From: a virus
IMG/VR virus record: IMGVR_UViG_3300025087_000038
Span: 1-64,000 of that record
Length of the DNA stretch: 64,000 bases
Reading direction: 5' to 3' (one strand)
Below are positions 1 to 64,000 of the stretch, piece by piece. Every line of letters begins with the position of its first letter. Position 1 is the first letter of the stretch. The notes beneath the pieces were generated by a model. It worked only from the letters and a program-made list of their open reading frames with translations, searched no databases and was not told the DNA's origin. Both the position numbers and the translations under genes were made by a program.

Positions 1-1
1 C

Positions 2-829
2 GTAAACGTTTTTGGTGATGGTAGTGAGAGAACAGTAACTTATGACCCCAAAAAACATCTTTTTGTAGAAGATGTTTACAGTAGAGGTTTAGAAGGAGAA
101 GGAACAACGATGTATACTCCTGAAGAGTATTTTGAATACTATAAAGAAGATATAGAAGAAGAAGATTCTGACGGATTAACAGCAAAAAGAAAAGCGCAGA
201 AAGGTTTAAAAGTCTACAACGAAAGAGGAACACCTAGTGAAATAGAAGACTCTATTGACAAAGGTATAGACGTTGGAACCTATAGAACAACGGGTAGAAA
301 AGCTCAAGAAGAGGTGAACCTTACGACGCCACCTTTAGCAAATGAAATAGTAGATGAAATACTAAGTGAACTAAAAGAACAACTTAATGCTAACGCTGAT
401 GCTTTAAATTCCTTAGAAGTTCGTAAGTATCTATTGAAAAAAGTTAGAACATTAGCTCAAGGCCCGAGTAGAAAAGCTCAACTCAGTGAAACCGACCCAA
501 TGCAAATGTCAACTGGAGCACCAACAAGCGAAATAGAAAAAATAAAAATGACAAGAAAGGAAGTAACTGAACCAATAAATGTTATAATGACCCCAAGCAT
601 AGAACGAAGTAAAGGCGCTGGAACTCCAATAGACCCAACCTACTTAGCAGAACAAATAGTAAGAGGATTACGGTATAGTCATTACCATACCGCACAGGAA
701 GGGTTTAACCATATAATCAGGGCCACTAAAGACATAACAAAGGAACAGGTTGGAGAGTTAAAAGAACTAATGAGTCAGTTAGGCTACAGCGTAGAAGAAC
801 AAAAAGAAGGAATAGTAAAAACAGGATAA
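2..829 (+). CDS. Modular virion/internal head protein, 5'-truncated by the window edge
   Basis: The frame is open from base 2 into the annotated ATG at 110, so the gene probably starts upstream of the window. Three RKAQ motifs separate short acidic segments. Confidence 0.6.
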   Translation, partial: VNVFGDGSERTVTYDPKKHLFVEDVYSRGLEGEGTTMYTPEEYFEYYKEDIEEEDSDGLTAKRKAQKGLKVYNERGTPSEIEDSIDKGIDVGTYRTTGRKAQEEVNLTTPPLANEIVDEILSELKEQLNANADALNSLEVRKYLLKKVRTLAQGPSRKAQLSETDPMQMSTGAPTSEIEKIKMTRKEVTEPINVIMTPSIERSKGAGTPIDPTYLAEQIVRGLRYSHYHTAQEGFNHIIRATKDITKEQVGELKELMSQLGYSVEEQKEGIVKTG

Positions 830-832
830 ACG

Positions 833-1117
833 ATGCCAGAAGACTCAATAACAGATCTATATACTAAGAGACAACTACAAAAAAGTAAGGAGACTAAACC
901 TAACAAAGACAAATACTATATAGAGCTGTCCGATGTAAAAAGTATTAAAGGAATAATAGATTTAGAAATATTTAGTGATATAGAAGAATTTGAAAGTTAC
1001 CTTATGACTGAGTTAAGAGGAATAGAGCCAGGTATAGAAATGACAATAGGAAAAGGTAAAGAAGGGGACAAATGGTTTCCGCAACCAGTACGAGATATAA
1101 TAACCAAGGAGATATAA
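833..1117 (+). CDS. Hypothetical protein with a leader resembling the INLFWKK family
   Basis: 94-aa ORF. The N-terminus SITDLYTKRQLQK resembles SIINIFYKEQMKK of ORF 24951. Confidence 0.6.
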   Translation: MPEDSITDLYTKRQLQKSKETKPNKDKYYIELSDVKSIKGIIDLEIFSDIEEFESYLMTELRGIEPGIEMTIGKGKEGDKWFPQPVRDIITKEI

Positions 1118-1118
1118 A

Positions 1119-1424
1119 ATGGAAGGATCAAGGGAGAGATACAAAAACTTTTCAGTAACAGCAACAACGACAGAACAGGCCGTAACGTTTCCGCAAGCTA
1201 CAAAGTTCATAAAGATTAAAAATACTGGCGGACAGGCAGTAACCATAGTATTCCTAACTGACCAAGAGCTAGAACATGTTACGACTACAGTAGACAAATA
1301 CTTAAGTCTAATAGCCGGAACAACTGCGTTCATAGATACATTTGAAGATGACTTGGCAGTAAAAACAGTACGGTTTAAATCAGCTTCGTCAACTAGCGCA
1401 ATGCAGATATATGGTTCTTGGTAG
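1119..1424 (+). CDS. Small beta-rich putative virion protein
   Basis: SD AAGGAG upstream; Thr/Val-rich 101-aa ORF. Confidence 0.5.
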   Translation: MEGSRERYKNFSVTATTTEQAVTFPQATKFIKIKNTGGQAVTIVFLTDQELEHVTTTVDKYLSLIAGTTAFIDTFEDDLAVKTVRFKSASSTSAMQIYGSW

Positions 1425-1441
1425 AGTTAAAGGTAGGGAGA

Positions 1442-1549
1442 ATGCGCCAGAAAAAGTTAGCCGACGATATATTCTCAGGATTTGTGTTTACGTTAATTCT
1501 TATAGTTGTAACAGCAATATTCGTTTATTTAGTAACTAAAGGGAGGTAA
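1442..1549 (+). CDS. Small single-TM membrane peptide (35 aa)
   Basis: Translated by hand: MRQKKLADDIFSGFVFTLILIVVTAIFVYLVTKGR; SD GGGAG upstream. Confidence 0.5.
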   Translation: MRQKKLADDIFSGFVFTLILIVVTAIFVYLVTKGR

Positions 1550-1552
1550 TGA

Positions 1553-1924
1553 ATGGATGGTTTGCCAATTACATTTTTAGACAAGTATGGGGTAGGAGTA
1601 TTTCTAGTGGTATGTACATCCGGGTTCCTATGGTACTTAATACGAATGATAGGAAAGTTAGTTACATCGTTTGCTACACAGATAAGTGATGAACGAAAAC
1701 GATGGGAAGTAATAGTAGATAACCATTTATCAGAACTAGGTAAAAGTCAACAGAACATAGCAACTTCTTTAATCGAATCATCTAATATACTAAAAAGTAT
1801 AACTATTTCTCATGCTGCGCATAGTGAAAACCAGGCAACTGACCATAGTCAACAAAGTACAGATCATACAGTAATGTTAGAACGATTACCTTCCAGGATA
1901 AACGGAAGGAAAAAGCGAAGATAG
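1553..1924 (+). CDS. Putative holin-like membrane protein
   Basis: SD GGAGG; one N-terminal TM helix (YGVGVFLVVCTSGFLWYLI), a coiled region and a basic C-terminus (GRKKRR). Confidence 0.45.
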   Translation: MDGLPITFLDKYGVGVFLVVCTSGFLWYLIRMIGKLVTSFATQISDERKRWEVIVDNHLSELGKSQQNIATSLIESSNILKSITISHAAHSENQATDHSQQSTDHTVMLERLPSRINGRKKRR

Positions 1925-1927
1925 AAA

Positions 1928-2146
1928 GTGAGAAATATAAATAAAGCAATAAGAGATATAACAATTATTATTTTAATAGGATTTATTGGTGTACTGTTAA
2001 GTATCGGAATAATAAGAATAAAAGACTATATGTTTGGTAAACAAGGCATATATGAATATGGAAGAAAATTAGGATTTACAAAAGTTCAAGTAGATAAACT
2101 AATAGAAGGAACAAAAAGGAGAGCAAATGATCCTAACTGGGAATAA
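1928..2146 (+). CDS. Small membrane protein
   Basis: Hydrophobic stretch ITIIILIGFIGVLLSIGII. Confidence 0.55.
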   Translation: MRNINKAIRDITIIILIGFIGVLLSIGIIRIKDYMFGKQGIYEYGRKLGFTKVQVDKLIEGTKRRANDPNWE

Positions 2147-2633
2147 GAAATTAATTCTAATTGTATGTTTAGGATTACTATTATCCGGTTGCATAACTTT
2201 ACCAAGAATAGTATCTCCAAGTAAACCAGAAACAACCTATGAGTATAGTGAACAAATAGTAACAAAACCAGTATCGGTAGTAGTAGGAAAAGATGGCGGA
2301 ATGGTAGTTGTAACACAAGAAACCTCTAAAACTGTAGGGGCAACCTATACAGTACCAAAAAAGGGATTCATGCAACGATTAGGTAACTGGCTAGGAAGTT
2401 TAAGTATTCTTGGAATTGTAGCGTTAGTAATATGCTTAGTAGTATTTCCAGGCGGAACAATGGCATATTTAGTAAAACAGGTATTTAAATGGAGAAATGC
2501 ACTAAAGGAAACTGCCTCGGCTATAAAGGATGCAAAAGCAGTAGAGAACGATAATGCTTTAGAACTAGCTTTAAAAGAAAAACAAAGCGATGAAACAAAA
2601 GAGTTATTAGGTAAGATAAGAGCAAAACTATAA
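2127..2633 (+). CDS. Lipoprotein with a second TM helix (possible unimolecular spanin)
   Basis: Signal peptide with lipobox LSGC; later TM segment LSILGIVALVICLVVFP. Confidence 0.5.
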   Translation: MILTGNKKLILIVCLGLLLSGCITLPRIVSPSKPETTYEYSEQIVTKPVSVVVGKDGGMVVVTQETSKTVGATYTVPKKGFMQRLGNWLGSLSILGIVALVICLVVFPGGTMAYLVKQVFKWRNALKETASAIKDAKAVENDNALELALKEKQSDETKELLGKIRAKL

Positions 2634-2908
2634 TGGGCAGAATTTGCAAAGACTGTAGAGTTGAAATTAAACAAGGACTAAGCGCTAATAGTGCAATGTT
2701 AGCTGAGTATAAAATGAATGAGTTTATACCAGAAGAATTTGATATAGAAAAAGGTTGCGCTGTTTGTAATCACCCAGAGTTAAAAGAAGAAACAAATAGG
2801 AAGATAACAGATATGACTGATGGGTTAAGAAAAGTAGCACGAAGATATTATGAAGAAGAAGTAAGACCCCAAATTATAGAATCCAGACTTCTGGGAAGTA
2901 GTTTATAA
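2633..2908 (+). CDS. Zinc-binding hypothetical protein
   Basis: CKDC and CAVC motifs; translationally coupled to both neighbours. Confidence 0.55.
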   Translation: MGRICKDCRVEIKQGLSANSAMLAEYKMNEFIPEEFDIEKGCAVCNHPELKEETNRKITDMTDGLRKVARRYYEEEVRPQIIESRLLGSSL

Positions 2909-3375
2909 TGAACTTAAACTTAGGTTGTGGTACTGATTATATAGATGGTTGGATAAACATAGATACAAGGACTGATGTTAAAGCTGATATACATTGTAGC
3001 ATACAAGAAATAGAGAAGCATGTAGAACCCGAAACAGCAGACCAAATACAAGCAACAAATATACTTGAACATATTAGTTGGAAAGAAATAGATAAAGTTT
3101 TAAAGGGCCTTTATAACTTACTTAGGATTAACGGAAAATTATTTATACGCGGGCCTGATATAAACCGAGCGGCAGAAAAATTTATAACCAAAAAAATAGA
3201 CGAACAAGAATTTATAAAAGTAGTATACGGAGACCAAGACTATTTAGAAAACACTCATAAGTCTGGTTGGTCAGAAGAAGGATTGAAAGAAAAATTAAAG
3301 GATGCTGGATTTAAAGATATTGAGGTAACATGGAGAGATGAATCGTGGGGATTTGAAATAGGTGGGAAAAGATGA
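2908..3375 (+). CDS. Class I SAM-dependent methyltransferase
   Basis: Motif I LNLGCG...WINID, followed by ILEH and LRINGKLFI, typical of small Methyltransf_11-like proteins. Confidence 0.85.
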   Translation: MNLNLGCGTDYIDGWINIDTRTDVKADIHCSIQEIEKHVEPETADQIQATNILEHISWKEIDKVLKGLYNLLRINGKLFIRGPDINRAAEKFITKKIDEQEFIKVVYGDQDYLENTHKSGWSEEGLKEKLKDAGFKDIEVTWRDESWGFEIGGKR

Positions 3376-3551
3376 AAGATAACTACACAAAAATATGTAA
3401 TTGCGGCCATGAAATGAAAGTAGACGATAACACTTATAAACTAAATGTAGAATACGAAGACGAAAAACAAATAAGACATGAAGAGTTCGCTTTTATTTGT
3501 AAATCTTGTAATAGAAAAATTCAAAGAGTAGTAACCGAAAAGGAATTATAA
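3372..3551 (+). CDS. Small zinc-finger protein (59 aa)
   Basis: ATGA overlap with the upstream gene; CNCG and CKSC motifs (manual translation). Confidence 0.55.
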   Translation: MKDNYTKICNCGHEMKVDDNTYKLNVEYEDEKQIRHEEFAFICKSCNRKIQRVVTEKEL

Positions 3552-3560
3552 GGAGGAAAA

Positions 3561-6119
3561 ATGTTTAATGTTATAAGTAGAGTCAAAAATGCAATAGTAG
3601 ATTTCTTAACTAAAACTGATACTGAGGACAAGCCCCCTTTAAAAGTGAAAGCACAAACTCCTGCACCTATCCCCGCTGTTCAACCAGGAGTAACTCCAAC
3701 TGGAACTACTGCTACTACTCCAATGCCTAGTACTCCTTGTCCAGCAGGTAAGATGTGGGTTGAAGACGGTACAGGTGGATGGGTATGTGCTGGCCCTGGA
3801 GAAGTAACAAAGAAAGCGCTTATTCACAAATACGACCCCAACGAACTAAAAATGTTTGGAGAAATAGACCAAATAAAAGACTTAGTAAGAAACAAATACC
3901 AAATAGGACTAAACATAGAGGAAGCAAAAGAGTTACTAGCTTGGCTTAAAGACCAAGAATTCACCCAAGACTTTGCAAATAGTGATACAGATTACTTCTA
4001 CGCTATTACATCATGGCTAAAGAGTAAAGGTTGGACAGTACAAGGAACAAAAAGAACGGCTGACATTACTTCTATACTTGAACCTTTACTACCAGAAATA
4101 GAAAAACAAATAAACACCAAAGTACCTCTAGAAGAAATAAAAAATTTTATCATAGAAAAAGTAGGCGAAAGAAAGATAAACGAAGAAGACAAGAGAAAAA
4201 TTAAATATAATGTAGAAAAACTCCAAACACCAGATAACCTCTTAAAGTACCTATACAACTCAATACTAAAATATGAAGGACATGGAGTTATTAGTACAAA
4301 AAATCTTATATCTATTAAGATAGGACAAAAAGTTAAGATAATAAAAGACCTTATTTATTCTCCAAAATATGGCGGTATTTTACCAAAAGAGGAGTATGCG
4401 GGGTCTCAATATTGGGAAGAGGATAATTCTGGTAAAAAAAGTAGCATGTATTTAAAGAAAGGAACTATTATGACAGCATTAGAAGATGGTTCTTTAGACC
4501 AAGTTGAATTTGAAGGGGGTGGGCATAATACATCCCTAGAGAAAAATTGGTTTACCCGTTTAAATGAAGGACATGGCGTAGTATCAAAACAAATAAAAGA
4601 ACAAGGAAGACAAATAGGCTTAAAAGAAATAGTAAAAGACAAATATAAAGTTGAACTAAACGATAAAGAGGTAGAAAGTCTATTCAACTTCCTCGAAGAC
4701 CAAGATGTTCAAAGTACTGACGAATTTTACTTTAACGAGATAGAAAACTGGCTTAAAAGGAAAGGTAGGAAAGGCCAGTTATCTTCTTATATAACTGAAG
4801 GTATAGAAGCTGGGGCAGAAGAAACATTGAATAACGATAATGTCTTTGATTGGACAATAGAAACCTTTAACGCAAATGATATCTGCAAGCGAACAGGTTT
4901 ACCAGATGATGCTGACTTGTTAGAACACAAAGAAGAAATAAGTCAATCCTTTTTACCTAGTTATGAAGAACAAATCGAGAATAGTGGATTTGATTGGTTA
5001 TTTGAGGACAACGAAGACATATATGATATAACTGATGGAAACTCAATTGATACGTGTGAGATAGATGAACTTGATGAGGTTCCTAGTGGTACAACTGCTG
5101 GTAGGAAAGGACAAAGCGAGAATTTAATTGGAAGACAGTTTACAAGGGATGGAAAAACATACACTGTAAAACATACAAATAGCGGTTTAAGACTAGTTAC
5201 TATACAAGAAGGAACTACTGGAGAACTAAAAACTATAAATTATATAACTCTTTTACATGGCTATAATGAAGTTAGATCAAGTAGGGCTCAAATGGAAAAA
5301 ACTGTTCCAGCACCTGTAACTCCAGTCAATCCAGTTGAACCCTTAAAACCAGGAGAGATACCTGTAATCCTCGAAGACGAAGTAACTGACGAAAAAGCAA
5401 AACCAAAAGGTTTAAATCCAGAAGAAGAAGAGGTAGAAAAGAAAACTGATCTTGGCAGAGAAGAAAAGGTAAAAACAGATGTGGGAGAATTAAAAGAAAA
5501 TATAATTAACTTAGCAAAAAGTGTTTATAGTATTGAAATGTCTGAGCAACAAGTCACAGATTTACTAGGCAAGATAATGGGATTTTTAAGTGAAAAAATA
5601 AGTGAAGTAACATTGGGTAGAGTTCAAGACATAGTAGGAGATTTATTACCAAGGAAGGCAAAGTTAAGTAATAGGAAAGGGCAAAATAAATATACCTACA
5701 AACCTGAAAATGCTGCAAAAGAAGCAGCGGATATAGCAGCTGGCCAAATTCTGGAAGCTGATGTAGATAACGTAGAAATGAAAAGAAAAATGATACAGCA
5801 AGCTATAGATGATTTTAGTGATTTCGGTTATGAAAATTGGAACATAGCTGAGGAACAAATAGGAAAAGTAACAAGAGAAATGGAAAAATTACTAAGGAAG
5901 GCAAAGTTAAGTAATAGGAAAGGGCAAAATAAATATACCTACAAACCTGAAAATGCTGCAAAAGAAGCAGCGGATATAGCAGCTGGCCAACTAAGGAAAA
6001 TGATACAGCAAGCTATAGATGATTTTAGCGATTTCGGTTATGAAAATTGGAACATACCTTATGAACAAATAGGAAAAGTAACAAGAGAAATGGAAAAATT
6101 ACTAAGGACATATTTGTAA
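3561..6119 (+). CDS. Large modular virion/internal protein (putative polyprotein)
   Basis: SD AGGAGG; 852 aa of repeated helical and SH3-like modules separated by KAQ/RKGQ/RAQ motifs; lies just upstream of the portal gene. Confidence 0.65.
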   Translation: MFNVISRVKNAIVDFLTKTDTEDKPPLKVKAQTPAPIPAVQPGVTPTGTTATTPMPSTPCPAGKMWVEDGTGGWVCAGPGEVTKKALIHKYDPNELKMFGEIDQIKDLVRNKYQIGLNIEEAKELLAWLKDQEFTQDFANSDTDYFYAITSWLKSKGWTVQGTKRTADITSILEPLLPEIEKQINTKVPLEEIKNFIIEKVGERKINEEDKRKIKYNVEKLQTPDNLLKYLYNSILKYEGHGVISTKNLISIKIGQKVKIIKDLIYSPKYGGILPKEEYAGSQYWEEDNSGKKSSMYLKKGTIMTALEDGSLDQVEFEGGGHNTSLEKNWFTRLNEGHGVVSKQIKEQGRQIGLKEIVKDKYKVELNDKEVESLFNFLEDQDVQSTDEFYFNEIENWLKRKGRKGQLSSYITEGIEAGAEETLNNDNVFDWTIETFNANDICKRTGLPDDADLLEHKEEISQSFLPSYEEQIENSGFDWLFEDNEDIYDITDGNSIDTCEIDELDEVPSGTTAGRKGQSENLIGRQFTRDGKTYTVKHTNSGLRLVTIQEGTTGELKTINYITLLHGYNEVRSSRAQMEKTVPAPVTPVNPVEPLKPGEIPVILEDEVTDEKAKPKGLNPEEEEVEKKTDLGREEKVKTDVGELKENIINLAKSVYSIEMSEQQVTDLLGKIMGFLSEKISEVTLGRVQDIVGDLLPRKAKLSNRKGQNKYTYKPENAAKEAADIAAGQILEADVDNVEMKRKMIQQAIDDFSDFGYENWNIAEEQIGKVTREMEKLLRKAKLSNRKGQNKYTYKPENAAKEAADIAAGQLRKMIQQAIDDFSDFGYENWNIPYEQIGKVTREMEKLLRTYL
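5651..6108 (+). repeat. In-frame tandem duplication (243-bp period; second copy lacks 36 bp)
   Basis: aaggaaggcaaagttaagtaataggaaagggcaaaataaatatacc... begins at both 5651 and 5894. Confidence 0.95.
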
Positions 6120-6132
6120 AGGCTTAATAATA

Positions 6133-6384
6133 ATGGACATTCAAATCTTTATAGACAGACTAAAAGTAGTAGGGGAGAGGGAAAAACAAAGAATAATCGA
6201 TGCTTACCTTGAAGAAGTAAATAGAGAAGAAGAAATAATGTACAACATTGAATATTACTTGAAGAGAATAGAAGAAAACATAATATACTTAGAGGAACCA
6301 CAAGAGTTACAAAGATTAATAATCTTATTCAAAGGAAAATTAGAAGAAATAAAAGTAACACATAAAGACAGATTAGAGGTATAA
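6133..6384 (+). CDS. Hypothetical helical protein
   Basis: 83-aa ORF within the operon. Confidence 0.55.
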   Translation: MDIQIFIDRLKVVGEREKQRIIDAYLEEVNREEEIMYNIEYYLKRIEENIIYLEEPQELQRLIILFKGKLEEIKVTHKDRLEV

Positions 6385-6395
6385 GGAGGAAGAGT

Positions 6396-9107
6396 TTGTC
6401 AAATAGAGTAATAGTAACAGACAACATAAACGAAGAGTATAGAAAAGCTACCTCAAAAGCTGTAACCTTAGAAGGATTACCAAAAGAAATACAGGATAGA
6501 ATGAAACGTAGAGCAACTTCTGGCGTATCAGTTGACAGAGTCGCTGACCAATATTATAACCCGTTTTTACAGACTACTGAAATAGAAGTTCCAAAAGACC
6601 GAAAGGAACGAAATCGTTGGTACCGATATTTCTTTTTAAATGAACCATTGGTACATTCGGCGTTGACTCTTCATACAATGTTTCCGTTATCTTCTTTTAG
6701 AGTCTCACATGAAGATAAAGAGATAGAAGATGAATTTAACGCAATGATAGAAGACATAAGGCTATTTGATTTTATTTTAGAGTTGGGGTTAGAGTATTGG
6801 ATAACTGGCGAGGCGTTTCCATTCGGATTTTTTGACGACCCTGATGATCCTAAGATGTGGACTGACTTTATTTTACTTCATCCAAACTTTGTAGAAGTAG
6901 AAGGTGACCCGTGGGTAAGAGGAAAAAGAAAGAAGCATATTTGGTTAACTCCTACCGATAGCTTAAAAAAATTAGTAGAAGGCGGGCCGAACGATCCCAA
7001 AACAGGGGAACTCTATAAAAACCTTCCTCCAGACATAATAGAAGGAATAAAAGTCGGAAAAATAGAATTAGGGGATGTTCAAATAAGTCACATAAAACGC
7101 CCTGGAATATATTTTAATACAAGAGGAACAAGTATAATAGATTGCATTTTAAAGGCTTTAATGTATAGAGATAAACTAAGAAGTGCCCAGTATTCCATAG
7201 CTGATCGCCACATAAGTCCGTGTCACGACGAACAAACAGAGTGCTTAACTAAAGTAGGATGGAAGAGATATGAGGAACTTACTTTAGAAGATGATATAGC
7301 TACTTTTAATATATCTAATGGATTACTAGAGTATCAAAAACCTGAGGAGATATATATTTTCCCCCATAAGGGAGATCTTGTACATTTTAAGAAAAATAGA
7401 ATAGATGTAATGGTTACACCTAATCATAGGATGTTAGTAAAAGAGCTAAATTATGATAAGGTTAAATCTAAAGAAGCAAAGAAAGTTAAAAAAAATATTC
7501 CTGGGATATACACTTATAGTGATTGGAAAGTAGTAGAAGCTTCTAAGGTAAAAAAGAGTAGTATCTTTAGGTGCGTTATTAACAATTTTATTGGGGAAGA
7601 TGTAAAAGAAACTATAGTAGTTAATGATGTTTCAATTCCAATAGACATCTATTTAGAGTTTGTAGGTTACTACTTAAGCGAGGGCACTATTTGGCAATAT
7701 AAGAAAGAAGGCAAAGATGTGTCTATTTCTCAAATGAAACATTCAAGGCACTATCAACAAATGAAGATAGCTCTTGAAAAATTTCCACTTAAGTTTACTG
7801 AGAAACTTACTAATCGCGGATGCGCTATATGGAGTAGAACAGATACGGTTTTATGCGAGCACATAATAGAAAATTACGGGCAAGGGAGTTTCAATAAAAA
7901 AATTCCCGTTTGGGTTAAAAATTTATCTCCAAGGTTACTAAAGATACTTATAGATGCAATGGTTAGGGGCGATGGTAGTGTTAATACTATTGCTACTTGG
8001 AATAACAAAACTTACAGTAATCGATATATAAACTATTATACTGTCTCTAAACAACTAGCGGATGATGTTCAAGAAATTGTCTTTAAGTGCGGGTATGCAG
8101 TGGCTTTAAAGAAAAGTAAAAGTAGAACTGCCCCCGTTAACTGGGCGGAAATATATACAGTTTATTGGTCAGAAACTACAAAAAATAGCAAATTTCCAAG
8201 ATTAACTGCAGGAAAAGATTGTATTCAGAAAGTTTCTCATACTGGATATGTATGGTGTGTAAAGGTCCCAAACAAATTTTTTGTAACAAGGCGAAATGGA
8301 AAAATAGGGATAAATCACAATACGGAGTTTTACTTTATAGGAGAACCTGGAGATCCAGCTGACGAAGACGAATTAGAGAAATTCCAGAATGCTTTAGTAG
8401 CATCTTGGACACAACCTAATCGAGCGATAATTTGGCATCATGCCGTAAAAGTTCAATGGGAAGGGGCTGCCGGACGCATATTACCACTACAACCGGAATT
8501 TGACATGATAGATAACCAAATTTTAATTGGATTAATGGTATCAAAAGGTGTTATCTTTGGGGAGGGGCCGACGTTCGCTAATGCATCAGTTGCACTGGAC
8601 ATTCTAATTCAACGATATTTAAGTTTTAGAATGCAGATAGAAAAATGGATAGAAAATTGCGTATTTGCTCCAATATGTAAGATACATGGACTTTACAAAC
8701 CTACTCAAGCAGAAATAAAACATAGAATAAGAATTAAGGGTAAAGACAAACCTTTATGGATACCCCAAGTAAAATGGGACAAAGAAAACCTAAGAGATAA
8801 CATGCAAAAATTAGAGTTTATGTCTAGACTAGCGGAGAAAGAAATTGTTCCTTGGAAAATGGTAACAAACTTACTAGATTTAGATTGGGAAACAATTAAG
8901 AAAGGAATGGTTGAACAAAGAAAAGAAAGGGGTAAAATCGGATTACCCTCCCCGGTTGTTCCTACAGGGGCAGTACCTACAGGACTTCCAACTCCACCTA
9001 CAGGTAGTCCTGTTGTAGAAATAACTCCTGCCGAAGGACCTTTAGAAGGGGGCGGGCCAATACCTTCAGAATCTCATCAACTTCCAGAAGTACCAACGGG
9101 CGGATAA
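6396..9107 (+). CDS. Portal protein containing an intein (about 536 aa after splicing)
   Basis: TTG start after SD AGGAGG; portal-like segments (WYRYFFLNEPLVHSAL, RGTSIIDCILKAL, GEGPTFANA); first gene of the portal-protease-capsid order. Confidence 0.8.
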   Translation: MSNRVIVTDNINEEYRKATSKAVTLEGLPKEIQDRMKRRATSGVSVDRVADQYYNPFLQTTEIEVPKDRKERNRWYRYFFLNEPLVHSALTLHTMFPLSSFRVSHEDKEIEDEFNAMIEDIRLFDFILELGLEYWITGEAFPFGFFDDPDDPKMWTDFILLHPNFVEVEGDPWVRGKRKKHIWLTPTDSLKKLVEGGPNDPKTGELYKNLPPDIIEGIKVGKIELGDVQISHIKRPGIYFNTRGTSIIDCILKALMYRDKLRSAQYSIADRHISPCHDEQTECLTKVGWKRYEELTLEDDIATFNISNGLLEYQKPEEIYIFPHKGDLVHFKKNRIDVMVTPNHRMLVKELNYDKVKSKEAKKVKKNIPGIYTYSDWKVVEASKVKKSSIFRCVINNFIGEDVKETIVVNDVSIPIDIYLEFVGYYLSEGTIWQYKKEGKDVSISQMKHSRHYQQMKIALEKFPLKFTEKLTNRGCAIWSRTDTVLCEHIIENYGQGSFNKKIPVWVKNLSPRLLKILIDAMVRGDGSVNTIATWNNKTYSNRYINYYTVSKQLADDVQEIVFKCGYAVALKKSKSRTAPVNWAEIYTVYWSETTKNSKFPRLTAGKDCIQKVSHTGYVWCVKVPNKFFVTRRNGKIGINHNTEFYFIGEPGDPADEDELEKFQNALVASWTQPNRAIIWHHAVKVQWEGAAGRILPLQPEFDMIDNQILIGLMVSKGVIFGEGPTFANASVALDILIQRYLSFRMQIEKWIENCVFAPICKIHGLYKPTQAEIKHRIRIKGKDKPLWIPQVKWDKENLRDNMQKLEFMSRLAEKEIVPWKMVTNLLDLDWETIKKGMVEQRKERGKIGLPSPVVPTGAVPTGLPTPPTGSPVVEITPAEGPLEGGGPIPSESHQLPEVPTGG
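7221..8321 (+). mobile_element. Intein with LAGLIDADG endonuclease in the portal protein (367 aa)
   Basis: Starts CHDEQTECLT; block B VTPNHRM; endonuclease motifs FVGYYLSEG and DAMVRGDG; ends INHN followed by Thr. Confidence 0.92.
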
Positions 9108-9150
9108 ATAAAATTGAAGGGTTAAACTATTATCTATATGAGAGGATTAT

Positions 9151-9294
9151 ATGAAAAGAGTTATTAGTGGAAAAATTAAAGGCATTTTAAAGACGAAGAG
9201 CTGTCTAAACTGCGGTAAGGATATAGATTTATACGGGATAGACCTTTGCGCTGAATGTAAAAAGGGTATAGAAAAAAGTGGAAAACAAAGATAG
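9151..9294 (+). CDS. Small zinc-finger peptide (47 aa)
   Basis: SD GAGG; CLNC and CAEC motifs (manual translation). Confidence 0.5.
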   Translation: MKRVISGKIKGILKTKSCLNCGKDIDLYGIDLCAECKKGIEKSGKQR

Positions 9295-9535
9295 AGGCAA
9301 AATACCAGCGCAAATTGTAGATATTTGCCGAAACCGCCTTGATGAACTAAGTTTGGTGCAATTTGGAACAGTAGCTTTTGACATTCGTTTTGGTAATGTG
9401 TATAGATTACGAACCCAGAACGATATTTTGGTAGATAAAGATAAGTTACCAAGAGACGTTTTAGAAGGTAAAACCAAGGAAGAATTAGTAGATTTGATAA
9501 TCGGAAAGCGGAAGGAAGAAAAAGGAGGAACCTAA
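9278..9535 (+). CDS. Hypothetical protein
   Basis: 85-aa ORF within the operon. Confidence 0.5.
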   Translation: MENKDRGKIPAQIVDICRNRLDELSLVQFGTVAFDIRFGNVYRLRTQNDILVDKDKLPRDVLEGKTKEELVDLIIGKRKEEKGGT

Positions 9536-9537
9536 AA

Positions 9538-9825
9538 ATGCGTTATACGTGTACAAGTTGTAATGTGGATGTAGAGTTAGGAAAAGATAATGAGAAAAGA
9601 TGCCCTAGATGCGGTTATAAAAGTTATATGAAAGAAGCAAAAGAAAAAGTAGTGGCAAAAGTAATATCTAAAAAAGATATAGTGTATACAGCAGTCCAAT
9701 GTGAGAACTGCGCTGTTGTCTGGGATAAAAGTTTATCAGAAAAGTGCCCAGTATGCGGAAAGATAGGCGGTAAATTTATAAATAAAAAAGAAGCATTGAA
9801 AAAAGAGGAGTTAGTAACAGTATAA
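9538..9825 (+). CDS. Double zinc-ribbon protein
   Basis: Four CxxC motifs; SD AGGAGG. Confidence 0.7.
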   Translation: MRYTCTSCNVDVELGKDNEKRCPRCGYKSYMKEAKEKVVAKVISKKDIVYTAVQCENCAVVWDKSLSEKCPVCGKIGGKFINKKEALKKEELVTV

Positions 9826-12800
9826 TGTTTTACCGAACAGCACAACTGAAAATTAAGGATAAAGATTTATATTTATGTGGTAAAGACGAAACTAAGGTTT
9901 GTAACTGTTGCGGAACCCAGTCTTGTAGTTTTAGACAAGCCGCAAAACGGTTAATAGCTGTTGACCCAAATTTCCTTTATGTTATTGTAAGCGGATTACA
10001 CGGCGACTCTCCTAATGAGAACGGAGATTATTTTGAATGGGATAAAAATCATTTCGATTGGGAGAAAGAAGTATTCGGGTATGAAGGAGAGCTTTTAAAC
10101 AAACGAAACGGCGCATACGTTTATGAGACTTGGCGGGGAAAACCAAATTTGACCAACCACGATGAAAAGTCAGTCGTAGGCCATATAGAAGATGTGTTTC
10201 ATATACTCGAAGAAAAAAGTATAGATAAACTATTAGCCGTTAATCGTAGAACACAACCTTTATTAGTAGGGGATATAGAGAAAGGACTTATTAATGAAGT
10301 TAGTATGGGATGCCTAGTAGCATCGTCAATCTGTAGTAAGTGCAAACATATTGCGCATGATGAGCAAGAATGGTGCTTTTTACCCGGCACTAAAGTTTTA
10401 ATGGCGGATTATACCTTAAAAAATATTGAAACTGTTTGTGAAGGGGAGCATGTTATTACACATAAAGGAAATAAGAAAAAGGTACTTAAACCAATGTCTC
10501 GTAGTTATGAAGGCGAGATACTAGTAATTACTAGTGTAGGAGATAGTGGTAAGTATCCTTTAAGATTGACTCCTAACCATGAAATTTTTACATTACAAAG
10601 TAATGGAAGTATTGGAAGTGGGACGGTAGGATTTATTCTGGCGAAAGAAATACAAATAAATAATGAATTACTTGTTCCAGTAGTAAGGGAACAAAAAACC
10701 AATTTAGAAGTAACAGAAGAGGAATCGAGGTTATTGGGTTATTATGTTAGTGAGGGAAGTATTGGAAATAAAAATTATAAGACTACTAGACAGCTATCTT
10801 TTTCTTTTAATAAATCTGAAGCGGCATACGTAACTGAAGTCGCTAGTTTATGTACTAAGTTATTTAATCGGCAAATTTGCGTATACGAAAACCCAAAATC
10901 ATCTGGAGTAGAAATACGTACTAGTGTTCCTTTGAATGTCGCTTCTAAGCTCCAATATATAGGAGGAGAATACGCAAAACAGAAACAACTTGTAGGCGAA
11001 TTTGTAGAGCAACCCCTTGATATTGTTAAAGCATTTTTAGATACCTACAATAATGGGGATGGTTGGAAAAATGCGAAGGGGTTTAGTTTTGAAACAGCTT
11101 CAGAACAATTAGCTTATCAGTTAGTAATATTAGGAAGACGCTTTGGAGGTAGTGTATATTGGAATAAATTACCTAATACACATTCTCCTACTAATCCTGT
11201 TAAAGACCTTACCATTTATAGGGTAAATATAAAACCCCTTATTAATGTGGTACGATATTTATCTTACGATGGAATTGGTTATTTTAAGAGATTAGTAAGA
11301 GATATCAAATCTGAAAGGTATTCCGGATTAGTATACAACTTGGAAGTAGAGGATGACAATTCTTATATTGCAAATGATGTAGCAGTTCATAATTGTGATC
11401 ACTTAAAGTATCATAAGGGAAGGTTAGATGATGAAGGAAGCAAAATTTACGAAATAAATAAGGGTGTAGTAGGACAAGAATGTTCTTGGATAACAATGGG
11501 TCAGGCCGCTGATCCAAAAGCAACAAAGAAAAAGATAGTAGCAGAAAAGGAGGAAGAGATGAGCACATTTAAAATAAACCCAATTGCTGGTAAACGGTCC
11601 GTAGAGGCAGGAGTCTCAAGTGAAACAAGTGTTCCTGCTGGGGGTATAAAAAACGCAATTGCTTATGAATCGGATATGAGCAGGTTTACAGGTATGAAAA
11701 AAGAAAAAGGGATGGCTGGAGTATCCCCTGAAATGCAAACTAAATTAGCTTTATTAGCAAAAATCCCTGTAGATAAATTAATTGGATTAGTAGATGATAA
11801 AGATGTAAAAGAGATTTTAGCTCAAACAATGACATCTTCTACAGTAGCAGAAGAAAAGGAAACCATAGCAACTGAAATAGAAAAATTAGAAAAAGAGATT
11901 GTAAAACCCGTAGTTGCAGAAAGTTTAGGGAATGTCAAGGAAGAAATAGCTAAAAGGAAAGAAATTTTAGCGGGTTTATACAAAAAAGAAGAAGCAATGA
12001 AAGGAACAAATGCTGTTAGACGTATATCAGCAGAAATTATTAGATTAGAAGATGAAGTAACAGAATTAGAAAAGCAAGAACCAGCAGTTGCTACTAAGGG
12101 GAGAACCATGAATTCCTTTAGAGATGTAGATGTAAGTAAAATAGATGAATTTAAGAGGTTGTATGATTGGGATCAGTTTGATGATTTATGGCAAAAAGCT
12201 GTTGAAAAAGCGTTAACTATTATTGATGAAAAAGATTACAAAGTTTTTCAAGAAGTATTACAAGATATTCCTACTTCAGCTGCTGAAGATATTACTACCC
12301 CCAATGCTTTAGCACGCTATCTTTTTAACTATGTAGAACGATATAAGAGGACACCTCTCCTCGAGGAGGCAAGCATGGATATAAATGCATTAGCAAAAAT
12401 GATAAAAGAAACAGTAAGGGCTGAAATGAAATCCTTAAAGGCCCAATTTGGTGAAGAGAAAGATAAGGATAAAGATTTAACAGAATTGCCGGAGCCTGCT
12501 TTAGAAAAGCCGAAGGTAGATAAAAAGGAAATTCCTAAAGAGACTAAAGACGAACCTTCAGATGAATCTTTAGAATTAGAAGACAAAAAAGAGGAAAAAC
12601 CAGCAACTCCTAAGAAAGAGTTACAGAAAGATTTAGAAGAGGGGGCTAATATTGAATCCGGTAAGGCTAAAGAAATAGTAACTGACATAGAAAAAATAGT
12701 AAAGGACGAAGTAAAGAAAACTAAACTTTCTAAACCAGAAGAGAAGGAAGTAGTAGAGATGGAACCTAAAGAAGAAACTGAAGAGCCTTTAATGGATGAA

Positions 12801-13976
12801 GATTTGGACTTAAACTTCATAGAAGGAAAAAGAAAGTCAGAGTCAAAGTGGATAGTAAGAGCAAAAAAGAAACCAGTATTTTCAGTTAACCTAAAACAAG
12901 CGTTTGATACAGATAGTTGGAGTAAAAACTGGAAGTTCTTTAGTTCAAAAGAGTATGGAAAAGAGTTGCGGGAAGCAATAAAGGAGAAAGGTATTAAGCG
13001 AACAATAGTTGAAGAGTTTCCAGCAGGGGTAACTAGATTAAGTCAAGTTGAACTTCCCCCAGAAACGCCAACTACTCAACCAGTTGGACAGGCCCCTCAA
13101 GCTGTTTTACCGCCACAGTCTCAGCAACAGATTTTGGAAGGGCCAAAAGCAAAAGGGTCATTCGTGAAATTCTTAACAAATATGACAGCTCCGTTGATTG
13201 CATTAGATACTCCAGTATTTGATGTAGATAGTATTACGACAGAGTTAACCTCAACTTTTGGTGATGAAGCAGCAACTAATCAGTTTAAAGGTGAACTAGA
13301 AGCAAAGGTTCAAAGCTTAAAAGAACCAAAAGAGGGAGTGCCGGCTCAACCAATAACTACTGCAAAGAGTATTAAAGCGCTTAAGAAAGCGTTATTTGAA
13401 GAGTTCCAAAAGGTAAAGCCAACTATAAGTGAAGATGAAGTATGGTTAATTTATAGTGCTGGAGACTCTGAATTTAAGAGAGAACTTTTAAAAGGTGGAG
13501 AAAGAATAACGGCTCTAAAGGGGGAACTCAATAAAGAAATTAGTGCTCATAAGAGAACTCAAGCATCTTTAGAAAACCTTTTAGAGGAGAGAAGCCTTAG
13601 ATTTAAAGCTCGTAAAGCAGTTGAGTTAGTAGATAGAGAAATTATTGTCGGGTTAGTTGATACAAAAGAAACTTTAATGGCAAAAGGCGAAAAAGATGAA
13701 AGAGTAGCAACAAAGACAGCAAAAGAAATCTACGAGCATGAAGTAGATGAGTTAGTAGCTATGGACGATAAAACGTTTAATAGTTTTACTAAGAAAGTAG
13801 AAGCAATGTTAAAAGAAACAAAAATGACAAAAAGAGCTTCAATAGGAAAAGTAATAGGGTCATTAGTAGATGCAACAACTGATGATGAACCTAGAGCAAG
13901 TATAGAAGGAAGCAAAAGTACAACTCTTGAGACCGTATGGTCAAGGCCACCTATAGTAAATGAGAATGAGAAATAA
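9825..13976 (+). CDS. Prohead protease fused to a scaffold region, containing an intein
   Basis: Protease-like N-terminal domain (PNENGDYF, NHD, VSMGC); long acidic/coiled-coil C-terminal part; lies between portal and capsid genes. Confidence 0.75.
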   Translation: MFYRTAQLKIKDKDLYLCGKDETKVCNCCGTQSCSFRQAAKRLIAVDPNFLYVIVSGLHGDSPNENGDYFEWDKNHFDWEKEVFGYEGELLNKRNGAYVYETWRGKPNLTNHDEKSVVGHIEDVFHILEEKSIDKLLAVNRRTQPLLVGDIEKGLINEVSMGCLVASSICSKCKHIAHDEQEWCFLPGTKVLMADYTLKNIETVCEGEHVITHKGNKKKVLKPMSRSYEGEILVITSVGDSGKYPLRLTPNHEIFTLQSNGSIGSGTVGFILAKEIQINNELLVPVVREQKTNLEVTEEESRLLGYYVSEGSIGNKNYKTTRQLSFSFNKSEAAYVTEVASLCTKLFNRQICVYENPKSSGVEIRTSVPLNVASKLQYIGGEYAKQKQLVGEFVEQPLDIVKAFLDTYNNGDGWKNAKGFSFETASEQLAYQLVILGRRFGGSVYWNKLPNTHSPTNPVKDLTIYRVNIKPLINVVRYLSYDGIGYFKRLVRDIKSERYSGLVYNLEVEDDNSYIANDVAVHNCDHLKYHKGRLDDEGSKIYEINKGVVGQECSWITMGQAADPKATKKKIVAEKEEEMSTFKINPIAGKRSVEAGVSSETSVPAGGIKNAIAYESDMSRFTGMKKEKGMAGVSPEMQTKLALLAKIPVDKLIGLVDDKDVKEILAQTMTSSTVAEEKETIATEIEKLEKEIVKPVVAESLGNVKEEIAKRKEILAGLYKKEEAMKGTNAVRRISAEIIRLEDEVTELEKQEPAVATKGRTMNSFRDVDVSKIDEFKRLYDWDQFDDLWQKAVEKALTIIDEKDYKVFQEVLQDIPTSAAEDITTPNALARYLFNYVERYKRTPLLEEASMDINALAKMIKETVRAEMKSLKAQFGEEKDKDKDLTELPEPALEKPKVDKKEIPKETKDEPSDESLELEDKKEEKPATPKKELQKDLEEGANIESGKAKEIVTDIEKIVKDEVKKTKLSKPEEKEVVEMEPKEETEEPLMDEDLDLNFIEGKRKSESKWIVRAKKKPVFSVNLKQAFDTDSWSKNWKFFSSKEYGKELREAIKEKGIKRTIVEEFPAGVTRLSQVELPPETPTTQPVGQAPQAVLPPQSQQQILEGPKAKGSFVKFLTNMTAPLIALDTPVFDVDSITTELTSTFGDEAATNQFKGELEAKVQSLKEPKEGVPAQPITTAKSIKALKKALFEEFQKVKPTISEDEVWLIYSAGDSEFKRELLKGGERITALKGELNKEISAHKRTQASLENLLEERSLRFKARKAVELVDREIIVGLVDTKETLMAKGEKDERVATKTAKEIYEHEVDELVAMDDKTFNSFTKKVEAMLKETKMTKRASIGKVIGSLVDATTDDEPRASIEGSKSTTLETVWSRPPIVNENEK
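10374..11393 (+). mobile_element. Intein with LAGLIDADG endonuclease in the prohead protease (340 aa)
   Basis: CFLPGTKVLM...LTPNHEI...LLGYYVSEG...YNNGDG...VYNLEVEDDNSYIANDVAVHN followed by Cys. Confidence 0.93.
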
Positions 13977-13985
13977 GGAGGAAAA

Positions 13986-14495
13986 ATGAAAAGAATTAAA
14001 TGGTTATTAGTAATAGTACTAGGAATGTTAATTGGACTGGTAATAGTAACAAATGTTACAGCGGGTGACAATACAGCATTTAGAAAGTATATCAATAATG
14101 AGTTATCTATTGGTATAGATAAAGGGTCACCTGTTTCTGTTTATGACATTAAGAAAACAGAAGTAAAAGTTGGTTATTCAATTCCGTTGATATTGTATGA
14201 GTTTTCAGACAGTAACGCGTTACTTGCACCATATGATGTTTCTTTAGATGGCGGTATAGTAGGAGACCTAAATGGTATAGACCCTATTTTAGGTCCTGGA
14301 TCTAACGTTCCTAAAGTATTTGCTCAGTGGGTTATAGATCACTCTATTAATAAAGTGTTAAGTAACGATATAACTATTCCAGAAATCGTAAAAATAGGTA
14401 TAGTAGGAAGAGCAGATACTCAACGGTTATGGAATGAAAAAGAGTTAGCTATTAGTCCTGGTATCGAAGCAGGTGTAAATTTTAAGTTTAACTAG
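13986..14495 (+). CDS. Secreted or outer-membrane beta-rich protein
   Basis: N-terminal signal peptide; C-terminal alternating strand IEAGVNFKFN. Confidence 0.5.
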   Translation: MKRIKWLLVIVLGMLIGLVIVTNVTAGDNTAFRKYINNELSIGIDKGSPVSVYDIKKTEVKVGYSIPLILYEFSDSNALLAPYDVSLDGGIVGDLNGIDPILGPGSNVPKVFAQWVIDHSINKVLSNDITIPEIVKIGIVGRADTQRLWNEKELAISPGIEAGVNFKFN

Positions 14496-14641
14496 CTTCA
14501 AATTTAATTAAATAGGTAGGTGATAAATTTTACATGGCAAATAAGAAAAAGAAAAAGGGTAAGTAACAAGAATCAAAAACAGGGAAGGTGATAGGATGAA
14601 AAGTCAAAACTATATTATAAACAAGGAGGTGAAATAACAAT

Positions 14642-15100
14642 ATGGCAATAATGAAAATATTGCATGGTGGTAGAATACGAATGGCATTTGATGTTCCTGC
14701 AGACCCAACAAGTGGTACAACTCGTGCTGCTGCTGAATTTTGGACCAAGGGTGATGTAGGCCAACTTCAGACTGATGGGATAGTAAAATCAGCTACAGCT
14801 GTGAATGGCGCAGTATTTGGACCTCTTTATGAGACTCGTACTGAGGACGTAAATCCAGGACTATTAACAGATGAGTGCGCTGGAAGCGGAAAGGTAACTA
14901 TGATATTAGACCCGGCTGTTGTTGAGACAGATCAGTATGCTTCTGGACTGAAGAACTGGGAAGAGAATCAGAGTGTATATACCAATACAAGTGGAAAATT
15001 GACCAACGTTGATGGTGGTTCAGCTACTAAACTTGGTATGTGCTTAACACCAATACAATCTGACGGAACATTTAAATATTTGTTTAGTCCACAATATTAA
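14642..15100 (+). CDS. Capsid decoration/cement protein
   Basis: 152 aa immediately upstream of the capsid gene; SGKVT and VYTNTSGKLT motifs typical of head decoration proteins. Confidence 0.7.
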   Translation: MAIMKILHGGRIRMAFDVPADPTSGTTRAAAEFWTKGDVGQLQTDGIVKSATAVNGAVFGPLYETRTEDVNPGLLTDECAGSGKVTMILDPAVVETDQYASGLKNWEENQSVYTNTSGKLTNVDGGSATKLGMCLTPIQSDGTFKYLFSPQY

Positions 15101-15176
15101 AATATAAGAGAGAAAGGCCTATTCTTTAGCCAAAAAGTAAAGAAAAGTAAAAAGTTAAATATAGGAGGTGAAATGT

Positions 15177-18100
15177 ATGGAAAGAACCGAAGCACAGAAA
15201 GAGTACGCAGTGGCAGCTGCACTTCGAACTGCGTCGGGTCGGAATGAAATTGGTCAAACTATGTTGGAGCCTTTTAAGGAGGGCAGAGATTACGTAGGAA
15301 TGGGTCGTAAGTGTTTCTACGTGGATAAACTCCCAACAGCAGCACCGATTCGTACAGAGTCGCACTTAAGTAGTAGTAAGTGAAAAATTTGGCTATATGC
15401 TGGAAACTCTTTAGAACCTTAAATACAAAACAGTAACTTGGAAAAGTAGACTGAAAGTGAAAATTTTAAGGATTAGACAATCAGCAGGGAAGTTTAAGAG
15501 AACCTTAAACCCCTCAGAGACTACACGCCAAACTAAAAGTTATGGATGAAATAAAACTAAAAAATACATTGCAAGAATACCATTTATTTAAAGGGGTATT
15601 TGATAGCCTCTTTAAACGATTACTGGCAAACTGGGATAGATTGGAACTAAATTGGATACGAAACGAGATAACCATCCTTTCTAGACTGTTTGCAGAATCC
15701 AAAAAATGTTTAGAGGGTATAGATATTGAAACCACTCTGGAACAGAAAAAGTTAATCAATTTAGGCACTTTAAAAAAGAAATGGGAAAAACAATTTAGAC
15801 ACCCTTGGGAAAAATTTTTAGAAAAATGGCGCCCAAAACTTTTTAGATGATATAGTCCGAGCATGTATAGCGATATACAGAAGCAAACAGAAATGATTTG
15901 CTCTTAACTAAAAAAGTTAAAGTAACAGAACTGGTGGTATGACAAGGACCCGCAGTTTAGTGCAGTAGTGATTAGCCAAAGAGGTAGTGTTCCATACGAG
16001 CGGATTGAAGGAACCAGGGTGGAACTCGAACCGATTCCAATAGCGGTTTGGGTGAAGATCCCGGTTTTAGAGATAGCAGTTCGTAGGTTCAATATTCTTG
16101 ACCGTGAAAAATCTCACTTAATGTTTGCGGTCAAAAAACTTAACCATATGCTGGAACAACCGAGTATTCAACTTAGCCAAAGAGCAAAATTAAGTTGATG
16201 CGGTCAATCAGCAGGAAAGGATGGCAAAAATGGCAAAAAGATCGTTCAAATTTGAGGCTTGGACTCCTGAATTAGCTTACGTGATAGGAGCTTATTTAGG
16301 CGATGGGTGGTTGGATTTAAACCAAAGATATGGATTTGGAATAGGATCTATTGATAAAGAATTCATTGAAAAGGTTAAATCATGTTTAACTACTTTCATC
16401 AAAGGCAATTTAAATGAGATTAAGCAGTCAGAATGGAATAAGCAACAGTCTTTTAAAAATAACACAGTTTGGAAGTTGACCTTTACTTGTAAAGACTTTG
16501 TTATTTGGTTAAAGGATTCTTGTAGTGGCAAAGAGCATGTTCCTATAAATTTTCCTAAAGATAATATACTAATTACTACAGAGTTAATCAATGGTTTTAT
16601 GGATGCAGAGGGGTACATTAGTATGAATAGAAATAGGTATGGAAAGTTACGTTTTCAAATAGGAGTGTGTTGTTGTGATTCTTGCATATTTGGTATTATT
16701 GACTTATGTAGTCAATTAAATCTGTTACCTTGGAAGTGTTACAAACATATTACCAAGAGTGGTAGAGTATCGAATGACTTTAGATTTCACGTTAATCAAA
16801 TTGCCAAAAGTCCTATAAATTTTTCAATAGAAAGAAAGCAGAAACGGTTAGTAGTGCTTAGGAAGGCCATCTTCCTCAACGACTTTACGTTAAGTGATAA
16901 AGATTTAGAATCTTTATCAATGATAAAGTCTGGTCTTATTGGCGACGATAAGAGACGATTAGAAATAAGTCGTCCATTATATGCTGGGCAAGGATATAAG
17001 TTTACGTCTTCTACAGGTAAAGAAGCAGTAAAAATTCAGAAAGAAAAAGGGTTGCTTAAATCTTTTAATGACTTTGATAGATGTAATGCAGCTCAACGTA
17101 GAATGGAACTTGGACAAATAAAGAAGAGTAAATTACTTCCTAGCTAAATATAGTGTAACAAGTAACAGAACAGGTGAGAGCGCGCGCGGAAATGGCTGAG
17201 GCAGAAGATACAAAGATTCTGTCAGCTATTAGCACCGCAACGACTACAGCAACCGGTCGGAATACTACGCAAACAAGTACTGGTGGTTTAACAAGAAATT
17301 GTTTAGGCGGCTTGTTTGCAGAAATTGAACAACATGACGCTCCAGTGGCTAACATCATAATGCATCCGATTAACTATAAAGACATTCGCGCATGGGCAAA
17401 GGATAACCAAAAAATTTGTCCTTTTAAAACTTAGCTATATGCAAAGACGCCCTAACAAGGGTAATTTGCAGGGAAGACTCACACAAAATGGATAAAAGAA
17501 TAATAGCAAATAGAAAAAGAATAAAGAAAACTTACGAGGAACTATATGGTATAGAAAGAGCTTTACAGATTAAAGCAAAACAATCAAAAGCTCAGAAAGG
17601 TGTTCCCGATGGGCCACAGTCAGCAGAAACTATAAGGAAAAAGCGTTTAATTATGAAGAAATCTGCTAAAAGAGGTTCTGAACACTATAGATACAATTAC
17701 CATTATACAACAGATGAAAAGAAACAGCTTTCTCAAAGATCTACATTTGGATTGTTGAAGTACTACTCAAAAAATTCGGGTAGTCGAATAACGGGTGGGC
17801 ATTGGAGTAAGGATGGAAGACGGGTAGACCTTGACAACCAATATTTCAGAAGTACTTGGGAAGCTAACGTAGCTAGACTGTTAAACTTTTTAAAAGTCTT
17901 TTGGATTTATGAACCTGGAAGGTTTTCTTTATACGATGAGAATGACGATTTAATTTGCACATACAAACCAGATTTCTTTTTACCAGGGTGTAAGGTATAC
18001 CTTGAAGTAACGGGCCGAACTTTTGGTAACAAGTTAAGAAAACTAGACTTGTTTAGTAAAAAGTATAATTTGGTTGTTATTGATCAAGGAATGTATGTTT

Positions 18101-19890
18101 ACTTAAAAGAATGGATAAGTAATGTTATTCCCTTTTGGGAGAACCCTCAGAGACTATACGCTAAGCATTTAGAGATGAATGATGACATAGTCCAAACTGC
18201 ATGTATAGATAAAGATGCAGACCTAAACAGAAATGATTTAGGCGCTACTTAAACTAGTAGTTATGTAAGTAATAGATTGGAATTTGACCCCGTTAATAAC
18301 ATAGCGGCGCTAAATTAGAAATGATTTAGTGGAAAAGTTGACTATATCGGTGGAACTCCTAGCAATAGGACAATACCGAGGAAAGATTTTAAAGGTAAAA
18401 CTTTAAAAAATCCGTAGAGACTGTACGTCAACCTCCTTTGAACTTAAAGGAGATGATACAGGCCGAGCTGTTTGGTAACAAACAGAGTTCAACAGAAATG
18501 GTTGAACCCTTAACTATAAAAAGTTAAGAGTAACAAAACTGTACAAAACGCGAAATGATAAAGACTGGTTACATCGGAGATATTTGGAATTCACAACTGC
18601 GTATAACAAAGAAAGCAACATCCGGTACTGTGTATGCTTTGGCTGACCCTGAGTTCATGGGTGTAATATCCGTTAGGATCGATTAAAAATGAAAATGTTA
18701 ATAGAGAATATTGGAAAAATCATTTTCAGAAAATAGTCGCTTTTATCAGTAATGATAATTGCAAAACCAACTATATCGGTGAAACTCCTGAAAAGGACAA
18801 TACCGAGGGAAGTCTTAGTGACCCCGTAGAGACTGCACGTTGGATTCCTATTAATAGGAATATGATACAGTCCAATCTGAATAGTAATATTCAGAGTTTA
18901 CCAGAAATGAGTAAACCCCAACTAAATTAGTTGGAGTAATAAAAATGTTAGACCAAATGGATGCGCCAGATCAAGAGAACTTATGTCTTGGTTGGATATT
19001 CTATGAGTAAACAAACTTGCTCATATAAAACCTAGCTATATCGGTGGAACTCCTGCGAAGCAGGACAATACCGAGGGAAGAGAGGATATGGACACAAATA
19101 GAAAAGCATTGGCTTATGTAATTGGTGTATATTTGGGTGATGGTTGGATAACTAAGCAAACTATTAATGGTAATGATTACTACACTTTTGGGGTGGCTTC
19201 AATAGACAAAGAGTTTATTGAAAGAGCAAAATCTCAAATGGAAGTGATATTATCTAGATGATCCATACCCGAAGTAAAACACTGGTTAAATAACATGTAT
19301 GCTTTTCAAATAAGTGGTTCACCCTTTTTTAAAGAATTAAAAGAAGAAACTTTTAATAAATTAGTAATTCCTAATTGGATCTGTGAATTAGATCCGTTTT
19401 CAGAGGAACTAACAGAATTCTTTAGAGGGGCTATTGATAGTGAAGGGTGTATTACACGAGGAAATTGTGCAATGGATTTTGGGTTTATAATGAATGTTAA
19501 AGGAGATTGGTTTTTACCATTTGTATCTCTTTTAAAAAACAGGTTCAAAACCCTACCATTAACAAAAAGAAAAGATGGTATTTGGAATATAGAAAAACCG
19601 CTTTATTCCTTTTTACAGGCGCATATACCATTGACTATTAATAGAAAAAGGGACCGAATAAAAGAGTATCTATATAAGGTAAGTCATAGACCTCTCCCCG
19701 TAGAGACTATACGCTGGGCATCTTTAGAATATGGTAAAGATGATGATATAGTCCGAGCTGCATAGTAATATGCAGAGGATATTAGAAATAGATATCCCCC
19801 TAGAAATAGGAGCAACAAACTGACGTAGGAATTGCCGTAATCATAGCCCAAGGCACAGCAAAAGCTACTATTACTGGTAGTATAGCATAG
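15177..19890 (+). CDS. Major capsid protein (HK97-like fold), 7 exons: 15177-15349, 15934-16105, 17168-17404, 18280-18293, 18542-18683, 18948-19008, 19823-19890; 288 aa
   Basis: SD AGGAGG at 15163. Exons total 867 nt and join in one frame: MERTEAQ...LPTAAPM/WYDKDP...RRFNILDR/EQVRARAEM...IMHP...WAKD/EFDPV/TKREMIKTG...ADPEFMGVISVRID/LDQMDAPD...GWIFYEY/VGIAVII...SIA*. The gene follows protease and decoration genes and is followed by a hairpin. Confidence 0.88.
15350..15933 (+). mobile_element. Group I intron 1 in the capsid gene (584 nt)
   Basis: P1 cgat/gtcg with a U-G pair at 15349; P3 tttggc/gccaaa; P4 tgctg/cagca; P7 gagacta/tagtcc; ends aactG. Confidence 0.9.
15542..15850 (+). CDS. Intron 1-encoded ORF of unknown function
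   Basis: 102-aa ORF in the P8 loop; no nuclease motif recognised. Confidence 0.5.
   Translation: MDEIKLKNTLQEYHLFKGVFDSLFKRLLANWDRLELNWIRNEITILSRLFAESKKCLEGIDIETTLEQKKLINLGTLKKKWEKQFRHPWEKFLEKWRPKLFR
16106..17167 (+). mobile_element. Group I intron 2 in the capsid gene (1062 nt; 3' end appears to be A)
   Basis: P1 ttgaccgt/gcggtcaa; P3 cttaac/gttaag; P7 acgacttt/aaagtct; P10 tgttt/gaaca. Confidence 0.85.
16221..17147 (+). CDS. LAGLIDADG homing endonuclease (intron 2)
   Basis: Two motifs, LAYVIGAYLGDG and LINGFMDAEG; the ORF reads on through the ribozyme core. Confidence 0.88.
   Translation: MAKMAKRSFKFEAWTPELAYVIGAYLGDGWLDLNQRYGFGIGSIDKEFIEKVKSCLTTFIKGNLNEIKQSEWNKQQSFKNNTVWKLTFTCKDFVIWLKDSCSGKEHVPINFPKDNILITTELINGFMDAEGYISMNRNRYGKLRFQIGVCCCDSCIFGIIDLCSQLNLLPWKCYKHITKSGRVSNDFRFHVNQIAKSPINFSIERKQKRLVVLRKAIFLNDFTLSDKDLESLSMIKSGLIGDDKRRLEISRPLYAGQGYKFTSSTGKEAVKIQKEKGLLKSFNDFDRCNAAQRRMELGQIKKSKLLPS
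17405..18279 (+). mobile_element. Group I intron 3 in the capsid gene (875 nt)
   Basis: P1 aaaggat/gtccttt; P10 aattt/gaatt; P3 cttagc/gctaag; P7 gagacta/tagtcc; ends gattG. Confidence 0.9.
17488..18252 (+). CDS. PD-(D/E)XK-type homing endonuclease (intron 3)
   Basis: Basic NUMOD-like N-terminus; FRSTWEANVAR...YEP...YKPDFFL...YLEVTG. Confidence 0.78.
   Translation: MDKRIIANRKRIKKTYEELYGIERALQIKAKQSKAQKGVPDGPQSAETIRKKRLIMKKSAKRGSEHYRYNYHYTTDEKKQLSQRSTFGLLKYYSKNSGSRITGGHWSKDGRRVDLDNQYFRSTWEANVARLLNFLKVFWIYEPGRFSLYDENDDLICTYKPDFFLPGCKVYLEVTGRTFGNKLRKLDLFSKKYNLVVIDQGMYVYLKEWISNVIPFWENPQRLYAKHLEMNDDIVQTACIDKDADLNRNDLGAT
18294..18541 (+). mobile_element. Group I intron 4 in the capsid gene (248 nt, no ORF)
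   Basis: P1 ccgt/gcgg; P3 gttgac/gtcaac; P4 tcggt/accga; P7 gagactgt/acaggcc; ends aactG. Confidence 0.88.
18684..18947 (+). mobile_element. Group I intron 5 in the capsid gene (264 nt, no ORF)
   Basis: P1 cgat/gtcg; P3 ccaac/gttgg; P7 gagactg/cagtcc; ends aaatG. Confidence 0.88.
19009..19822 (+). mobile_element. Group I intron 6 in the capsid gene (814 nt)
   Basis: P1 tatgagt/gctcata; P3 cctagc/gctggg; P7 gagacta/tagtcc; ends aactG. Confidence 0.9.
19088..19765 (+). pseudogene. LAGLIDADG homing endonuclease (intron 6) broken by one in-frame TGA at 19259-19261
   Basis: ATG 19088 gives MDTNRKALAYVIGVYLGDGW...ILSR*SIPE..., in frame with ORF 19295, which carries the second motif FFRGAIDSEG. 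Confidence 0.85.
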
Positions 19891-19900
19891 CACTAAGTCT

Positions 19901-19928
19901 TAGGAGGGGTAGACAACTATCCCTCCTA
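19901..19928 (+). terminator. Stable hairpin after the capsid gene (terminator or 3' stabiliser)
   Basis: taggaggggtag-acaa-ctatccctccta; no clear U-tract. Confidence 0.55.
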
Positions 19929-20134
19929 GGATTACTTATCTACCAAGAGTAGAAAAAGGAACGGGGGCACGAAAATGCCCCCTGAAGTTTAAAGGTAATG
20001 GTGATTGAGACAGTCGTAAGTGTGCGATTGGTAGAGCAACCGCTCTCTCGGCCATTTAATTAAATAAGGTTTTAAACATCGTTAAAAAGGTATCTCCAAT
20101 ACCAAAAATAAGGAAAACCGATAGGAGGAATAAA

Positions 20135-20680
20135 ATGGACAAAATAGTAAGAGACGGCTTTGATTCAGCCGAAAAAGAATTAAAGGAAAAACAGATCGCA
20201 GAAGTCAAGAAAATAGTCTTAAAGACACTAGAAAAAATAGAAGGAAAAACTAAAGAACGCGATAAGCTAAGTGAAGAGATAAGACTATTAAAAATGGACA
20301 TAGACGATTTAAAAGAAGGAAAAATAGAAAGAATTGTTGAGAGACAGGAGAAGGATCCAAAGGCAAAAGAAGTAGCAGTAGTAATAATTATCAAGGAAAA
20401 AGAGGTAAGAGAGCTAAGTCCTTGGTATTGGCCATATCAGATTATATGGCAATATCCGGTATATTCTACTCCAGGATTAACGTTTACAGGTGGAACATTT
20501 GGAAGTTATGCAACCAGTAATGCAACAATTGGATTGGCAGAAGGGGCTACAATAACAGGTACTTCAGGCGGTGGCTCTATAACTTTAACATCCGACAATT
20601 GTTGTATAACCAATTCAACGGCAAAAGATGGGGTAGTAGGAAGTTACACAATAGAAAATAAGGTAATACACTTAAGGTAA
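20135..20680 (+). CDS. Hypothetical protein (coiled coil plus Thr/Gly-rich tail)
   Basis: SD AGGAGG; 181 aa. Confidence 0.6.
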   Translation: MDKIVRDGFDSAEKELKEKQIAEVKKIVLKTLEKIEGKTKERDKLSEEIRLLKMDIDDLKEGKIERIVERQEKDPKAKEVAVVIIIKEKEVRELSPWYWPYQIIWQYPVYSTPGLTFTGGTFGSYATSNATIGLAEGATITGTSGGGSITLTSDNCCITNSTAKDGVVGSYTIENKVIHLR

Positions 20681-21372
20681 GTAGAGTATTGGAGATATCC
20701 TTTTATGGGTGAATTAATAAACTTATTTTGGAAGAAAGAAGCGCGAAAATATACCGAATTTAATCCTAAAGACTTCCAGTCTGGGAATGAAGAAGCAGAT
20801 AAGCATAATTTATTGTTTCATTTATCAGTGTTAGATAGCATACTATTAGAGTATGATCCTGAAGATCCTCCAATCAACTCAAAAGAAGAGATAGTTACAG
20901 AAATAGTTGAAGCAATGCAGTACTATAAAGAACGCTTTAACGAAGTTCCAGAATATGAGGGATTTACAACATCGATTACTGTTAAAACAAAAGAAGATAT
21001 GGAAAAAGTATTTCCTAAAATAGAAGAATCTTTTTTAGATATAGTAGAAGAAGGAAATACTGCTCAAGTATCCTTAAGTGCTATAACTACATATCTTGGT
21101 GGTAGAATACAAGAAGGAAAGACTTTTACTAATTCTAAAGGAAAAGTCTTTAAAGTGCTTAAGGTAGATTCTAAAATTCAAAAAGCAACAGTAAAAAGAA
21201 TAGCCCAACGGAGTCAATAAACAATGGCATGTTGTATAACCAATTCAACGGCAAAAGATGGGGTAGTAGGAAGTTACACAATAGAAAATAAGGTAATACA
21301 CTTAAGGTAAGTAGAGTATTGGAGATATCCTTTTATGGGTGAATTAATAAACTTATTTTGGAAGAAAGAAGC
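20600..21372 (+). repeat. 143-bp identical direct repeat (20600-20742 and 21230-21372)
   Basis: Covers the 3' end of ORF 20135, the spacer and SD, and the codons for MGELINLFWKKEA. Confidence 0.95.
20705..21220 (+). CDS. INLFWKK-leader protein 1
   Basis: MGELINLFWKKEAR followed by a unique acidic body and an SH3-like end. Confidence 0.7.
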   Translation: MGELINLFWKKEARKYTEFNPKDFQSGNEEADKHNLLFHLSVLDSILLEYDPEDPPINSKEEIVTEIVEAMQYYKERFNEVPEYEGFTTSITVKTKEDMEKVFPKIEESFLDIVEEGNTAQVSLSAITTYLGGRIQEGKTFTNSKGKVFKVLKVDSKIQKATVKRIAQRSQ

Positions 21373-21694
21373 ACAATTAGGGAAGGTTATAGATTTTGTT
21401 GGCCCGGCACAAGATGTACCTAAAATTCTGTTAGACTACGATGTTGTAAGCGTTAAGGGTTTCCCTGCTAGCGGAACATTTAAAGCTGTAGAACAAGCAG
21501 AAAACTGGTTAGTGGAGAATGGTTATGGCCTTGGACCTATGCAGAGGGATGCCCCTAGGGGTATTGCCAAAGACGTTGATTATATTGCTAAATGGAGAAA
21601 TATCTCTCCAGACGAGTATTCTAGATTAGACGGCGTTATGTTACCAGCACCTGAATTTCGAGAGGGCGGGGCTACAATACTATTTTTTAGGTAA
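21335..21694 (+). CDS. INLFWKK-leader protein 2
   Basis: MGELINLFWKKEAQ followed by an unrelated body. Confidence 0.7.
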   Translation: MGELINLFWKKEAQLGKVIDFVGPAQDVPKILLDYDVVSVKGFPASGTFKAVEQAENWLVENGYGLGPMQRDAPRGIAKDVDYIAKWRNISPDEYSRLDGVMLPAPEFREGGATILFFR

Positions 21695-21711
21695 GAGAAG
21701 AGGAATACTAA

Positions 21712-22671
21712 ATGCCATTAAGTAACTATTTACGAATACGAGAAGATTACATATACAATGGATCAAAAGCAAACTTTGACTTGTATGGAACCGCAAGTAC
21801 CGGACATACAATAACAGTAACAAACCCGTCTGGAACAACTGTAGATACATTTACTATGACTACGGATAACAATGGAATAGCAACCACTGAACGGTCAGTA
21901 GGTGCATCAACTTGGGGAACAGCAATAGGGACCTATACCGGAAAAGTAACTATAGGGGCGACTGAATATTCTGATAATGCTACATATTCATATAAGGAAG
22001 TACTTATAAACCACGGACTAAATACTTTATTTGATTTATTCCAGAATTTAGAGGTAAGGGATGAGGTAGGCGTATTAAACAGTGATAGAAGTCAAGCAAG
22101 GTTTACTTATGATAACTGGCAACGAAAATACGTTCCTCAGTTCTTTAAAAATGATACTACATTTTTAACTTTATGGACAGACATAGACATAGATCATGAA
22201 ACTGGAATAGCTTACCCTGGAACTACCGCACAAGGAGATGAAATAAGCTCTCAGTATAGATTTAAATATTTTACTGATGGGTACTGGGGCGATATTTTAG
22301 ACCTTGCAATAACGATGGGTAATGCGTTAAAACCCCACACAAGTTACAGTATCAATGATGCGCCCGCAGAGTGGGATGATTTACTCGTAATGTATTCATA
22401 CATAAAATCTTTAGAGAAATTATTACTTGATTTAAACTTGTGGCGGACACGGTTGATATTTCCAGACCCAACAGCCATGTACAATACGTTAACAAGTTTA
22501 TTGGCTGCTGCAAGAGCGGAGATGATAGAAATAAAAAAGCAAACAAAGAGACGTGGGGATACAAGTCCAAAAGTGGTAACCAGTTTTAAACAAAGTGTTC
22601 CTCGGAGTGTTAATGGTGTTAACTGGCGGTCCTACAGCATACTTGGTACGTTTGATGCTAATGGCAGTTAA
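21712..22671 (+). CDS. Putative head-tail adaptor/neck protein with an Ig-like N-terminus
   Basis: Located after the capsid gene; Thr-rich beta N-terminus and helical C-terminal half. Confidence 0.5.
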   Translation: MPLSNYLRIREDYIYNGSKANFDLYGTASTGHTITVTNPSGTTVDTFTMTTDNNGIATTERSVGASTWGTAIGTYTGKVTIGATEYSDNATYSYKEVLINHGLNTLFDLFQNLEVRDEVGVLNSDRSQARFTYDNWQRKYVPQFFKNDTTFLTLWTDIDIDHETGIAYPGTTAQGDEISSQYRFKYFTDGYWGDILDLAITMGNALKPHTSYSINDAPAEWDDLLVMYSYIKSLEKLLLDLNLWRTRLIFPDPTAMYNTLTSLLAAARAEMIEIKKQTKRRGDTSPKVVTSFKQSVPRSVNGVNWRSYSILGTFDANGS

Positions 22672-22680
22672 GGAGTAGAA

Positions 22681-23448
22681 ATGACAAAAGAGCACAGAGA
22701 TAAAATATCATTGGCTAATAAACTTTCTTGGATAAATAAACCAGAAAAAGAGAAAATGGAAAGAATCCAAAAGTTAAGCAGAATTACTAAACAATTATGG
22801 CAAGATCCGGAATATATTGAAAAAATGAAGTTACGATATCGCGGAACAGGCATGACTGGTAAAAGACATTCTGAAGAAACGAAAAGGCAAATTTCGGAAA
22901 GGAAGAAAGGTAATGTTCATTTAAGTACAGAATCACGTAGAAAAGTATCTGAATCATTAAAGAAAGCGTATACTTCTGGGAAAAGAACTTTAGGAATGAA
23001 AGGAAGAAAACACTCTTTAGAGATCCGAAAGAAAATGTCAGAATCTCAACTACGGGTTAGACAGTATCCAGAAGTAGTATTAAGGATAATAAAGGGGCAA
23101 CATAGAAAACCAAATAAACCTGAACTAGCATTACAGAACCTACTAAACAACCTTTTACCAGGAGAATATCATTATACAGGAGACGGAAAAATAATCATAG
23201 ATGGCAAATGTCCCGATTTTCTAAATATGAATGGACAAAAGAAACTAATAGAGTTATATGGAACATATTGGCACAAAGGCCAAGATCCACAAGACAGGAT
23301 AGCCTTATTTAAGAAGTTTAGTTTTGATACTTTAGTTGTTTGGGAAAATGAATTAAAAGATACAGAAACACTGAAAATCAAAATTTTAGAATTTCATAAT
23401 AAACCTCACGAAGAACCAGACAAAGTTTTACAGGAGATCTTAGTTTAG
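22681..23448 (+). CDS. Free-standing homing endonuclease (NUMOD3 repeats plus Vsr-like nuclease)
   Basis: GMTGKRHSEETK and GMKGRKHSLEIR repeats; PNKPE...CPDF...IELYGTYWH...VVWENE. Confidence 0.82.
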   Translation: MTKEHRDKISLANKLSWINKPEKEKMERIQKLSRITKQLWQDPEYIEKMKLRYRGTGMTGKRHSEETKRQISERKKGNVHLSTESRRKVSESLKKAYTSGKRTLGMKGRKHSLEIRKKMSESQLRVRQYPEVVLRIIKGQHRKPNKPELALQNLLNNLLPGEYHYTGDGKIIIDGKCPDFLNMNGQKKLIELYGTYWHKGQDPQDRIALFKKFSFDTLVVWENELKDTETLKIKILEFHNKPHEEPDKVLQEILV

Positions 23449-23476
23449 TGTCTAACGGCATAGATAAGGAGTAGCA

Positions 23477-23737
23477 ATGTCTTTAATAAATTTATTTTGG
23501 AAGAAAGAAGGTCAATTAGAAGAATTTAAAGTAGGGAGCAAAATAGTAGTAATAGAAGATAACGAATTTGATCCAAATTCTCCTAGTTCTGGAGATACTG
23601 GAAATGTGGTAGAGATAGATCCTATGGATGTGTTGATTAAAGTAAAATTTGATAGCTGGAAAAGTAAGAGCGGAAGTCCTTTTTGGCACATTAGTCCAAG
23701 TAGAATAAGAAAAATTTATACTAATGGAAGACATTAA
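23477..23737 (+). CDS. INLFWKK-leader protein 3 (SH3/KOW-like body)
   Basis: MSLINLFWKKEGQ, then FKVGSKIVVI...GDTGNVVEID...VKFD. Confidence 0.7.
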   Translation: MSLINLFWKKEGQLEEFKVGSKIVVIEDNEFDPNSPSSGDTGNVVEIDPMDVLIKVKFDSWKSKSGSPFWHISPSRIRKIYTNGRH

Positions 23738-24205
23738 ATGAGTTACGCAAATAGTGTTTCAGAAGTATTAAGGTGGGCAAGACAGCTCGTTGTCGGAACA
23801 GGAAAAGCAGACACTATGCAAAATCCAGATGCTCTTTTGTACATGTCCGATGCAGACGAAATAATAAATTCAATGTTAAGTCCAATATATGCAGTACCGT
23901 TAAACACAATTACAAGGGCGAGTAGACCCGATATTTATCCTGACCCAATACCATTAATAGCCAAACGTTTATCAGCAGGGTTGATGATAAAAAATGTGTA
24001 TACAGAAATAGAACCAAACGCTAGTGCAAGAGGAGAAGAAGAAAGAGCGCAAGCAATGGATATGCTTAGTGATTTTATAAGTGGGTTAGTAGGTGGAACC
24101 GCAAGATTAGCAGGGCAACGTTTAAAAAGCCGGAATCGATTTTTACCACCCGGAGTTTATCCAAATGAGTTGCCAGCTAAACCCGCAACGGTATTAGGAG
24201 TATAA
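23738..24205 (+). CDS. Head-tail connector protein (Mu gp36-like)
   Basis: MSYA...ADEIINSML...YAVPL...PIPLIAKRLSA pattern. Confidence 0.6.
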   Translation: MSYANSVSEVLRWARQLVVGTGKADTMQNPDALLYMSDADEIINSMLSPIYAVPLNTITRASRPDIYPDPIPLIAKRLSAGLMIKNVYTEIEPNASARGEEERAQAMDMLSDFISGLVGGTARLAGQRLKSRNRFLPPGVYPNELPAKPATVLGV

Positions 24206-24685
24206 ATGGTATCATTACAAAACGAAATTCTGAATAGTTTATGGAAATTATTAGATAACAACTTACAATATTTGACAAACAAGTTAACCGAATTTACAAG
24301 TTCACAGCCGATAACAAGGGTATGGAAAGGTGCAGCAGCGGTAATAGACAAATACCCAGCAATAAGGATAGTCCCTCAAGGACGAGATAGCGAATGGGGC
24401 GCAACAAGAAGCCAGGATGACACGTACCGTTTTTCCGTAGAATGTTTCATACGTACTACCGCACAACCGGAAATAGCACAGGAATGGATAGGCGCATTTG
24501 AAGCAGTAGTAATGAACTTATTATTGGAACCTGTAAACCTAACCTTAGATATAGGAAGTGGATTAAAAACTTATGATGGTTATGCCACAAGCGGAACAGC
24601 GCCAGAACGAACCGGAGAAGGAATTTATCAAGCGAATATTGATGTATGGTACAAAACGTGGCAAAGTCCAATAGCGGTTGCTTAA
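24206..24685 (+). CDS. Putative tail terminator/completion protein
   Basis: 159 aa with YPAIRI motif; upstream of the tail tube gene. Confidence 0.55.
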   Translation: MVSLQNEILNSLWKLLDNNLQYLTNKLTEFTSSQPITRVWKGAAAVIDKYPAIRIVPQGRDSEWGATRSQDDTYRFSVECFIRTTAQPEIAQEWIGAFEAVVMNLLLEPVNLTLDIGSGLKTYDGYATSGTAPERTGEGIYQANIDVWYKTWQSPIAVA

Positions 24686-24694
24686 AGGAGAAAA

Positions 24695-24949
24695 GTGATG
24701 TCTAACATAGTAGATTTATTTTGGAAAAAGAAGGCGCAAGAAGACTTTGAAGAAATAGAAGGCCCAAAACGAGAACGAAGGTTTCGAGCTTCAATTTACG
24801 TAGACGTATGGGTAATTGAAACAGACAATATAGAAAATGATAGAGAAGTAGCAAGAAAGGAAGTAGAAGAATACCAAAAAGGGATACCTAATTCGTATAT
24901 TGGAGATATAGGCTGGTTCAAAGGAATGACGTTAGATAGAGAAATATGA
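24695..24949 (+). CDS. INLFWKK-leader protein 4
   Basis: MSNIVDLFWKKKAQ followed by an unrelated body. Confidence 0.7.
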   Translation: MMSNIVDLFWKKKAQEDFEEIEGPKRERRFRASIYVDVWVIETDNIENDREVARKEVEEYQKGIPNSYIGDIGWFKGMTLDREI

Positions 24950-24950
24950 A

Positions 24951-25163
24951 ATGGATAAAAGTATCATTAACATATTTTACAAGGAACAAATGAAAAAGAA
25001 AGCAACTACTGACAAATATAAACTAAATAGACTAAAAGAAGAAATAAACAAAATAATAGAAGTAAGAGAACTAACTAAAGAGGATATGCTGAAATTTATG
25101 GAAAAATATGAAGTAGGAATGCACGATTTACAATTTATCATAAATAAAATAAAGGAGAAATAG
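24951..25163 (+). CDS. Leader-like small protein 5
   Basis: MDKSIINIFYKEQMKKKA. Confidence 0.55.
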   Translation: MDKSIINIFYKEQMKKKATTDKYKLNRLKEEINKIIEVRELTKEDMLKFMEKYEVGMHDLQFIINKIKEK

Positions 25164-25164
25164 T

Positions 25165-25956
25165 ATGCCGATTTTGTCCAATACTTTAATGGAAAATCTA
25201 AGTGACCGACTTGCAAAACAGGTGCAACTTATACTTGCCGGGATTAGGGATGCTAGAGTAATTGGTGGCGGGGAACACTTTGACCGAGTAACAACAGCCG
25301 ACGATTACGATGTGGAAAACGATTTTATAGATGATACGCATTCCTGGGACAAATATGTTAGTGGTCAGTACATATTTCCTGATATAACTGAATTAGCTGA
25401 TTATGTGAATGTGTTCAACACCCATGCTACAAATCAGGGAGCACCCGACTTAAACAGGTTCCTTCAGACATCTGGTATAGATGTAGCCGACTATTTTGCT
25501 GATGTTTATTATTGGATTAGAGGAAATAGACTTTCTGCATACAACGTATTTTATACTACCTCTTTAGATCCTATGGGTACTTTAGATGTAATTTCTTCGG
25601 GAATAGGAACTTTTACAGACGGTTATTCTTTATCAACAAACGGAACGGGAAATTATACGGGACGAGACGACTTAACAGCATTAAACACAGCCGCAGTAAA
25701 TCTTGAATGTTACGCTTCTGGAGTAGGTATCGGCGCAAATGGTTTAGGTGTAAACATAACTTGTAAAAAAGATGACAATACTACTGAGGTAAAAACAGTA
25801 ACTTTTGCAGCTAATGATCCCGTGTGGACAAGTAAAGATATAGGAACAAGTGTAAATAAATATATTGATATTACAAATATGGCTATTGCTACTGGAAGTA
25901 ACGCTAATGACAAAGTAATTGTAAAATCTAAAATATTAAGGGCAATAGCCCTTTAG
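25165..25956 (+). CDS. Virion structural protein (paralog A)
   Basis: Aligns by eye over its full length with 25966..26727 (SDRLxKQ, GGGxEHF, ITCKK, TEVKTV, C-terminal IAL). Confidence 0.7.
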   Translation: MPILSNTLMENLSDRLAKQVQLILAGIRDARVIGGGEHFDRVTTADDYDVENDFIDDTHSWDKYVSGQYIFPDITELADYVNVFNTHATNQGAPDLNRFLQTSGIDVADYFADVYYWIRGNRLSAYNVFYTTSLDPMGTLDVISSGIGTFTDGYSLSTNGTGNYTGRDDLTALNTAAVNLECYASGVGIGANGLGVNITCKKDDNTTEVKTVTFAANDPVWTSKDIGTSVNKYIDITNMAIATGSNANDKVIVKSKILRAIAL

Positions 25957-25965
25957 GAGGATAAA

Positions 25966-26727
25966 ATGCCAGTAGTCTCAACTACAATTTTTAAGACAAT
26001 AAGTGATAGATTGTCAAAACAACACAGTTTAATCAACACCGCTCTCAAAGATGCTGGAGGAGGAACCGAACATTTTACTACTATTACAACTTCAAACGAT
26101 TACAATGTAGAACTTGATTTGAATCAACGTGGTTATGAATTAGATCATGGTTTATCAGGAATAGAAATATTCCCTAGTATACCAGAATTTACAAATATTA
26201 TAAATTCTCATGTAACACACATAACAAATAGAGGGTTACAAACACTAGATCAATATCTTACTTTAAGTGGTACAAATGTATCGTCTGAGTATGATGATTT
26301 GCATTTTGCTATCAAAAATAGTCACCTAAACTCAATCAATGTCTTCGGGCCAGTTATGCAAATGGGGACATATCAAGTAACAAGTGGGTTAAGTGGGGTA
26401 TTCACAGATTTAGATGCTGTAGGAACAGGTAGTGGAAAAGCCGGTTCTGGAAACTATGCTGCAGCGAACTGTGAAATTTATGTAGATACTGGAACCACAA
26501 TAGGCGCCAAAGATGTAAATATAGCTATAACCTGTAAAAAAGAAAATTTAGCAACGGAAGTAAAAACAGTAAAGGTACCAACAGGGGTATCAGGATTGAA
26601 TACTTTTGCAATAGGGATACCAGACACAAATATGTATTTGGATATTTCGGATGTGACACATCAGTCTGGCATGGCTGATGATTTAGTGAAATTTCGGAGT
26701 AAATTAGAACGGATTATAGCGTTATAG
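25966..26727 (+). CDS. Virion structural protein (paralog B)
   Basis: Full-length similarity to 25165..25956; SD AGGAGG. Confidence 0.7.
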   Translation: MPVVSTTIFKTISDRLSKQHSLINTALKDAGGGTEHFTTITTSNDYNVELDLNQRGYELDHGLSGIEIFPSIPEFTNIINSHVTHITNRGLQTLDQYLTLSGTNVSSEYDDLHFAIKNSHLNSINVFGPVMQMGTYQVTSGLSGVFTDLDAVGTGSGKAGSGNYAAANCEIYVDTGTTIGAKDVNIAITCKKENLATEVKTVKVPTGVSGLNTFAIGIPDTNMYLDISDVTHQSGMADDLVKFRSKLERIIAL

Positions 26728-26735
26728 GAGGAACC

Positions 26736-27116
26736 GTGCATCAAGAATTAGAAATAAAATTTAATGGAACAGGCGCTCAAATCCTCCATTTAGGCCCTTT
26801 AGAGTTAAAAGGAGGAGAAACAAAATACTTGCCAATAAAAAATGATATAGCAACATTTGAGCAGTTAAAGAAAATAAGCAGTTTATCGGTAAAAAAGGTG
26901 AGTGTTGCTGATAAAGAAGACAAAAAAGAAGATTTAGGAAAAGATGTGGTAATAAAAGAAGTAAAGAAAAAATACTTTGTAAAATATGTGGGTCATCAAT
27001 TAGAGCGGCCTGTTAGAGGGTTTGGGAGTTTTTATAAGGATGTAGAAAAAGAATTAAAAGTAGAAGAACTTGAACGGTTTAACAATGACAAAGAATTTGT
27101 TGTTAGAGAAGAATAA
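26736..27116 (+). CDS. Hypothetical protein with two short repeated domains
   Basis: GTG start after AGGAGG; IKFNG...GETK and VKYVG...DVEK halves. Confidence 0.55.
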   Translation: MHQELEIKFNGTGAQILHLGPLELKGGETKYLPIKNDIATFEQLKKISSLSVKKVSVADKEDKKEDLGKDVVIKEVKKKYFVKYVGHQLERPVRGFGSFYKDVEKELKVEELERFNNDKEFVVREE

Positions 27117-27129
27117 GGAGGAATGAACT

Positions 27130-27960
27130 ATGCCGATGGTATGGCGCGGATATTTATCTTTGGGCGGCGTGGCTGTCCCATGTAACAGTACGGGATTAGA
27201 AATAGAACCAGGGTTTAAATTTAGTGATGATGCAATAACCTCAAAGGGGCATGTAATAAACTATGCCCAGGTACAAAATGCCTATCAAGGAAGTATAGAA
27301 TTTCCGTTAAATAGAGATTTTATGGCTACGTTATGGGCATGGGCAATTACATCTAGAGATACAAGCAAAACAGTTATTTTGTCCCCTGATGGAACAACTG
27401 CATATACATACCCCGAAGCAAGCGGTAAGTGTTTAGTTAAAACACTTACTATTACTGGGGCACAAAATGAGTATATAAAATGTTCACTTGATTTAGTAGC
27501 AACTGGACGTAGCGCTGCTGGAAGTGTGCCTACATATACAGCAACAAGTACTACTAATTTAAATTATACGCCAATACCATATTGGAAAACAAGTTTTATA
27601 TCAACTACTCCTACGGCATATGGCGGCGCAAGCGATGCAACACAGGTAGTATCTTGGAATGTATCAATAAACAATAACCAGTTTGTATTATATACTTTTG
27701 ATTTATCAAATGACCCGCATGATATACAACCGGGTTTAATGGATGTAACAGGAAATGTAGTATTGTATAATGCAAGCAGCACTCCTATACCAAGTGATGG
27801 CGGTAGCTCAACAGTAACTATAGATAATGATAGTTTAACACTTAACTATTTGGTATACACCAAATACGCTATGGAGATGTCTGGCCCGAACGTAAAAGCA
27901 ACGAGGTCATGCGATTTTAGATCAATAGGGAGTACATTAGTAGCTCCAATATACGAATAA
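27130..27960 (+). CDS. Major tail tube protein
   Basis: 276 aa, Thr/Ser-rich beta protein (VVSWNVSINN...GLMDVTGNV); followed by chaperone and tape measure genes. Confidence 0.7.
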   Translation: MPMVWRGYLSLGGVAVPCNSTGLEIEPGFKFSDDAITSKGHVINYAQVQNAYQGSIEFPLNRDFMATLWAWAITSRDTSKTVILSPDGTTAYTYPEASGKCLVKTLTITGAQNEYIKCSLDLVATGRSAAGSVPTYTATSTTNLNYTPIPYWKTSFISTTPTAYGGASDATQVVSWNVSINNNQFVLYTFDLSNDPHDIQPGLMDVTGNVVLYNASSTPIPSDGGSSTVTIDNDSLTLNYLVYTKYAMEMSGPNVKATRSCDFRSIGSTLVAPIYE

Positions 27961-27989
27961 AAAGTATAATTTAAAGGGAGGAACCCAAA

Positions 27990-28490
27990 ATGGAAGAAAA
28001 GGAAGCAGTAAAAGAACAACCAATAGACTTTACAGTTGGGGAGGGGGAAACATTTAAGGTCAAAATCAGTGTGGATTGTAGCAAAAAGAAACCGGTACCA
28101 ATCATAGGCCCAGTATCTGATGCTTTGCAAGGCAAAGTAAAAGAGATCTGGGCTGAATTTTATTATCAGCAGTTTGGAGTAGAGCAACGGATACACGGGG
28201 AATCGATAGCAATAACAACAGTCTTTGACCCACAAAGTAAGCAGGTAGTAAACCAACGATTTTTAGACGTAGTAAGGTTGGAAGAAAACAGGTTAAAGTA
28301 TTTGTTAAAGGACTGGAACTTAACCGACAGGTTTGGCAAAATAGAGTTAAAACGTGAGAACGGTCAGTTGACAGGAGAAAGTCTAAAAAAAGTGTTAAGT
28401 GTCCAACCAGTAATTCTAAGAGCAATTTTGAATAAAACGTCAATGATACTTGATATGGGAGCAGAAGAAGACTCGGATTTTCCAAGTTAG
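27990..28490 (+). CDS. Tail assembly chaperone (gpG-like)
   Basis: Follows the tube gene; LKYLLKDWNL motif; slippery site just before the stop. Confidence 0.7.
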   Translation: MEEKEAVKEQPIDFTVGEGETFKVKISVDCSKKKPVPIIGPVSDALQGKVKEIWAEFYYQQFGVEQRIHGESIAITTVFDPQSKQVVNQRFLDVVRLEENRLKYLLKDWNLTDRFGKIELKRENGQLTGESLKKVLSVQPVILRAILNKTSMILDMGAEEDSDFPS

Positions 28491-28684
28491 CGAGTGCATA
28501 TTTTTCTCCAGGCAGGCGCGATATTGACGTAAGTGGGGAACCAATTTTATACGAGTACGGAATACTAAAATATTTCCACGAGGAGTTTGGGCTAAACAAA
28601 AAAGAATTGGAGGCTATGGACAGTCGGTGGGTCAAAAAAATGATTGTGTTGGGAAATATCAAAAGCCAAATAACAAGTCACTAA
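28475..28684 (+). CDS. -1 frameshift extension of the tail chaperone (gpGT-like)
   Basis: G GAT TTT heptamer at 28475-28481; the -1 frame is open for 69 codons (KLASAYFSPG...FGLNKKELEAMD...ITSH*) with no evident start of its own. Confidence 0.7.
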   Translation, partial: GFSKLASAYFSPGRRDIDVSGEPILYEYGILKYFHEEFGLNKKELEAMDSRWVKKMIVLGNIKSQITSH

Positions 28685-28802
28685 AAGTAGATACATTAAA
28701 AATAGCAAGGGAAGACTACATAAAATTTTTTAAAGGTATATGTAGAATTATACATGATTATAATGCAGTAATAAAAGAGGTTAGAAGAAAAAGGAAAAAG
28801 AA

Positions 28803-28976
28803 ATGACTGTATGGTGTTATAATTGTCAAAAACATGCAATAACAAACCAAACAATACAAGATAATATAGACCCAAAATTGGAGACCGTAGAATACAGTTG
28901 CGCAACTTGCAATATTACTTTACAACATCGGTATAGGCAAAAACAAGATTTATTGGTAGAAATACCTAAATTGTAG
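28803..28976 (+). CDS. Small zinc-finger protein (57 aa)
   Basis: CYNC and CATC motifs (manual translation). Confidence 0.5.
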   Translation: MTVWCYNCQKHAITNQTIQDNIDPKLETVEYSCATCNITLQHRYRQKQDLLVEIPKL

Positions 28977-28982
28977 TATAAT
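28971..28982 (+). promoter_or_regulatory. Conserved phage promoter motif TTGTAGTATAAT
   Basis: The motif recurs before genes at 45867, 47057, 47655, 53249, 58472, 59602 and 61131; it contains a perfect -10 TATAAT. Confidence 0.75.
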
Positions 28983-28999
28983 ATAAGTGGGGAGACAAG

Positions 29000-29179
29000 A
29001 TGAGTAACCTATACGGAGAAAAATTACTAGGAACTGGAAATCACTTAACTGATTACAAAGTAAAATATGTAGAAGTGAAATGCGAAGACTGCAATGGCAA
29101 CGGGTTTAATGAAATAACTGGAGAAGACTGTATGCCCTGTGATGGAACTGGCTCGATAGAAGTAGAAAAGTGGGAATAA
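29000..29179 (+). CDS. DnaJ-type zinc-finger mini-protein (59 aa)
   Basis: CEDCNGNG and CMPCDGTG; SD GGAG downstream of the promoter motif. Confidence 0.7.
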   Translation: MSNLYGEKLLGTGNHLTDYKVKYVEVKCEDCNGNGFNEITGEDCMPCDGTGSIEVEKWE

Positions 29180-29180
29180 A

Positions 29181-29636
29181 ATGGATACTTTCGAAGAAAG
29201 AGAATTGACTAAAGACAAACAAATAAATGGCCTCTTACAAAATATTAAGAAGAACTTACCTGAATTAAAGAAAGTATTAGAAGAAGTAAAAGGGATAGAT
29301 TATGAAGATGCCTTCTATAGGTTTTATCATCATTCATTTAAGGCATACTATATTCAAGGCTATACAACTGAAATAGTTAAAGTATTAACAAGCGTTTCAC
29401 CGTCTAGCGAAATAGAAAACGAGGATTTTAAACAAATATTAAAAGAAGGCACAAAAGACTGGAAGCATGAACATAACAGTGGATGGCACAAAGAGGTAAG
29501 ACCTATTTTAGAAGCATACTTTCATGCACGATATTTTCTTGAAATGGCAATAAAATATGGCGAGAAATATGATATAGCACCGCACGTAATGGATTACGGT
29601 TGGGCGGCAGTATTATATTTGTATAGGTTAAGATAG
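29181..29636 (+). CDS. Hypothetical protein
   Basis: 151-aa ORF (YRFYHHSFKAY, EAYFHARYFLEM). Confidence 0.7.
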   Translation: MDTFEERELTKDKQINGLLQNIKKNLPELKKVLEEVKGIDYEDAFYRFYHHSFKAYYIQGYTTEIVKVLTSVSPSSEIENEDFKQILKEGTKDWKHEHNSGWHKEVRPILEAYFHARYFLEMAIKYGEKYDIAPHVMDYGWAAVLYLYRLR

Positions 29637-29652
29637 GAAGGAGAAGAGATAA

Positions 29653-29940
29653 ATGTCTACTGACAATGGTATATACATAATCAAATTTCCAGAAGGCTTT
29701 AGAGTAGCACATTGCCAAGCAATAGAAAGCATTGACTATTATTCTCCTGGGTCAAAAGAAAGAAAGCAAGAATTAAAATGGAGGTTTAGTAAAAGTAAGG
29801 TATTTCAAACATGGCATGATGCTATTTCAAATGCTCGTAATTTAGCAGAAGAAATAAGGAATGATGACTTTTGTCCAATACTTGAATATGGGATACAGTA
29901 TTTAGGAGAATATGAAAGTTGGAGAAAGGATAAAAAATGA
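29653..29940 (+). CDS. Hypothetical protein
   Basis: MSTDNGIYI...LEYGI; SD AAGGAG. Confidence 0.7.
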   Translation: MSTDNGIYIIKFPEGFRVAHCQAIESIDYYSPGSKERKQELKWRFSKSKVFQTWHDAISNARNLAEEIRNDDFCPILEYGIQYLGEYESWRKDKK

Positions 29941-30257
29941 ACATAGGATTTGATGTAACGGATACAATAACAAGATATCCTAAACAATGTAAAGCTTTAA
30001 TAGATTCTCTACATAAAGATGGTTGGAAAATATTTGTGGTAAGTCCTAATGCTATAGATACAATAGAGAATGACTTGTTCCTAACAAAAATAGACAAAGA
30101 AAAAGTAGAAATAATAGTTAGTAGAGATAAATGGGTAGTATGCAAAGAAAAAGAAATAGACATCTTTCTAGACGATTTAGACGATTACCTAGATCCAATG
30201 TTAGAAAATAAGTTAGACATAATGCCCCTAAAAGTAAAAAGGAAGGACATGCTGTAA
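29937..30257 (+). CDS. HAD-superfamily-like protein
   Basis: IGFDVTDTI resembles motif I; K and FLDD resemble motifs III and IV. Confidence 0.6.
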   Translation: MNIGFDVTDTITRYPKQCKALIDSLHKDGWKIFVVSPNAIDTIENDLFLTKIDKEKVEIIVSRDKWVVCKEKEIDIFLDDLDDYLDPMLENKLDIMPLKVKRKDML

Positions 30258-30712
30258 TGGAAGGCTACTGGTTAAACCTAGACAACGGAAAATATGAAGA
30301 AGTATTTGACCACGCTAACTGGATACATAATCCCGATAACCAGCAGTTAATTGGACTAGATGAGGGTATTGGTCAACAGATTTCAGCATTACCGGATTCT
30401 GATTTTAAAGGAAAGAACCGGGAAAATATTGTTATGCTTGCTACGCAGGGAGATTTAATACGGATACGCAGATATGAAGGGGCAATATCATTTGAGTTTC
30501 AATCAAAAGGGGTAAACAAGGAAAAAGTGTTATTAGCAATATACCAGTTTTTAATTGTTGTTGGAATAGCAGGAGATTATACACAGCTAACAATAACCAA
30601 TCTCAGTAACAATGAATCAGTAGGAATATTGTGGAAAGATTTTAAAGGCAAAGTAGAACAAAATGACTTGGATGGAATTCTAAGGTTAGCACAAAAAGTA
30701 GTAAGAAGATAA
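30257..30712 (+). CDS. Hypothetical protein
   Basis: 151-aa ORF coupled to the upstream gene. Confidence 0.6.
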   Translation: MEGYWLNLDNGKYEEVFDHANWIHNPDNQQLIGLDEGIGQQISALPDSDFKGKNRENIVMLATQGDLIRIRRYEGAISFEFQSKGVNKEKVLLAIYQFLIVVGIAGDYTQLTITNLSNNESVGILWKDFKGKVEQNDLDGILRLAQKVVRR

Positions 30713-30727
30713 AAGGAGGAACCTAAG

Positions 30728-31330
30728 ATGAGCGTAGAACCATTAAATTTAGAAAATGTACCAACAGAAACAACAGTAACAAATTTGGAGTTAGACAAAA
30801 AGGATAGTCAAGAACCAGGTATGACAATAGTAACTGTACAAGGGAAAGAAATTCCTATACCAAAAATAAAAGAGCTTTCGAGTTCAATACCCCCCGGAAC
30901 CGCAGCAGAAGGTGACCATGACGGTAGAGATGGCGACCCAGAACTAGTAAATTTTTTAATGGACGAAAAGGACAAATACATAAAAGTAGAAATAAGGGCA
31001 GATATCGTTGATGGAAAACCAGTAATAAAAGAAGATGGCAAATACCTGATTTGGGCGAAGTTTTTAAGGCCAACGTGGAAGTTGGATAATATTTTAAAGA
31101 ATAAAAGGTTAGGAATGACACAAGAAGGAACAGTAGTATTAGATAACACAAAGTATAATGAAAATCTCTTACGGTACTGTCTAAAAGAATGGAATCTCCC
31201 ACTTCAGTTAATTTTTGGTTTTGATTTAGATAATAATGCCGAATTAAAAAATATAGATAAAATTACAAGTGAAACTGGCGTACATCCTATAATTTTAAAT
31301 GAATTATTAAATAACATAAAAGAGGAATAA
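30728..31330 (+). CDS. Second tail assembly chaperone paralog
   Basis: IWAKF, ENLLRYCLKEWNL and VHPIILNELLN match IWAEF, ENRLKYLLKDWNL and VQPVILRAILN of 27990. Confidence 0.65.
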   Translation: MSVEPLNLENVPTETTVTNLELDKKDSQEPGMTIVTVQGKEIPIPKIKELSSSIPPGTAAEGDHDGRDGDPELVNFLMDEKDKYIKVEIRADIVDGKPVIKEDGKYLIWAKFLRPTWKLDNILKNKRLGMTQEGTVVLDNTKYNENLLRYCLKEWNLPLQLIFGFDLDNNAELKNIDKITSETGVHPIILNELLNNIKEE

Positions 31331-31345
31331 TTTTAAGGAGTAAGC

Positions 31346-33397
31346 ATGGCTGAGAAATATTCTGACTGGCAAAAAGATGTATTATTTACATTAGTTTCTA
31401 TTAATAAAGTACTTGCCGGTACAAAAGGTAGTAGTGGTTCGCCCAGTAGTTCAGGATTAAGTGGTGGTAAACCTAGGGTAATGGATCCCAGAACTGGCCA
31501 AATGATAGATTTGGATACTTCCAAAATTAAAGCTGCTGAACAATCAGTATCGAGACTTGGTAACGCTTTTAATCTTGCAAAAGGCGGAGCTAAAAATCTT
31601 AAAGAGGCTGTTGGTGCTTTAGATAGCGGTTTACGCGGTTTAACTGGAGTTAGCGTTCTTGGTATAGGTTCTCTTGTTGGTTTAGGTAAAGTTATACGAG
31701 ATGTAACTAGTATTACGGTATCGTATAAAAAAGAACTTTACGAAGTATCAAGAAGCTTTAGTGTTGGTACTTCTAATATGGCAAGTTATAGTAAATTTCT
31801 TAAAGAAATGTCTAGTAGTACTGGAAGAGGAATAATAGAAACAACTAAATTAGTTTCAACATTAAAATCCAGTTATGTAACAGCTAATTTATCTAATGCA
31901 TCTATGAAAAAAATAGTAGAAACCTTATCAAAAGAATTTCCATTTAACTTAGAAGAAGTTACTAAAAAATATATAGAACTTCAGAAAGCTCTTCCTACAG
32001 TAAATAATTTATTAGAAAAAGAGGCGTTAACTCTAGCTGATTTAGCTGATGTTTCCAGAGCTACCGGGGGCGATAAAGACTTCTTTTTAAGACTATATGC
32101 AAGACAGCACGGGGTATTGACGCAAGCTTCAGAAGATATAACTGAATTAACAGAACGAATGCTGCGATTTAATAAAGTAAAAGAAGACTGGCAATTGGGT
32201 TTAGGCGGAGCATTATTTGATTTTGGTATGTCTGCAATGGAACTAGCTTCACATCCCCTTAAGACAAGAGAAGAAACTTTAGAGGGAACATCTGCCTTAG
32301 GAGAAGAACGCGGGGGATTAATAAAAAGAAAAGCGGCAAAACAAGAAGCGTTATCACGACTTATGCCAGGCCCTTTAGGCGGTATTTTTAGAGGGGGGCT
32401 GGAAAAAGAAATAAAAGAGCTAGATTACCAAATTAAAGCGATTGATATCGTTATTCAAAGCACGCGTAATGCAACCATGGCAGAAACTGATAGATTAAAT
32501 AAATTAAAAGCTGAATCAGATGAATATGAAAGACAAAAAGATGCTGCTAATAAACACATAGATATAATTAATATAATAAACCAACGATATGATGCACAAC
32601 TTGGAATTTTAGAAGCTACATATAGGCCGATAATGGAACAAGGTTCCTTTCTTTTATTACAAGTAAATATGTTAGAAAATATAGTATCAGAACGCCAAAA
32701 AATTGTTGATACATTACGAGAGGAAGGAAAAGCCCTTGAGGATAATAAGGAATATCAGGAAGCTCAGACTAATTTAGCACAAGCCGAATTAGCAGTAGCT
32801 CAAAAACGTCAATATATTCAACGTTCCTTTATGGAAAAGATGTTACAGTTACAGCTAGGACTATCAAAAGGAACATACACAATGCCAACAACTATGGGAG
32901 AAGGTTTAACCAAAGGGCCAGGATACAGTCCATTTGCACCGTTAGAACGAGGTGGAACAGGCGGTAAGGCATGGGGAAGTTATAATGCAAAAGGAGAATT
33001 TGAAAAAAGACCGCAGACGGGACCTTACGAAAAGTTTTATCAACGGTTATTTGGTGGAGCTGCTGGATTTAGGAGTCCGCATGAAAAAGTAGTAGAAAAC
33101 AGGTTAAGTGGAATAGAAGACAACACCCAAAAAATGGTAAATACCTTGAATGTACCAACTACTGCTGGAACTACTCCAGTTGCAGGGGGGTCCCCCGCAA
33201 TTACCGGAACAGTTGGGAGTACAGTTACTCCTGTAGCTTCAACTACACCAAGGTGGAATGAATCTCCTTCTTGGGGAAGGGTAAGAGCCGAAGAGGAAAA
33301 ACCTATTCCTATAGCTAAAGAATCAATTAAAGAACTTATAGATGGTTTTATTAATGGACTAAAAGATATTGGTATAAGCATAGTAACGCACCCATAA
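31346..33397 (+). CDS. Tape measure protein
   Basis: 683-aa helical/coiled-coil protein with a Gly-rich hydrophobic segment; follows the chaperones. Confidence 0.7.
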   Translation: MAEKYSDWQKDVLFTLVSINKVLAGTKGSSGSPSSSGLSGGKPRVMDPRTGQMIDLDTSKIKAAEQSVSRLGNAFNLAKGGAKNLKEAVGALDSGLRGLTGVSVLGIGSLVGLGKVIRDVTSITVSYKKELYEVSRSFSVGTSNMASYSKFLKEMSSSTGRGIIETTKLVSTLKSSYVTANLSNASMKKIVETLSKEFPFNLEEVTKKYIELQKALPTVNNLLEKEALTLADLADVSRATGGDKDFFLRLYARQHGVLTQASEDITELTERMLRFNKVKEDWQLGLGGALFDFGMSAMELASHPLKTREETLEGTSALGEERGGLIKRKAAKQEALSRLMPGPLGGIFRGGLEKEIKELDYQIKAIDIVIQSTRNATMAETDRLNKLKAESDEYERQKDAANKHIDIINIINQRYDAQLGILEATYRPIMEQGSFLLLQVNMLENIVSERQKIVDTLREEGKALEDNKEYQEAQTNLAQAELAVAQKRQYIQRSFMEKMLQLQLGLSKGTYTMPTTMGEGLTKGPGYSPFAPLERGGTGGKAWGSYNAKGEFEKRPQTGPYEKFYQRLFGGAAGFRSPHEKVVENRLSGIEDNTQKMVNTLNVPTTAGTTPVAGGSPAITGTVGSTVTPVASTTPRWNESPSWGRVRAEEEKPIPIAKESIKELIDGFINGLKDIGISIVTHP

Positions 33398-33405
33398 AAG
33401 GAAAA

Positions 33406-34242
33406 ATGGAATTTAATTTATTGGATAAAGAAAAAGAAGGCTTATTCAAAAGATACCCCTATGTATCCGAGTGGACTAAAGGCCTCTCTAAAATTTTATT
33501 TTATATGTGTATTAGCATTTTAATAATTTTATGGTTTCAATTTTCTTTTACGCCAATAAGTAAAAATCTACAAAAGCGAGAAATTACTCAAGTCCCTTTA
33601 GAAGTTACACTTTTACCGGCAATTGAAGAAACAAAAAAGAATTTAGATATAAAGATTGTTAAAGAAGAAGTTAAAGATACTTCTATTAGACAAGTTCAAG
33701 CGAAAGGTAATTTAGTATTTGCTAAAAATAATATAAGGGGGTCACAATCGTTCTCTTTGGAGGACTCAAGCGAAGTCATACAGCAATCTATAAATGAATT
33801 GCCGCATAGAGCAGGACCTGTTGTTGCAGAAACACCTTTAGAAAAGTCTTTAGAAGAACCTGTAAAAGAGGCAGTAGGAAAATATGAAGGAGCGGTTTTA
33901 GATATTGAAGCATTTTATTCTCTATTAAAGAAATTTAATAAATCTGTTAAGTTAGCATTATTTGCTAATGCCCAGTTTAATGGAGGAACTGCCGTGGATA
34001 ATCTGCCATCTCCTTATAGAGAAATGGCTATACAAGACAGAATTGAATTGTCAAACAAGTATTCGTTTATTACTAAAAAATCTCCAAAAGAAGATAAAAT
34101 GCTTTTAGAGGCTACTGCTGAAGACATAACCAGAGAAGCAGAAAGCTTGGGTGGTTGGCAAAATGTAGAAATAAGAATATTGCTAGACAGAACTGATTCT
34201 TATGGAAGAAGAATGTATATTCGTTTTGAAAGAAAAGTTTAA
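33406..34242 (+). CDS. Membrane-anchored protein
   Basis: TM segment ILFYMCISILIILWFQFSF. Confidence 0.6.
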   Translation: MEFNLLDKEKEGLFKRYPYVSEWTKGLSKILFYMCISILIILWFQFSFTPISKNLQKREITQVPLEVTLLPAIEETKKNLDIKIVKEEVKDTSIRQVQAKGNLVFAKNNIRGSQSFSLEDSSEVIQQSINELPHRAGPVVAETPLEKSLEEPVKEAVGKYEGAVLDIEAFYSLLKKFNKSVKLALFANAQFNGGTAVDNLPSPYREMAIQDRIELSNKYSFITKKSPKEDKMLLEATAEDITREAESLGGWQNVEIRILLDRTDSYGRRMYIRFERKV

Positions 34243-34277
34243 AAAGTAAAAAACTCTAAATAGATAAGGACTATCAT

Positions 34278-34325
34278 AAAAGGAGTAAGTAGTTTTACTG
34301 TAAAAGGTAAAAGCTTACTCCTTTT
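34278..34325 (+). terminator. Hairpin, likely intrinsic terminator
   Basis: aaaaggagtaag...cttactcctttt inverted repeat followed by a T-rich tract. Confidence 0.6.
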
Positions 34326-34345
34326 CTATTTTATAGGAGAAAGAA

Positions 34346-35185
34346 ATGTTTGAACACTATTTGGACCGTTGCCTAACTTTGGGAGACAACGAGCTCAATT
34401 CGATATGGAGCATTGATGTAAGAAAATCACTGTTAGGTCAAAATGGTGAAACTGAAGGTGTAGGCAACGCCTATGTTTTAGGGCAATGGGACACAACTTT
34501 AGACTACAGCAGCAGCGGTTTGAAAGCTTCTTCGAAGGCAATAGGGTTTGGCAGAGACGAAAACGGAAATCCTTCTACTCTTAGCGTTATTTTTACTGAC
34601 AAAAATTTAAAAGGATATTCAAGAGCAATTACGCCGTTATTGTCTTCTTTAACTACAGTAGCAAATACGCCAACAAGTTACTACAATAATACCGGAGGCA
34701 GCCAATACTACACAACCGGGAACACAATTTACAATCACACGTATACTTTGTCTTCAACAATACAAAGAAAAGACAAAGACGGGAACTGGCAGACATACAC
34801 TTATAATCCTACAGGAATAGTAAGAGATAAAAGGAATATTTGGTGGATATGTAGTAAAGACTTAGGCAGAATAAGTCGATTAGCAAACAACATAGACAGT
34901 TTAACAGGAACCAACTTTACTGGGCAAGCTGGTAGAATAGACTACGAGGAAGAAATAAAAGAAACCGGAACTTTACTTCATCCAACAGGGTTAGCAGTTT
35001 TACCAGAGAAAAGTTCTATGTTTGATACAGATTTAGATGAAAGCGGTAGATTTTGGATTTGTTGCGATAACGGATACATCTATGAAATAAAAATAAACGG
35101 GTTGGGTGGAATCGAAATACTAGAATCTCAAACCGGAGTAGGAACTAATCATTTTATAACTTGCTATTCTAAAGAGGACTTATGA
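34346..35185 (+). CDS. Tail-tip protein (beta-propeller-like)
   Basis: Downstream of the tape measure gene; NPTGI/HPTGLAV repeats; shares the WxxYTYNPTxI motif with the next gene. Confidence 0.55.
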   Translation: MFEHYLDRCLTLGDNELNSIWSIDVRKSLLGQNGETEGVGNAYVLGQWDTTLDYSSSGLKASSKAIGFGRDENGNPSTLSVIFTDKNLKGYSRAITPLLSSLTTVANTPTSYYNNTGGSQYYTTGNTIYNHTYTLSSTIQRKDKDGNWQTYTYNPTGIVRDKRNIWWICSKDLGRISRLANNIDSLTGTNFTGQAGRIDYEEEIKETGTLLHPTGLAVLPEKSSMFDTDLDESGRFWICCDNGYIYEIKINGLGGIEILESQTGVGTNHFITCYSKEDL

Positions 35186-36597
35186 ACGAAGTACAAGTAT
35201 TAAACAAGATAAAAGCACCCGGAAATCTACCACAAGGACTAAGTGGAGTAGAAATGGCTTTATGGATGATTTTAGTTGAAAAAGGCGAAAAACGATTGTA
35301 TGGAATACCAGTTTTAGATGCTTTAGAAACAGGGTCTGCTAAATCTTTTATTGCAGTAAAACTAAGAGATGAAACTGGAAAAGAAATAACAAATGCTGAA
35401 CCTATAAGTGTAGCAAGCTACGGAACAGGCAACGGAGTTGAGTGGTGGTCTTATAGCGAACTTGCTACAATTTTTGTAGGGTTTAGTGATAACAAAATAA
35501 GAACATACAGTATGAATATGACTCCTACAATTGCTTATGGAACAAAATATTATTACACTGTTTCTTCTGCTCCGGATAGTTTATGGGATTCTTCTACTGG
35601 TCACTTATGGTATTGTTCTTCTAGTGAAAATACAATAGGTAGGATTACCCAAGGAACTAATAATACTGTTGTGTATACTCTTAAAAGAAAATCCGGAGAT
35701 TCCTGGGTAGATTATACTTATAATCCTACAGCAATAAGCTATTATTTAGCATGTTCTGGGAATTTAAATATTGCCAGTTATTGGATACCAATATTAGCTC
35801 CTTTTGGGGAGAACTGGATGTCACTTGGTGAATATAGTATATCGGGAGGGTCTAATTATACTGAATCCTACGAGACTCCGGGATTTATTGTAGGAATGGC
35901 GACTGTTAATTGGTATTTTGGTGGAACAGGTGGGGCTAATATTGGTTATTATTTATCAAGTACTGATGGAAATATTTATAAAGCGCAATTTGAGGCGCCT
36001 TGGTTGTATCCTCCACCCATACGCGCAGGTACCTTTACCATAGTAGACCAATTTATCGGAAAGATTAATCAAGGAGGAATTCATATAGGCTACAAAATTC
36101 CATACATAAAAGTAACGGGTCAAAGTAAAGATGGATACATGAAAAAAAGTGGGGCAACCTATACAGAAGCAGTAGCATCTACTCCAGTAGTAACAATAAA
36201 TGGAGGAAGTTCAATAAAGTATGTAGGAACAAGACTAACTGGAGGAAACTACGAAATTTATAGGTCTTACCTTTCTTTTGATACAGAGTTTATAGATTTT
36301 ACTCCTACAGTAATACATCTTTATCTTAAAACTGTTTCTTTAACAGTAAGGGATATGGAAATACTGGTTTATGAAATGCCAGCACATGATGTTCTGACTT
36401 CAGACCACTGGGGTTCGGTAGGAAGATTGTTAGCAAGAAAACATGTTTGCGCTTACCATTCAATTTATCTTCCTGTAGATACAGATTTAAGTAATGGATT
36501 ATATGTAGAAATAAGGGGAAGTCAAGAAGAAACAAATAGTTATATACAAAACGACTTAATAACAATTAGCGCTTACGAGTTGAGGTTATTTTCATAA
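35182..36597 (+). CDS. Tail-tip protein with a C-terminal carbohydrate-binding-like domain
   Basis: YRSYLSFDT...IHLYL motif; beta-rich. Confidence 0.55.
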   Translation: MNEVQVLNKIKAPGNLPQGLSGVEMALWMILVEKGEKRLYGIPVLDALETGSAKSFIAVKLRDETGKEITNAEPISVASYGTGNGVEWWSYSELATIFVGFSDNKIRTYSMNMTPTIAYGTKYYYTVSSAPDSLWDSSTGHLWYCSSSENTIGRITQGTNNTVVYTLKRKSGDSWVDYTYNPTAISYYLACSGNLNIASYWIPILAPFGENWMSLGEYSISGGSNYTESYETPGFIVGMATVNWYFGGTGGANIGYYLSSTDGNIYKAQFEAPWLYPPPIRAGTFTIVDQFIGKINQGGIHIGYKIPYIKVTGQSKDGYMKKSGATYTEAVASTPVVTINGGSSIKYVGTRLTGGNYEIYRSYLSFDTEFIDFTPTVIHLYLKTVSLTVRDMEILVYEMPAHDVLTSDHWGSVGRLLARKHVCAYHSIYLPVDTDLSNGLYVEIRGSQEETNSYIQNDLITISAYELRLFS

Positions 36598-37436
36598 TGG
36601 GAACAGGATATTGTAGAATAGGTGATTACGAATTTATGTTAAAGAAAAGTGTTTGCGGATATTCTGTTATATCAGTAGCTAATATAGAAAGGCCATCAGG
36701 ACAGATAGAACTTTTTTATCAGCATACAGGTGCGACCCAAACTTTAACTATGGATAGAACAAGGGATAGAGGAGTAACGCAAACTCAGACAAACTATACT
36801 CTAAAAGACGAAAATAACGTTAATGTAGTATCAGGACTTTTAACAATGCCAATATGTTCATTAGTATTTGCTGCGGCATTGAATACTTATTTTTTAATCT
36901 ATTATTACAACTTTAAAATATTATTTACAAAAGGGACGTTAAATGTAAGCGATGTAATAACTTGGGCACAACCTACAATAGTAGTAAGTAATATAACTAT
37001 GGCTAGACCACAAATAATCTATAACACTGATGGAAGTATAGATGTCTATTACAAAGTTTATAATGATGCCTTTGATGAAATAATAAAGATAAAACGAAGT
37101 AAAGACTATGGAATAACATGGACAGATATACCTTACGATCCCGTAGTAGAAATAAAAAAAGAAAATATAAAACTATTCAATTTGCCAGAATGTAGTAAAG
37201 TAGGTATGATAAGCCATGATGGGAAAACTATGAACCAAGATTTCTTAACCCATACAGTAGACGGAAAACTAACATTAACAGAAAATACAGGAGGTACTAG
37301 TATAGTTCCAACTCAAACACCCGCAGTATTAAGAAGTAGAACTGACGAGTATTATGTAGCGTATCAATCAGGAATTGGCTTAACTTTAAACTTTGGTATA
37401 AGCCGAGATGCAGGATTAACATGGAGTAAAGTATGA
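36597..37436 (+). CDS. Tail protein with BNR/Asp-box repeats
   Basis: SKDYGITW, SRDAGLTW, TRDRGVT. Confidence 0.7.
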   Translation: MGTGYCRIGDYEFMLKKSVCGYSVISVANIERPSGQIELFYQHTGATQTLTMDRTRDRGVTQTQTNYTLKDENNVNVVSGLLTMPICSLVFAAALNTYFLIYYYNFKILFTKGTLNVSDVITWAQPTIVVSNITMARPQIIYNTDGSIDVYYKVYNDAFDEIIKIKRSKDYGITWTDIPYDPVVEIKKENIKLFNLPECSKVGMISHDGKTMNQDFLTHTVDGKLTLTENTGGTSIVPTQTPAVLRSRTDEYYVAYQSGIGLTLNFGISRDAGLTWSKV

Positions 37437-39901
37437 CAAGAAAAATTCGGTATTATCCGCATGTAAAAGCAGAATGGGCACGAACCTTTAACGTTATGAC
37501 ACGCTGGGGATTCTGTATGTATGTGCCAATGAGCGAAGCAATAGATAACGTAGGACTAATAACCAGTGATAAAAGTATTAGTAATAGTACTACTGACAAT
37601 AAAAAAGCACAAACGCTATACGAATACCAAACAATTTTTCATTCTACTTTAGATAGGCAATCGACGTTATGGGTAGAGCGAAATTTAGGAGCGCTAATGT
37701 TGCGGCCAAAAAACTTTAATTATACTTATGCTGATACAACACTTTCAGCAAACCATTCTTGGTCTGGTGGTACTCCTTCTGGAGGAACTACTACTGCTTG
37801 GGAGGCGGTAGTAGGTACAGCTGGAGATGACAAAAATAACGTTTGGGTAGAAGAAACAACTTCTCCGCTTACAAAATGGGTAGTAGAAGATGATCCTAAA
37901 ATTCCGCCTTATGGTACTGTTACACCAACGCTTTCTGCTATTAAATTTCTTCATTTAAAAAACAGTAATACAAATACTCCTAGAACTATTAAATCAACAT
38001 TTCCAGTGGTCGAAAATGGCTCCTTTTGTGTAGTAGTGGGATTACCGGTACAAGCAAACAATCAGACACCAGCGTCTTCAGTAGTTATAGGATTTGGAGC
38101 AGATGCATGGAAAATAAAATGGGCTGCAAACGAAAGACCGGTATTGCTAGACCAAAAAGATAATGTGCTTGATACTATAAGAATACCAGAAGAAGACACA
38201 ACAATATTCCATAAACAATGGGCAAGTAACAATATTAAAACTTACGCGTTTATGGTCCAATGGGCATTTCATAGTATACTTATTTCTAATGGAATCCAGA
38301 TAGACTATACGCAAACCGAAAAAGAGCCTAAACACGCAAGAAACTGGTTATATAAAGTGCCTACAATGAGCGCTGCTACTGATGGTATAGAAATAGCCGA
38401 AAGTCCTATTTCAGTAACGGTTAGTGGCGGGAATGGGTTCTTAGCATATATACCAATAGAATATGCAGAAAGTGGCCTTTTACAAGCTGGTAAAACTAAT
38501 ATTGGGTATAAGCCAACTACAACTAAAATGACTACAAACTCGGTAACGCAAGGAAAGACAGAAGTAGTCAATAATTTTACAACTTCTGATACCGAATACG
38601 ACTGGAATGTAACACTAAATCGATGGAACGGTGATGGAACAGACGTTCCAAACTATACCCCTATACTGTTTGGTGTAGAATTCAACGGCAGCCCAAAATA
38701 TGAAATCGCTACGTTAGATTCTACTGATATACCAGATATACTTAGTGAACATATTTTAAATTGTTCAATATCAGAATATGTAGACCAACCTAGAACTTGT
38801 ACTTTATCGGTTTGGAATAGAGGCGGACGATACAAAAATTTGTATGGGATGTATCCCATAAAAGTAAGTATCGGACAAAAAACAGGGCCAGAACGAATAG
38901 GTGATTTTGAAAACGTTCCTACTGGCGAACCTACTATGTATCAACATATATTTGGGTTTGTATCAGACATAAAATATTCAAGACCGGATGCTGCACAGAG
39001 CACAGTAGATTTAACCATAACTGATAGACGAATACAGGTAACAGAAGCGATAGCGGTAAATTTACCAATCTACGACGGATGGGTACATTATGAGGCAATA
39101 GCCGATTTAGCTGATAGAAGTGGAATAGAAACAGGTGATAGAGTTATTGATGTTATAAATTCTGGGACATTATCCCCTGGTAACCTCCCTAATTCTGGAT
39201 TGATGAAAGAACCGTTATATATGTTTAGCGCCGGAACATCTATGTGGGAATGTATGGAAAAGATTCGGCAATGGAGCCAATGGTGGATGTATTTTGACGA
39301 AGATGGAAAACTGAATTATAGGGATCCGGTGCTTACAACAGTATCTTCGCCGACATCTTCACCAAACGGACGAAAATTTAAAGAAGTCCCAAGCACAGTT
39401 GATGCTTATGACGAGCTAAAACGAATGAACATAGTAAAACGATTAGCCGAAATTATAAATACTGTTTTTGTACAAGGATTAGATTACAACTATCCAGTGC
39501 CTCGACCTTTGTTTGCATTAGAGCAATCACCACTTGGCGGAACTATAGACAGAGCGAGAATGGGCTGGGTACCTTGGAACCGGTTCCAAATAATTAGTGA
39601 TAGCGCATTAAATAGTCCGGGCGTAGTACAAAGTGTGGCAGCTGAAGTATTTAAACGCGCCTCACGCCCAAGATTTTTTATACAGTTTAGTGCTTGGGGT
39701 CAACCAGACCTGTATCCACTAAACATAATAGAAATAGAAGAAATAGATAAAGAAACTGGTATAATGGAATTAACAGAAGCCAAAAAGTTTAGGATAACAT
39801 CAATAACACATAACCTAAGCAAAAGCACTGAGGCATACACATGCGATATAGAAGGTGAATGGGTAGACCCACAATATACTTACGACCCATATTGGAGTTA
39901 A
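37433..39901 (+). CDS. Tail hub / baseplate hub-like protein
   Basis: 822 aa; MYFDEDGKLNYR, GQPDLYPLNIIEI and FRITSITH motifs typical of hub proteins. Confidence 0.65.
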   Translation: MTRKIRYYPHVKAEWARTFNVMTRWGFCMYVPMSEAIDNVGLITSDKSISNSTTDNKKAQTLYEYQTIFHSTLDRQSTLWVERNLGALMLRPKNFNYTYADTTLSANHSWSGGTPSGGTTTAWEAVVGTAGDDKNNVWVEETTSPLTKWVVEDDPKIPPYGTVTPTLSAIKFLHLKNSNTNTPRTIKSTFPVVENGSFCVVVGLPVQANNQTPASSVVIGFGADAWKIKWAANERPVLLDQKDNVLDTIRIPEEDTTIFHKQWASNNIKTYAFMVQWAFHSILISNGIQIDYTQTEKEPKHARNWLYKVPTMSAATDGIEIAESPISVTVSGGNGFLAYIPIEYAESGLLQAGKTNIGYKPTTTKMTTNSVTQGKTEVVNNFTTSDTEYDWNVTLNRWNGDGTDVPNYTPILFGVEFNGSPKYEIATLDSTDIPDILSEHILNCSISEYVDQPRTCTLSVWNRGGRYKNLYGMYPIKVSIGQKTGPERIGDFENVPTGEPTMYQHIFGFVSDIKYSRPDAAQSTVDLTITDRRIQVTEAIAVNLPIYDGWVHYEAIADLADRSGIETGDRVIDVINSGTLSPGNLPNSGLMKEPLYMFSAGTSMWECMEKIRQWSQWWMYFDEDGKLNYRDPVLTTVSSPTSSPNGRKFKEVPSTVDAYDELKRMNIVKRLAEIINTVFVQGLDYNYPVPRPLFALEQSPLGGTIDRARMGWVPWNRFQIISDSALNSPGVVQSVAAEVFKRASRPRFFIQFSAWGQPDLYPLNIIEIEEIDKETGIMELTEAKKFRITSITHNLSKSTEAYTCDIEGEWVDPQYTYDPYWS

Positions 39902-39904
39902 TAA

Positions 39905-40132
39905 ATGTTAAAAACTTATAGGAATATAGGAAGAGAATTAAGCCGAAATATAGTCTACAAAGTTTTAAAAGGAACAGATACAGTAAGTCGTCTAAACATG
40001 ACCCAAAAAGCTACTATGGAAAAAGGGCAAAGTTTAGGTATAGAAAAGAAAGAGCTGTTTGATTCCCTATTTAGGGGTTACATAATGTGCGGAAGCTCAA
40101 AATTAGGAGATGGGTCAGTTTGTGGCCCATAG
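39905..40132 (+). CDS. Small tail protein
   Basis: 75 aa, ending GSSKLGDGSV. Confidence 0.5.
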   Translation: MLKTYRNIGRELSRNIVYKVLKGTDTVSRLNMTQKATMEKGQSLGIEKKELFDSLFRGYIMCGSSKLGDGSVCGP

Positions 40133-40137
40133 CATAA

Positions 40138-43100
40138 ATGAGTTACGGATACTTTTCAGATAAATATTTGTTACCGACACAAGTCCATGGGGACAACATG
40201 TCGGGAACGCAGGAGAAACGAAAGTCCCGGATACTGGATAATCAACTTTATATTTCGCTTTGGTTGCACGGAACCGGTAATGGAGTAATCAAAGAAGGAA
40301 TGTATCTGGGAACATTTTCTTCAAATAATTCTACTGTGCAATTAATCGAGAATAAACCAAATCCAGCGTTAGAATGCTTAATAAATCAAGTATACGGATA
40401 TACAACAGGGGCATTAACTTGGACTGGATTGGCAAACAACACTATTTATTATCTTTATGCTAACATAGTAGAACAAGCGACAGATACAAACCCTTCTGGG
40501 GCATCAACCAGAGAATACAAAAGTATAGGAACAAGTTTTAATATTACTGGAATAACCCCTACAGACGCAATTCTAATAGCTACCGCTACAACTACAGCTT
40601 CAGCAATTTCTATTAATATCAACCCAAGTGGAAAACGGTACATAAAATCAATAGAAGACACAACGGATTTTGTAAGCGGAATAACAGTATTTGGAAATGC
40701 TGAGTTCAAAAAAGCGGTAGAAATAGATGGCGGAATAACAAGTGGAATAAATATTTACGGGAACGTAACAATAACAGGGACTGGTAATACATTTGCAGTA
40801 TGGAATCCAACAACCTTTAACAGACCAGTAACATTTAACGATTACATTATTGGTAATCCTTTAACAGTACGAAGTGGAGAGGATGTATATGGAAACGAAA
40901 CGGTACGAGGAAACTTAATACTCCAAGGAAAAATAGCAAGTGGAATAGACGTATTTGGCGGAGATTCGATTTTCAGAGATGACGTAGTCTTACAGAGGAC
41001 TTTAGAGGTAATCCATGGAACAACCTTAGATAGTTTAATTGTACGAAGTGGAGAAGACGTTTATGGGAACGGTATATTCCATGACAATGTAACTATTCAA
41101 GATAACCTAACAGTTTTAGGAAAGGTAGATATAACAAAAAATCTTATAGTAAGAAGCGGAGAGGAGATATTCGGAGATTCAGTTTTTAGAGACAAGGTAA
41201 CCGTTCAAGACGGTATAGACAGCAATAGTCCTATCTCTACTTCAGGGTTAAGCATATTCGGAGATTTGTATGTAACTGGTGGATTTCCGCAAGGGGCGGA
41301 TGAAAAAGCAAGGGTAACAATAACCGATACAACACCAAACTTTTTAGCCAGCAAAATAGTAGCAGGGGCTAACGTTACTGTAACAACATTGAATCCTGGT
41401 GGAGATGAAACGTTACGGATAGCGTCAACTGGTGGAAGTGGGAGTCCGGGAGGAAACAATACTGAAGTCCAGTATAATGATGCAGCCGCCTTTGGAGGCG
41501 CTGCAGGCTTGCGATACAATAATAGTACTCATTTAGTAACAATCAATAGCGGAATAGATGTAACTGGTACTTCAACTTTTAGAGGTAACACAAAAGTTCA
41601 AGGCACATTAGCAGTAGGAAATGATTATAATGAACCTTGGTTTGGTTCACAAGTTCACGTTATAGATGAGCCGGATACCTACATAATGGTTGAAACTTTA
41701 AATAGTTTAGGTTATGCAGGAATAGCTTTTAAAACCCCAAATATAACTATGCTGAATGATGTTCCATTTGTATATGCTAATGATTCGGATAAATCATTAC
41801 GGCTTTACGCATTTGGAAAAGACGAAATAATCCTAGAAGATGAACAAGTAAGAATACAAGATAGATTGCTATTACATAGTGGTATAGATGCATACGGAAA
41901 CATTTTCTTTAGAAGTGGGGTAGAAGTACAAGAAAATTTAAGAATTGATAGAACACTAAATGTAGAAGGACAATCAAACCAATCAGGTATAAATGTATTT
42001 GGTGATTTAATAGTAAAACAAAATTTAAGAACAAATTTTTTGCAAGTATCCCAAAATGTAAATGATAGATTTTCTTCTGGAATGGAAAACCCAAATGCGG
42101 GCACTGCAGCAATAACGGAATGGAGAATCGGCGAAGATATTACAACAATAGATAGCAAATATTTTACTATCGGATACGTTGGAAGCGGATATACACCATC
42201 TGGATACGTAAATCCAAATCAAGCAGATATTATCGCTACATCTCTTGTAACAAATGGATTTGTTATCGGAACTAACGGGAACGCCCCTATAAAGTTTGTT
42301 ACAAACCAAGCGGAACGTATAAGAATAGAAGGTGGCGGAAACATCGGTATCGGGACAACAAGCGCACAGTCAAAATTACATTTTGTCTCTACTGGCGCAG
42401 GGTATAATCCTGTTATGATAGAAGATATAATTGCAGCAACAACAGGCGGGGATATATTTCTTCAACATGCGAGGGGAACAACAGAAGCAAATAAGACCAT
42501 ACTTTTAAATAATGATGTAATGGGTGGTATTTATGCGAGGGGTTATGACGGTTTTAATTATCAGACTGGTGCAAGTATAGAGTTTGAAGTTGACGGAACT
42601 CCGGGTGCGACAGATATGCCGGGTCGTATAGTATTTTCTACTACCCCGGATAACTCAAGTACTTTAATAGATAGATTTATCGTAAATAGTAATGGCCATT
42701 TATTACCAGCTGCTTTAGGATATAATATAGGAGAAAGTGGATTAGGGGTAAGCCAGTTATGGGTAAGCAACGTAAACAGTAGCAAAGTTTCGTTTGATGA
42801 TGGGACAACCCTTACAACTGGTGGTAGTTCAGGCGCAACCACCGCATTAGACAACCTCGCCTCGGTAGCGATAAATACACACTTATTGCCTTCTGGAGAT
42901 AGTTCTATTGATTTGGGAACTTCTACAGGTCCGAACAGATTTAGAGTCGGCTACTTTGACCGCCTGAACGTAAACGATGGGACGCTGGCGGATGATACAT
43001 CTAATGCGATTATGGGGATAATAAATTTAAGTGGAGCAGGTGCACCAAAAGGATTAAATTTAGATGTTGATTATTCTGGAGTTACTGCAAATTTAGTTTC

Positions 43101-44085
43101 CTATGGAATATATTTAGATTGCGATTCAACATCTACGGGTATTCTTTCTAAAACCTATGGACTTTATGCTTATGCACATGGAGCACAGAACAGTTTTGGC
43201 GTATATGGAATCGGAGAAGCAGGGACAAATAATTATGGAGGATATTTTGAAGGCGCAACTGCCGATATCTGGCTTGAAAATAGAAAACTCAAAGCAGGCG
43301 GAACATGGACTTTCCCTGTAGCGGATGCGGCAGGAGTTTTATATTCAAACGGTTCTGGAACTTTGGCGTTAGGAGATACATTAGTTGCCGATGGCGGCAC
43401 TGGCGCTTCTACTGCAACTTTAGGATTTAATGCTTTATCTCCTGTAACTACAAGAGGGGATATTATCGTTAGGGACGCAACAAATAATATTAGACTTGCG
43501 TTAGGTAGTGCAGGTAAAATATTACGGTCTGATGGGACGGATTTAGTATATTCAACCTCAACTTTCGCTGATACCTATACCGCTTCAACCCTCTTATATT
43601 CCAACGGTGCTAACACTGTTCAGGGGTTAGCGACTGCCAATGATGGCGTTTTAGTTACATCGGCAACTGGTGTGCCGAGTATTGCGGCGGCGATAGCGGC
43701 GGTTAATCTGCCGACTGGGTCGTTCACGTTATTGACTTTTGATATGACCGCAACGGCTTTAACTTCAACAAACGTATTGAGGGCTTTCACCTTACCCGCA
43801 AACACTTATGCTTACATTATTGTAATGTGTGGTTGGCACGTAGCGGGCGGGACGAACGAGGCTTGTGAATGGAATGTGCAAGTAAGAGATAACACTGTCG
43901 TAAAAGGTAACGCAGTCCCGTGGAAACAATCGGCGACAGGAACGGGTGATACTTGGACAAACGGTAGTGTAACAGCCGCTATTTTTACTGATACGAGTGC
44001 GAATAGCGTAGACGCCTACGGTACGGAGGTAAGTGGAACTGGGACTTTGACGGCGGACTGGTTTGTAGTTCTGGGAGTCAAGTAG
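40138..44085 (+). CDS. Tail fibre protein
   Basis: 1315 aa; repeated SGxxVxG beta units; ERIRIEGGGNIGIGTT, MPGRIVFSTT and TTRGDIIVR fibre motifs. Confidence 0.85.
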   Translation: MSYGYFSDKYLLPTQVHGDNMSGTQEKRKSRILDNQLYISLWLHGTGNGVIKEGMYLGTFSSNNSTVQLIENKPNPALECLINQVYGYTTGALTWTGLANNTIYYLYANIVEQATDTNPSGASTREYKSIGTSFNITGITPTDAILIATATTTASAISININPSGKRYIKSIEDTTDFVSGITVFGNAEFKKAVEIDGGITSGINIYGNVTITGTGNTFAVWNPTTFNRPVTFNDYIIGNPLTVRSGEDVYGNETVRGNLILQGKIASGIDVFGGDSIFRDDVVLQRTLEVIHGTTLDSLIVRSGEDVYGNGIFHDNVTIQDNLTVLGKVDITKNLIVRSGEEIFGDSVFRDKVTVQDGIDSNSPISTSGLSIFGDLYVTGGFPQGADEKARVTITDTTPNFLASKIVAGANVTVTTLNPGGDETLRIASTGGSGSPGGNNTEVQYNDAAAFGGAAGLRYNNSTHLVTINSGIDVTGTSTFRGNTKVQGTLAVGNDYNEPWFGSQVHVIDEPDTYIMVETLNSLGYAGIAFKTPNITMLNDVPFVYANDSDKSLRLYAFGKDEIILEDEQVRIQDRLLLHSGIDAYGNIFFRSGVEVQENLRIDRTLNVEGQSNQSGINVFGDLIVKQNLRTNFLQVSQNVNDRFSSGMENPNAGTAAITEWRIGEDITTIDSKYFTIGYVGSGYTPSGYVNPNQADIIATSLVTNGFVIGTNGNAPIKFVTNQAERIRIEGGGNIGIGTTSAQSKLHFVSTGAGYNPVMIEDIIAATTGGDIFLQHARGTTEANKTILLNNDVMGGIYARGYDGFNYQTGASIEFEVDGTPGATDMPGRIVFSTTPDNSSTLIDRFIVNSNGHLLPAALGYNIGESGLGVSQLWVSNVNSSKVSFDDGTTLTTGGSSGATTALDNLASVAINTHLLPSGDSSIDLGTSTGPNRFRVGYFDRLNVNDGTLADDTSNAIMGIINLSGAGAPKGLNLDVDYSGVTANLVSYGIYLDCDSTSTGILSKTYGLYAYAHGAQNSFGVYGIGEAGTNNYGGYFEGATADIWLENRKLKAGGTWTFPVADAAGVLYSNGSGTLALGDTLVADGGTGASTATLGFNALSPVTTRGDIIVRDATNNIRLALGSAGKILRSDGTDLVYSTSTFADTYTASTLLYSNGANTVQGLATANDGVLVTSATGVPSIAAAIAAVNLPTGSFTLLTFDMTATALTSTNVLRAFTLPANTYAYIIVMCGWHVAGGTNEACEWNVQVRDNTVVKGNAVPWKQSATGTGDTWTNGSVTAAIFTDTSANSVDAYGTEVSGTGTLTADWFVVLGVK

Positions 44086-44100
44086 AGGAGGAAACAAAAG

Positions 44101-44298
44101 ATGAAAGAAGGAATTTCGCAGGAATTTATATTTAAGTCAGAAGATAACGAAACATTAAGCGCAGTAATAATAGACTTAGAAAAATTAGATGGAACACCGC
44201 CCGAATCTATAAACATTTTGCCCAACTTAAGTCCGTTTGGAGTAGCAATTTTTCAAGAAATATTTAATGGTATAAAACCGTATTTACCGATAAAATAA
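44101..44298 (+). CDS. Small fibre-associated protein
   Basis: SD GAGGAGG; 65 aa. Confidence 0.55.
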   Translation: MKEGISQEFIFKSEDNETLSAVIIDLEKLDGTPPESINILPNLSPFGVAIFQEIFNGIKPYLPIK

Positions 44299-44309
44299 GG
44301 AGGGCAAAA

Positions 44310-44570
44310 ATGGCAAAAGTATTAAAGCAATCGTGGCTAACGCTTTGGGATAAAAATGGAGATGGTATAATAGACGAAGTGGACGCCAGTTGGATAATAG
44401 GTACAACTGATGATGTAAATCTAATTAGACAAGGGGGAAGAAGTTATACTATACAAACAACCTATTTGAACCCAGCTGGAGATTTGAATAGTTTAACTGG
44501 AACAATAACAATAAGTCAGTTGATAACGGCAATAAAAACCAACATAAAAAGCGCAGAAAACATAATATAG
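44310..44570 (+). CDS. Small protein with an EF-hand/dockerin-like DxNGDGxID motif
   Basis: WDKNGDGIIDEVD; SD AGGAGG. Confidence 0.55.
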   Translation: MAKVLKQSWLTLWDKNGDGIIDEVDASWIIGTTDDVNLIRQGGRSYTIQTTYLNPAGDLNSLTGTITISQLITAIKTNIKSAENII

Positions 44571-44582
44571 GAGGAACCTAAA

Positions 44583-44741
44583 ATGAAAGAAAAAATAGAA
44601 GCGAGAATAAAAGAATTAGAAAAGTTGGTAGAGGAAAGGCAAATAGCCCTTCAACAATTATCAGCTAATCATAATGGGTTATTACACCGAATAGACGAAC
44701 TAAAACTACTGATAAAGGAACCAGAAGTAAAAGCAAGCTAA
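44583..44741 (+). CDS. Short coiled-coil protein (52 aa), possible fibre chaperone
   Basis: SD AGGAGG; MKEKIEARIKELEKL... (manual translation). Confidence 0.55.
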   Translation: MKEKIEARIKELEKLVEERQIALQQLSANHNGLLHRIDELKLLIKEPEVKAS

Positions 44742-44767
44742 AAAATAAGTAGTTAAAGGAGAAACAT

Positions 44768-45763
44768 ATGGGATATGGATTTTTTACTGATAAATACACT
44801 TTCCCTGCTCAAGTTAAAGGAGATATTATGTCTGAGCGGGAAGAAAAAAGAAAAGCAAGAATTATAGATAACAACCTCTACGCCGCAATACTTTTACATA
44901 GTGCAGGATATGGCGTTATAAGTGAAGGAACTTACTCAGGAGTGTTTGTAAACAATGGTTCCGCAGTATATCTTACTGCATTAGAAGCATTGATAAGCCA
45001 GATTTATGTTTCTCCTACAAGTACTTTATCTTGGACAAATTTGTCTAATAATACTACTTATTATCTTTATGCTACTTTAATAGAACAAGCAACTGATGCC
45101 AATCCTGCTGGGGCCAGTAGTAGAGAATACAAAAGTGTGGATACAACCACAAACACAACAGGGATAATTCCGTCTAACTCTATTTTAGTAGCAACGGCAA
45201 CTACTACGGCAACTGCTATAACCATAAACAGTAATCCTACTGGGAAACGTATGATAGTAACTGTAGCCGACCATGATTTACATGGTAGTGGGGTAGATAC
45301 CTATAACGATTCTACATTTAGAGGAGATGTAAACATTCAAGATACACTTACTGTTGAGGACCCTTCTACATTCCAGAGACTAGTAACTTTTGAAAAGGAT
45401 ATAAAACTAAACGGTGGAATAGAAAGTGGACTAAGTATTTACGGGGCTGATACTATAGTAAGAGACGATTTAGTTGTACAAAAAACAGCTACTATTAATC
45501 AAACCCTAACAGTAAACGATGATTCAACTCTAGAACATCTTTTAATAAGAAGTGGAGCTGAGGTTTATGGAAACTCAACGGTACATGGAGACCTAACAAT
45601 TACAGCAGACTTAGTAGTAAGAGGAAACAATAATGAAGTATATGTATCTGCCGGTTCGGGACTAGACATAGAGTTTCACGATTTTGCCGGTACCAAAATA
45701 GCTTACATGGATGGTGGCGGAAACTTTTATTTGAAGGGTCAGTCCTATAATAATGCTTTTTAA
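44768..45763 (+). CDS. Short tail fibre paralog
   Basis: The N-terminal ~160 aa closely match 40138 (MxYGxFxDKY, YYLYAxxxEQATDxNPxGASxREYKS); also has SGxxVYG repeats. Confidence 0.8.
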   Translation: MGYGFFTDKYTFPAQVKGDIMSEREEKRKARIIDNNLYAAILLHSAGYGVISEGTYSGVFVNNGSAVYLTALEALISQIYVSPTSTLSWTNLSNNTTYYLYATLIEQATDANPAGASSREYKSVDTTTNTTGIIPSNSILVATATTTATAITINSNPTGKRMIVTVADHDLHGSGVDTYNDSTFRGDVNIQDTLTVEDPSTFQRLVTFEKDIKLNGGIESGLSIYGADTIVRDDLVVQKTATINQTLTVNDDSTLEHLLIRSGAEVYGNSTVHGDLTITADLVVRGNNNEVYVSAGSGLDIEFHDFAGTKIAYMDGGGNFYLKGQSYNNAF

Positions 45764-45866
45764 AAATGAATAGTCTAAAAATTCAACCTTTATATGTGGG
45801 ATCATTGATACAGTATACAACTCTTTTTAGAGGAAATGAAAAAATAGCAAGCACTTTTGCCAGTTC

Positions 45867-45877
45867 TGTAGTATAAT
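45867..45877 (+). promoter_or_regulatory. Promoter motif TGTAGTATAAT
   Basis: Followed by SD AGGAGG. Confidence 0.7.
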
Positions 45878-45897
45878 ATAGATAGGAGGAATAAACT

Positions 45898-46185
45898 ATT
45901 AAAATATCTGATGTAACTAAAGACTACCGAATTTTTCTTTTTAAATATCTAAAATCTCACCCGGACGAAGTATTTACAACTAGGGATATGGAATTGCTAT
46001 GTCTTACTAATGGATATAATAAAATAAGTATCCATTCTATAAGAGGATTTGCTTCATCTTCTTTACCGCACTTCAAAAAACAACTAATCAATTTTAGTAA
46101 TAAGACAAGTAAAAACACCCCAGTTTGGTATGGGTGTCCGCAAGCAATTAAAAAACTGTCTACAACGTTTAAGGAGGTAAAATGA
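45898..46185 (+). CDS. Hypothetical protein, probably starting at ATT
   Basis: The frame is open for 30 codons upstream of the track's ATG 45988, back to an ATT placed 8 nt after AGGAGG. Confidence 0.5.
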   Translation: MKISDVTKDYRIFLFKYLKSHPDEVFTTRDMELLCLTNGYNKISIHSIRGFASSSLPHFKKQLINFSNKTSKNTPVWYGCPQAIKKLSTTFKEVK

Positions 46186-47018
46186 AACTAAGTTACTTTA
46201 GTGAAGTAATTCCAAAATGGCAACTAAGACGAGAAACTAGATATAATTTAGAGGAGAAGTTTACCAGTTTTACAGGACATATAGACATAGTTGAATTGCA
46301 TATCCCTTACACTAAATACAAATATCTATTTGAGTTGTTTGAACAAACGAAAAGGATAAAAAGCAAAAAGATACTAGTCTGCGCAGGAGATAGTTTGAAT
46401 TTAGATTTATTTGGTCCATTTTACCCTAAAACTTCCGAAGATACAAAACCTTCCTTTGAAATAAAGATATTGATAAAAGTGTTACAAGAAGCAGAAAAAG
46501 TATATGACCATATAATATTTTTGACTACTAACCATGAAGGAAGATTAGAGAAAATAATTCAAAGAAATCTACACTCAAGAGAACAAGCTGTAGAGCTAAT
46601 CGATAGAATGCGAAAATTAAATGAGGACTTTAAAGAGAGCGGGTTAAAAAAAATAGTGGTTGTACCTGATTGTATATTTCAAATAGGCGATGTAGTAATA
46701 ACCCATTTTGAAAATAATTCTATGGTTCCTGGTACTATACCTAAAAATATCATACAATATCTCCTGCCAAGACTAAAAAAAGAATGGAATATTTGTTTTC
46801 AAAGTCATACTCATGGTCAATCCAAAATGGCATTAGAACGTAAACTGGTAATAGAAACGGGAGCGTTATGCCCAACTTTGGATTACTGGCGTAGAGGGCA
46901 AATGTCTGGACGAGGTAAAATGACAAGTCTTGGATACGCCCAAGCAGAAACAGTAAAAGGTAAAGCAAGTTTAAATAGTTGTAATTTTGTAATTTGTGAG
47001 TGGGAAGATTGGTTGTAA
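46182..47018 (+). CDS. Calcineurin-like metallophosphoesterase (divergent)
   Basis: ELHIP, AGDSLN, TNHE, ITH and SHTH match the five metallophosphoesterase motifs. Confidence 0.75.
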   Translation: MKLSYFSEVIPKWQLRRETRYNLEEKFTSFTGHIDIVELHIPYTKYKYLFELFEQTKRIKSKKILVCAGDSLNLDLFGPFYPKTSEDTKPSFEIKILIKVLQEAEKVYDHIIFLTTNHEGRLEKIIQRNLHSREQAVELIDRMRKLNEDFKESGLKKIVVVPDCIFQIGDVVITHFENNSMVPGTIPKNIIQYLLPRLKKEWNICFQSHTHGQSKMALERKLVIETGALCPTLDYWRRGQMSGRGKMTSLGYAQAETVKGKASLNSCNFVICEWEDWL

Positions 47019-47056
47019 AAAATATATTTTTAAAAACACGCTTTTTTTCTTAAATT

Positions 47057-47068
47057 TTGTAGTATAAT
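47057..47068 (+). promoter_or_regulatory. Promoter motif TTGTAGTATAAT
   Basis: Exact motif in AT-rich intergenic DNA. Confidence 0.65.
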
Positions 47069-47211
47069 TTCTCTAGAAAGAAATTAATAAGGGAGACTAA
47101 ATGGGGAGAAAAAGATAAAAAATCTTTTTTAGAAAAAAAGATTTTTTTCTAAATTTTTATAAGTCTATTAAATATAAAGAGTTACAAAAACAAAATATTT
47201 TTGATTTGCCC

Positions 47212-47240
47212 TTGATTTTTTACCAAAAATAACATATAAT
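47212..47240 (+). promoter_or_regulatory. Sigma70-type promoter
   Basis: TTGATT, 17-bp spacer, TATAAT, upstream of SD AAGGAG and ORF 47270. Confidence 0.65.
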
Positions 47241-47269
47241 TATATTGTAGGAAAGGAGACGTAAAGAGG

Positions 47270-47647
47270 ATGACTATTCACAGCAAGATAAAGCTAAAGA
47301 AAAGTCAAAAGTTTTGGAATATTACTCATAACCCTAAGTATACAAAACTAGTATTTGTCTACAGTAACCAAGGGTTAGTCTATAATCAAGCTAATCCTAC
47401 GCATTCAACTTTATTTTCAGATTTTGCCAATCAAATAAGTTCTTTATTTATTGATGGACGGGTAGCAGAATATAATGGTAAATCTGTAGTTCAGTTTTAT
47501 GGACTTACAAATTCTTTTACGCTTGTAGAACGGGAATTGATAAAATCTTGTTTACAGGAATTACTTTCTCTAGGCTATGTTACCGTTAATAGTTATGCAA
47601 TAGATGGTGCTGATAATGTATTAGGAATAGTAGAAAGTTTAACTTAG
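47270..47647 (+). CDS. Hypothetical early protein
   Basis: 125-aa ORF after the promoter. Confidence 0.6.
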   Translation: MTIHSKIKLKKSQKFWNITHNPKYTKLVFVYSNQGLVYNQANPTHSTLFSDFANQISSLFIDGRVAEYNGKSVVQFYGLTNSFTLVERELIKSCLQELLSLGYVTVNSYAIDGADNVLGIVESLT

Positions 47648-47654
47648 ATTAAGA

Positions 47655-47666
47655 TTGTAGTATAAT
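47655..47666 (+). promoter_or_regulatory. Promoter motif TTGTAGTATAAT
   Basis: Exact motif preceding the hairpin-rich region. Confidence 0.7.
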
Positions 47667-47883
47667 GTAATTGAAAGGAAAGGGAGATGCAAAGAGGATT
47701 AGCACGAGGAAAATCAATCAAAACAATTTTAGGGAAAGCAGATAGGTTTTGTCAGTCTCCGGCTACTTCTCCTCGGGGTAGCAATCCTCAGACACTATCT
47801 GCTTTTTCTATTTTATAGGAAAGGAGTTGGACTATTAGGGTAAGTCGCCCGCAGACTGGAGCGGGAAAATAGGGAGGTAGAAA

Positions 47884-48048
47884 ATGGAAAAATGTCGGCA
47901 ATATGAATTTCCTGAGCGGGATTGTCTTCCCCTCAGAAACCTTTTAGACCTCTGTCCCTCATGCAGGGACGAGGAAAAAGGTAATTGCATGTGTGTTTGG
48001 GCTCCCGCTGGGCACAACCACACATGCAATTTAGTTGAAGAGGCGTAG
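47884..48048 (+). CDS. Cys-rich 54-aa peptide
   Basis: SD GGGAGG; MEKCRQYEFPERDCLPLRNLLDLCPSCRDEEKGNCMCVWAPAGHNHTCNLVEEA. Confidence 0.5.
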   Translation: MEKCRQYEFPERDCLPLRNLLDLCPSCRDEEKGNCMCVWAPAGHNHTCNLVEEA

Positions 48049-48067
48049 TAATCTACGCCTCTTTTTT
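48038..48067 (+). terminator. Rho-independent terminator
   Basis: aagaggcgtag-taat-ctacgcctctt followed by a T-run. Confidence 0.85.
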
Positions 48068-48118
48068 GTGTTTTCTCGGTCCGCCGGATTGCAGGCGGGA
48101 AAATAGGGAGGTGGGAAG

Positions 48119-48361
48119 ATGAAGAGAGTAATGATTGGAGAAGGAAAGTCTGCAGGTTTGTGCGAAGAGTATTCGCACAAGGAATTAGTAAGAAAATTTG
48201 GCTTCCCCAATTGGGCAAAATGGTCGGACCATCTGTATCCGGGGCCCTATACCGAGCGTTGGGTAGGGTATGAGGATTGCCCAACCGGGGAGGTTTGTCG
48301 CCACTGGTACAACAACGTCTGGAGAAATCCCCAGACAGGAAGGTTTGTCTGGGTAAAATAA
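48119..48361 (+). CDS. Small hypothetical protein
   Basis: Preceded by the same gcgggaaaatagggaggt leader as 47884. Confidence 0.6.
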   Translation: MKRVMIGEGKSAGLCEEYSHKELVRKFGFPNWAKWSDHLYPGPYTERWVGYEDCPTGEVCRHWYNNVWRNPQTGRFVWVK

Positions 48362-48490
48362 AAAGAGGCAGGGAGATATCAACTGGGTTTATGCGGATGG
48401 AGATATAATATGTCAGAGGTAATATTCCTGGAGTTTGAAACTGTTCTGTCTATTGTTCTAAGAACAACATAGAAGGAAAGGAGTAAAAGA

Positions 48491-49069
48491 ATGAATCAGG
48501 AGACTAAAAGGATAACGGAGATAGTAGAAGAAATAAGAGGCGGTAATCAAAGTAATTGTCAAGAATTAGTAAACCTTTTAAAGAAGCGCGTAATAGTTAA
48601 GGTAAGAAACGTAAATTTATATGAAGCCGAACAAGATGAGATAATAGACGATTGTGTAGCAACGACTTTGTGTTATGCAATTAACACTTGGAATAAGGGG
48701 CGCGCAGCAAGTTTTTTAACCTACTTCTATTTACGTTGTAGGGCAACAATTTGGAACAAATGTGTGGTTCTACATAACAAACATCAATGCGTTCGTCTAA
48801 ATTCAATTAGTATTGAAGCAATGGAAGACTGGAAAGAGCCTGGAGAAGAAGATAATGTAGTTGAATATAACGACATAGTAAAAGAAATTTCAAACTCTTT
48901 GTCTAAAGAAGCAAGGAGCGTATTTAAAGGGATAGTTCAAGGAAATAGATTAACAACCGTATACCCAAAACAAGTCATTAATGAAATCAGAGACAATCCA
49001 GTAGTTCAAGAAACAGCTTCACACTATACCCGATGTAAAAACGGTAGGGTAGAAAGGGTATGGCAATGA
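48491..49069 (+). CDS. Sigma70 region 2-like phage transcription factor
   Basis: EQDEIIDDC...YAINTWNKGRAASFLTYFYLRCR resembles sigma region 2; SISIE motif follows. Confidence 0.65.
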   Translation: MNQETKRITEIVEEIRGGNQSNCQELVNLLKKRVIVKVRNVNLYEAEQDEIIDDCVATTLCYAINTWNKGRAASFLTYFYLRCRATIWNKCVVLHNKHQCVRLNSISIEAMEDWKEPGEEDNVVEYNDIVKEISNSLSKEARSVFKGIVQGNRLTTVYPKQVINEIRDNPVVQETASHYTRCKNGRVERVWQ

Positions 49070-52032
49070 AACTTTGTTATGATGGTTTCTTCTATTGTAT
49101 TTCTACTTACGAAGAAAAAGATATCTCAAAGAGCGCTGGTTTTACTTGGCACCCAAAAAAACGTAGGTGGGAAACTAAAGAAGTAGACTTCGCTAACAGG
49201 TTAGTTAATTACGCGGATGAAGCAACCAAAATAGTATTAGAAAAAGCAATGCAGGAAAGAACAAAAAGTATAGAATCTTCCCGGCTAACAAACTTAAACG
49301 TAGACTTACCAGCCCCTCAAGGGCTGGAGTATTTACCATTTCAAAAAGCTGGTATAGCTTATGCTCTACAAAGAAATGGAACGCTAATAGCCGACGAAAT
49401 GGGGTTAGGTAAGGCACAACCCTTGGATGCTAAGGTATTAACCCCAAATGGTTGGATGCTAATGAGAAATATTAAAATAGGTGATGAAATAATAAATTCC
49501 TTAGGGGACGTCTCAAAAGTTACAGATATTTACCCGCAAGGAAGAAAAAAAGTATTTAAAGTAGAATTTACAGATGGTTCAAGTACTGAGTGTACAGAAG
49601 ATCATTTATGGAAAGTTATAACACCTCTTCGAAAACATGGTAAGTACAGTAGCCTAGTATTACCTTTATCTGAAATAAAAGATACTTTATACCTTAAGAG
49701 TCAAGGGAATTTAAAAATACCTAATTTGCGATATTTTATACCATTAGTAAAACCAGTGAATTTTTCGAAAAAAGATTTACTTATTGATCCTTATTTATTA
49801 GGAGTGTTATTGGGGGATGGGTCAATTAAATATACTACAGAGTTTTCCTCCGCCGATATCACAATTGTTAGCGAAATTACAAAACTTTGCAAAATAATTA
49901 ACTTACAAGTTAAACGTATTTCTAAATATGATTATAGAATAAGCGCTGGGAAGCCTACAAAACCAGGAAATAATCCCCTTTTAACGGCTTTAAAAAGTTT
50001 AGGATTATTTGGAAAGGGTAGCGATGATAAATTTATCCCTGAAACGTATTTGTTAGGAAGTTTAGAACAAAGAAAAAGCTTATTTCAAGGACTTATGGAT
50101 ACTGATGGTTATGTAAGTAAGAGTAGTACTTTACAATACGGTTCAAATTCTGAAAAATTAGTAGATGGAATTAAGTTTTTAGTGCAATCATTTGGTGGGG
50201 TTATTCGTAAGAGGTGCAGTATTTCGGCTTCAGGTAAAAACTTTTATACCTTAACAATTGCTTTACCTGATGAAGTAGATAAACCCTTCACTGTACCGAG
50301 AAAAGCTATTAGATATGTACCTCGGGTCAAGTATAAGCCTACTAGGGGCATTAAAAGTATTAGTGAATTTGGGGAAAAAGAGTGCCAGTGTATTGCTGTA
50401 GATTCCCTTGATAGACTATATATTACAGATGAGTTTGTATTAACTCATAATACTATTCAATCTATCGGGGTCATAAACGCCGATAAGGCTATCAGAAAAG
50501 TCTTAGTCATTTGTCCAGCGTCTTTAAAGATAAACTGGAAACGAGAATTAGAAAAATGGTTGTTGGAAAAAAGAACAATTGCAATTTTAAGGGATAAGTA
50601 TGTAGACGCTGACATAGTAATCTGCAATTATGATATGTTAAGAAAAATTGAAGAGCTAAAACGGGAATGGGATTTAGTGGTAGTGGATGAAGCACATTTT
50701 TGTAAGAATAAAAAGAGTCAGAGAACAATTGCGACTTTAGAGATATGCAAGAAGACAAGAAAAAAACTATTCTTAACAGGTACCCCAATAGTTAATAGAC
50801 CTATTGAACTTTATACCTTAATAAAAGCTTTAGGGTTTAATGGAAACTTATGGGGCCAACAAGGATATGCCTTTAGATATTGTAACGCTACTCAAACGGG
50901 TTACGGTTGGGATTTATCAGGTGCTTCAAACTTAGAGGAACTTCAAGACAAACTTAGAGCTCAGTTGATGATAAGAAGGTTGAAGAAAGATGTCTTGAAA
51001 GAGTTACCACCTAAACGTAGACAGATAATTGAATTTTCAGCTAATGGAGTAGCTGGTATTGTAAAAGAAGAACAAGATGCATGGAAACAACACCAAGATA
51101 ATTTAGATAGACTAAAAACTGACGTTGAACTTGCTAAGCTTGAAGGAGAAGAAAGTTATAAAACTGCTGTAGAAAAACTAAAAGAAGGTTCTCAAGTAGT
51201 ATTTGTAGAAATGGCGAAACTACGACATCAAACAGCTGTTGCAAAGATTCCTTACGTTGTAGATCACATTAAGGATTTACTTGAATCAATAGACAAGTTA
51301 GTTGTATTTGCGCATCACCATGATGTGGTAAACGCTATTGTTAATGCTTTTCCAACTATTACTGTTAAACTTACCGGAGAAGAAAAACTAGAAGAAAGAC
51401 AGCAAGCTGTTGATAGATTCCAAAATGACGAAAAAGTAAAATTATTTGTAGGGTCAATTTTAGCCTCTGGTTTGGGCATTACTTTAACTGCTGCTAGCAA
51501 CGTTGTATTTGTTGAACTTGATTGGGTTCCCGGAAATATGAGTCAGGCTGAAGATAGAACTCATAGAATAGGGCAAACAGAAAGTGTTTTAATTCAATAC
51601 CTAGTTTTAGAAGGTAGCCTTGATGCAACTATGGCAAAAACATTAATAAGAAAACAAGAAGTAATTGAAAAAGCTTTGGACAAAAAAGAACGGGAAGAAT
51701 TTGTGATTCCTGAAGTTAATGAGTCTGTTACTAAGCACTGGACTACAAAGGAAATAGAAAAAGAATTGGATAAATTTGAAGAAAAATTAACTGTGGTTAA
51801 AGAAGAATGGATTAGATGTGTTCATCAAGCACTTAAGCATATTGCTAGTGTTTGTGATGATGCTATAGCGTTAGATGGTTGTGGATTTAACAAAGTTGAT
51901 ACTCTGATAGGAAAAAGTTTAGCAGAATGTTTAAAACTTACCCCCAAACAAGCTTTACTTGGAAGAAAAATAATAGAAAAATATAAAAAGCAAATCAGTG
52001 AAGAGTTATACAACAAAATTTTTGAGGGATAG
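49060..52032 (+). CDS. SNF2/HARP-like helicase containing an intein
   Basis: LIADEMGLGK/T, VICPASLKINW, VVDEAH, LTGTPIVNRP, QAEDRTHRIGQ. Confidence 0.92.
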   Translation: MAMKLCYDGFFYCISTYEEKDISKSAGFTWHPKKRRWETKEVDFANRLVNYADEATKIVLEKAMQERTKSIESSRLTNLNVDLPAPQGLEYLPFQKAGIAYALQRNGTLIADEMGLGKAQPLDAKVLTPNGWMLMRNIKIGDEIINSLGDVSKVTDIYPQGRKKVFKVEFTDGSSTECTEDHLWKVITPLRKHGKYSSLVLPLSEIKDTLYLKSQGNLKIPNLRYFIPLVKPVNFSKKDLLIDPYLLGVLLGDGSIKYTTEFSSADITIVSEITKLCKIINLQVKRISKYDYRISAGKPTKPGNNPLLTALKSLGLFGKGSDDKFIPETYLLGSLEQRKSLFQGLMDTDGYVSKSSTLQYGSNSEKLVDGIKFLVQSFGGVIRKRCSISASGKNFYTLTIALPDEVDKPFTVPRKAIRYVPRVKYKPTRGIKSISEFGEKECQCIAVDSLDRLYITDEFVLTHNTIQSIGVINADKAIRKVLVICPASLKINWKRELEKWLLEKRTIAILRDKYVDADIVICNYDMLRKIEELKREWDLVVVDEAHFCKNKKSQRTIATLEICKKTRKKLFLTGTPIVNRPIELYTLIKALGFNGNLWGQQGYAFRYCNATQTGYGWDLSGASNLEELQDKLRAQLMIRRLKKDVLKELPPKRRQIIEFSANGVAGIVKEEQDAWKQHQDNLDRLKTDVELAKLEGEESYKTAVEKLKEGSQVVFVEMAKLRHQTAVAKIPYVVDHIKDLLESIDKLVVFAHHHDVVNAIVNAFPTITVKLTGEEKLEERQQAVDRFQNDEKVKLFVGSILASGLGITLTAASNVVFVELDWVPGNMSQAEDRTHRIGQTESVLIQYLVLEGSLDATMAKTLIRKQEVIEKALDKKEREEFVIPEVNESVTKHWTTKEIEKELDKFEEKLTVVKEEWIRCVHQALKHIASVCDDAIALDGCGFNKVDTLIGKSLAECLKLTPKQALLGRKIIEKYKKQISEELYNKIFEG
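49414..50451 (+). mobile_element. Class 3 (Ala-start) intein with LAGLIDADG endonuclease, inserted in Walker A (346 aa)
   Basis: Starts AQPLDAKVLTP; block B CTEDHLW; LLGVLLGDG and FQGLMDTDG; block F CQCIAVD; ends VLTHN followed by Thr. Confidence 0.9.
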
Positions 52033-52037
52033 CCAGA

Positions 52038-53024
52038 ATGAAATTAGAACAAATAGGGTTTTATACCTTATCAGAAAATAGAGCAAAGACAACAAGTCCT
52101 AAATCGCCTATTATGCGCGCGGAACTATTGTTGACCGATAGGTGTAATTTGAAATGCCCTTACTGTAGAGGATTGAAATCGGAATTAAAGGGGGACATAT
52201 CTTTACCTTACGCTCAATATATTTTGCAACAGTGGGTTGATAATGGATTAACCAATGTAAGATTTAGCGGTGGGGAACCTACTTTGTATCCTTACTTGAA
52301 ACAGTTGATTAAAGGTTGTAAGCGCTGCGGTGTAAGGAGAATCGCACTATCTACTAATGGAACAGCTTCCTTAGACTTTTATAGGGAATTAATTGATTGC
52401 GGTGTTAATGATTTTTCCATTTCACTTGATAGTGGCTGTTGTTCTATTGGTAAGGTTATGTGTGGTGGTAGCACTATTGCTTGGAAGAAAGCAAGTACTG
52501 CAATTAAAGAACTTTCCAAGTTAACCTATGTAACAGTTGGAGCAGTCTTTAACGAATTGAATGTTAACTATGCTGTTGATACAATAAAGTGGATAGACGG
52601 TTTGAATCCTTTAGACATTAGAATAATTTCTTCTGCCCAGTATGATAAAGCTTTAGACAAGTTATCAACGCTTTCAGATTCACTGGTTAATAGGTATCCA
52701 ATACTGAAATACCGGTTGACCAACTTTAAGCAGAAGAGGAATGTTAGAGGATTACGAAAAGGAGATTGCAATAAATGTTACTTGGTATTAGATGATATTG
52801 CAGTAGCTGGAGGGCAGCACTTTCCTTGTATTATCTATCTTCGTGAGCAAGGACAAGCTATTGGAAAAATGAACGGCGATTTTAGGAACGAAAGGGTAGA
52901 ATGGTTTAAGAAACACAATACATTTGAAGATAAGATTTGCTTAAAGAATTGCCTTGACGTATGTATAGACTACAATAATAGGGTTAATTATTATGTTAAG
53001 AAGAATAGACGGAAGCTGTTTTGA
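52038..53024 (+). CDS. Radical SAM enzyme
   Basis: CNLKCPYC, SGGEPT, STNG, SISLD; Cys-rich C-terminal extension. Confidence 0.9.
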   Translation: MKLEQIGFYTLSENRAKTTSPKSPIMRAELLLTDRCNLKCPYCRGLKSELKGDISLPYAQYILQQWVDNGLTNVRFSGGEPTLYPYLKQLIKGCKRCGVRRIALSTNGTASLDFYRELIDCGVNDFSISLDSGCCSIGKVMCGGSTIAWKKASTAIKELSKLTYVTVGAVFNELNVNYAVDTIKWIDGLNPLDIRIISSAQYDKALDKLSTLSDSLVNRYPILKYRLTNFKQKRNVRGLRKGDCNKCYLVLDDIAVAGGQHFPCIIYLREQGQAIGKMNGDFRNERVEWFKKHNTFEDKICLKNCLDVCIDYNNRVNYYVKKNRRKLF

Positions 53025-53259
53025 CTTTTTGACCTGGCACGGTGGAAGCTTGTTTGGCATTTTAGGAATTATTCAGAGAGAACCTTCCATTTTACAGAGT
53101 AGGGGGGTAATTAAAAAATTCGCTATTGGGTACTGTAGTGGAAGTGCGGTTGTTTGTAGGCCTAAGGTTAATACTGTTGCAGTTATGTTTAGTAAAGACG
53201 ATGAATTATTTTGGACTCATTTAACAAGTTATGAATTTAAAGAAATTTTTGTAGTATAA
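52993..53259 (+). CDS. Hypothetical protein
   Basis: 88-aa ORF overlapping the end of the radical SAM gene. Confidence 0.55.
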   Translation: MLRRIDGSCFDFLTWHGGSLFGILGIIQREPSILQSRGVIKKFAIGYCSGSAVVCRPKVNTVAVMFSKDDELFWTHLTSYEFKEIFVV

Positions 53260-53260
53260 T
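53249..53260 (+). promoter_or_regulatory. Promoter motif TTGTAGTATAAT
   Basis: Exact motif followed by an SD and ORF 53281. Confidence 0.7.
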
Positions 53261-53280
53261 AGATATGAAAGGGGAGGGAG

Positions 53281-53463
53281 ATGATTATAGATTTTGTCAA
53301 ATTGACGAAAGGTGGAATAACTTCTATAGAAAAAGCTATTGCTGAGAGGCATCGTAAGCGTACCTGGCATGTAAATCAATTAGGATCTGTTGAAAAAATT
53401 TTAAAGGAACTTATGCCTGATATTCAAGCAGAACTAGAAGAAAGGTTAAATGAAAATCAATAG
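53281..53463 (+). CDS. Hypothetical protein
   Basis: SD GGAGG. Confidence 0.55.
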   Translation: MIIDFVKLTKGGITSIEKAIAERHRKRTWHVNQLGSVEKILKELMPDIQAELEERLNENQ

Positions 53464-53794
53464 TCATGCTCTTCTAAAAAGATTCTGCGAAAAGTTTAAA
53501 GGAAGTTATGGCGATGACTACGTAGTAGTAAACTGGGCTAAAGAATGTAATACGCTAAAAAATAAAGTTCTAGCAACGTTTGTCTTAAGTGGTTACAAAG
53601 AGGATTTAAGTTTAGATTTTATTGATTGGTGTTTCGAAAAAAAGGCAAGTAATGGTAGAAGACTGTGTCCAGGATTTTTACCATATCTAATTAACGATTT
53701 TATTGGAGAAAGAAAACCAGAAAAAGATAACCCAAACTTTTACTATGATGAAGATGGAATAAAAAGGGTAAAGGAAAATGCAATTACAAAATAG
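53450..53794 (+). CDS. Hypothetical protein
   Basis: 114-aa ORF within the operon. Confidence 0.6.
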   Translation: MKINSHALLKRFCEKFKGSYGDDYVVVNWAKECNTLKNKVLATFVLSGYKEDLSLDFIDWCFEKKASNGRRLCPGFLPYLINDFIGERKPEKDNPNFYYDEDGIKRVKENAITK

Positions 53795-53813
53795 GTTGAA
53801 AGAAGGTGCTTGA

Positions 53814-54005
53814 ATGGTAGTAGATAAGAATATGGTTGTTATTGTAAATGAACTTCCCAAATGTGATTTTTGTATTCTTAAAGCGTGTTATGACGGTAGG
53901 ACTATTTATGGCCCTTGGGCCAATATGTGTTTAATACATTTTGGACAATACGGAGTCGGAATAGGATTAGGTAAAGGTCAAGAGTTAGTAAAGAAAGGGA
54001 AATAG
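53814..54005 (+). CDS. Small Cys/His protein
   Basis: CDFC...YDGRT..GPWANMC..HF...GxGLGKGQ, a pattern common in phage hypothetical proteins. Confidence 0.65.
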   Translation: MVVDKNMVVIVNELPKCDFCILKACYDGRTIYGPWANMCLIHFGQYGVGIGLGKGQELVKKGK

Positions 54006-54006
54006 A

Positions 54007-54264
54007 ATGAAACACAACGTTATTAGATATAGGAATTATTTTTCTTGGCGGTGGTGGAAATACGCCTTATGGAGAGTATATATTTTGGGTTTCTTTGGTT
54101 GTATAGTAGATTTTCACAACATAGATAATATGTTGTTGTACAATGATTTTGATGGTGCTGGTTGGGTTTGCTGGGTATGTGGTTATACTCATCCAGATAT
54201 TGCAAGTTATAAAATTAGGGAAGGTTATAGGAATACAATTCATCAGAATAAGAGTGATAAGTAG
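54007..54264 (+). CDS. Hypothetical protein
   Basis: 85 aa with a CWVCG motif. Confidence 0.5.
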   Translation: MKHNVIRYRNYFSWRWWKYALWRVYILGFFGCIVDFHNIDNMLLYNDFDGAGWVCWVCGYTHPDIASYKIREGYRNTIHQNKSDK

Positions 54265-54277
54265 TATTGAATATAAT

Positions 54278-54348
54278 TGCCCGGTAGTGTAGTGGTAACA
54301 CATCAGACTTTGGTTCTGGTATCTAAGGTTCGAACCCTTACTGGGCAG
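54278..54348 (+). tRNA. trnQ: tRNA-Gln(UUG), CCA not encoded
   Basis: Acceptor tgcccgg/ctgggca; D arm gtgt-agtggta-acac; anticodon arm tcaga-ctTTGgt-tctgg; T arm taagg-ttcgaac-cctta; followed by gag rather than cca. Confidence 0.92.
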
Positions 54349-54368
54349 AGAACAGAAAAGGGGGAAAT

Positions 54369-54563
54369 ATGCTTAATTTTGTAGTACATGAACATACTTT
54401 TGTTTACCCAAGTGGTGAAGAACAACTACCATTAATAGTCTGCGGTTATGGTTTTACTGAATATGAAATTAGGTTTTGTGTAAACTGTGGAGAAATTGTT
54501 TGGCGGTTAACTAAGGATATAGACAATTTGTATCCCCATTTGAGTCAGTTAAGAAAAGAATAG
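54369..54563 (+). CDS. Small hypothetical protein
   Basis: 64 aa with a CVNCG motif. Confidence 0.5.
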   Translation: MLNFVVHEHTFVYPSGEEQLPLIVCGYGFTEYEIRFCVNCGEIVWRLTKDIDNLYPHLSQLRKE

Positions 54564-54571
54564 ATAGAAAA

Positions 54572-55648
54572 ATGAAAATAAACTTAGAAGAACTAAAAAA
54601 GAGAGATAAATACATATTCTGTCAAAGGCATCCAGATGAGCCTCTGATAATATGGAACTATACTCACGCTTGTCAATACGATAAAGCATGGGATGAATAT
54701 ACAAAGATGTGTAGAGGACTTATTACTAATTTAGATGGAAGAGTGCTCGCAAGACCCTTTTCTAAGTTTTTTAATTTAAACGAATCAGAAGAATCCAAGA
54801 TAGAAAACCTACCGGCTATAGAGTCAGAAATATACGAAAAATTAGATGGCTCATTCCTTATTCAGTATTATAGTAATTATGACAAAGATGACAACAAAGT
54901 TTACGTGGCTACAAGAGGAAGTTTTAAATCAGACCAAGCAAAATGGGGAACAGAATGGTTGCAGAATAAGGGGTATAGAAGAGCAGATTTTAAAGAAGGT
55001 TACACCTATATGTATGAAGCCATTTATCCTGGGAACCGTATTGTGGTAGATTACGATGGTAGAGAAGAATGTGTTTTGTTGGCAGTAAAAGAAATAGAAA
55101 CTGGAAAAGAGATAGACCATATAGAAGAAGCAAAAAGGTTAGGATTACCTTATGCAAGGAAATTTAATCATACCTTGCAACAACTATTAGAATTGTTACC
55201 GCAAATGTATAACGAAGAAGGGTATGTAGCAAAATATAGTGATGGGTTAAGGGTAAAATTAAAAGGGGAAGACTATAAACGTCTGCATAAACTATTAACC
55301 CAGTTTTCTACTACCTCTATCTGGGAATATTTAAAAGATGGAAAAGGCCTAAAAGATGTTGAAGATAGGGTACCTGTAGACTTTAAGAATTGGGTAGAAG
55401 AAAAGAAAAATGTGTTGGTTTCAGAGAAATGTAGTATAATAGAAGCAGTAAAGAAAGCATATGGACTCATTAAGGGATTAGAGTCCAGAAAAGAACAGGC
55501 GCTAAAACTAATGAAAGAGCATAAGAAGGTGGCGCCGCTAGTATTTAATTTGTTGGATGGGAAAGAAGAATCGGCAGAGCAAGGGGCATGGAAAATGGTA
55601 AAACCAAAATGGGAACTACCTTTTAGAAAGGAGATGGATAATGGATAA
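54572..55648 (+). CDS. RNA ligase, T4 Rnl1-like
   Basis: CRGLI, RPFSKFFN, EKLDGS (motif I), ATRGSF, EEGYV, RVKLKGEDY. Confidence 0.9.
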   Translation: MKINLEELKKRDKYIFCQRHPDEPLIIWNYTHACQYDKAWDEYTKMCRGLITNLDGRVLARPFSKFFNLNESEESKIENLPAIESEIYEKLDGSFLIQYYSNYDKDDNKVYVATRGSFKSDQAKWGTEWLQNKGYRRADFKEGYTYMYEAIYPGNRIVVDYDGREECVLLAVKEIETGKEIDHIEEAKRLGLPYARKFNHTLQQLLELLPQMYNEEGYVAKYSDGLRVKLKGEDYKRLHKLLTQFSTTSIWEYLKDGKGLKDVEDRVPVDFKNWVEEKKNVLVSEKCSIIEAVKKAYGLIKGLESRKEQALKLMKEHKKVAPLVFNLLDGKEESAEQGAWKMVKPKWELPFRKEMDNG

Positions 55649-56282
55649 GGGGTTTGGGGAAGATGGGATGAGTCTTTTGTTGGAGGGTATGATTCTCGGT
55701 AATCCCTCTAAAGCAATCGAGAACCAAGAGGCAAGAGGGCAAACAAGGTTTGTAAATTCGGAATGTTTGCCAAAACGATGTAATGATTGCTCGCGTGCGA
55801 ACTTTGAAAAAATGGGTATAGGTTTTGGTGAGGATGTAGATGCCTTGTTTGTGAACGTTACACTACCGGCAGGGTGGAAGAAGGTACCTACGGACCATCC
55901 CATGTGGTCTAAGTTAGTGGATGAGCAAGGTAGAGAACGAGCATCAATGTTCTATAAAGCAGCGTATTACGATAGAGATGCCTTTATTTGTATAACAAAA
56001 AGGTTTTCTTGCCCGATTGAACCTACTTGCGGGTGGGAAGACGATAATTACCAGAAAGGCACTTGGCATTGTGTTGTAAAGGACTGCGATAGAGTTATCT
56101 GGAAATCTACAACAGTTGAACCGGAACCAATACTAAAAGAACTATGGGGGGCCTGGTATGATAAAAAGGAGCACTTAAGAGTTTTCGGGGAGGAGTGGTT
56201 AAAGGAACACTATCCTAATTGGGAAGACCCTTGCGCATATTGGGAGTTACCGTTTAAGAAGGAGATGCGTGGGGAAAAATAG
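55641..56282 (+). CDS. Hypothetical protein
   Basis: 213 aa (LPAGW, FYKAAYYDRDA, YPNWEDP). Confidence 0.7.
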   Translation: MDKGFGEDGMSLLLEGMILGNPSKAIENQEARGQTRFVNSECLPKRCNDCSRANFEKMGIGFGEDVDALFVNVTLPAGWKKVPTDHPMWSKLVDEQGRERASMFYKAAYYDRDAFICITKRFSCPIEPTCGWEDDNYQKGTWHCVVKDCDRVIWKSTTVEPEPILKELWGAWYDKKEHLRVFGEEWLKEHYPNWEDPCAYWELPFKKEMRGEK

Positions 56283-56285
56283 TTA

Positions 56286-58469
56286 ATGCAAAACTTAGAA
56301 GAAACACTTTCTAAAATACGTCCTTACTTAAAAGAATATCTACAGGAACAAGGCTTGGAATTTGGGCATAGTCATTTTCAGTGCCCTAACTTTCAAGTAC
56401 ATAAACGGGACGATAAGAAGCCGGCTGCTAACTTTTGGCCTGATGAAGAGCATTGGAAGTGTTGGGCTTGTTCTGCTAAAGGCGATATTTTTGATGCAAC
56501 AGCTTACCTTGAAGGGAGAGCTTTATCAGGGCCAGAGTTTATTACCGACAATGTTGCATATCTAGCTGAGAAGTATAGCATTCCTTTTGAGATAGACAAA
56601 TCTTCCGTAGAAGGAAATCGAAAACAACTTTATGAAATTTTAAAAGTAGCAAATGAATTTGTAATTCAAGGAAAAGAAAAGATAAAAGATGTCTTAGTAG
56701 GAAGACATTGGAACGAGATTTCTGAATTTGATTTTGGAACATGTTTGCATAAAGACTTGATTGATCACCTTTTGAGTAAGGGATTTACAGAACGAATTAT
56801 AAGAGATACTGGTTTGTTTGATAGGGGTTTGTTTGAAGGAAGGTTAGTTTTTCCGTTAAAAAATCATTTCGGAAAGATAGTTAGCTTTGCTAGTAGAAAA
56901 ATAAATGGGGAAGGTGAAAAGTATCTGAGCGGTATGACAACCGAGATTTATAAGAAATCTCGGTTTCTCTTTAACTTTTGGAAAGCAAAGAAGTATTTAA
57001 AGTTATATGTATTTGAAGGTTATTCTGACGTCTTTATGGCTGTTGCAAATAAGTTAGAAAACGTTGTAGCTTTGGGTTGGAGTTCTATCTCTGAAGGCCA
57101 GTTTGAGTTAATAGTTAAAGGCGGAATAGTTGAGATAGTAATTTGTCTAGACAATGATACCGGGGGAAAAATTGCTTTAGAAAGTATCCTAGTTGGGTTA
57201 CTTGTAAAGCCTGTTGAACTAAAAATTAAAGTAAAACCTTTAGATGTCTGGGAAGATCCTGATGAATATATTTTGAAAGAAGGAATAGAAAAATTTAAAA
57301 CTTTACCTGAGTATGAAGTTTTTGAATTTAGATTAAAACAATTAAAAGAAAACCAAATAGATAAAAAGATAGTTTTTGATTTAATCTCCTCAGAACCAAG
57401 TCAAGTAGAAAAAGAACAAAAAAGTAAAAAGCTATCCGAAATCTTGGGAGTTAGTTTTGAATCAGTTTTAGCAGACTTACAAATAACTGTAAATGCTAAC
57501 ACTAAAGATTTTATAGGTTCTTTTGAAAAAGAAGTAATGCGTTTTGAAGAATGGGCATTTTCTAGAGGAGGGCCCCTTCTTGGTTTAGATACAGGGTTTC
57601 CAATTTTGACACAAAAGTTGGATGGACTACAAAATGGCTTTTATGTTGTAGGGGCGGATACAAACGTAGGTAAAACAGCTTTTCTTTTATCTTTAGCTCG
57701 CAACCTTATTTTAAGCAATTCTGAAAATGTTTATGTTCTTTTCTTTTCTTTAGACGACCCAATACTGAAAATTATTCCTAGACTTGCCGCCTTAATAAGT
57801 GGCGTAGAGATAAACATTATTTCAAATCCTGTTTATAAAATTCAAAAGAACGAGCAGTTAACTCCAGAACAGGCGCTGCAAAAATTTCAAGAAAGGGAGA
57901 AAGCAATAATAGAATTAAAGAAAATGGATAATTGTTTTACAATTAAAGATGAGTCAAGCGCTACTGGAATACGTCAATTGGATATGATAGAAAAAACTAT
58001 TCAAGATTGTAAACAAGTTGCTGATAAAAAACAACTTGTGGTTTTTATTGATAGTCTTCACAAAATACAAATGAAAGGGAAGGATAGTGTAAGAGAAAAG
58101 TATATGTATATTTCTGACAATTTAAAAGCGTTGACTACCTCTCTTGGAATACCAATTATTTGTACTGCAGAATTAAGAAAAAAACAGTCCGAAGGAGCAA
58201 GACCAATTTTAGACGATTTAAAAGAAACCGGTGATATAGGTTATGATTCAGATGTAGGAATGTTACTTTTTAATGCTTTTGAATTTAAGAAAGATACACC
58301 ACTTCATTTTATAGACAAAGGTCAAGTACGCCCTGTAGTAGAAGCAATTTTTAAAAAGAATAAGATAAGTTCTTTTAAGGGCAGCGTATTTTTTGGGTTT
58401 TATACGGATTTAAGTAAGTTTGTTGAATGTTCTGTAGAAGAAAATAGAAGATTTTTGGGGTTAAGGTAA
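56286..58469 (+). CDS. DNA primase-helicase (DnaG-like plus DnaB-like)
   Basis: Zinc finger (CP..H...CWAC); TOPRIM FEGYSD and CLDND; Walker A GADTNVGKT; FIDSLH; DDLKETGDIGYDSD. Confidence 0.9.
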   Translation: MQNLEETLSKIRPYLKEYLQEQGLEFGHSHFQCPNFQVHKRDDKKPAANFWPDEEHWKCWACSAKGDIFDATAYLEGRALSGPEFITDNVAYLAEKYSIPFEIDKSSVEGNRKQLYEILKVANEFVIQGKEKIKDVLVGRHWNEISEFDFGTCLHKDLIDHLLSKGFTERIIRDTGLFDRGLFEGRLVFPLKNHFGKIVSFASRKINGEGEKYLSGMTTEIYKKSRFLFNFWKAKKYLKLYVFEGYSDVFMAVANKLENVVALGWSSISEGQFELIVKGGIVEIVICLDNDTGGKIALESILVGLLVKPVELKIKVKPLDVWEDPDEYILKEGIEKFKTLPEYEVFEFRLKQLKENQIDKKIVFDLISSEPSQVEKEQKSKKLSEILGVSFESVLADLQITVNANTKDFIGSFEKEVMRFEEWAFSRGGPLLGLDTGFPILTQKLDGLQNGFYVVGADTNVGKTAFLLSLARNLILSNSENVYVLFFSLDDPILKIIPRLAALISGVEINIISNPVYKIQKNEQLTPEQALQKFQEREKAIIELKKMDNCFTIKDESSATGIRQLDMIEKTIQDCKQVADKKQLVVFIDSLHKIQMKGKDSVREKYMYISDNLKALTTSLGIPIICTAELRKKQSEGARPILDDLKETGDIGYDSDVGMLLFNAFEFKKDTPLHFIDKGQVRPVVEAIFKKNKISSFKGSVFFGFYTDLSKFVECSVEENRRFLGLR

Positions 58470-58471
58470 AA

Positions 58472-58483
58472 TTGTAGTATAAT
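58472..58483 (+). promoter_or_regulatory. Promoter motif TTGTAGTATAAT
   Basis: Exact motif followed by SD AGGAGG. Confidence 0.7.
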
Positions 58484-58502
58484 TCTAACGTAAGGAGGTA
58501 AA

Positions 58503-58679
58503 ATGAAACTAAAAGAACTAGATGAAAAAATAAGAAAGAAATTTAATCTTTCAGAAAGAGCTGGGTGGTTAATTAGAGATACCGGTGAAATCGTTGAGTT
58601 AGAAAGAAGCTACGGAGATTTTATTGGTGGGGAGGAGGGGGAACGCGGCCGGTTAGGTTTCTTGGAAGATTTAGACTAA
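58503..58679 (+). CDS. Small hypothetical protein (58 aa)
   Basis: SD AGGAGG; MKLKELDEKIRKKF... (manual translation). Confidence 0.55.
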   Translation: MKLKELDEKIRKKFNLSERAGWLIRDTGEIVELERSYGDFIGGEEGERGRLGFLEDLD

Positions 58680-58867
58680 TGTGTAACTTAGATAGAATTT
58701 TTGAGATTGAACAAGCGTTAGAAGTCTTGGGATTGGAGAAGTGTTCATTTTGTTCAACTTGGTGTAAAGAGCGAAACTTTAGAGAAGTAATTTCTGAAGA
58801 CAAAGTGCATAGACGTTTATGTGTTAGTTGTCGAAAGTCAAGGTTTAAAGGGAGGAGAAAATGGTAA
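58679..58867 (+). CDS. Small zinc-finger protein
   Basis: CSFC and CVSC motifs. Confidence 0.55.
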   Translation: MCNLDRIFEIEQALEVLGLEKCSFCSTWCKERNFREVISEDKVHRRLCVSCRKSRFKGRRKW

Positions 58868-59223
58868 AAATAGGAACTGAAGTTAAAATTGATGCCGCGC
58901 ATTTTTTGCCTGGTTATGATGGCCCTTGCGGTCTAATTCATGGCCATACCTGGAGGATAGTAGTTGAAGTAGAAGGAACTGTAGATAATACTGGAATGGT
59001 AGTAGACTTTACTCAGATAAAAAAATTGATAAGCAACTACGATCATGACTTCTTTAATAAAACACAAAAACATAATGTTAATTTAATTGAGAACCCCACT
59101 GCTGAAAATATAGCTGAAGTCTTTTGTTATGGTATTTTTTGTTTATCGGAAAATATTCAAAAAGTAGTAGTCAGAGTTTATGAAAGTGCTGTTAGTTATG
59201 CTGAGGTAGAAAAAGAAAGATGA
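58861..59223 (+). CDS. queD: 6-carboxy-5,6,7,8-tetrahydropterin synthase
   Basis: DAAHFL, CGLIHGHTW, GMVVDF, DH, NPTAENIA, VYES. Confidence 0.92.
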   Translation: MVKIGTEVKIDAAHFLPGYDGPCGLIHGHTWRIVVEVEGTVDNTGMVVDFTQIKKLISNYDHDFFNKTQKHNVNLIENPTAENIAEVFCYGIFCLSENIQKVVVRVYESAVSYAEVEKER

Positions 59224-59597
59224 AAAAAGAAGCTTGTGAATATATGACTTGGGAAATGTTTGATAAAGCTTCTAGGGAGATAGCGCGATGGGCTAAAGAC
59301 CGAAAATTTACTGGTATATATGGGCCTCCTAGAGGCGGAATAGTTTTAGCCGTTAAATTATCACACTTGCTAAAGATTCCATTAATTGTAAGCAAAGATG
59401 ATATAACTCCAAATGTATTAATAGCTGAGGACATAAAAGATTCCGGAAAAACGCTTTTAGCTGATAGTTATAGAAATTGTCAGATAGTAACTTTGTATTG
59501 GAATAAACAATTATGTCAAGAAACTGATGTCGATAGTCCAGAGTTTTATGTCTATGAAAAAATGGATAAATACATAGTCTTTCCCTGGGAAATTTAG
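59220..59597 (+). CDS. Type I phosphoribosyltransferase (purine PRTase-like)
   Basis: GPPRGG; PRPP loop LIAEDIKDSGKT; C-terminal IVFPWE. Confidence 0.85.
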   Translation: MKKEACEYMTWEMFDKASREIARWAKDRKFTGIYGPPRGGIVLAVKLSHLLKIPLIVSKDDITPNVLIAEDIKDSGKTLLADSYRNCQIVTLYWNKQLCQETDVDSPEFYVYEKMDKYIVFPWEI

Positions 59598-59601
59598 ATT
59601 T

Positions 59602-59613
59602 TTGTAGTATAAT
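59602..59613 (+). promoter_or_regulatory. Promoter motif TTGTAGTATAAT
   Basis: Exact motif. Confidence 0.7.
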
Positions 59614-60025
59614 ATTAGTGAAAGGAAAACAAAATGACTATATCTTTTAGAAATCCAATAGAATTTATTTCTCAATGGTGGCCCTTAGAAGGCAGACTAT
59701 GGGCAACTTTAATATGGATTTTTTATGTATGGTCAATAAAGGAGATAAGGAGGTATTAGGTATGATTTATTTAGTTGTATTTGGTTTACTTTCTGGCGTA
59801 TTTCTTTTAGGTTTTTGGATAGGCTGCGGGTATAGTACTTTAAAGGCACTAAATGATGAAATATGAGAAAGGAAGAAATGGACTCAGTAGTAATGAAAGT
59901 GCTCATACCTATAATCAGGAACAATGATGGCAATGGTTGTTACGTTGTAGGAGAGTGGAATGTTGCCTTGAGGAGTTTTGCAAGACTTACCTCTAAACGC
60001 CTGCTACTGAGTCCTAATTAAAAAA

Positions 60026-60832
60026 ATGGATAAAAACGAAGTTTTAGAAAAGATAAGAAGTAAGATTACACCAGGGCAGGAATGGATGGTAGATAATATC
60101 CAATATCTTACTTTAACGGGTAGTCATGCTTATGGGATAAACAATGAAGATAGCGATTTTGATGTATATGGATTCACTATACCACCTATAGAATATGTTT
60201 ATGCCGATAATTTGTTGGGGTTTGAAGGCCCGCCAACATTTAATCAATTTGAAGGAAAAGTAACCGGAAAGACAAAAAATGAATGTTTAGATTTTACTAT
60301 TTACAATATTACAAGATATTTTAAATTAGTTATGGAAAACAACCCAAATATGATTGATAGTTTATTTACTGGTAAGAATTGCGAGTTAGTAGTAACTGAT
60401 ATAGCTAGAAAAGTAAAGGATAATAGGAAACTATTTTTACATAAAGGTTCGTGGCCGAAGTTTAAGGGATATAGTTTCAGTCAATTGAACAAAATAAGAG
60501 TAAAACCGGAAGATAGAGAAAACCCTGATAGAAAATTAGCAATAGAAAAATATGGTTATGATACACAGTTTGCGGTCCATATTTTTAGGCTTTTAGATGA
60601 AGTAGAACAAATTTTAACTTTAGGCGATATAGACTTAACAAGAAATAGGGAACAATTGAAAAGGGTAAAAGAGGGATACTACAAATTAGAAGAAATAGAC
60701 AAATACTTTAAAGAAAAAGAGTTAATGTTAGAAAAGGCCTACAATGAATCAACTTTACCTTGGGGGCCAAGAGAAAAAGAAATACGAGAATTACTAGTAA
60801 CCTGTTTGGAGGACTTTTATGAAAACCCTTAA
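60026..60832 (+). CDS. Pol-beta superfamily nucleotidyltransferase (RlaP/YcgL-like)
   Basis: GSHAYG...DSDFDVYG, NNPNMIDSLF, FKGYSFSQL, GYDTQFAVHIFRL. Confidence 0.85.
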   Translation: MDKNEVLEKIRSKITPGQEWMVDNIQYLTLTGSHAYGINNEDSDFDVYGFTIPPIEYVYADNLLGFEGPPTFNQFEGKVTGKTKNECLDFTIYNITRYFKLVMENNPNMIDSLFTGKNCELVVTDIARKVKDNRKLFLHKGSWPKFKGYSFSQLNKIRVKPEDRENPDRKLAIEKYGYDTQFAVHIFRLLDEVEQILTLGDIDLTRNREQLKRVKEGYYKLEEIDKYFKEKELMLEKAYNESTLPWGPREKEIRELLVTCLEDFYENP

Positions 60833-61007
60833 GATGCCGACACTTTCAAAAGCATTAAAAGACAGTAATGCCTATCTTGATGGTTATATCCATGCCATAA
60901 AATTATTGCAGCGAATTAAGGGCCAATATCCATCTATTTTTAATGAAGTAATAACAGAAGAAGATTTATCAAAACTAAATGTTGGAGAACTACAAAGGAA
61001 AAAATAA
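60819..61007 (+). CDS. Small hypothetical protein
   Basis: SD GGAGG; 62 aa. Confidence 0.55.
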   Translation: MKTLKMPTLSKALKDSNAYLDGYIHAIKLLQRIKGQYPSIFNEVITEEDLSKLNVGELQRKK

Positions 61008-61130
61008 TGCTGGCCAGTAGGTGGAAAATCCATAGGAAGATTATAGCAAGTCAGAAAGGCCCTCCTTCCCATGAGCAGCTATAGGCAGAATTGGGTCTAC
61101 TGGTCAGTTTTTTCAAGCAATTTTTAACTT

Positions 61131-61142
61131 TTGTAGTATAAT
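61131..61142 (+). promoter_or_regulatory. Promoter motif TTGTAGTATAAT
   Basis: Exact motif. Confidence 0.7.
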
Positions 61143-61164
61143 CAAAGTAGAAAGGAATATAGAT

Positions 61165-61356
61165 ATGTCAATAAGGGGTTTGTGGATTTTGTTAATAGGG
61201 TATCCAAATAAAACACTTTATCAGAAGTTAAGAATCCTTTTGAAAGGCAACAAACTATATTTTGCGAGGAAAGGGAAAACCGTAAGATGTGTTTTAGCAT
61301 TGTCTAAAGAACATGCTCAATCCAAACGTTTAACATGGAATATACAGGAAGTCTAA
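61165..61356 (+). CDS. Small hypothetical protein
   Basis: 63-aa ORF after the promoter. Confidence 0.5.
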   Translation: MSIRGLWILLIGYPNKTLYQKLRILLKGNKLYFARKGKTVRCVLALSKEHAQSKRLTWNIQEV

Positions 61357-61357
61357 T

Positions 61358-62884
61358 ATGGAACTAACATTAGAGATATGTAAAGAGATAGATAGGGCCG
61401 GTGGTAAGCCTTACTTTATCGGCGGCTGGGTAAGGGATAAAGTAATGGGAATAGAAAGTAAAGACATAGATATAGAGGTCTATGGATTAGACCAGGATAA
61501 ACTGGAAGAAGTGTTAGTGAGGTTTGGCGACGTAAGCCTTGTGGGGAAACAATTTGGGGTGTACAAATTGTCAATATTTAGGTTAGAGAAAATAGATATA
61601 AGTTTACCAAGAACAGAAAGCAAAACTGGGGTAGGTCATACCGAGTTTACTGTTACGGTAGATCCTTACATAACAATGGGGCAAGCAATACTGAGACGGG
61701 ATTTGACAATAAATAGTTTGTTTTATAACCCGCTTACTGGTGTGATAATAGATCTATGCCACGGTAGGGAGGATATAAAAAACAAAACATTAAGAACCAT
61801 AACCGCAGATAAATTTAGAGAAGACCCACTAAGAGTTTACAGGGTAATGCAGTTTATGGGTAGATTAGAATTTACACCAACCGAAGGGTTAACAGAACTC
61901 TGCACAGAAATAGTGAAATCTGGGGAACTGGATGAACTGTCTAAAGAACGGGTATATGAAGAATTTGAAAAACTGTTGTTGAAATCCAAGAGACCATCTT
62001 TAGGTTTAAGATGGGCATTAAGTATTGGATTACTTGAGAAATACTTTCCAGAACTGTCAATGTTGGTTAAAGTGGAACAAGACCCGCAATGGCACAAAGA
62101 GGGAGACGTGTTTAATCATACTATGATGGCTCTTGACGCAGGCGCTAAGTTGCGCGATACAATAACGGGAGAAGACGAAGAAGAGTTACGGAAACGCAAA
62201 GCAATATTTATGTTTGGAGTGTTATGCCATGATTTAGGAAAAGGAGTAGCCGGAATAACAGAAATAGATGGGGATGGCACTGTCCATTCCAGACGGCATG
62301 AGTCTGCCGGAGAGGAACCGACATTATCATTTTTAGATAGGATAACAAACGATATAGAACTAAGAAAGAAAGTAGTGTTTTTGGTTACTAATCACATGAC
62401 ACCGTTGAACCTTTACAATTCTTATTTGTTAGGCAATAATCCAAGGGATTCAGCATTTAGAAGATTAGGAATAAAAGCTTTAGATGCTATGGTAGCATTA
62501 GACGATTTGCTTTTATTAACACAAGCCGATAATAATGGTAGAATTTCAACTGTGGGTTCTTTGAACGATGGAATAGTGCCATGGTTTAACAAGAGAATAG
62601 AAGACATGATTTTTAAAGGTCCAGTAGTGCCAAAACCGTTAATAACAGGCGATGATTTAATACACGATTTTAGTATGAAACAAGGTATAGAATTAGGAAA
62701 ACTTCGTAAGGAAGCATATGATTATCAAATAGAAAATGATATACAAGATAAAGAGGTAATGGTAGAATACGTTAAGGGGTTGTTAAAAGAAAAGGGGGAT
62801 GCTTATGTTATGGTTAATAATACCAATAGTTTTGTTTGTTGTTTTTGTGAATTATTTGGGTTGGAAAAAATCACCCTATTGTAA
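61358..62884 (+). CDS. cca: tRNA nucleotidyltransferase (CCA-adding, class II) with HD domain
   Basis: IGGWVRD, DIDIE, RRDLTINS, EDPLRVYR, ERVYEE; HD domain WHKEGDVFNHT and LCHDLGKG. Confidence 0.88.
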   Translation: MELTLEICKEIDRAGGKPYFIGGWVRDKVMGIESKDIDIEVYGLDQDKLEEVLVRFGDVSLVGKQFGVYKLSIFRLEKIDISLPRTESKTGVGHTEFTVTVDPYITMGQAILRRDLTINSLFYNPLTGVIIDLCHGREDIKNKTLRTITADKFREDPLRVYRVMQFMGRLEFTPTEGLTELCTEIVKSGELDELSKERVYEEFEKLLLKSKRPSLGLRWALSIGLLEKYFPELSMLVKVEQDPQWHKEGDVFNHTMMALDAGAKLRDTITGEDEEELRKRKAIFMFGVLCHDLGKGVAGITEIDGDGTVHSRRHESAGEEPTLSFLDRITNDIELRKKVVFLVTNHMTPLNLYNSYLLGNNPRDSAFRRLGIKALDAMVALDDLLLLTQADNNGRISTVGSLNDGIVPWFNKRIEDMIFKGPVVPKPLITGDDLIHDFSMKQGIELGKLRKEAYDYQIENDIQDKEVMVEYVKGLLKEKGDAYVMVNNTNSFVCCFCELFGLEKITLL

Positions 62885-62993
62885 ATGGTGCAAAGGCAGA
62901 CATTATGGGAGATGTATTTTTAATCCTCGTTCTGGGAAAATTTTTGCTAATACTAATGATGGATATTTTGACTATACCCACCCAAATAAATAA
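62799..62993 (+). CDS. Small membrane protein with a Cys/His motif
   Basis: N-terminal hydrophobic helix; CKWCKGRH...C. Confidence 0.45.
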   Translation: MLMLWLIIPIVLFVVFVNYLGWKKSPYCKWCKGRHYGRCIFNPRSGKIFANTNDGYFDYTHPNK

Positions 62994-63011
62994 TGAAGAA
63001 GGGAGCCGAAA

Positions 63012-63986
63012 ATGCCAACTAATTTAAAAGTAGAAGTAGTAGAAATAGGAGAATTAGAAAAACATCCCAATGCCGATACACTATCAATAGTAAAAGTAAA
63101 AGGATGGCAATGTATAGTAAAAACAGACGAGTTTAAAGATGTAAAACTGGCGGCGTATATTCCTATTGATTCCTTGATACCGGAAAGTCTTCAGACCGTT
63201 ATACCAGTAAAACGAATAAAAACTATAAGACTGAGAGGAATAATCTCGCAAGGAGTTTTGTTACCAGTAAGAGAGAATTGGAAAGCGGGGGATGATGTAA
63301 GCGAAGAATTGAGGATAACTAAATATGAACCGCCAGAGCCAACAATACTGGGTGGCGAAGATACCTATACCCCTGAAGGGTTTATAAAATATACCGACAT
63401 AGAAAGAATTCAAAACTACCCAAACATAATTACTCCTGATATGGAAGTAGTAATAAGTGAAAAGTTGCACGGAACCAACTTTAGGGTTGCTATGCTGGAT
63501 GGGAAGTTTTACGTGGGTAGCCATAGAAATACAAAGAAAAGGGCAGAAGGAGATAAAAAAGAAACCGTTTATTGGCAAATGGCGTTACAAGAGGATATAG
63601 AGAATAAACTAAGACGTCAGGGGTATAACAACTTAGTTTTGTTTGGGGAGATATTCGGGTCAGGAATACAGAAATTGCATTACGACTGTGTCCAGAATGA
63701 AAGGAAGGTTGCATTCTACGATATTTGGCAAAATGGCGGATACTTAGATTTTAATAAGTCTTGGAATTGTATATTAAAATTAGAACTACCCTGCGCACCA
63801 ATTTTTTACCAAGGCAAATTTGATATACCGTTAAGTTTGTATGACGAAAGAAAAACATATTATGGCGGGGCGCACAATATAGAAGGAGTAGTAATAAAAC
63901 CAGTAAAAGAAATGTTTAATGAAGAAATTGGAAGGGTGGTATTGAAATACATTTCGCCAGTGTATTTGTTGAGAGGGGGTGAATAG
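63012..63986 (+). CDS. RNA ligase, DRB0094 (Rnl5)-like family
   Basis: N-terminal OB fold (HPNADTL, GWQCIV, RLRGIISQG); EKLHGTN; FGEIFGSGIQ; EGVVIKP; LKYIS. Confidence 0.88.
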   Translation: MPTNLKVEVVEIGELEKHPNADTLSIVKVKGWQCIVKTDEFKDVKLAAYIPIDSLIPESLQTVIPVKRIKTIRLRGIISQGVLLPVRENWKAGDDVSEELRITKYEPPEPTILGGEDTYTPEGFIKYTDIERIQNYPNIITPDMEVVISEKLHGTNFRVAMLDGKFYVGSHRNTKKRAEGDKKETVYWQMALQEDIENKLRRQGYNNLVLFGEIFGSGIQKLHYDCVQNERKVAFYDIWQNGGYLDFNKSWNCILKLELPCAPIFYQGKFDIPLSLYDERKTYYGGAHNIEGVVIKPVKEMFNEEIGRVVLKYISPVYLLRGGE

Positions 63987-64000
63987 AATGGGTAAAAATA

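Follow-up and report, generated by a model that had tools for sequence, protein, structure and literature searches.

A short N-terminal leader on unrelated small proteins of a groundwater phage as a candidate capsid-targeting propeptide

In the cited excerpts of PMC9026906 and PMC12373910, the internal proteins Ip1-3 of phage T4 are described as sharing only an N-terminal leader, which targets them for packaging and which gp21 removes. In these T-even capsid targeting sequences (Ip1-3, Alt; 10-19 residues), the targeting residues lie upstream and the processing residues at the end, and the tagged set varies among related phages (same excerpts). In Staphylococcus phage 80alpha, the capsid and scaffolding proteins share a leader that mimics host L27 and is cut at F|A by the host cysteine protease Prp (PMC5744158, excerpt). 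In the giant phages SPN3US and phiKZ (proteases gp245/gp175), the N-terminal propeptides of many head proteins, with ejection proteins among the processed set, end at one protease motif, of which a propeptide may hold several copies (PMC10052503, excerpt). The window analysed here comprises 64,000 nucleotides (positions 1 to 64,000 of IMG/VR record IMGVR_UViG_3300025087_000038) from an uncultivated groundwater phage with a genome of 127,007 bp. As in the T-even phages, a short N-terminal leader was carried by otherwise non-homologous small proteins, its end motif recurred in head proteins and a prohead protease is encoded.

Four ORFs of the window started with x-LINLFWKK-x-[AG]Q, the 24698 copy in the form IVDLFWKKKAQ (Table 1). 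All four leaders of the preliminary description were recovered, the last ORF starting at the ATG at 24698 rather than at the GTG one codon upstream (24695). The leader was 13-14 residues long, with the motif in frame at codons 3-14 and only at the N-terminus. In the genome scan with a leader HMM that the preliminary description had suggested, the four leader ORFs stood apart (22-31 bits against at most 8 elsewhere). The HMM, trained on the 21335, 23477 and 24698 copies and run against the six-frame translation of all 127,007 bp, gave its training copies 30.8, 30.6 and 30.5 bits and the 20705 copy, which was outside the training set, 22.2 bits; the best match beyond the four leader ORFs reached 8.0 bits. 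Two weaker versions listed earlier did not hold up: 24951 scored 3.3 bits (rank 13 of all six-frame matches) and 833 was absent among the best 40 matches of the six-frame scan.

Table 1. Coordinates of the leader ORFs and associated features in the window.
Feature	Coordinates	Strand	Length	N-terminal sequence or motifs	Remarks
Head-module ORF	110..829	+	239 aa	RKAQ x3, TLAQ, HTAQ	Candidate multiply processed protein
Proposed weak leader	833..1117	+	94 aa	MPEDSITDLYTKRQ	Without statistical support
Modular protein	3561..6119	+	852 aa	KVKAQ at residue 32; RKGQ x4	Just upstream of portal
Prohead protease domain fused to long scaffold-like region	9825..13976	+	1383 aa	Starts MFYRTAQ	
Repeat copy 1	20600..20742	+	143 nt		3' end of ORF 20135-20680, intergenic DNA and first 38 nt of the 20705 ORF
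Leader ORF	20705..21220	+	171 aa	MGELINLFWKKEAR	Orphan body
Repeat copy 2	21230..21372	+	143 nt		Contains the start of ORF 21335
Leader ORF	21335..21694	+	119 aa	MGELINLFWKKEAQ (leader, residues 1-14)	Small alpha/beta domain body
Free-standing homing endonuclease	22681..23448	+			phrog_314 and phrog_655; directly upstream of leader ORF 23477
Leader ORF	23477..23737	+	86 aa	MSLINLFWKKEGQ (leader, residues 1-13)	Small SH3-like repeat-type body
Leader ORF	24698..24949	+	83 aa	MSNIVDLFWKKKAQ (leader, residues 1-14)	Most diverged copy
Possible degenerate leader	24951..25163	+	70 aa	MDKSIINIFYKEQ	Membership uncertain; adjoins the cluster

The bodies past the leader (69-157 aa) were acidic (pI 4.5-6.1) and unrelated, as had been claimed: no pair in an all-against-all BLASTP (n=7) fell below E = 0.85, and searches with the bodies of the four window leader ORFs yielded no functional assignment. 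The described stop of similarity at [AG]-Q needs some qualification, as similarity ended at Q in general but one residue further (L) between 21335 and 23477, and the 20705 leader in this window terminated in EAR instead of EAQ (R in place of Q). Duplication is often the source of tandem small phage genes, and the leaders might on that account be what is still recognisable at the N-termini of highly diverged paralogues. Such a relic of common ancestry is very improbable, given that body lengths differ, that no pairwise body similarity was found and that the bodies have different relatives, SH3-like for 23477, an alpha/beta family for 21335 and a separate orthologue for 24698.

The exact 20705 protein was present on 17 contigs, and the only homologues found for it were those in its own 99%-identity cluster. 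The 21335 body was found in eight unrelated IMG/VR phages, there without this leader. In L004, a body of this type formed the final module of a 906-aa ORF adjoining the tail sheath gene and started directly after the sixth ESK[ILV]x[ED] linker, the column at which the 21335 leader ends. The alignment of phrog_5785 to the 23477 ORF began at residue 14 (E 8e-6), and the relatives of this body were repeat units within longer proteins. In the AF2 model of 21335, residues 1-11 had pLDDT below 50 and the body was folded from about residue 15; low values in the leader are expected wherever few alignment rows cover a segment.

The 20705 and 21335 leaders represent a single event because both lie inside a perfect direct repeat of 143 nt (100% identity, spacing 630); therefore three independent copies remain of the four that had been counted, real as all four are. 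Codons 1-13 of the 20705 leader (20705-20743) are, as judged from the repeat, copied from 21335. In Logan contigs, the repeat formed a separate node with roughly double the depth of its flanks, copy 1 was bridged by contigs of X12 and X13, and the perfect repeat was seen on 17 contigs. A strain variant (P0007) had its repeat junction 18 nt further on and carried a complete leader followed by QLGKVI. The repeat and this variant together demonstrate exchange of leaders by recombination.

Independent copies of the leader were 73-91% identical in DNA, and their surroundings (40 nt upstream and 33 nt downstream) were identical at background level (18-42%). Between 21335 and 23477, nine of ten codons were shared against 5.1 expected (P 0.009), which marks these two leaders, on codon evidence, as a recent DNA copy. 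Between 21335 and 24698, three of six same-residue codons agreed, with 3.19 expected (P 0.73). All nine nucleotide differences fell at codon positions 1 and 3, leaving position 2 unchanged, and residues were replaced by similar ones (L>I, I>V, N>D). By this comparison, the 24698 leader is conserved at the protein level with its codon choice randomised. The leader is a real module that occurs only at the N-terminus and is under selection at the level of the protein.

The codons common to 21335 and 23477, the 143 identical nt of 20705 and 21335 (105 of them upstream of the ATG) and the homing endonuclease genes abutting leader genes in the window and in a related IMG/VR contig, G001, would all fit a nucleic-acid element, that is, about 37 conserved nt acting in translation initiation, as regulatory RNA or as a recombination or homing-endonuclease target, with the peptide likeness as a by-product. 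This is improbable, since upstream DNA was unconserved between independent copies, the motif was always in frame at codons 3-14, and residues were kept across the randomised codons of 24698 and the differing codons of G001. Conservation at the DNA level only, named in the preliminary description as an outcome contrary to its reading, applied to the pairs 20705/21335 and 21335/23477 but not to the 24698 and G001 leaders, and assignment to a DNA-level mobile regulatory cassette or recombination site was rejected on the same distribution. The ribosome-binding site and ATG of the homing endonuclease gene (22666-22683) duplicated those of 23477 (23462-23479; repeat family D8).

The orthologue of the 24698 body in G001 (P0030, 61% identity) began with MIKLSRKKESQ, in which K-K-x-small-Q is kept, and its leader aligned with that of 24698 as I..L..[WR]KK[KE][AS]Q. 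Just downstream of the terminase genes of G001, at least ten ORFs began with M-[IVN]-[KR]-[LI]-S-[RK], their bodies showing no mutual relationship (best E 0.47). In several cases the leader ended in [AGS]Q, and the leader codons varied while Ser, Leu and Arg were kept (AGT/TCA, TTA/CTA and CGA/AGA). One tagged G001 body matched PF23474 Acb1 (34.7 bits, cut-off 27), an Acb1-like anti-CBASS domain. The portable tag proposed earlier is partly supported in silico, by a leader that is modular, conserved at the protein level (24698), exchanged by recombination and replaced on the G001 orthologue by that phage's own leader, by its end motif and by the encoded prohead protease; the parts that fell away are the independence of two of the four leaders and the two weak versions.

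The terminal motif of the leader was counted in the 37 ORFs with a start before 26 kb (8049 aa) and in the other 159 ORFs (32,083 aa), and compared with 200 composition-preserving shuffles. With the 26-kb boundary picked after the data had been seen, [KR]K[AG]Q occurred eight times before it against 0.49 expected (reached by 0/200 shuffles), or six against 0.49 when one leader and one internal duplicate were removed. The looser [KR]x{1,2}[AG]Q occurred 26 times against 8.7 expected; in the other 159 ORFs the counts were 1 against 1.26 and 32 against 28.4, respectively. Enrichment of the motif [KR]-x-[AG]-Q was thereby restricted to head-module proteins. It was present within the first 40 residues of 8/37 head-module ORFs and 3/159 others (Fisher P 8.7e-5), including the protease-scaffold protein and the first capsid-protein piece (ERTEAQ). 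This sharing of a motif between the leader end and head proteins suggests a candidate processing site. That the motif also separates modules of the large proteins, as had been reported, was seen in the 852-aa protein, whose internal repeat units end in ..RKGQ, and in the 239-aa ORF, the C-terminal part of which has a homologue in G001; neither the portal nor the 1383-aa protein had it between modules in an equally crisp form.

In the 1383-aa ORF, the prohead protease domain spans about residues 63-184, with an intein inserted at about 184-525; the ORF matched phrog_18299 (E 9.4e-9) and intein domains and was 33.6% identical to phage G gp19. No Pfam S78, S77 or ClpP match was found in the record, PF03420 (Peptidase_S77) had no match there at E <= 1, and the protease had no PDB relative. 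To our knowledge, specificity for Gln is undescribed among prohead proteases, and we know of none that cuts after this residue. The tagged genes lie among neck genes and not next to the scaffold. The neck and tail setting assigned earlier was backed on the tail side by a tail-tube match at 27130-27960 (PF18906, E 3.4e-12), and less so by a sub-threshold Mu gp36 match at 23738-24205 (E 0.03).

We give about even chances to the leader being a T4-like capsid-targeting propeptide, cut after Gln by the prohead protease and spread between genes by recombination. The leader would combine a hydrophobic patch, [LI]-[IV]-[ND]-L-F-W, with a basic motif for processing, K-K-x-[AG]-Q. In the mechanism that we infer, it would attach small accessory proteins to the core or scaffold of the head while the prohead assembles, the protease domain at the N-terminus of the 1383-aa protein would cut after Gln, and the leaderless cargo would stay in the head and be ejected with the DNA, possibly to act against host defences. 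By means of such a leader, probably a head-directing signal that is later trimmed, the phage could bring helper proteins to the next cell. New cargo genes would gain the tag by recombination in leader DNA, possibly aided by the neighbouring homing endonucleases. The EAR end of the 20705 copy counts against this proposal, as that copy would be without the proposed P1 Gln. So do the neck setting of the tagged genes, the acidic bodies and a protease that could be placed in no Pfam family.

The position among neck genes speaks for a propeptide serving processing only, comparable to the 80alpha leader, by which a phage or host protease trims virion-assembly or structural proteins for folding, timing or chaperoning and no cargo is delivered. 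The motif enrichment is just as compatible with it. We regard this as unlikely, because the bodies are small, unrelated and strain-variable (one an orphan, one also in unrelated phages in other contexts), unlike core structural proteins, and because a tagged G001 protein has an Acb1-like enzyme domain; for processing of the Prp type, there is neither a Prp gene in the record nor an F|A site in the leader.

In having a hydrophobic-aromatic stretch ahead of Lys-Lys, the leader is similar to interfacial anchors and to N-terminal signals that proteases recognise. The leader might accordingly be retained as a docking, localisation or degradation signal, such as an amphipathic membrane-interface anchor or an AAA+ protease recognition sequence, with [AG]Q incidental. 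In favour of such a signal, ClpP and ClpX are both encoded by phage G and were detected in particles according to the excerpt of PMC12484599. We consider this role quite unlikely, however, as the [AG]Q end is retained in three independent copies (SQ in P0030), enrichment of this motif is limited to head-module proteins, and ClpP was not found in the record.

Set against the T-even system, the proposed propeptide starts hydrophobic, turns basic and ends in [AG]-Gln, whereas the bond cut by gp21 is glutamyl-alanyl, and the tagged bodies are acidic, whereas a basic character is given for the T4 internal proteins (PMC9026906, excerpt). We noticed no likeness of this leader to any T4 description. 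Further differences are the missing Pfam S77 match, the neck location of the genes and a head module closest to Bacillus phage G, not T4. With no PF03420 match (E <= 1) and a phage-G-like head module, membership of the T4 system by descent was rejected, and the proposal is of T4-like working. The exact leader had no match in any other phage searched; the concept is already known as the T-even Ip and capsid-targeting-sequence paradigm (PMC9026906, PMC12373910, excerpts).

The 80alpha sequence is like the present leader in its 13-14 residues and its N-terminal place on non-homologous phage proteins, and it is removed by a protease, as would be the present leader (PMC5744158, excerpt). A Prp/L27-type leader was nevertheless rejected, there being no F-A in the leader and no Prp gene in the record of this phage. 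The SPN3US/phiKZ propeptides are long, lack a shared short leader and belong to another phage lineage. Their P1 residue is Glu; the motif here ends in Gln and the protease had no gp175/gp245-type assignment, so that giant-phage propeptide processing was rejected as well. Encapsulin cargo-loading peptides are short terminal peptides that dock unrelated cargo inside an HK97-fold shell; they are usually C-terminal and not removed, and their shells serve as nanocompartments of cells rather than as virions. The leader is likewise a short terminal tag on unrelated proteins, but is N-terminal and proposed as removed.

Parallels were also seen in the short basic-hydrophobic N-terminal motifs that numerous unrelated ORFs carry in the stretch from the terminase to the capsid genes of phage G, G001 and L127 (also an IMG/VR contig, and a relative of phage G); no description of these motifs was found in the papers searched. 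Tentatively, and with somewhat less than even confidence, we extend the propeptide reading to a phage-G-like clade, in which a fast-diverging, phage-specific N-terminal tag may load dozens of small accessory proteins, among them an Acb1-like cyclic-nucleotide phosphodiesterase, into the head for injection with the DNA; the prohead protease would remove the tag after Gln, and recombination in leader DNA, aided by free-standing homing endonucleases, would move it between genes. If true, this would be a natural plug-in system for virion cargo, including counter-defence enzymes. The motifs differ in sequence, [ST]RLKK in phage G and M-I-K-L-S-R in G001, and an analogous [STK]R[LI]..K motif was found in phage G and L127 at the N-termini of at least seven head-module proteins.

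Four ORFs, named here by their start positions (20705, 21335, 23477 and 24698), began with versions of one peptide, x-LINLFWKK-x-[AG]Q (IVDLFWKKKAQ in 24698), as the preliminary description had stated. A leader HMM, trained on 21335, 23477 and 24698 and scanned over six frames of the whole 127,007-bp genome, gave 30.8, 30.6 and 30.5 bits on the training copies, 22.2 bits on 20705 and at best 8.0 bits on any non-member. Weaker leader versions had also been proposed at 24951 and 833; the former scored 3.3 bits (13th of the HMM list), the latter was absent from the 40 best matches, and neither was supported by itself. Identity between copies was 73-91% for leader DNA and 18-42% for its flanks (40 nt before it, 33 nt after it), which confines the similarity to the leader. 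The bodies, i.e., the remainder of each protein, had been described as unrelated, in agreement with a best pair at E 0.85 in BLASTP among seven bodies. The leader is modular and well supported as a sequence feature. The 8.0-bit match, beyond the window at genome 84338-84595, was an 85-aa ORF starting MFWKKKK; it had a strong Shine-Dalgarno sequence, lacked [AG]Q and was located outside the structural module.

The exact-leader DNA pattern gave three matches in IMG/VR, each internal or out of context, and at least 113 stretches in metagenome contigs. Among the 80 metagenome loci listed, about 35 were copies of one unrelated repeated sequence, and none started a long ORF when translated contexts were inspected. 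The listed matches thus included no further phage with the exact leader, in a scan from which near-identical records are possibly missing.

At nine of ten degenerate positions the leaders of 21335 and 23477 had the same codon, where the codon usage of the genome predicts 5.1 (P 0.009); they are a recent DNA copy. Between 21335 and 24698, codons were shared at three of six positions (3.19 expected, P 0.73); of the nine nucleotide differences, four hit codon position 1, five position 3 and none position 2, and the residue changes were conservative (L>I, I>V, N>D). So it is the peptide, rather than the DNA, that has been kept in the long run, and DNA copying is the way in which the tag is passed on. 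An element acting at the nucleic-acid level, which would fit the near-identity of the first pair, is disfavored by the codon data and very unlikely.

The bodies had relatives of their own. That of 21335 belonged to a small domain family found in IMG/VR at eight loci, all from unrelated phages of 29-72% GC, which lacked this leader and otherwise shared just one small ORF (two loci) with this phage. At one locus, from an unrelated myovirus (L004), a 906-aa ORF (7784-10504) beside the tail sheath gene ended in this domain, with six ESK[ILV]x[ED] linkers between modules. Its final module followed the sixth linker directly, starting at the alignment column at which the leader stops in 21335. The ORF resembles a polyprotein made up of small domains. 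The closest 21335 homologue (P0002, 52% identical) had a basic-hydrophobic but different N-terminus. An AlphaFold2 model of 21335, built from nine aligned sequences (mean pLDDT 79), placed residues 1-11 below 50 and a folded alpha/beta body from about residue 15, which is weak evidence given how few alignment rows cover the leader. Foldseek returned no structural neighbor for this model (best E 0.22 in PDB, 0.09 in BFVD), and the ESM Atlas held no usable match for 21335 or 20705. The 23477 body aligned from residue 14 onward to phrog_5785 (unknown function), the only match above threshold for any body against Pfam and PHROG, and its sole relatives were repeat units within longer proteins. Relic paralogy, under which the tagged genes would be old duplicates still sharing their N-termini, is disfavored because the bodies have different relatives, and seems very improbable.

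The virus record, whose first 64 kb make up the window, was linear (GC 35.6%), with nearly all genes on the plus strand and a CheckV completeness of 76%. Six studies of groundwater and soil metagenomes supplied the 15 runs that contained its DNA, all of them DNA, with no RNA run listed among the runs containing this phage. The head module was a distant relative of that of the Bacillus megaphage G, and the positions of the capsid gene pieces and tail tube gene place the leader ORFs between capsid and tail genes. Group I introns and homing-endonuclease ORFs broke up the major capsid gene which, along with inteins in the portal and protease, makes three essential head genes invaded by selfish elements. 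In the protease ORF, the N-terminal protease domain was interrupted by an intein (about residues 184-525) and led into a long scaffold-like region. Its N-extein had neither a Pfam match nor a PDB relative, and the S78, S77, ClpP and Prp families had no match anywhere in the virus record. For the tail tube protein and the products of 21712-22671 and 24206-24685, single-protein locus searches of IMG/VR gave no relatives. Both inteins carried LAGLIDADG-type domains. Far from the head module and beyond the window, an ORF at genome 97944-98327 matched a portion of the major capsid protein of phage G (33% identity over 76 aa) and may represent either a paralogue or another capsid-like fragment.

Features of the head module and other annotated elements (window positions)
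Feature	Position	Remarks
ORF with RKAQ motifs	110-829	RKAQ three times
852-aa ORF	3561-6119	RKGQ four times; KVKAQ at residue 32
Portal	6396-9107	33-34% identical to phage G gp14; intein at about residues 273-650
Head-maturation protease and scaffold-like ORF, 1383 aa	9825-13976	phrog_18299 (E 9.4e-9); 33.6% identity to phage G gp19; MFYRTAQ at start
Major capsid gene pieces	15168-15383, 15968-16198, 17174-17434	match phage G gp27; ERTEAQ at start of first piece
LAGLIDADG and other homing-endonuclease ORFs	16221-17147, 17488-18252, 19088-19765	capsid region (14600-20134)
Group I intron (Rfam)	18284-18485	71.8 bits
Group I intron (Rfam)	18714-18894	60.6 bits
Tail tube protein	27130-27960	PF18906
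tRNA-Gln, phage-encoded	54277-54349	anticodon UUG

The terminal motif of the leader was specifically enriched in head-module proteins. In the 37 head-module ORFs starting before 26 kb (8049 aa; boundary picked after the map was seen), [KR]K[AG]Q occurred 8 times against 0.49 expected (6 once one leader and one internal duplicate are left out), [KR]x{1,2}[AG]Q 26 times against 8.7, and [AG]Q 48 times against 32; none of 200 composition-preserving shuffles reached any of these counts. The other 159 ORFs (32,083 aa) showed no excess (1 vs. 1.26, 32 vs. 28.4 and 110 vs. 107, respectively). The motif lay in the first 40 residues of 8/37 head-module ORFs compared with 3/159 others (Fisher P 8.7e-5). 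It had also been proposed to separate modules in the large proteins, which was borne out by the 852-aa protein: this harbored two internal repeat pairs (residues 695-775 matching 776-852, score 311; residues 94-157 matching 343-402, score 105, shuffle maximum 45), with units ending at ..RKGQ or just before a ..Q site.

The best-supported reading, with about an even chance of being correct, is that the leader is a two-part N-terminal propeptide for prohead docking and processing. The hydrophobic patch would dock the tagged protein in the assembling prohead, and the prohead protease would cut the basic K-K-x-[AG]-Q site after Gln. We infer cleavage, a binding partner, packaging, ejection and a function of the cargo, which the preliminary description had framed as a portable capsid-cargo tag, trimmed and injected with the DNA. 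In the parts of the sources consulted, the T4 internal proteins Ip1-3 are described with 10-19-residue leaders whose upstream part holds the targeting residues and whose end holds those for processing; the Ips resemble one another in nothing else, and the leaders can load foreign proteins (PMC9026906, PMC12373910). The concept is anticipated by T4, and the two-part leader would mirror its capsid targeting sequence in working. The present system differs from it, with no S77 protease match, a phage G-like head lineage, another leader and another P1 residue, and is not a member of the T-even Ip/CTS system by descent; its Gln-ending tag appears to be new.

Three features of the present data count against the propeptide reading, namely the 20705 allele in the window, which lacks the Gln, the acidic bodies (pI 4.5-6.1; T4 Ips are described as basic) and the protease, which matched no Pfam family. 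To our knowledge, no prohead protease has Gln P1 specificity, which also counts against it. A propeptide for processing only, carried by assembly proteins and compatible with the motif enrichment and with tagged genes among neck genes, would be akin to that of 80alpha with host Prp, as described in the part of PMC5744158 consulted, and appears unlikely. In an uncleaved docking, membrane or degradation signal the [AG]Q would be incidental, against which stands the excess of the terminal motif in head-module proteins; the chances of such a signal seem slim. Under the propeptide reading, the short tag and a protease of unusual Gln specificity could become tools for loading phage heads with proteins.

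Related phages carried leaders of their own. The 24698 body had a homologue (P0030, 61% identical) starting MIKLSRKKESQ, in which I..L..[WR]-K-K-x-[AS]-Q was kept, the hydrophobic patch differed and the next ten residues were missing; on an orthologous body, the tag co-varies between related phages. P0030 lay on G001, an IMG/VR contig of 52,740 nt (40% complete) on which the two terminase genes, small and large, were immediately followed by at least ten ORFs starting M-[IVN]-[KR]-[LI]-S/V-[RKL], several leaders ending in RLAQ, RLGQ, ESQ or QGQ. The DNA pattern for M-[IV]-K-L-S-x at ATG occurred four times forward, never in reverse or in the control, with varying codons (Ser AGT/TCA, Leu TTA/CTA, Arg CGA/AGA), and the tagged bodies were unrelated (best E 0.47). 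One tagged 454-aa protein (L128 13899-15263) harbored a C-terminal, Acb1-like 2H-phosphoesterase domain (PF23474, anti-CBASS protein Acb1, 34.7 bits, above the Pfam cut-off; PF13563, E 4.3e-10), apparently a new case of a tagged enzyme of this kind, and another harbored DUF192. The end of the 454-aa ORF had two leader-like copies. L128 15266-15973, which came next, was a homing endonuclease gene, and the ORF after that gene began with the G001 leader once more.

In phage G (positions 1-33,835) and in a 108.6-kb relative (L127, an IMG/VR contig), [STK]-R-[LI]-x-[KAS]-x occurred nine times each, on the coding strand only, and stood at the N-termini of at least seven phage G (gp5, 9, 10, 13, 17, 20, 38) and at least six L127 head-module ORFs. 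In L127, it was also found at an internal module boundary matching the phage G gp20 N-terminus. The motif was present at two C-termini as well. No description of the N-terminal motifs of G001, phage G and L127 was found in the portions of the literature searched, including PMC12484599, PMC8570332 and PMC13282480, and the main-text portions of the first two held nothing on the N-termini of phage G gp5-gp38. The apparent spread of the tag, in phage-specific versions, across a phage-G-like clade is a new element. If the propeptide reading is right, capsid-targeting leaders would not be limited to T-even phages and would recur in a distant lineage including the cultivable megaphage G. For uncultivated phages, a motif scan of one genome could in that case yield a list of injected proteins and flag counter-defense cargo, such as the Acb1-like protein.

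A nucleotide-level view of how the tag may pass to a new gene was provided by a perfect direct repeat of 143 nt (20600-20742 and 21230-21372), spanning the 3'-terminal 81 nt of ORF 20135-20680, the spacer and the leader ORF up to its 38th nucleotide. Because the repeat stops inside the Ala codon, 20705 reads EAR and 21335 EAQ; the repeat also makes these two leaders one event, leaving three independent ones. A tandem repeat produced by assembly was rejected, as the exact 20705 protein was found on 17 contigs (longest 157,013 nt) and contigs of two further runs bridged the first copy. In Logan contigs, the repeat formed a node of its own, roughly twice as deep (8.7 and 10.1) as its flanks (about 5). 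A strain variant of 20705 (P0007, 65,952-nt contig) had its junction 18 nt further along, with a complete leader (..KKEAQLGKVI) and the same body, which shows that recombination or gene conversion still goes on between the 5' ends of 20705 and 21335. No variant letters were present in 20000-25500 in contigs of runs X8, X10, X12 and X13, and a joint of 20190 to 20998 was disregarded as unreliable, its shorter side being just 23 letters. Homing endonuclease genes abutted leader genes in this phage and in G001. Along with these genes, the repeat and the strain variant, which show recombinational spread, give a new snapshot of tag transfer. RBS-plus-ATG strings were near-identical (16/18 nt) at 22666-22683, at the start of the homing endonuclease gene 22681-23448, and at 23462-23479, at the start of leader ORF 23477; it looks as if the endonuclease gene had been inserted before the leader gene, duplicating its start signals.
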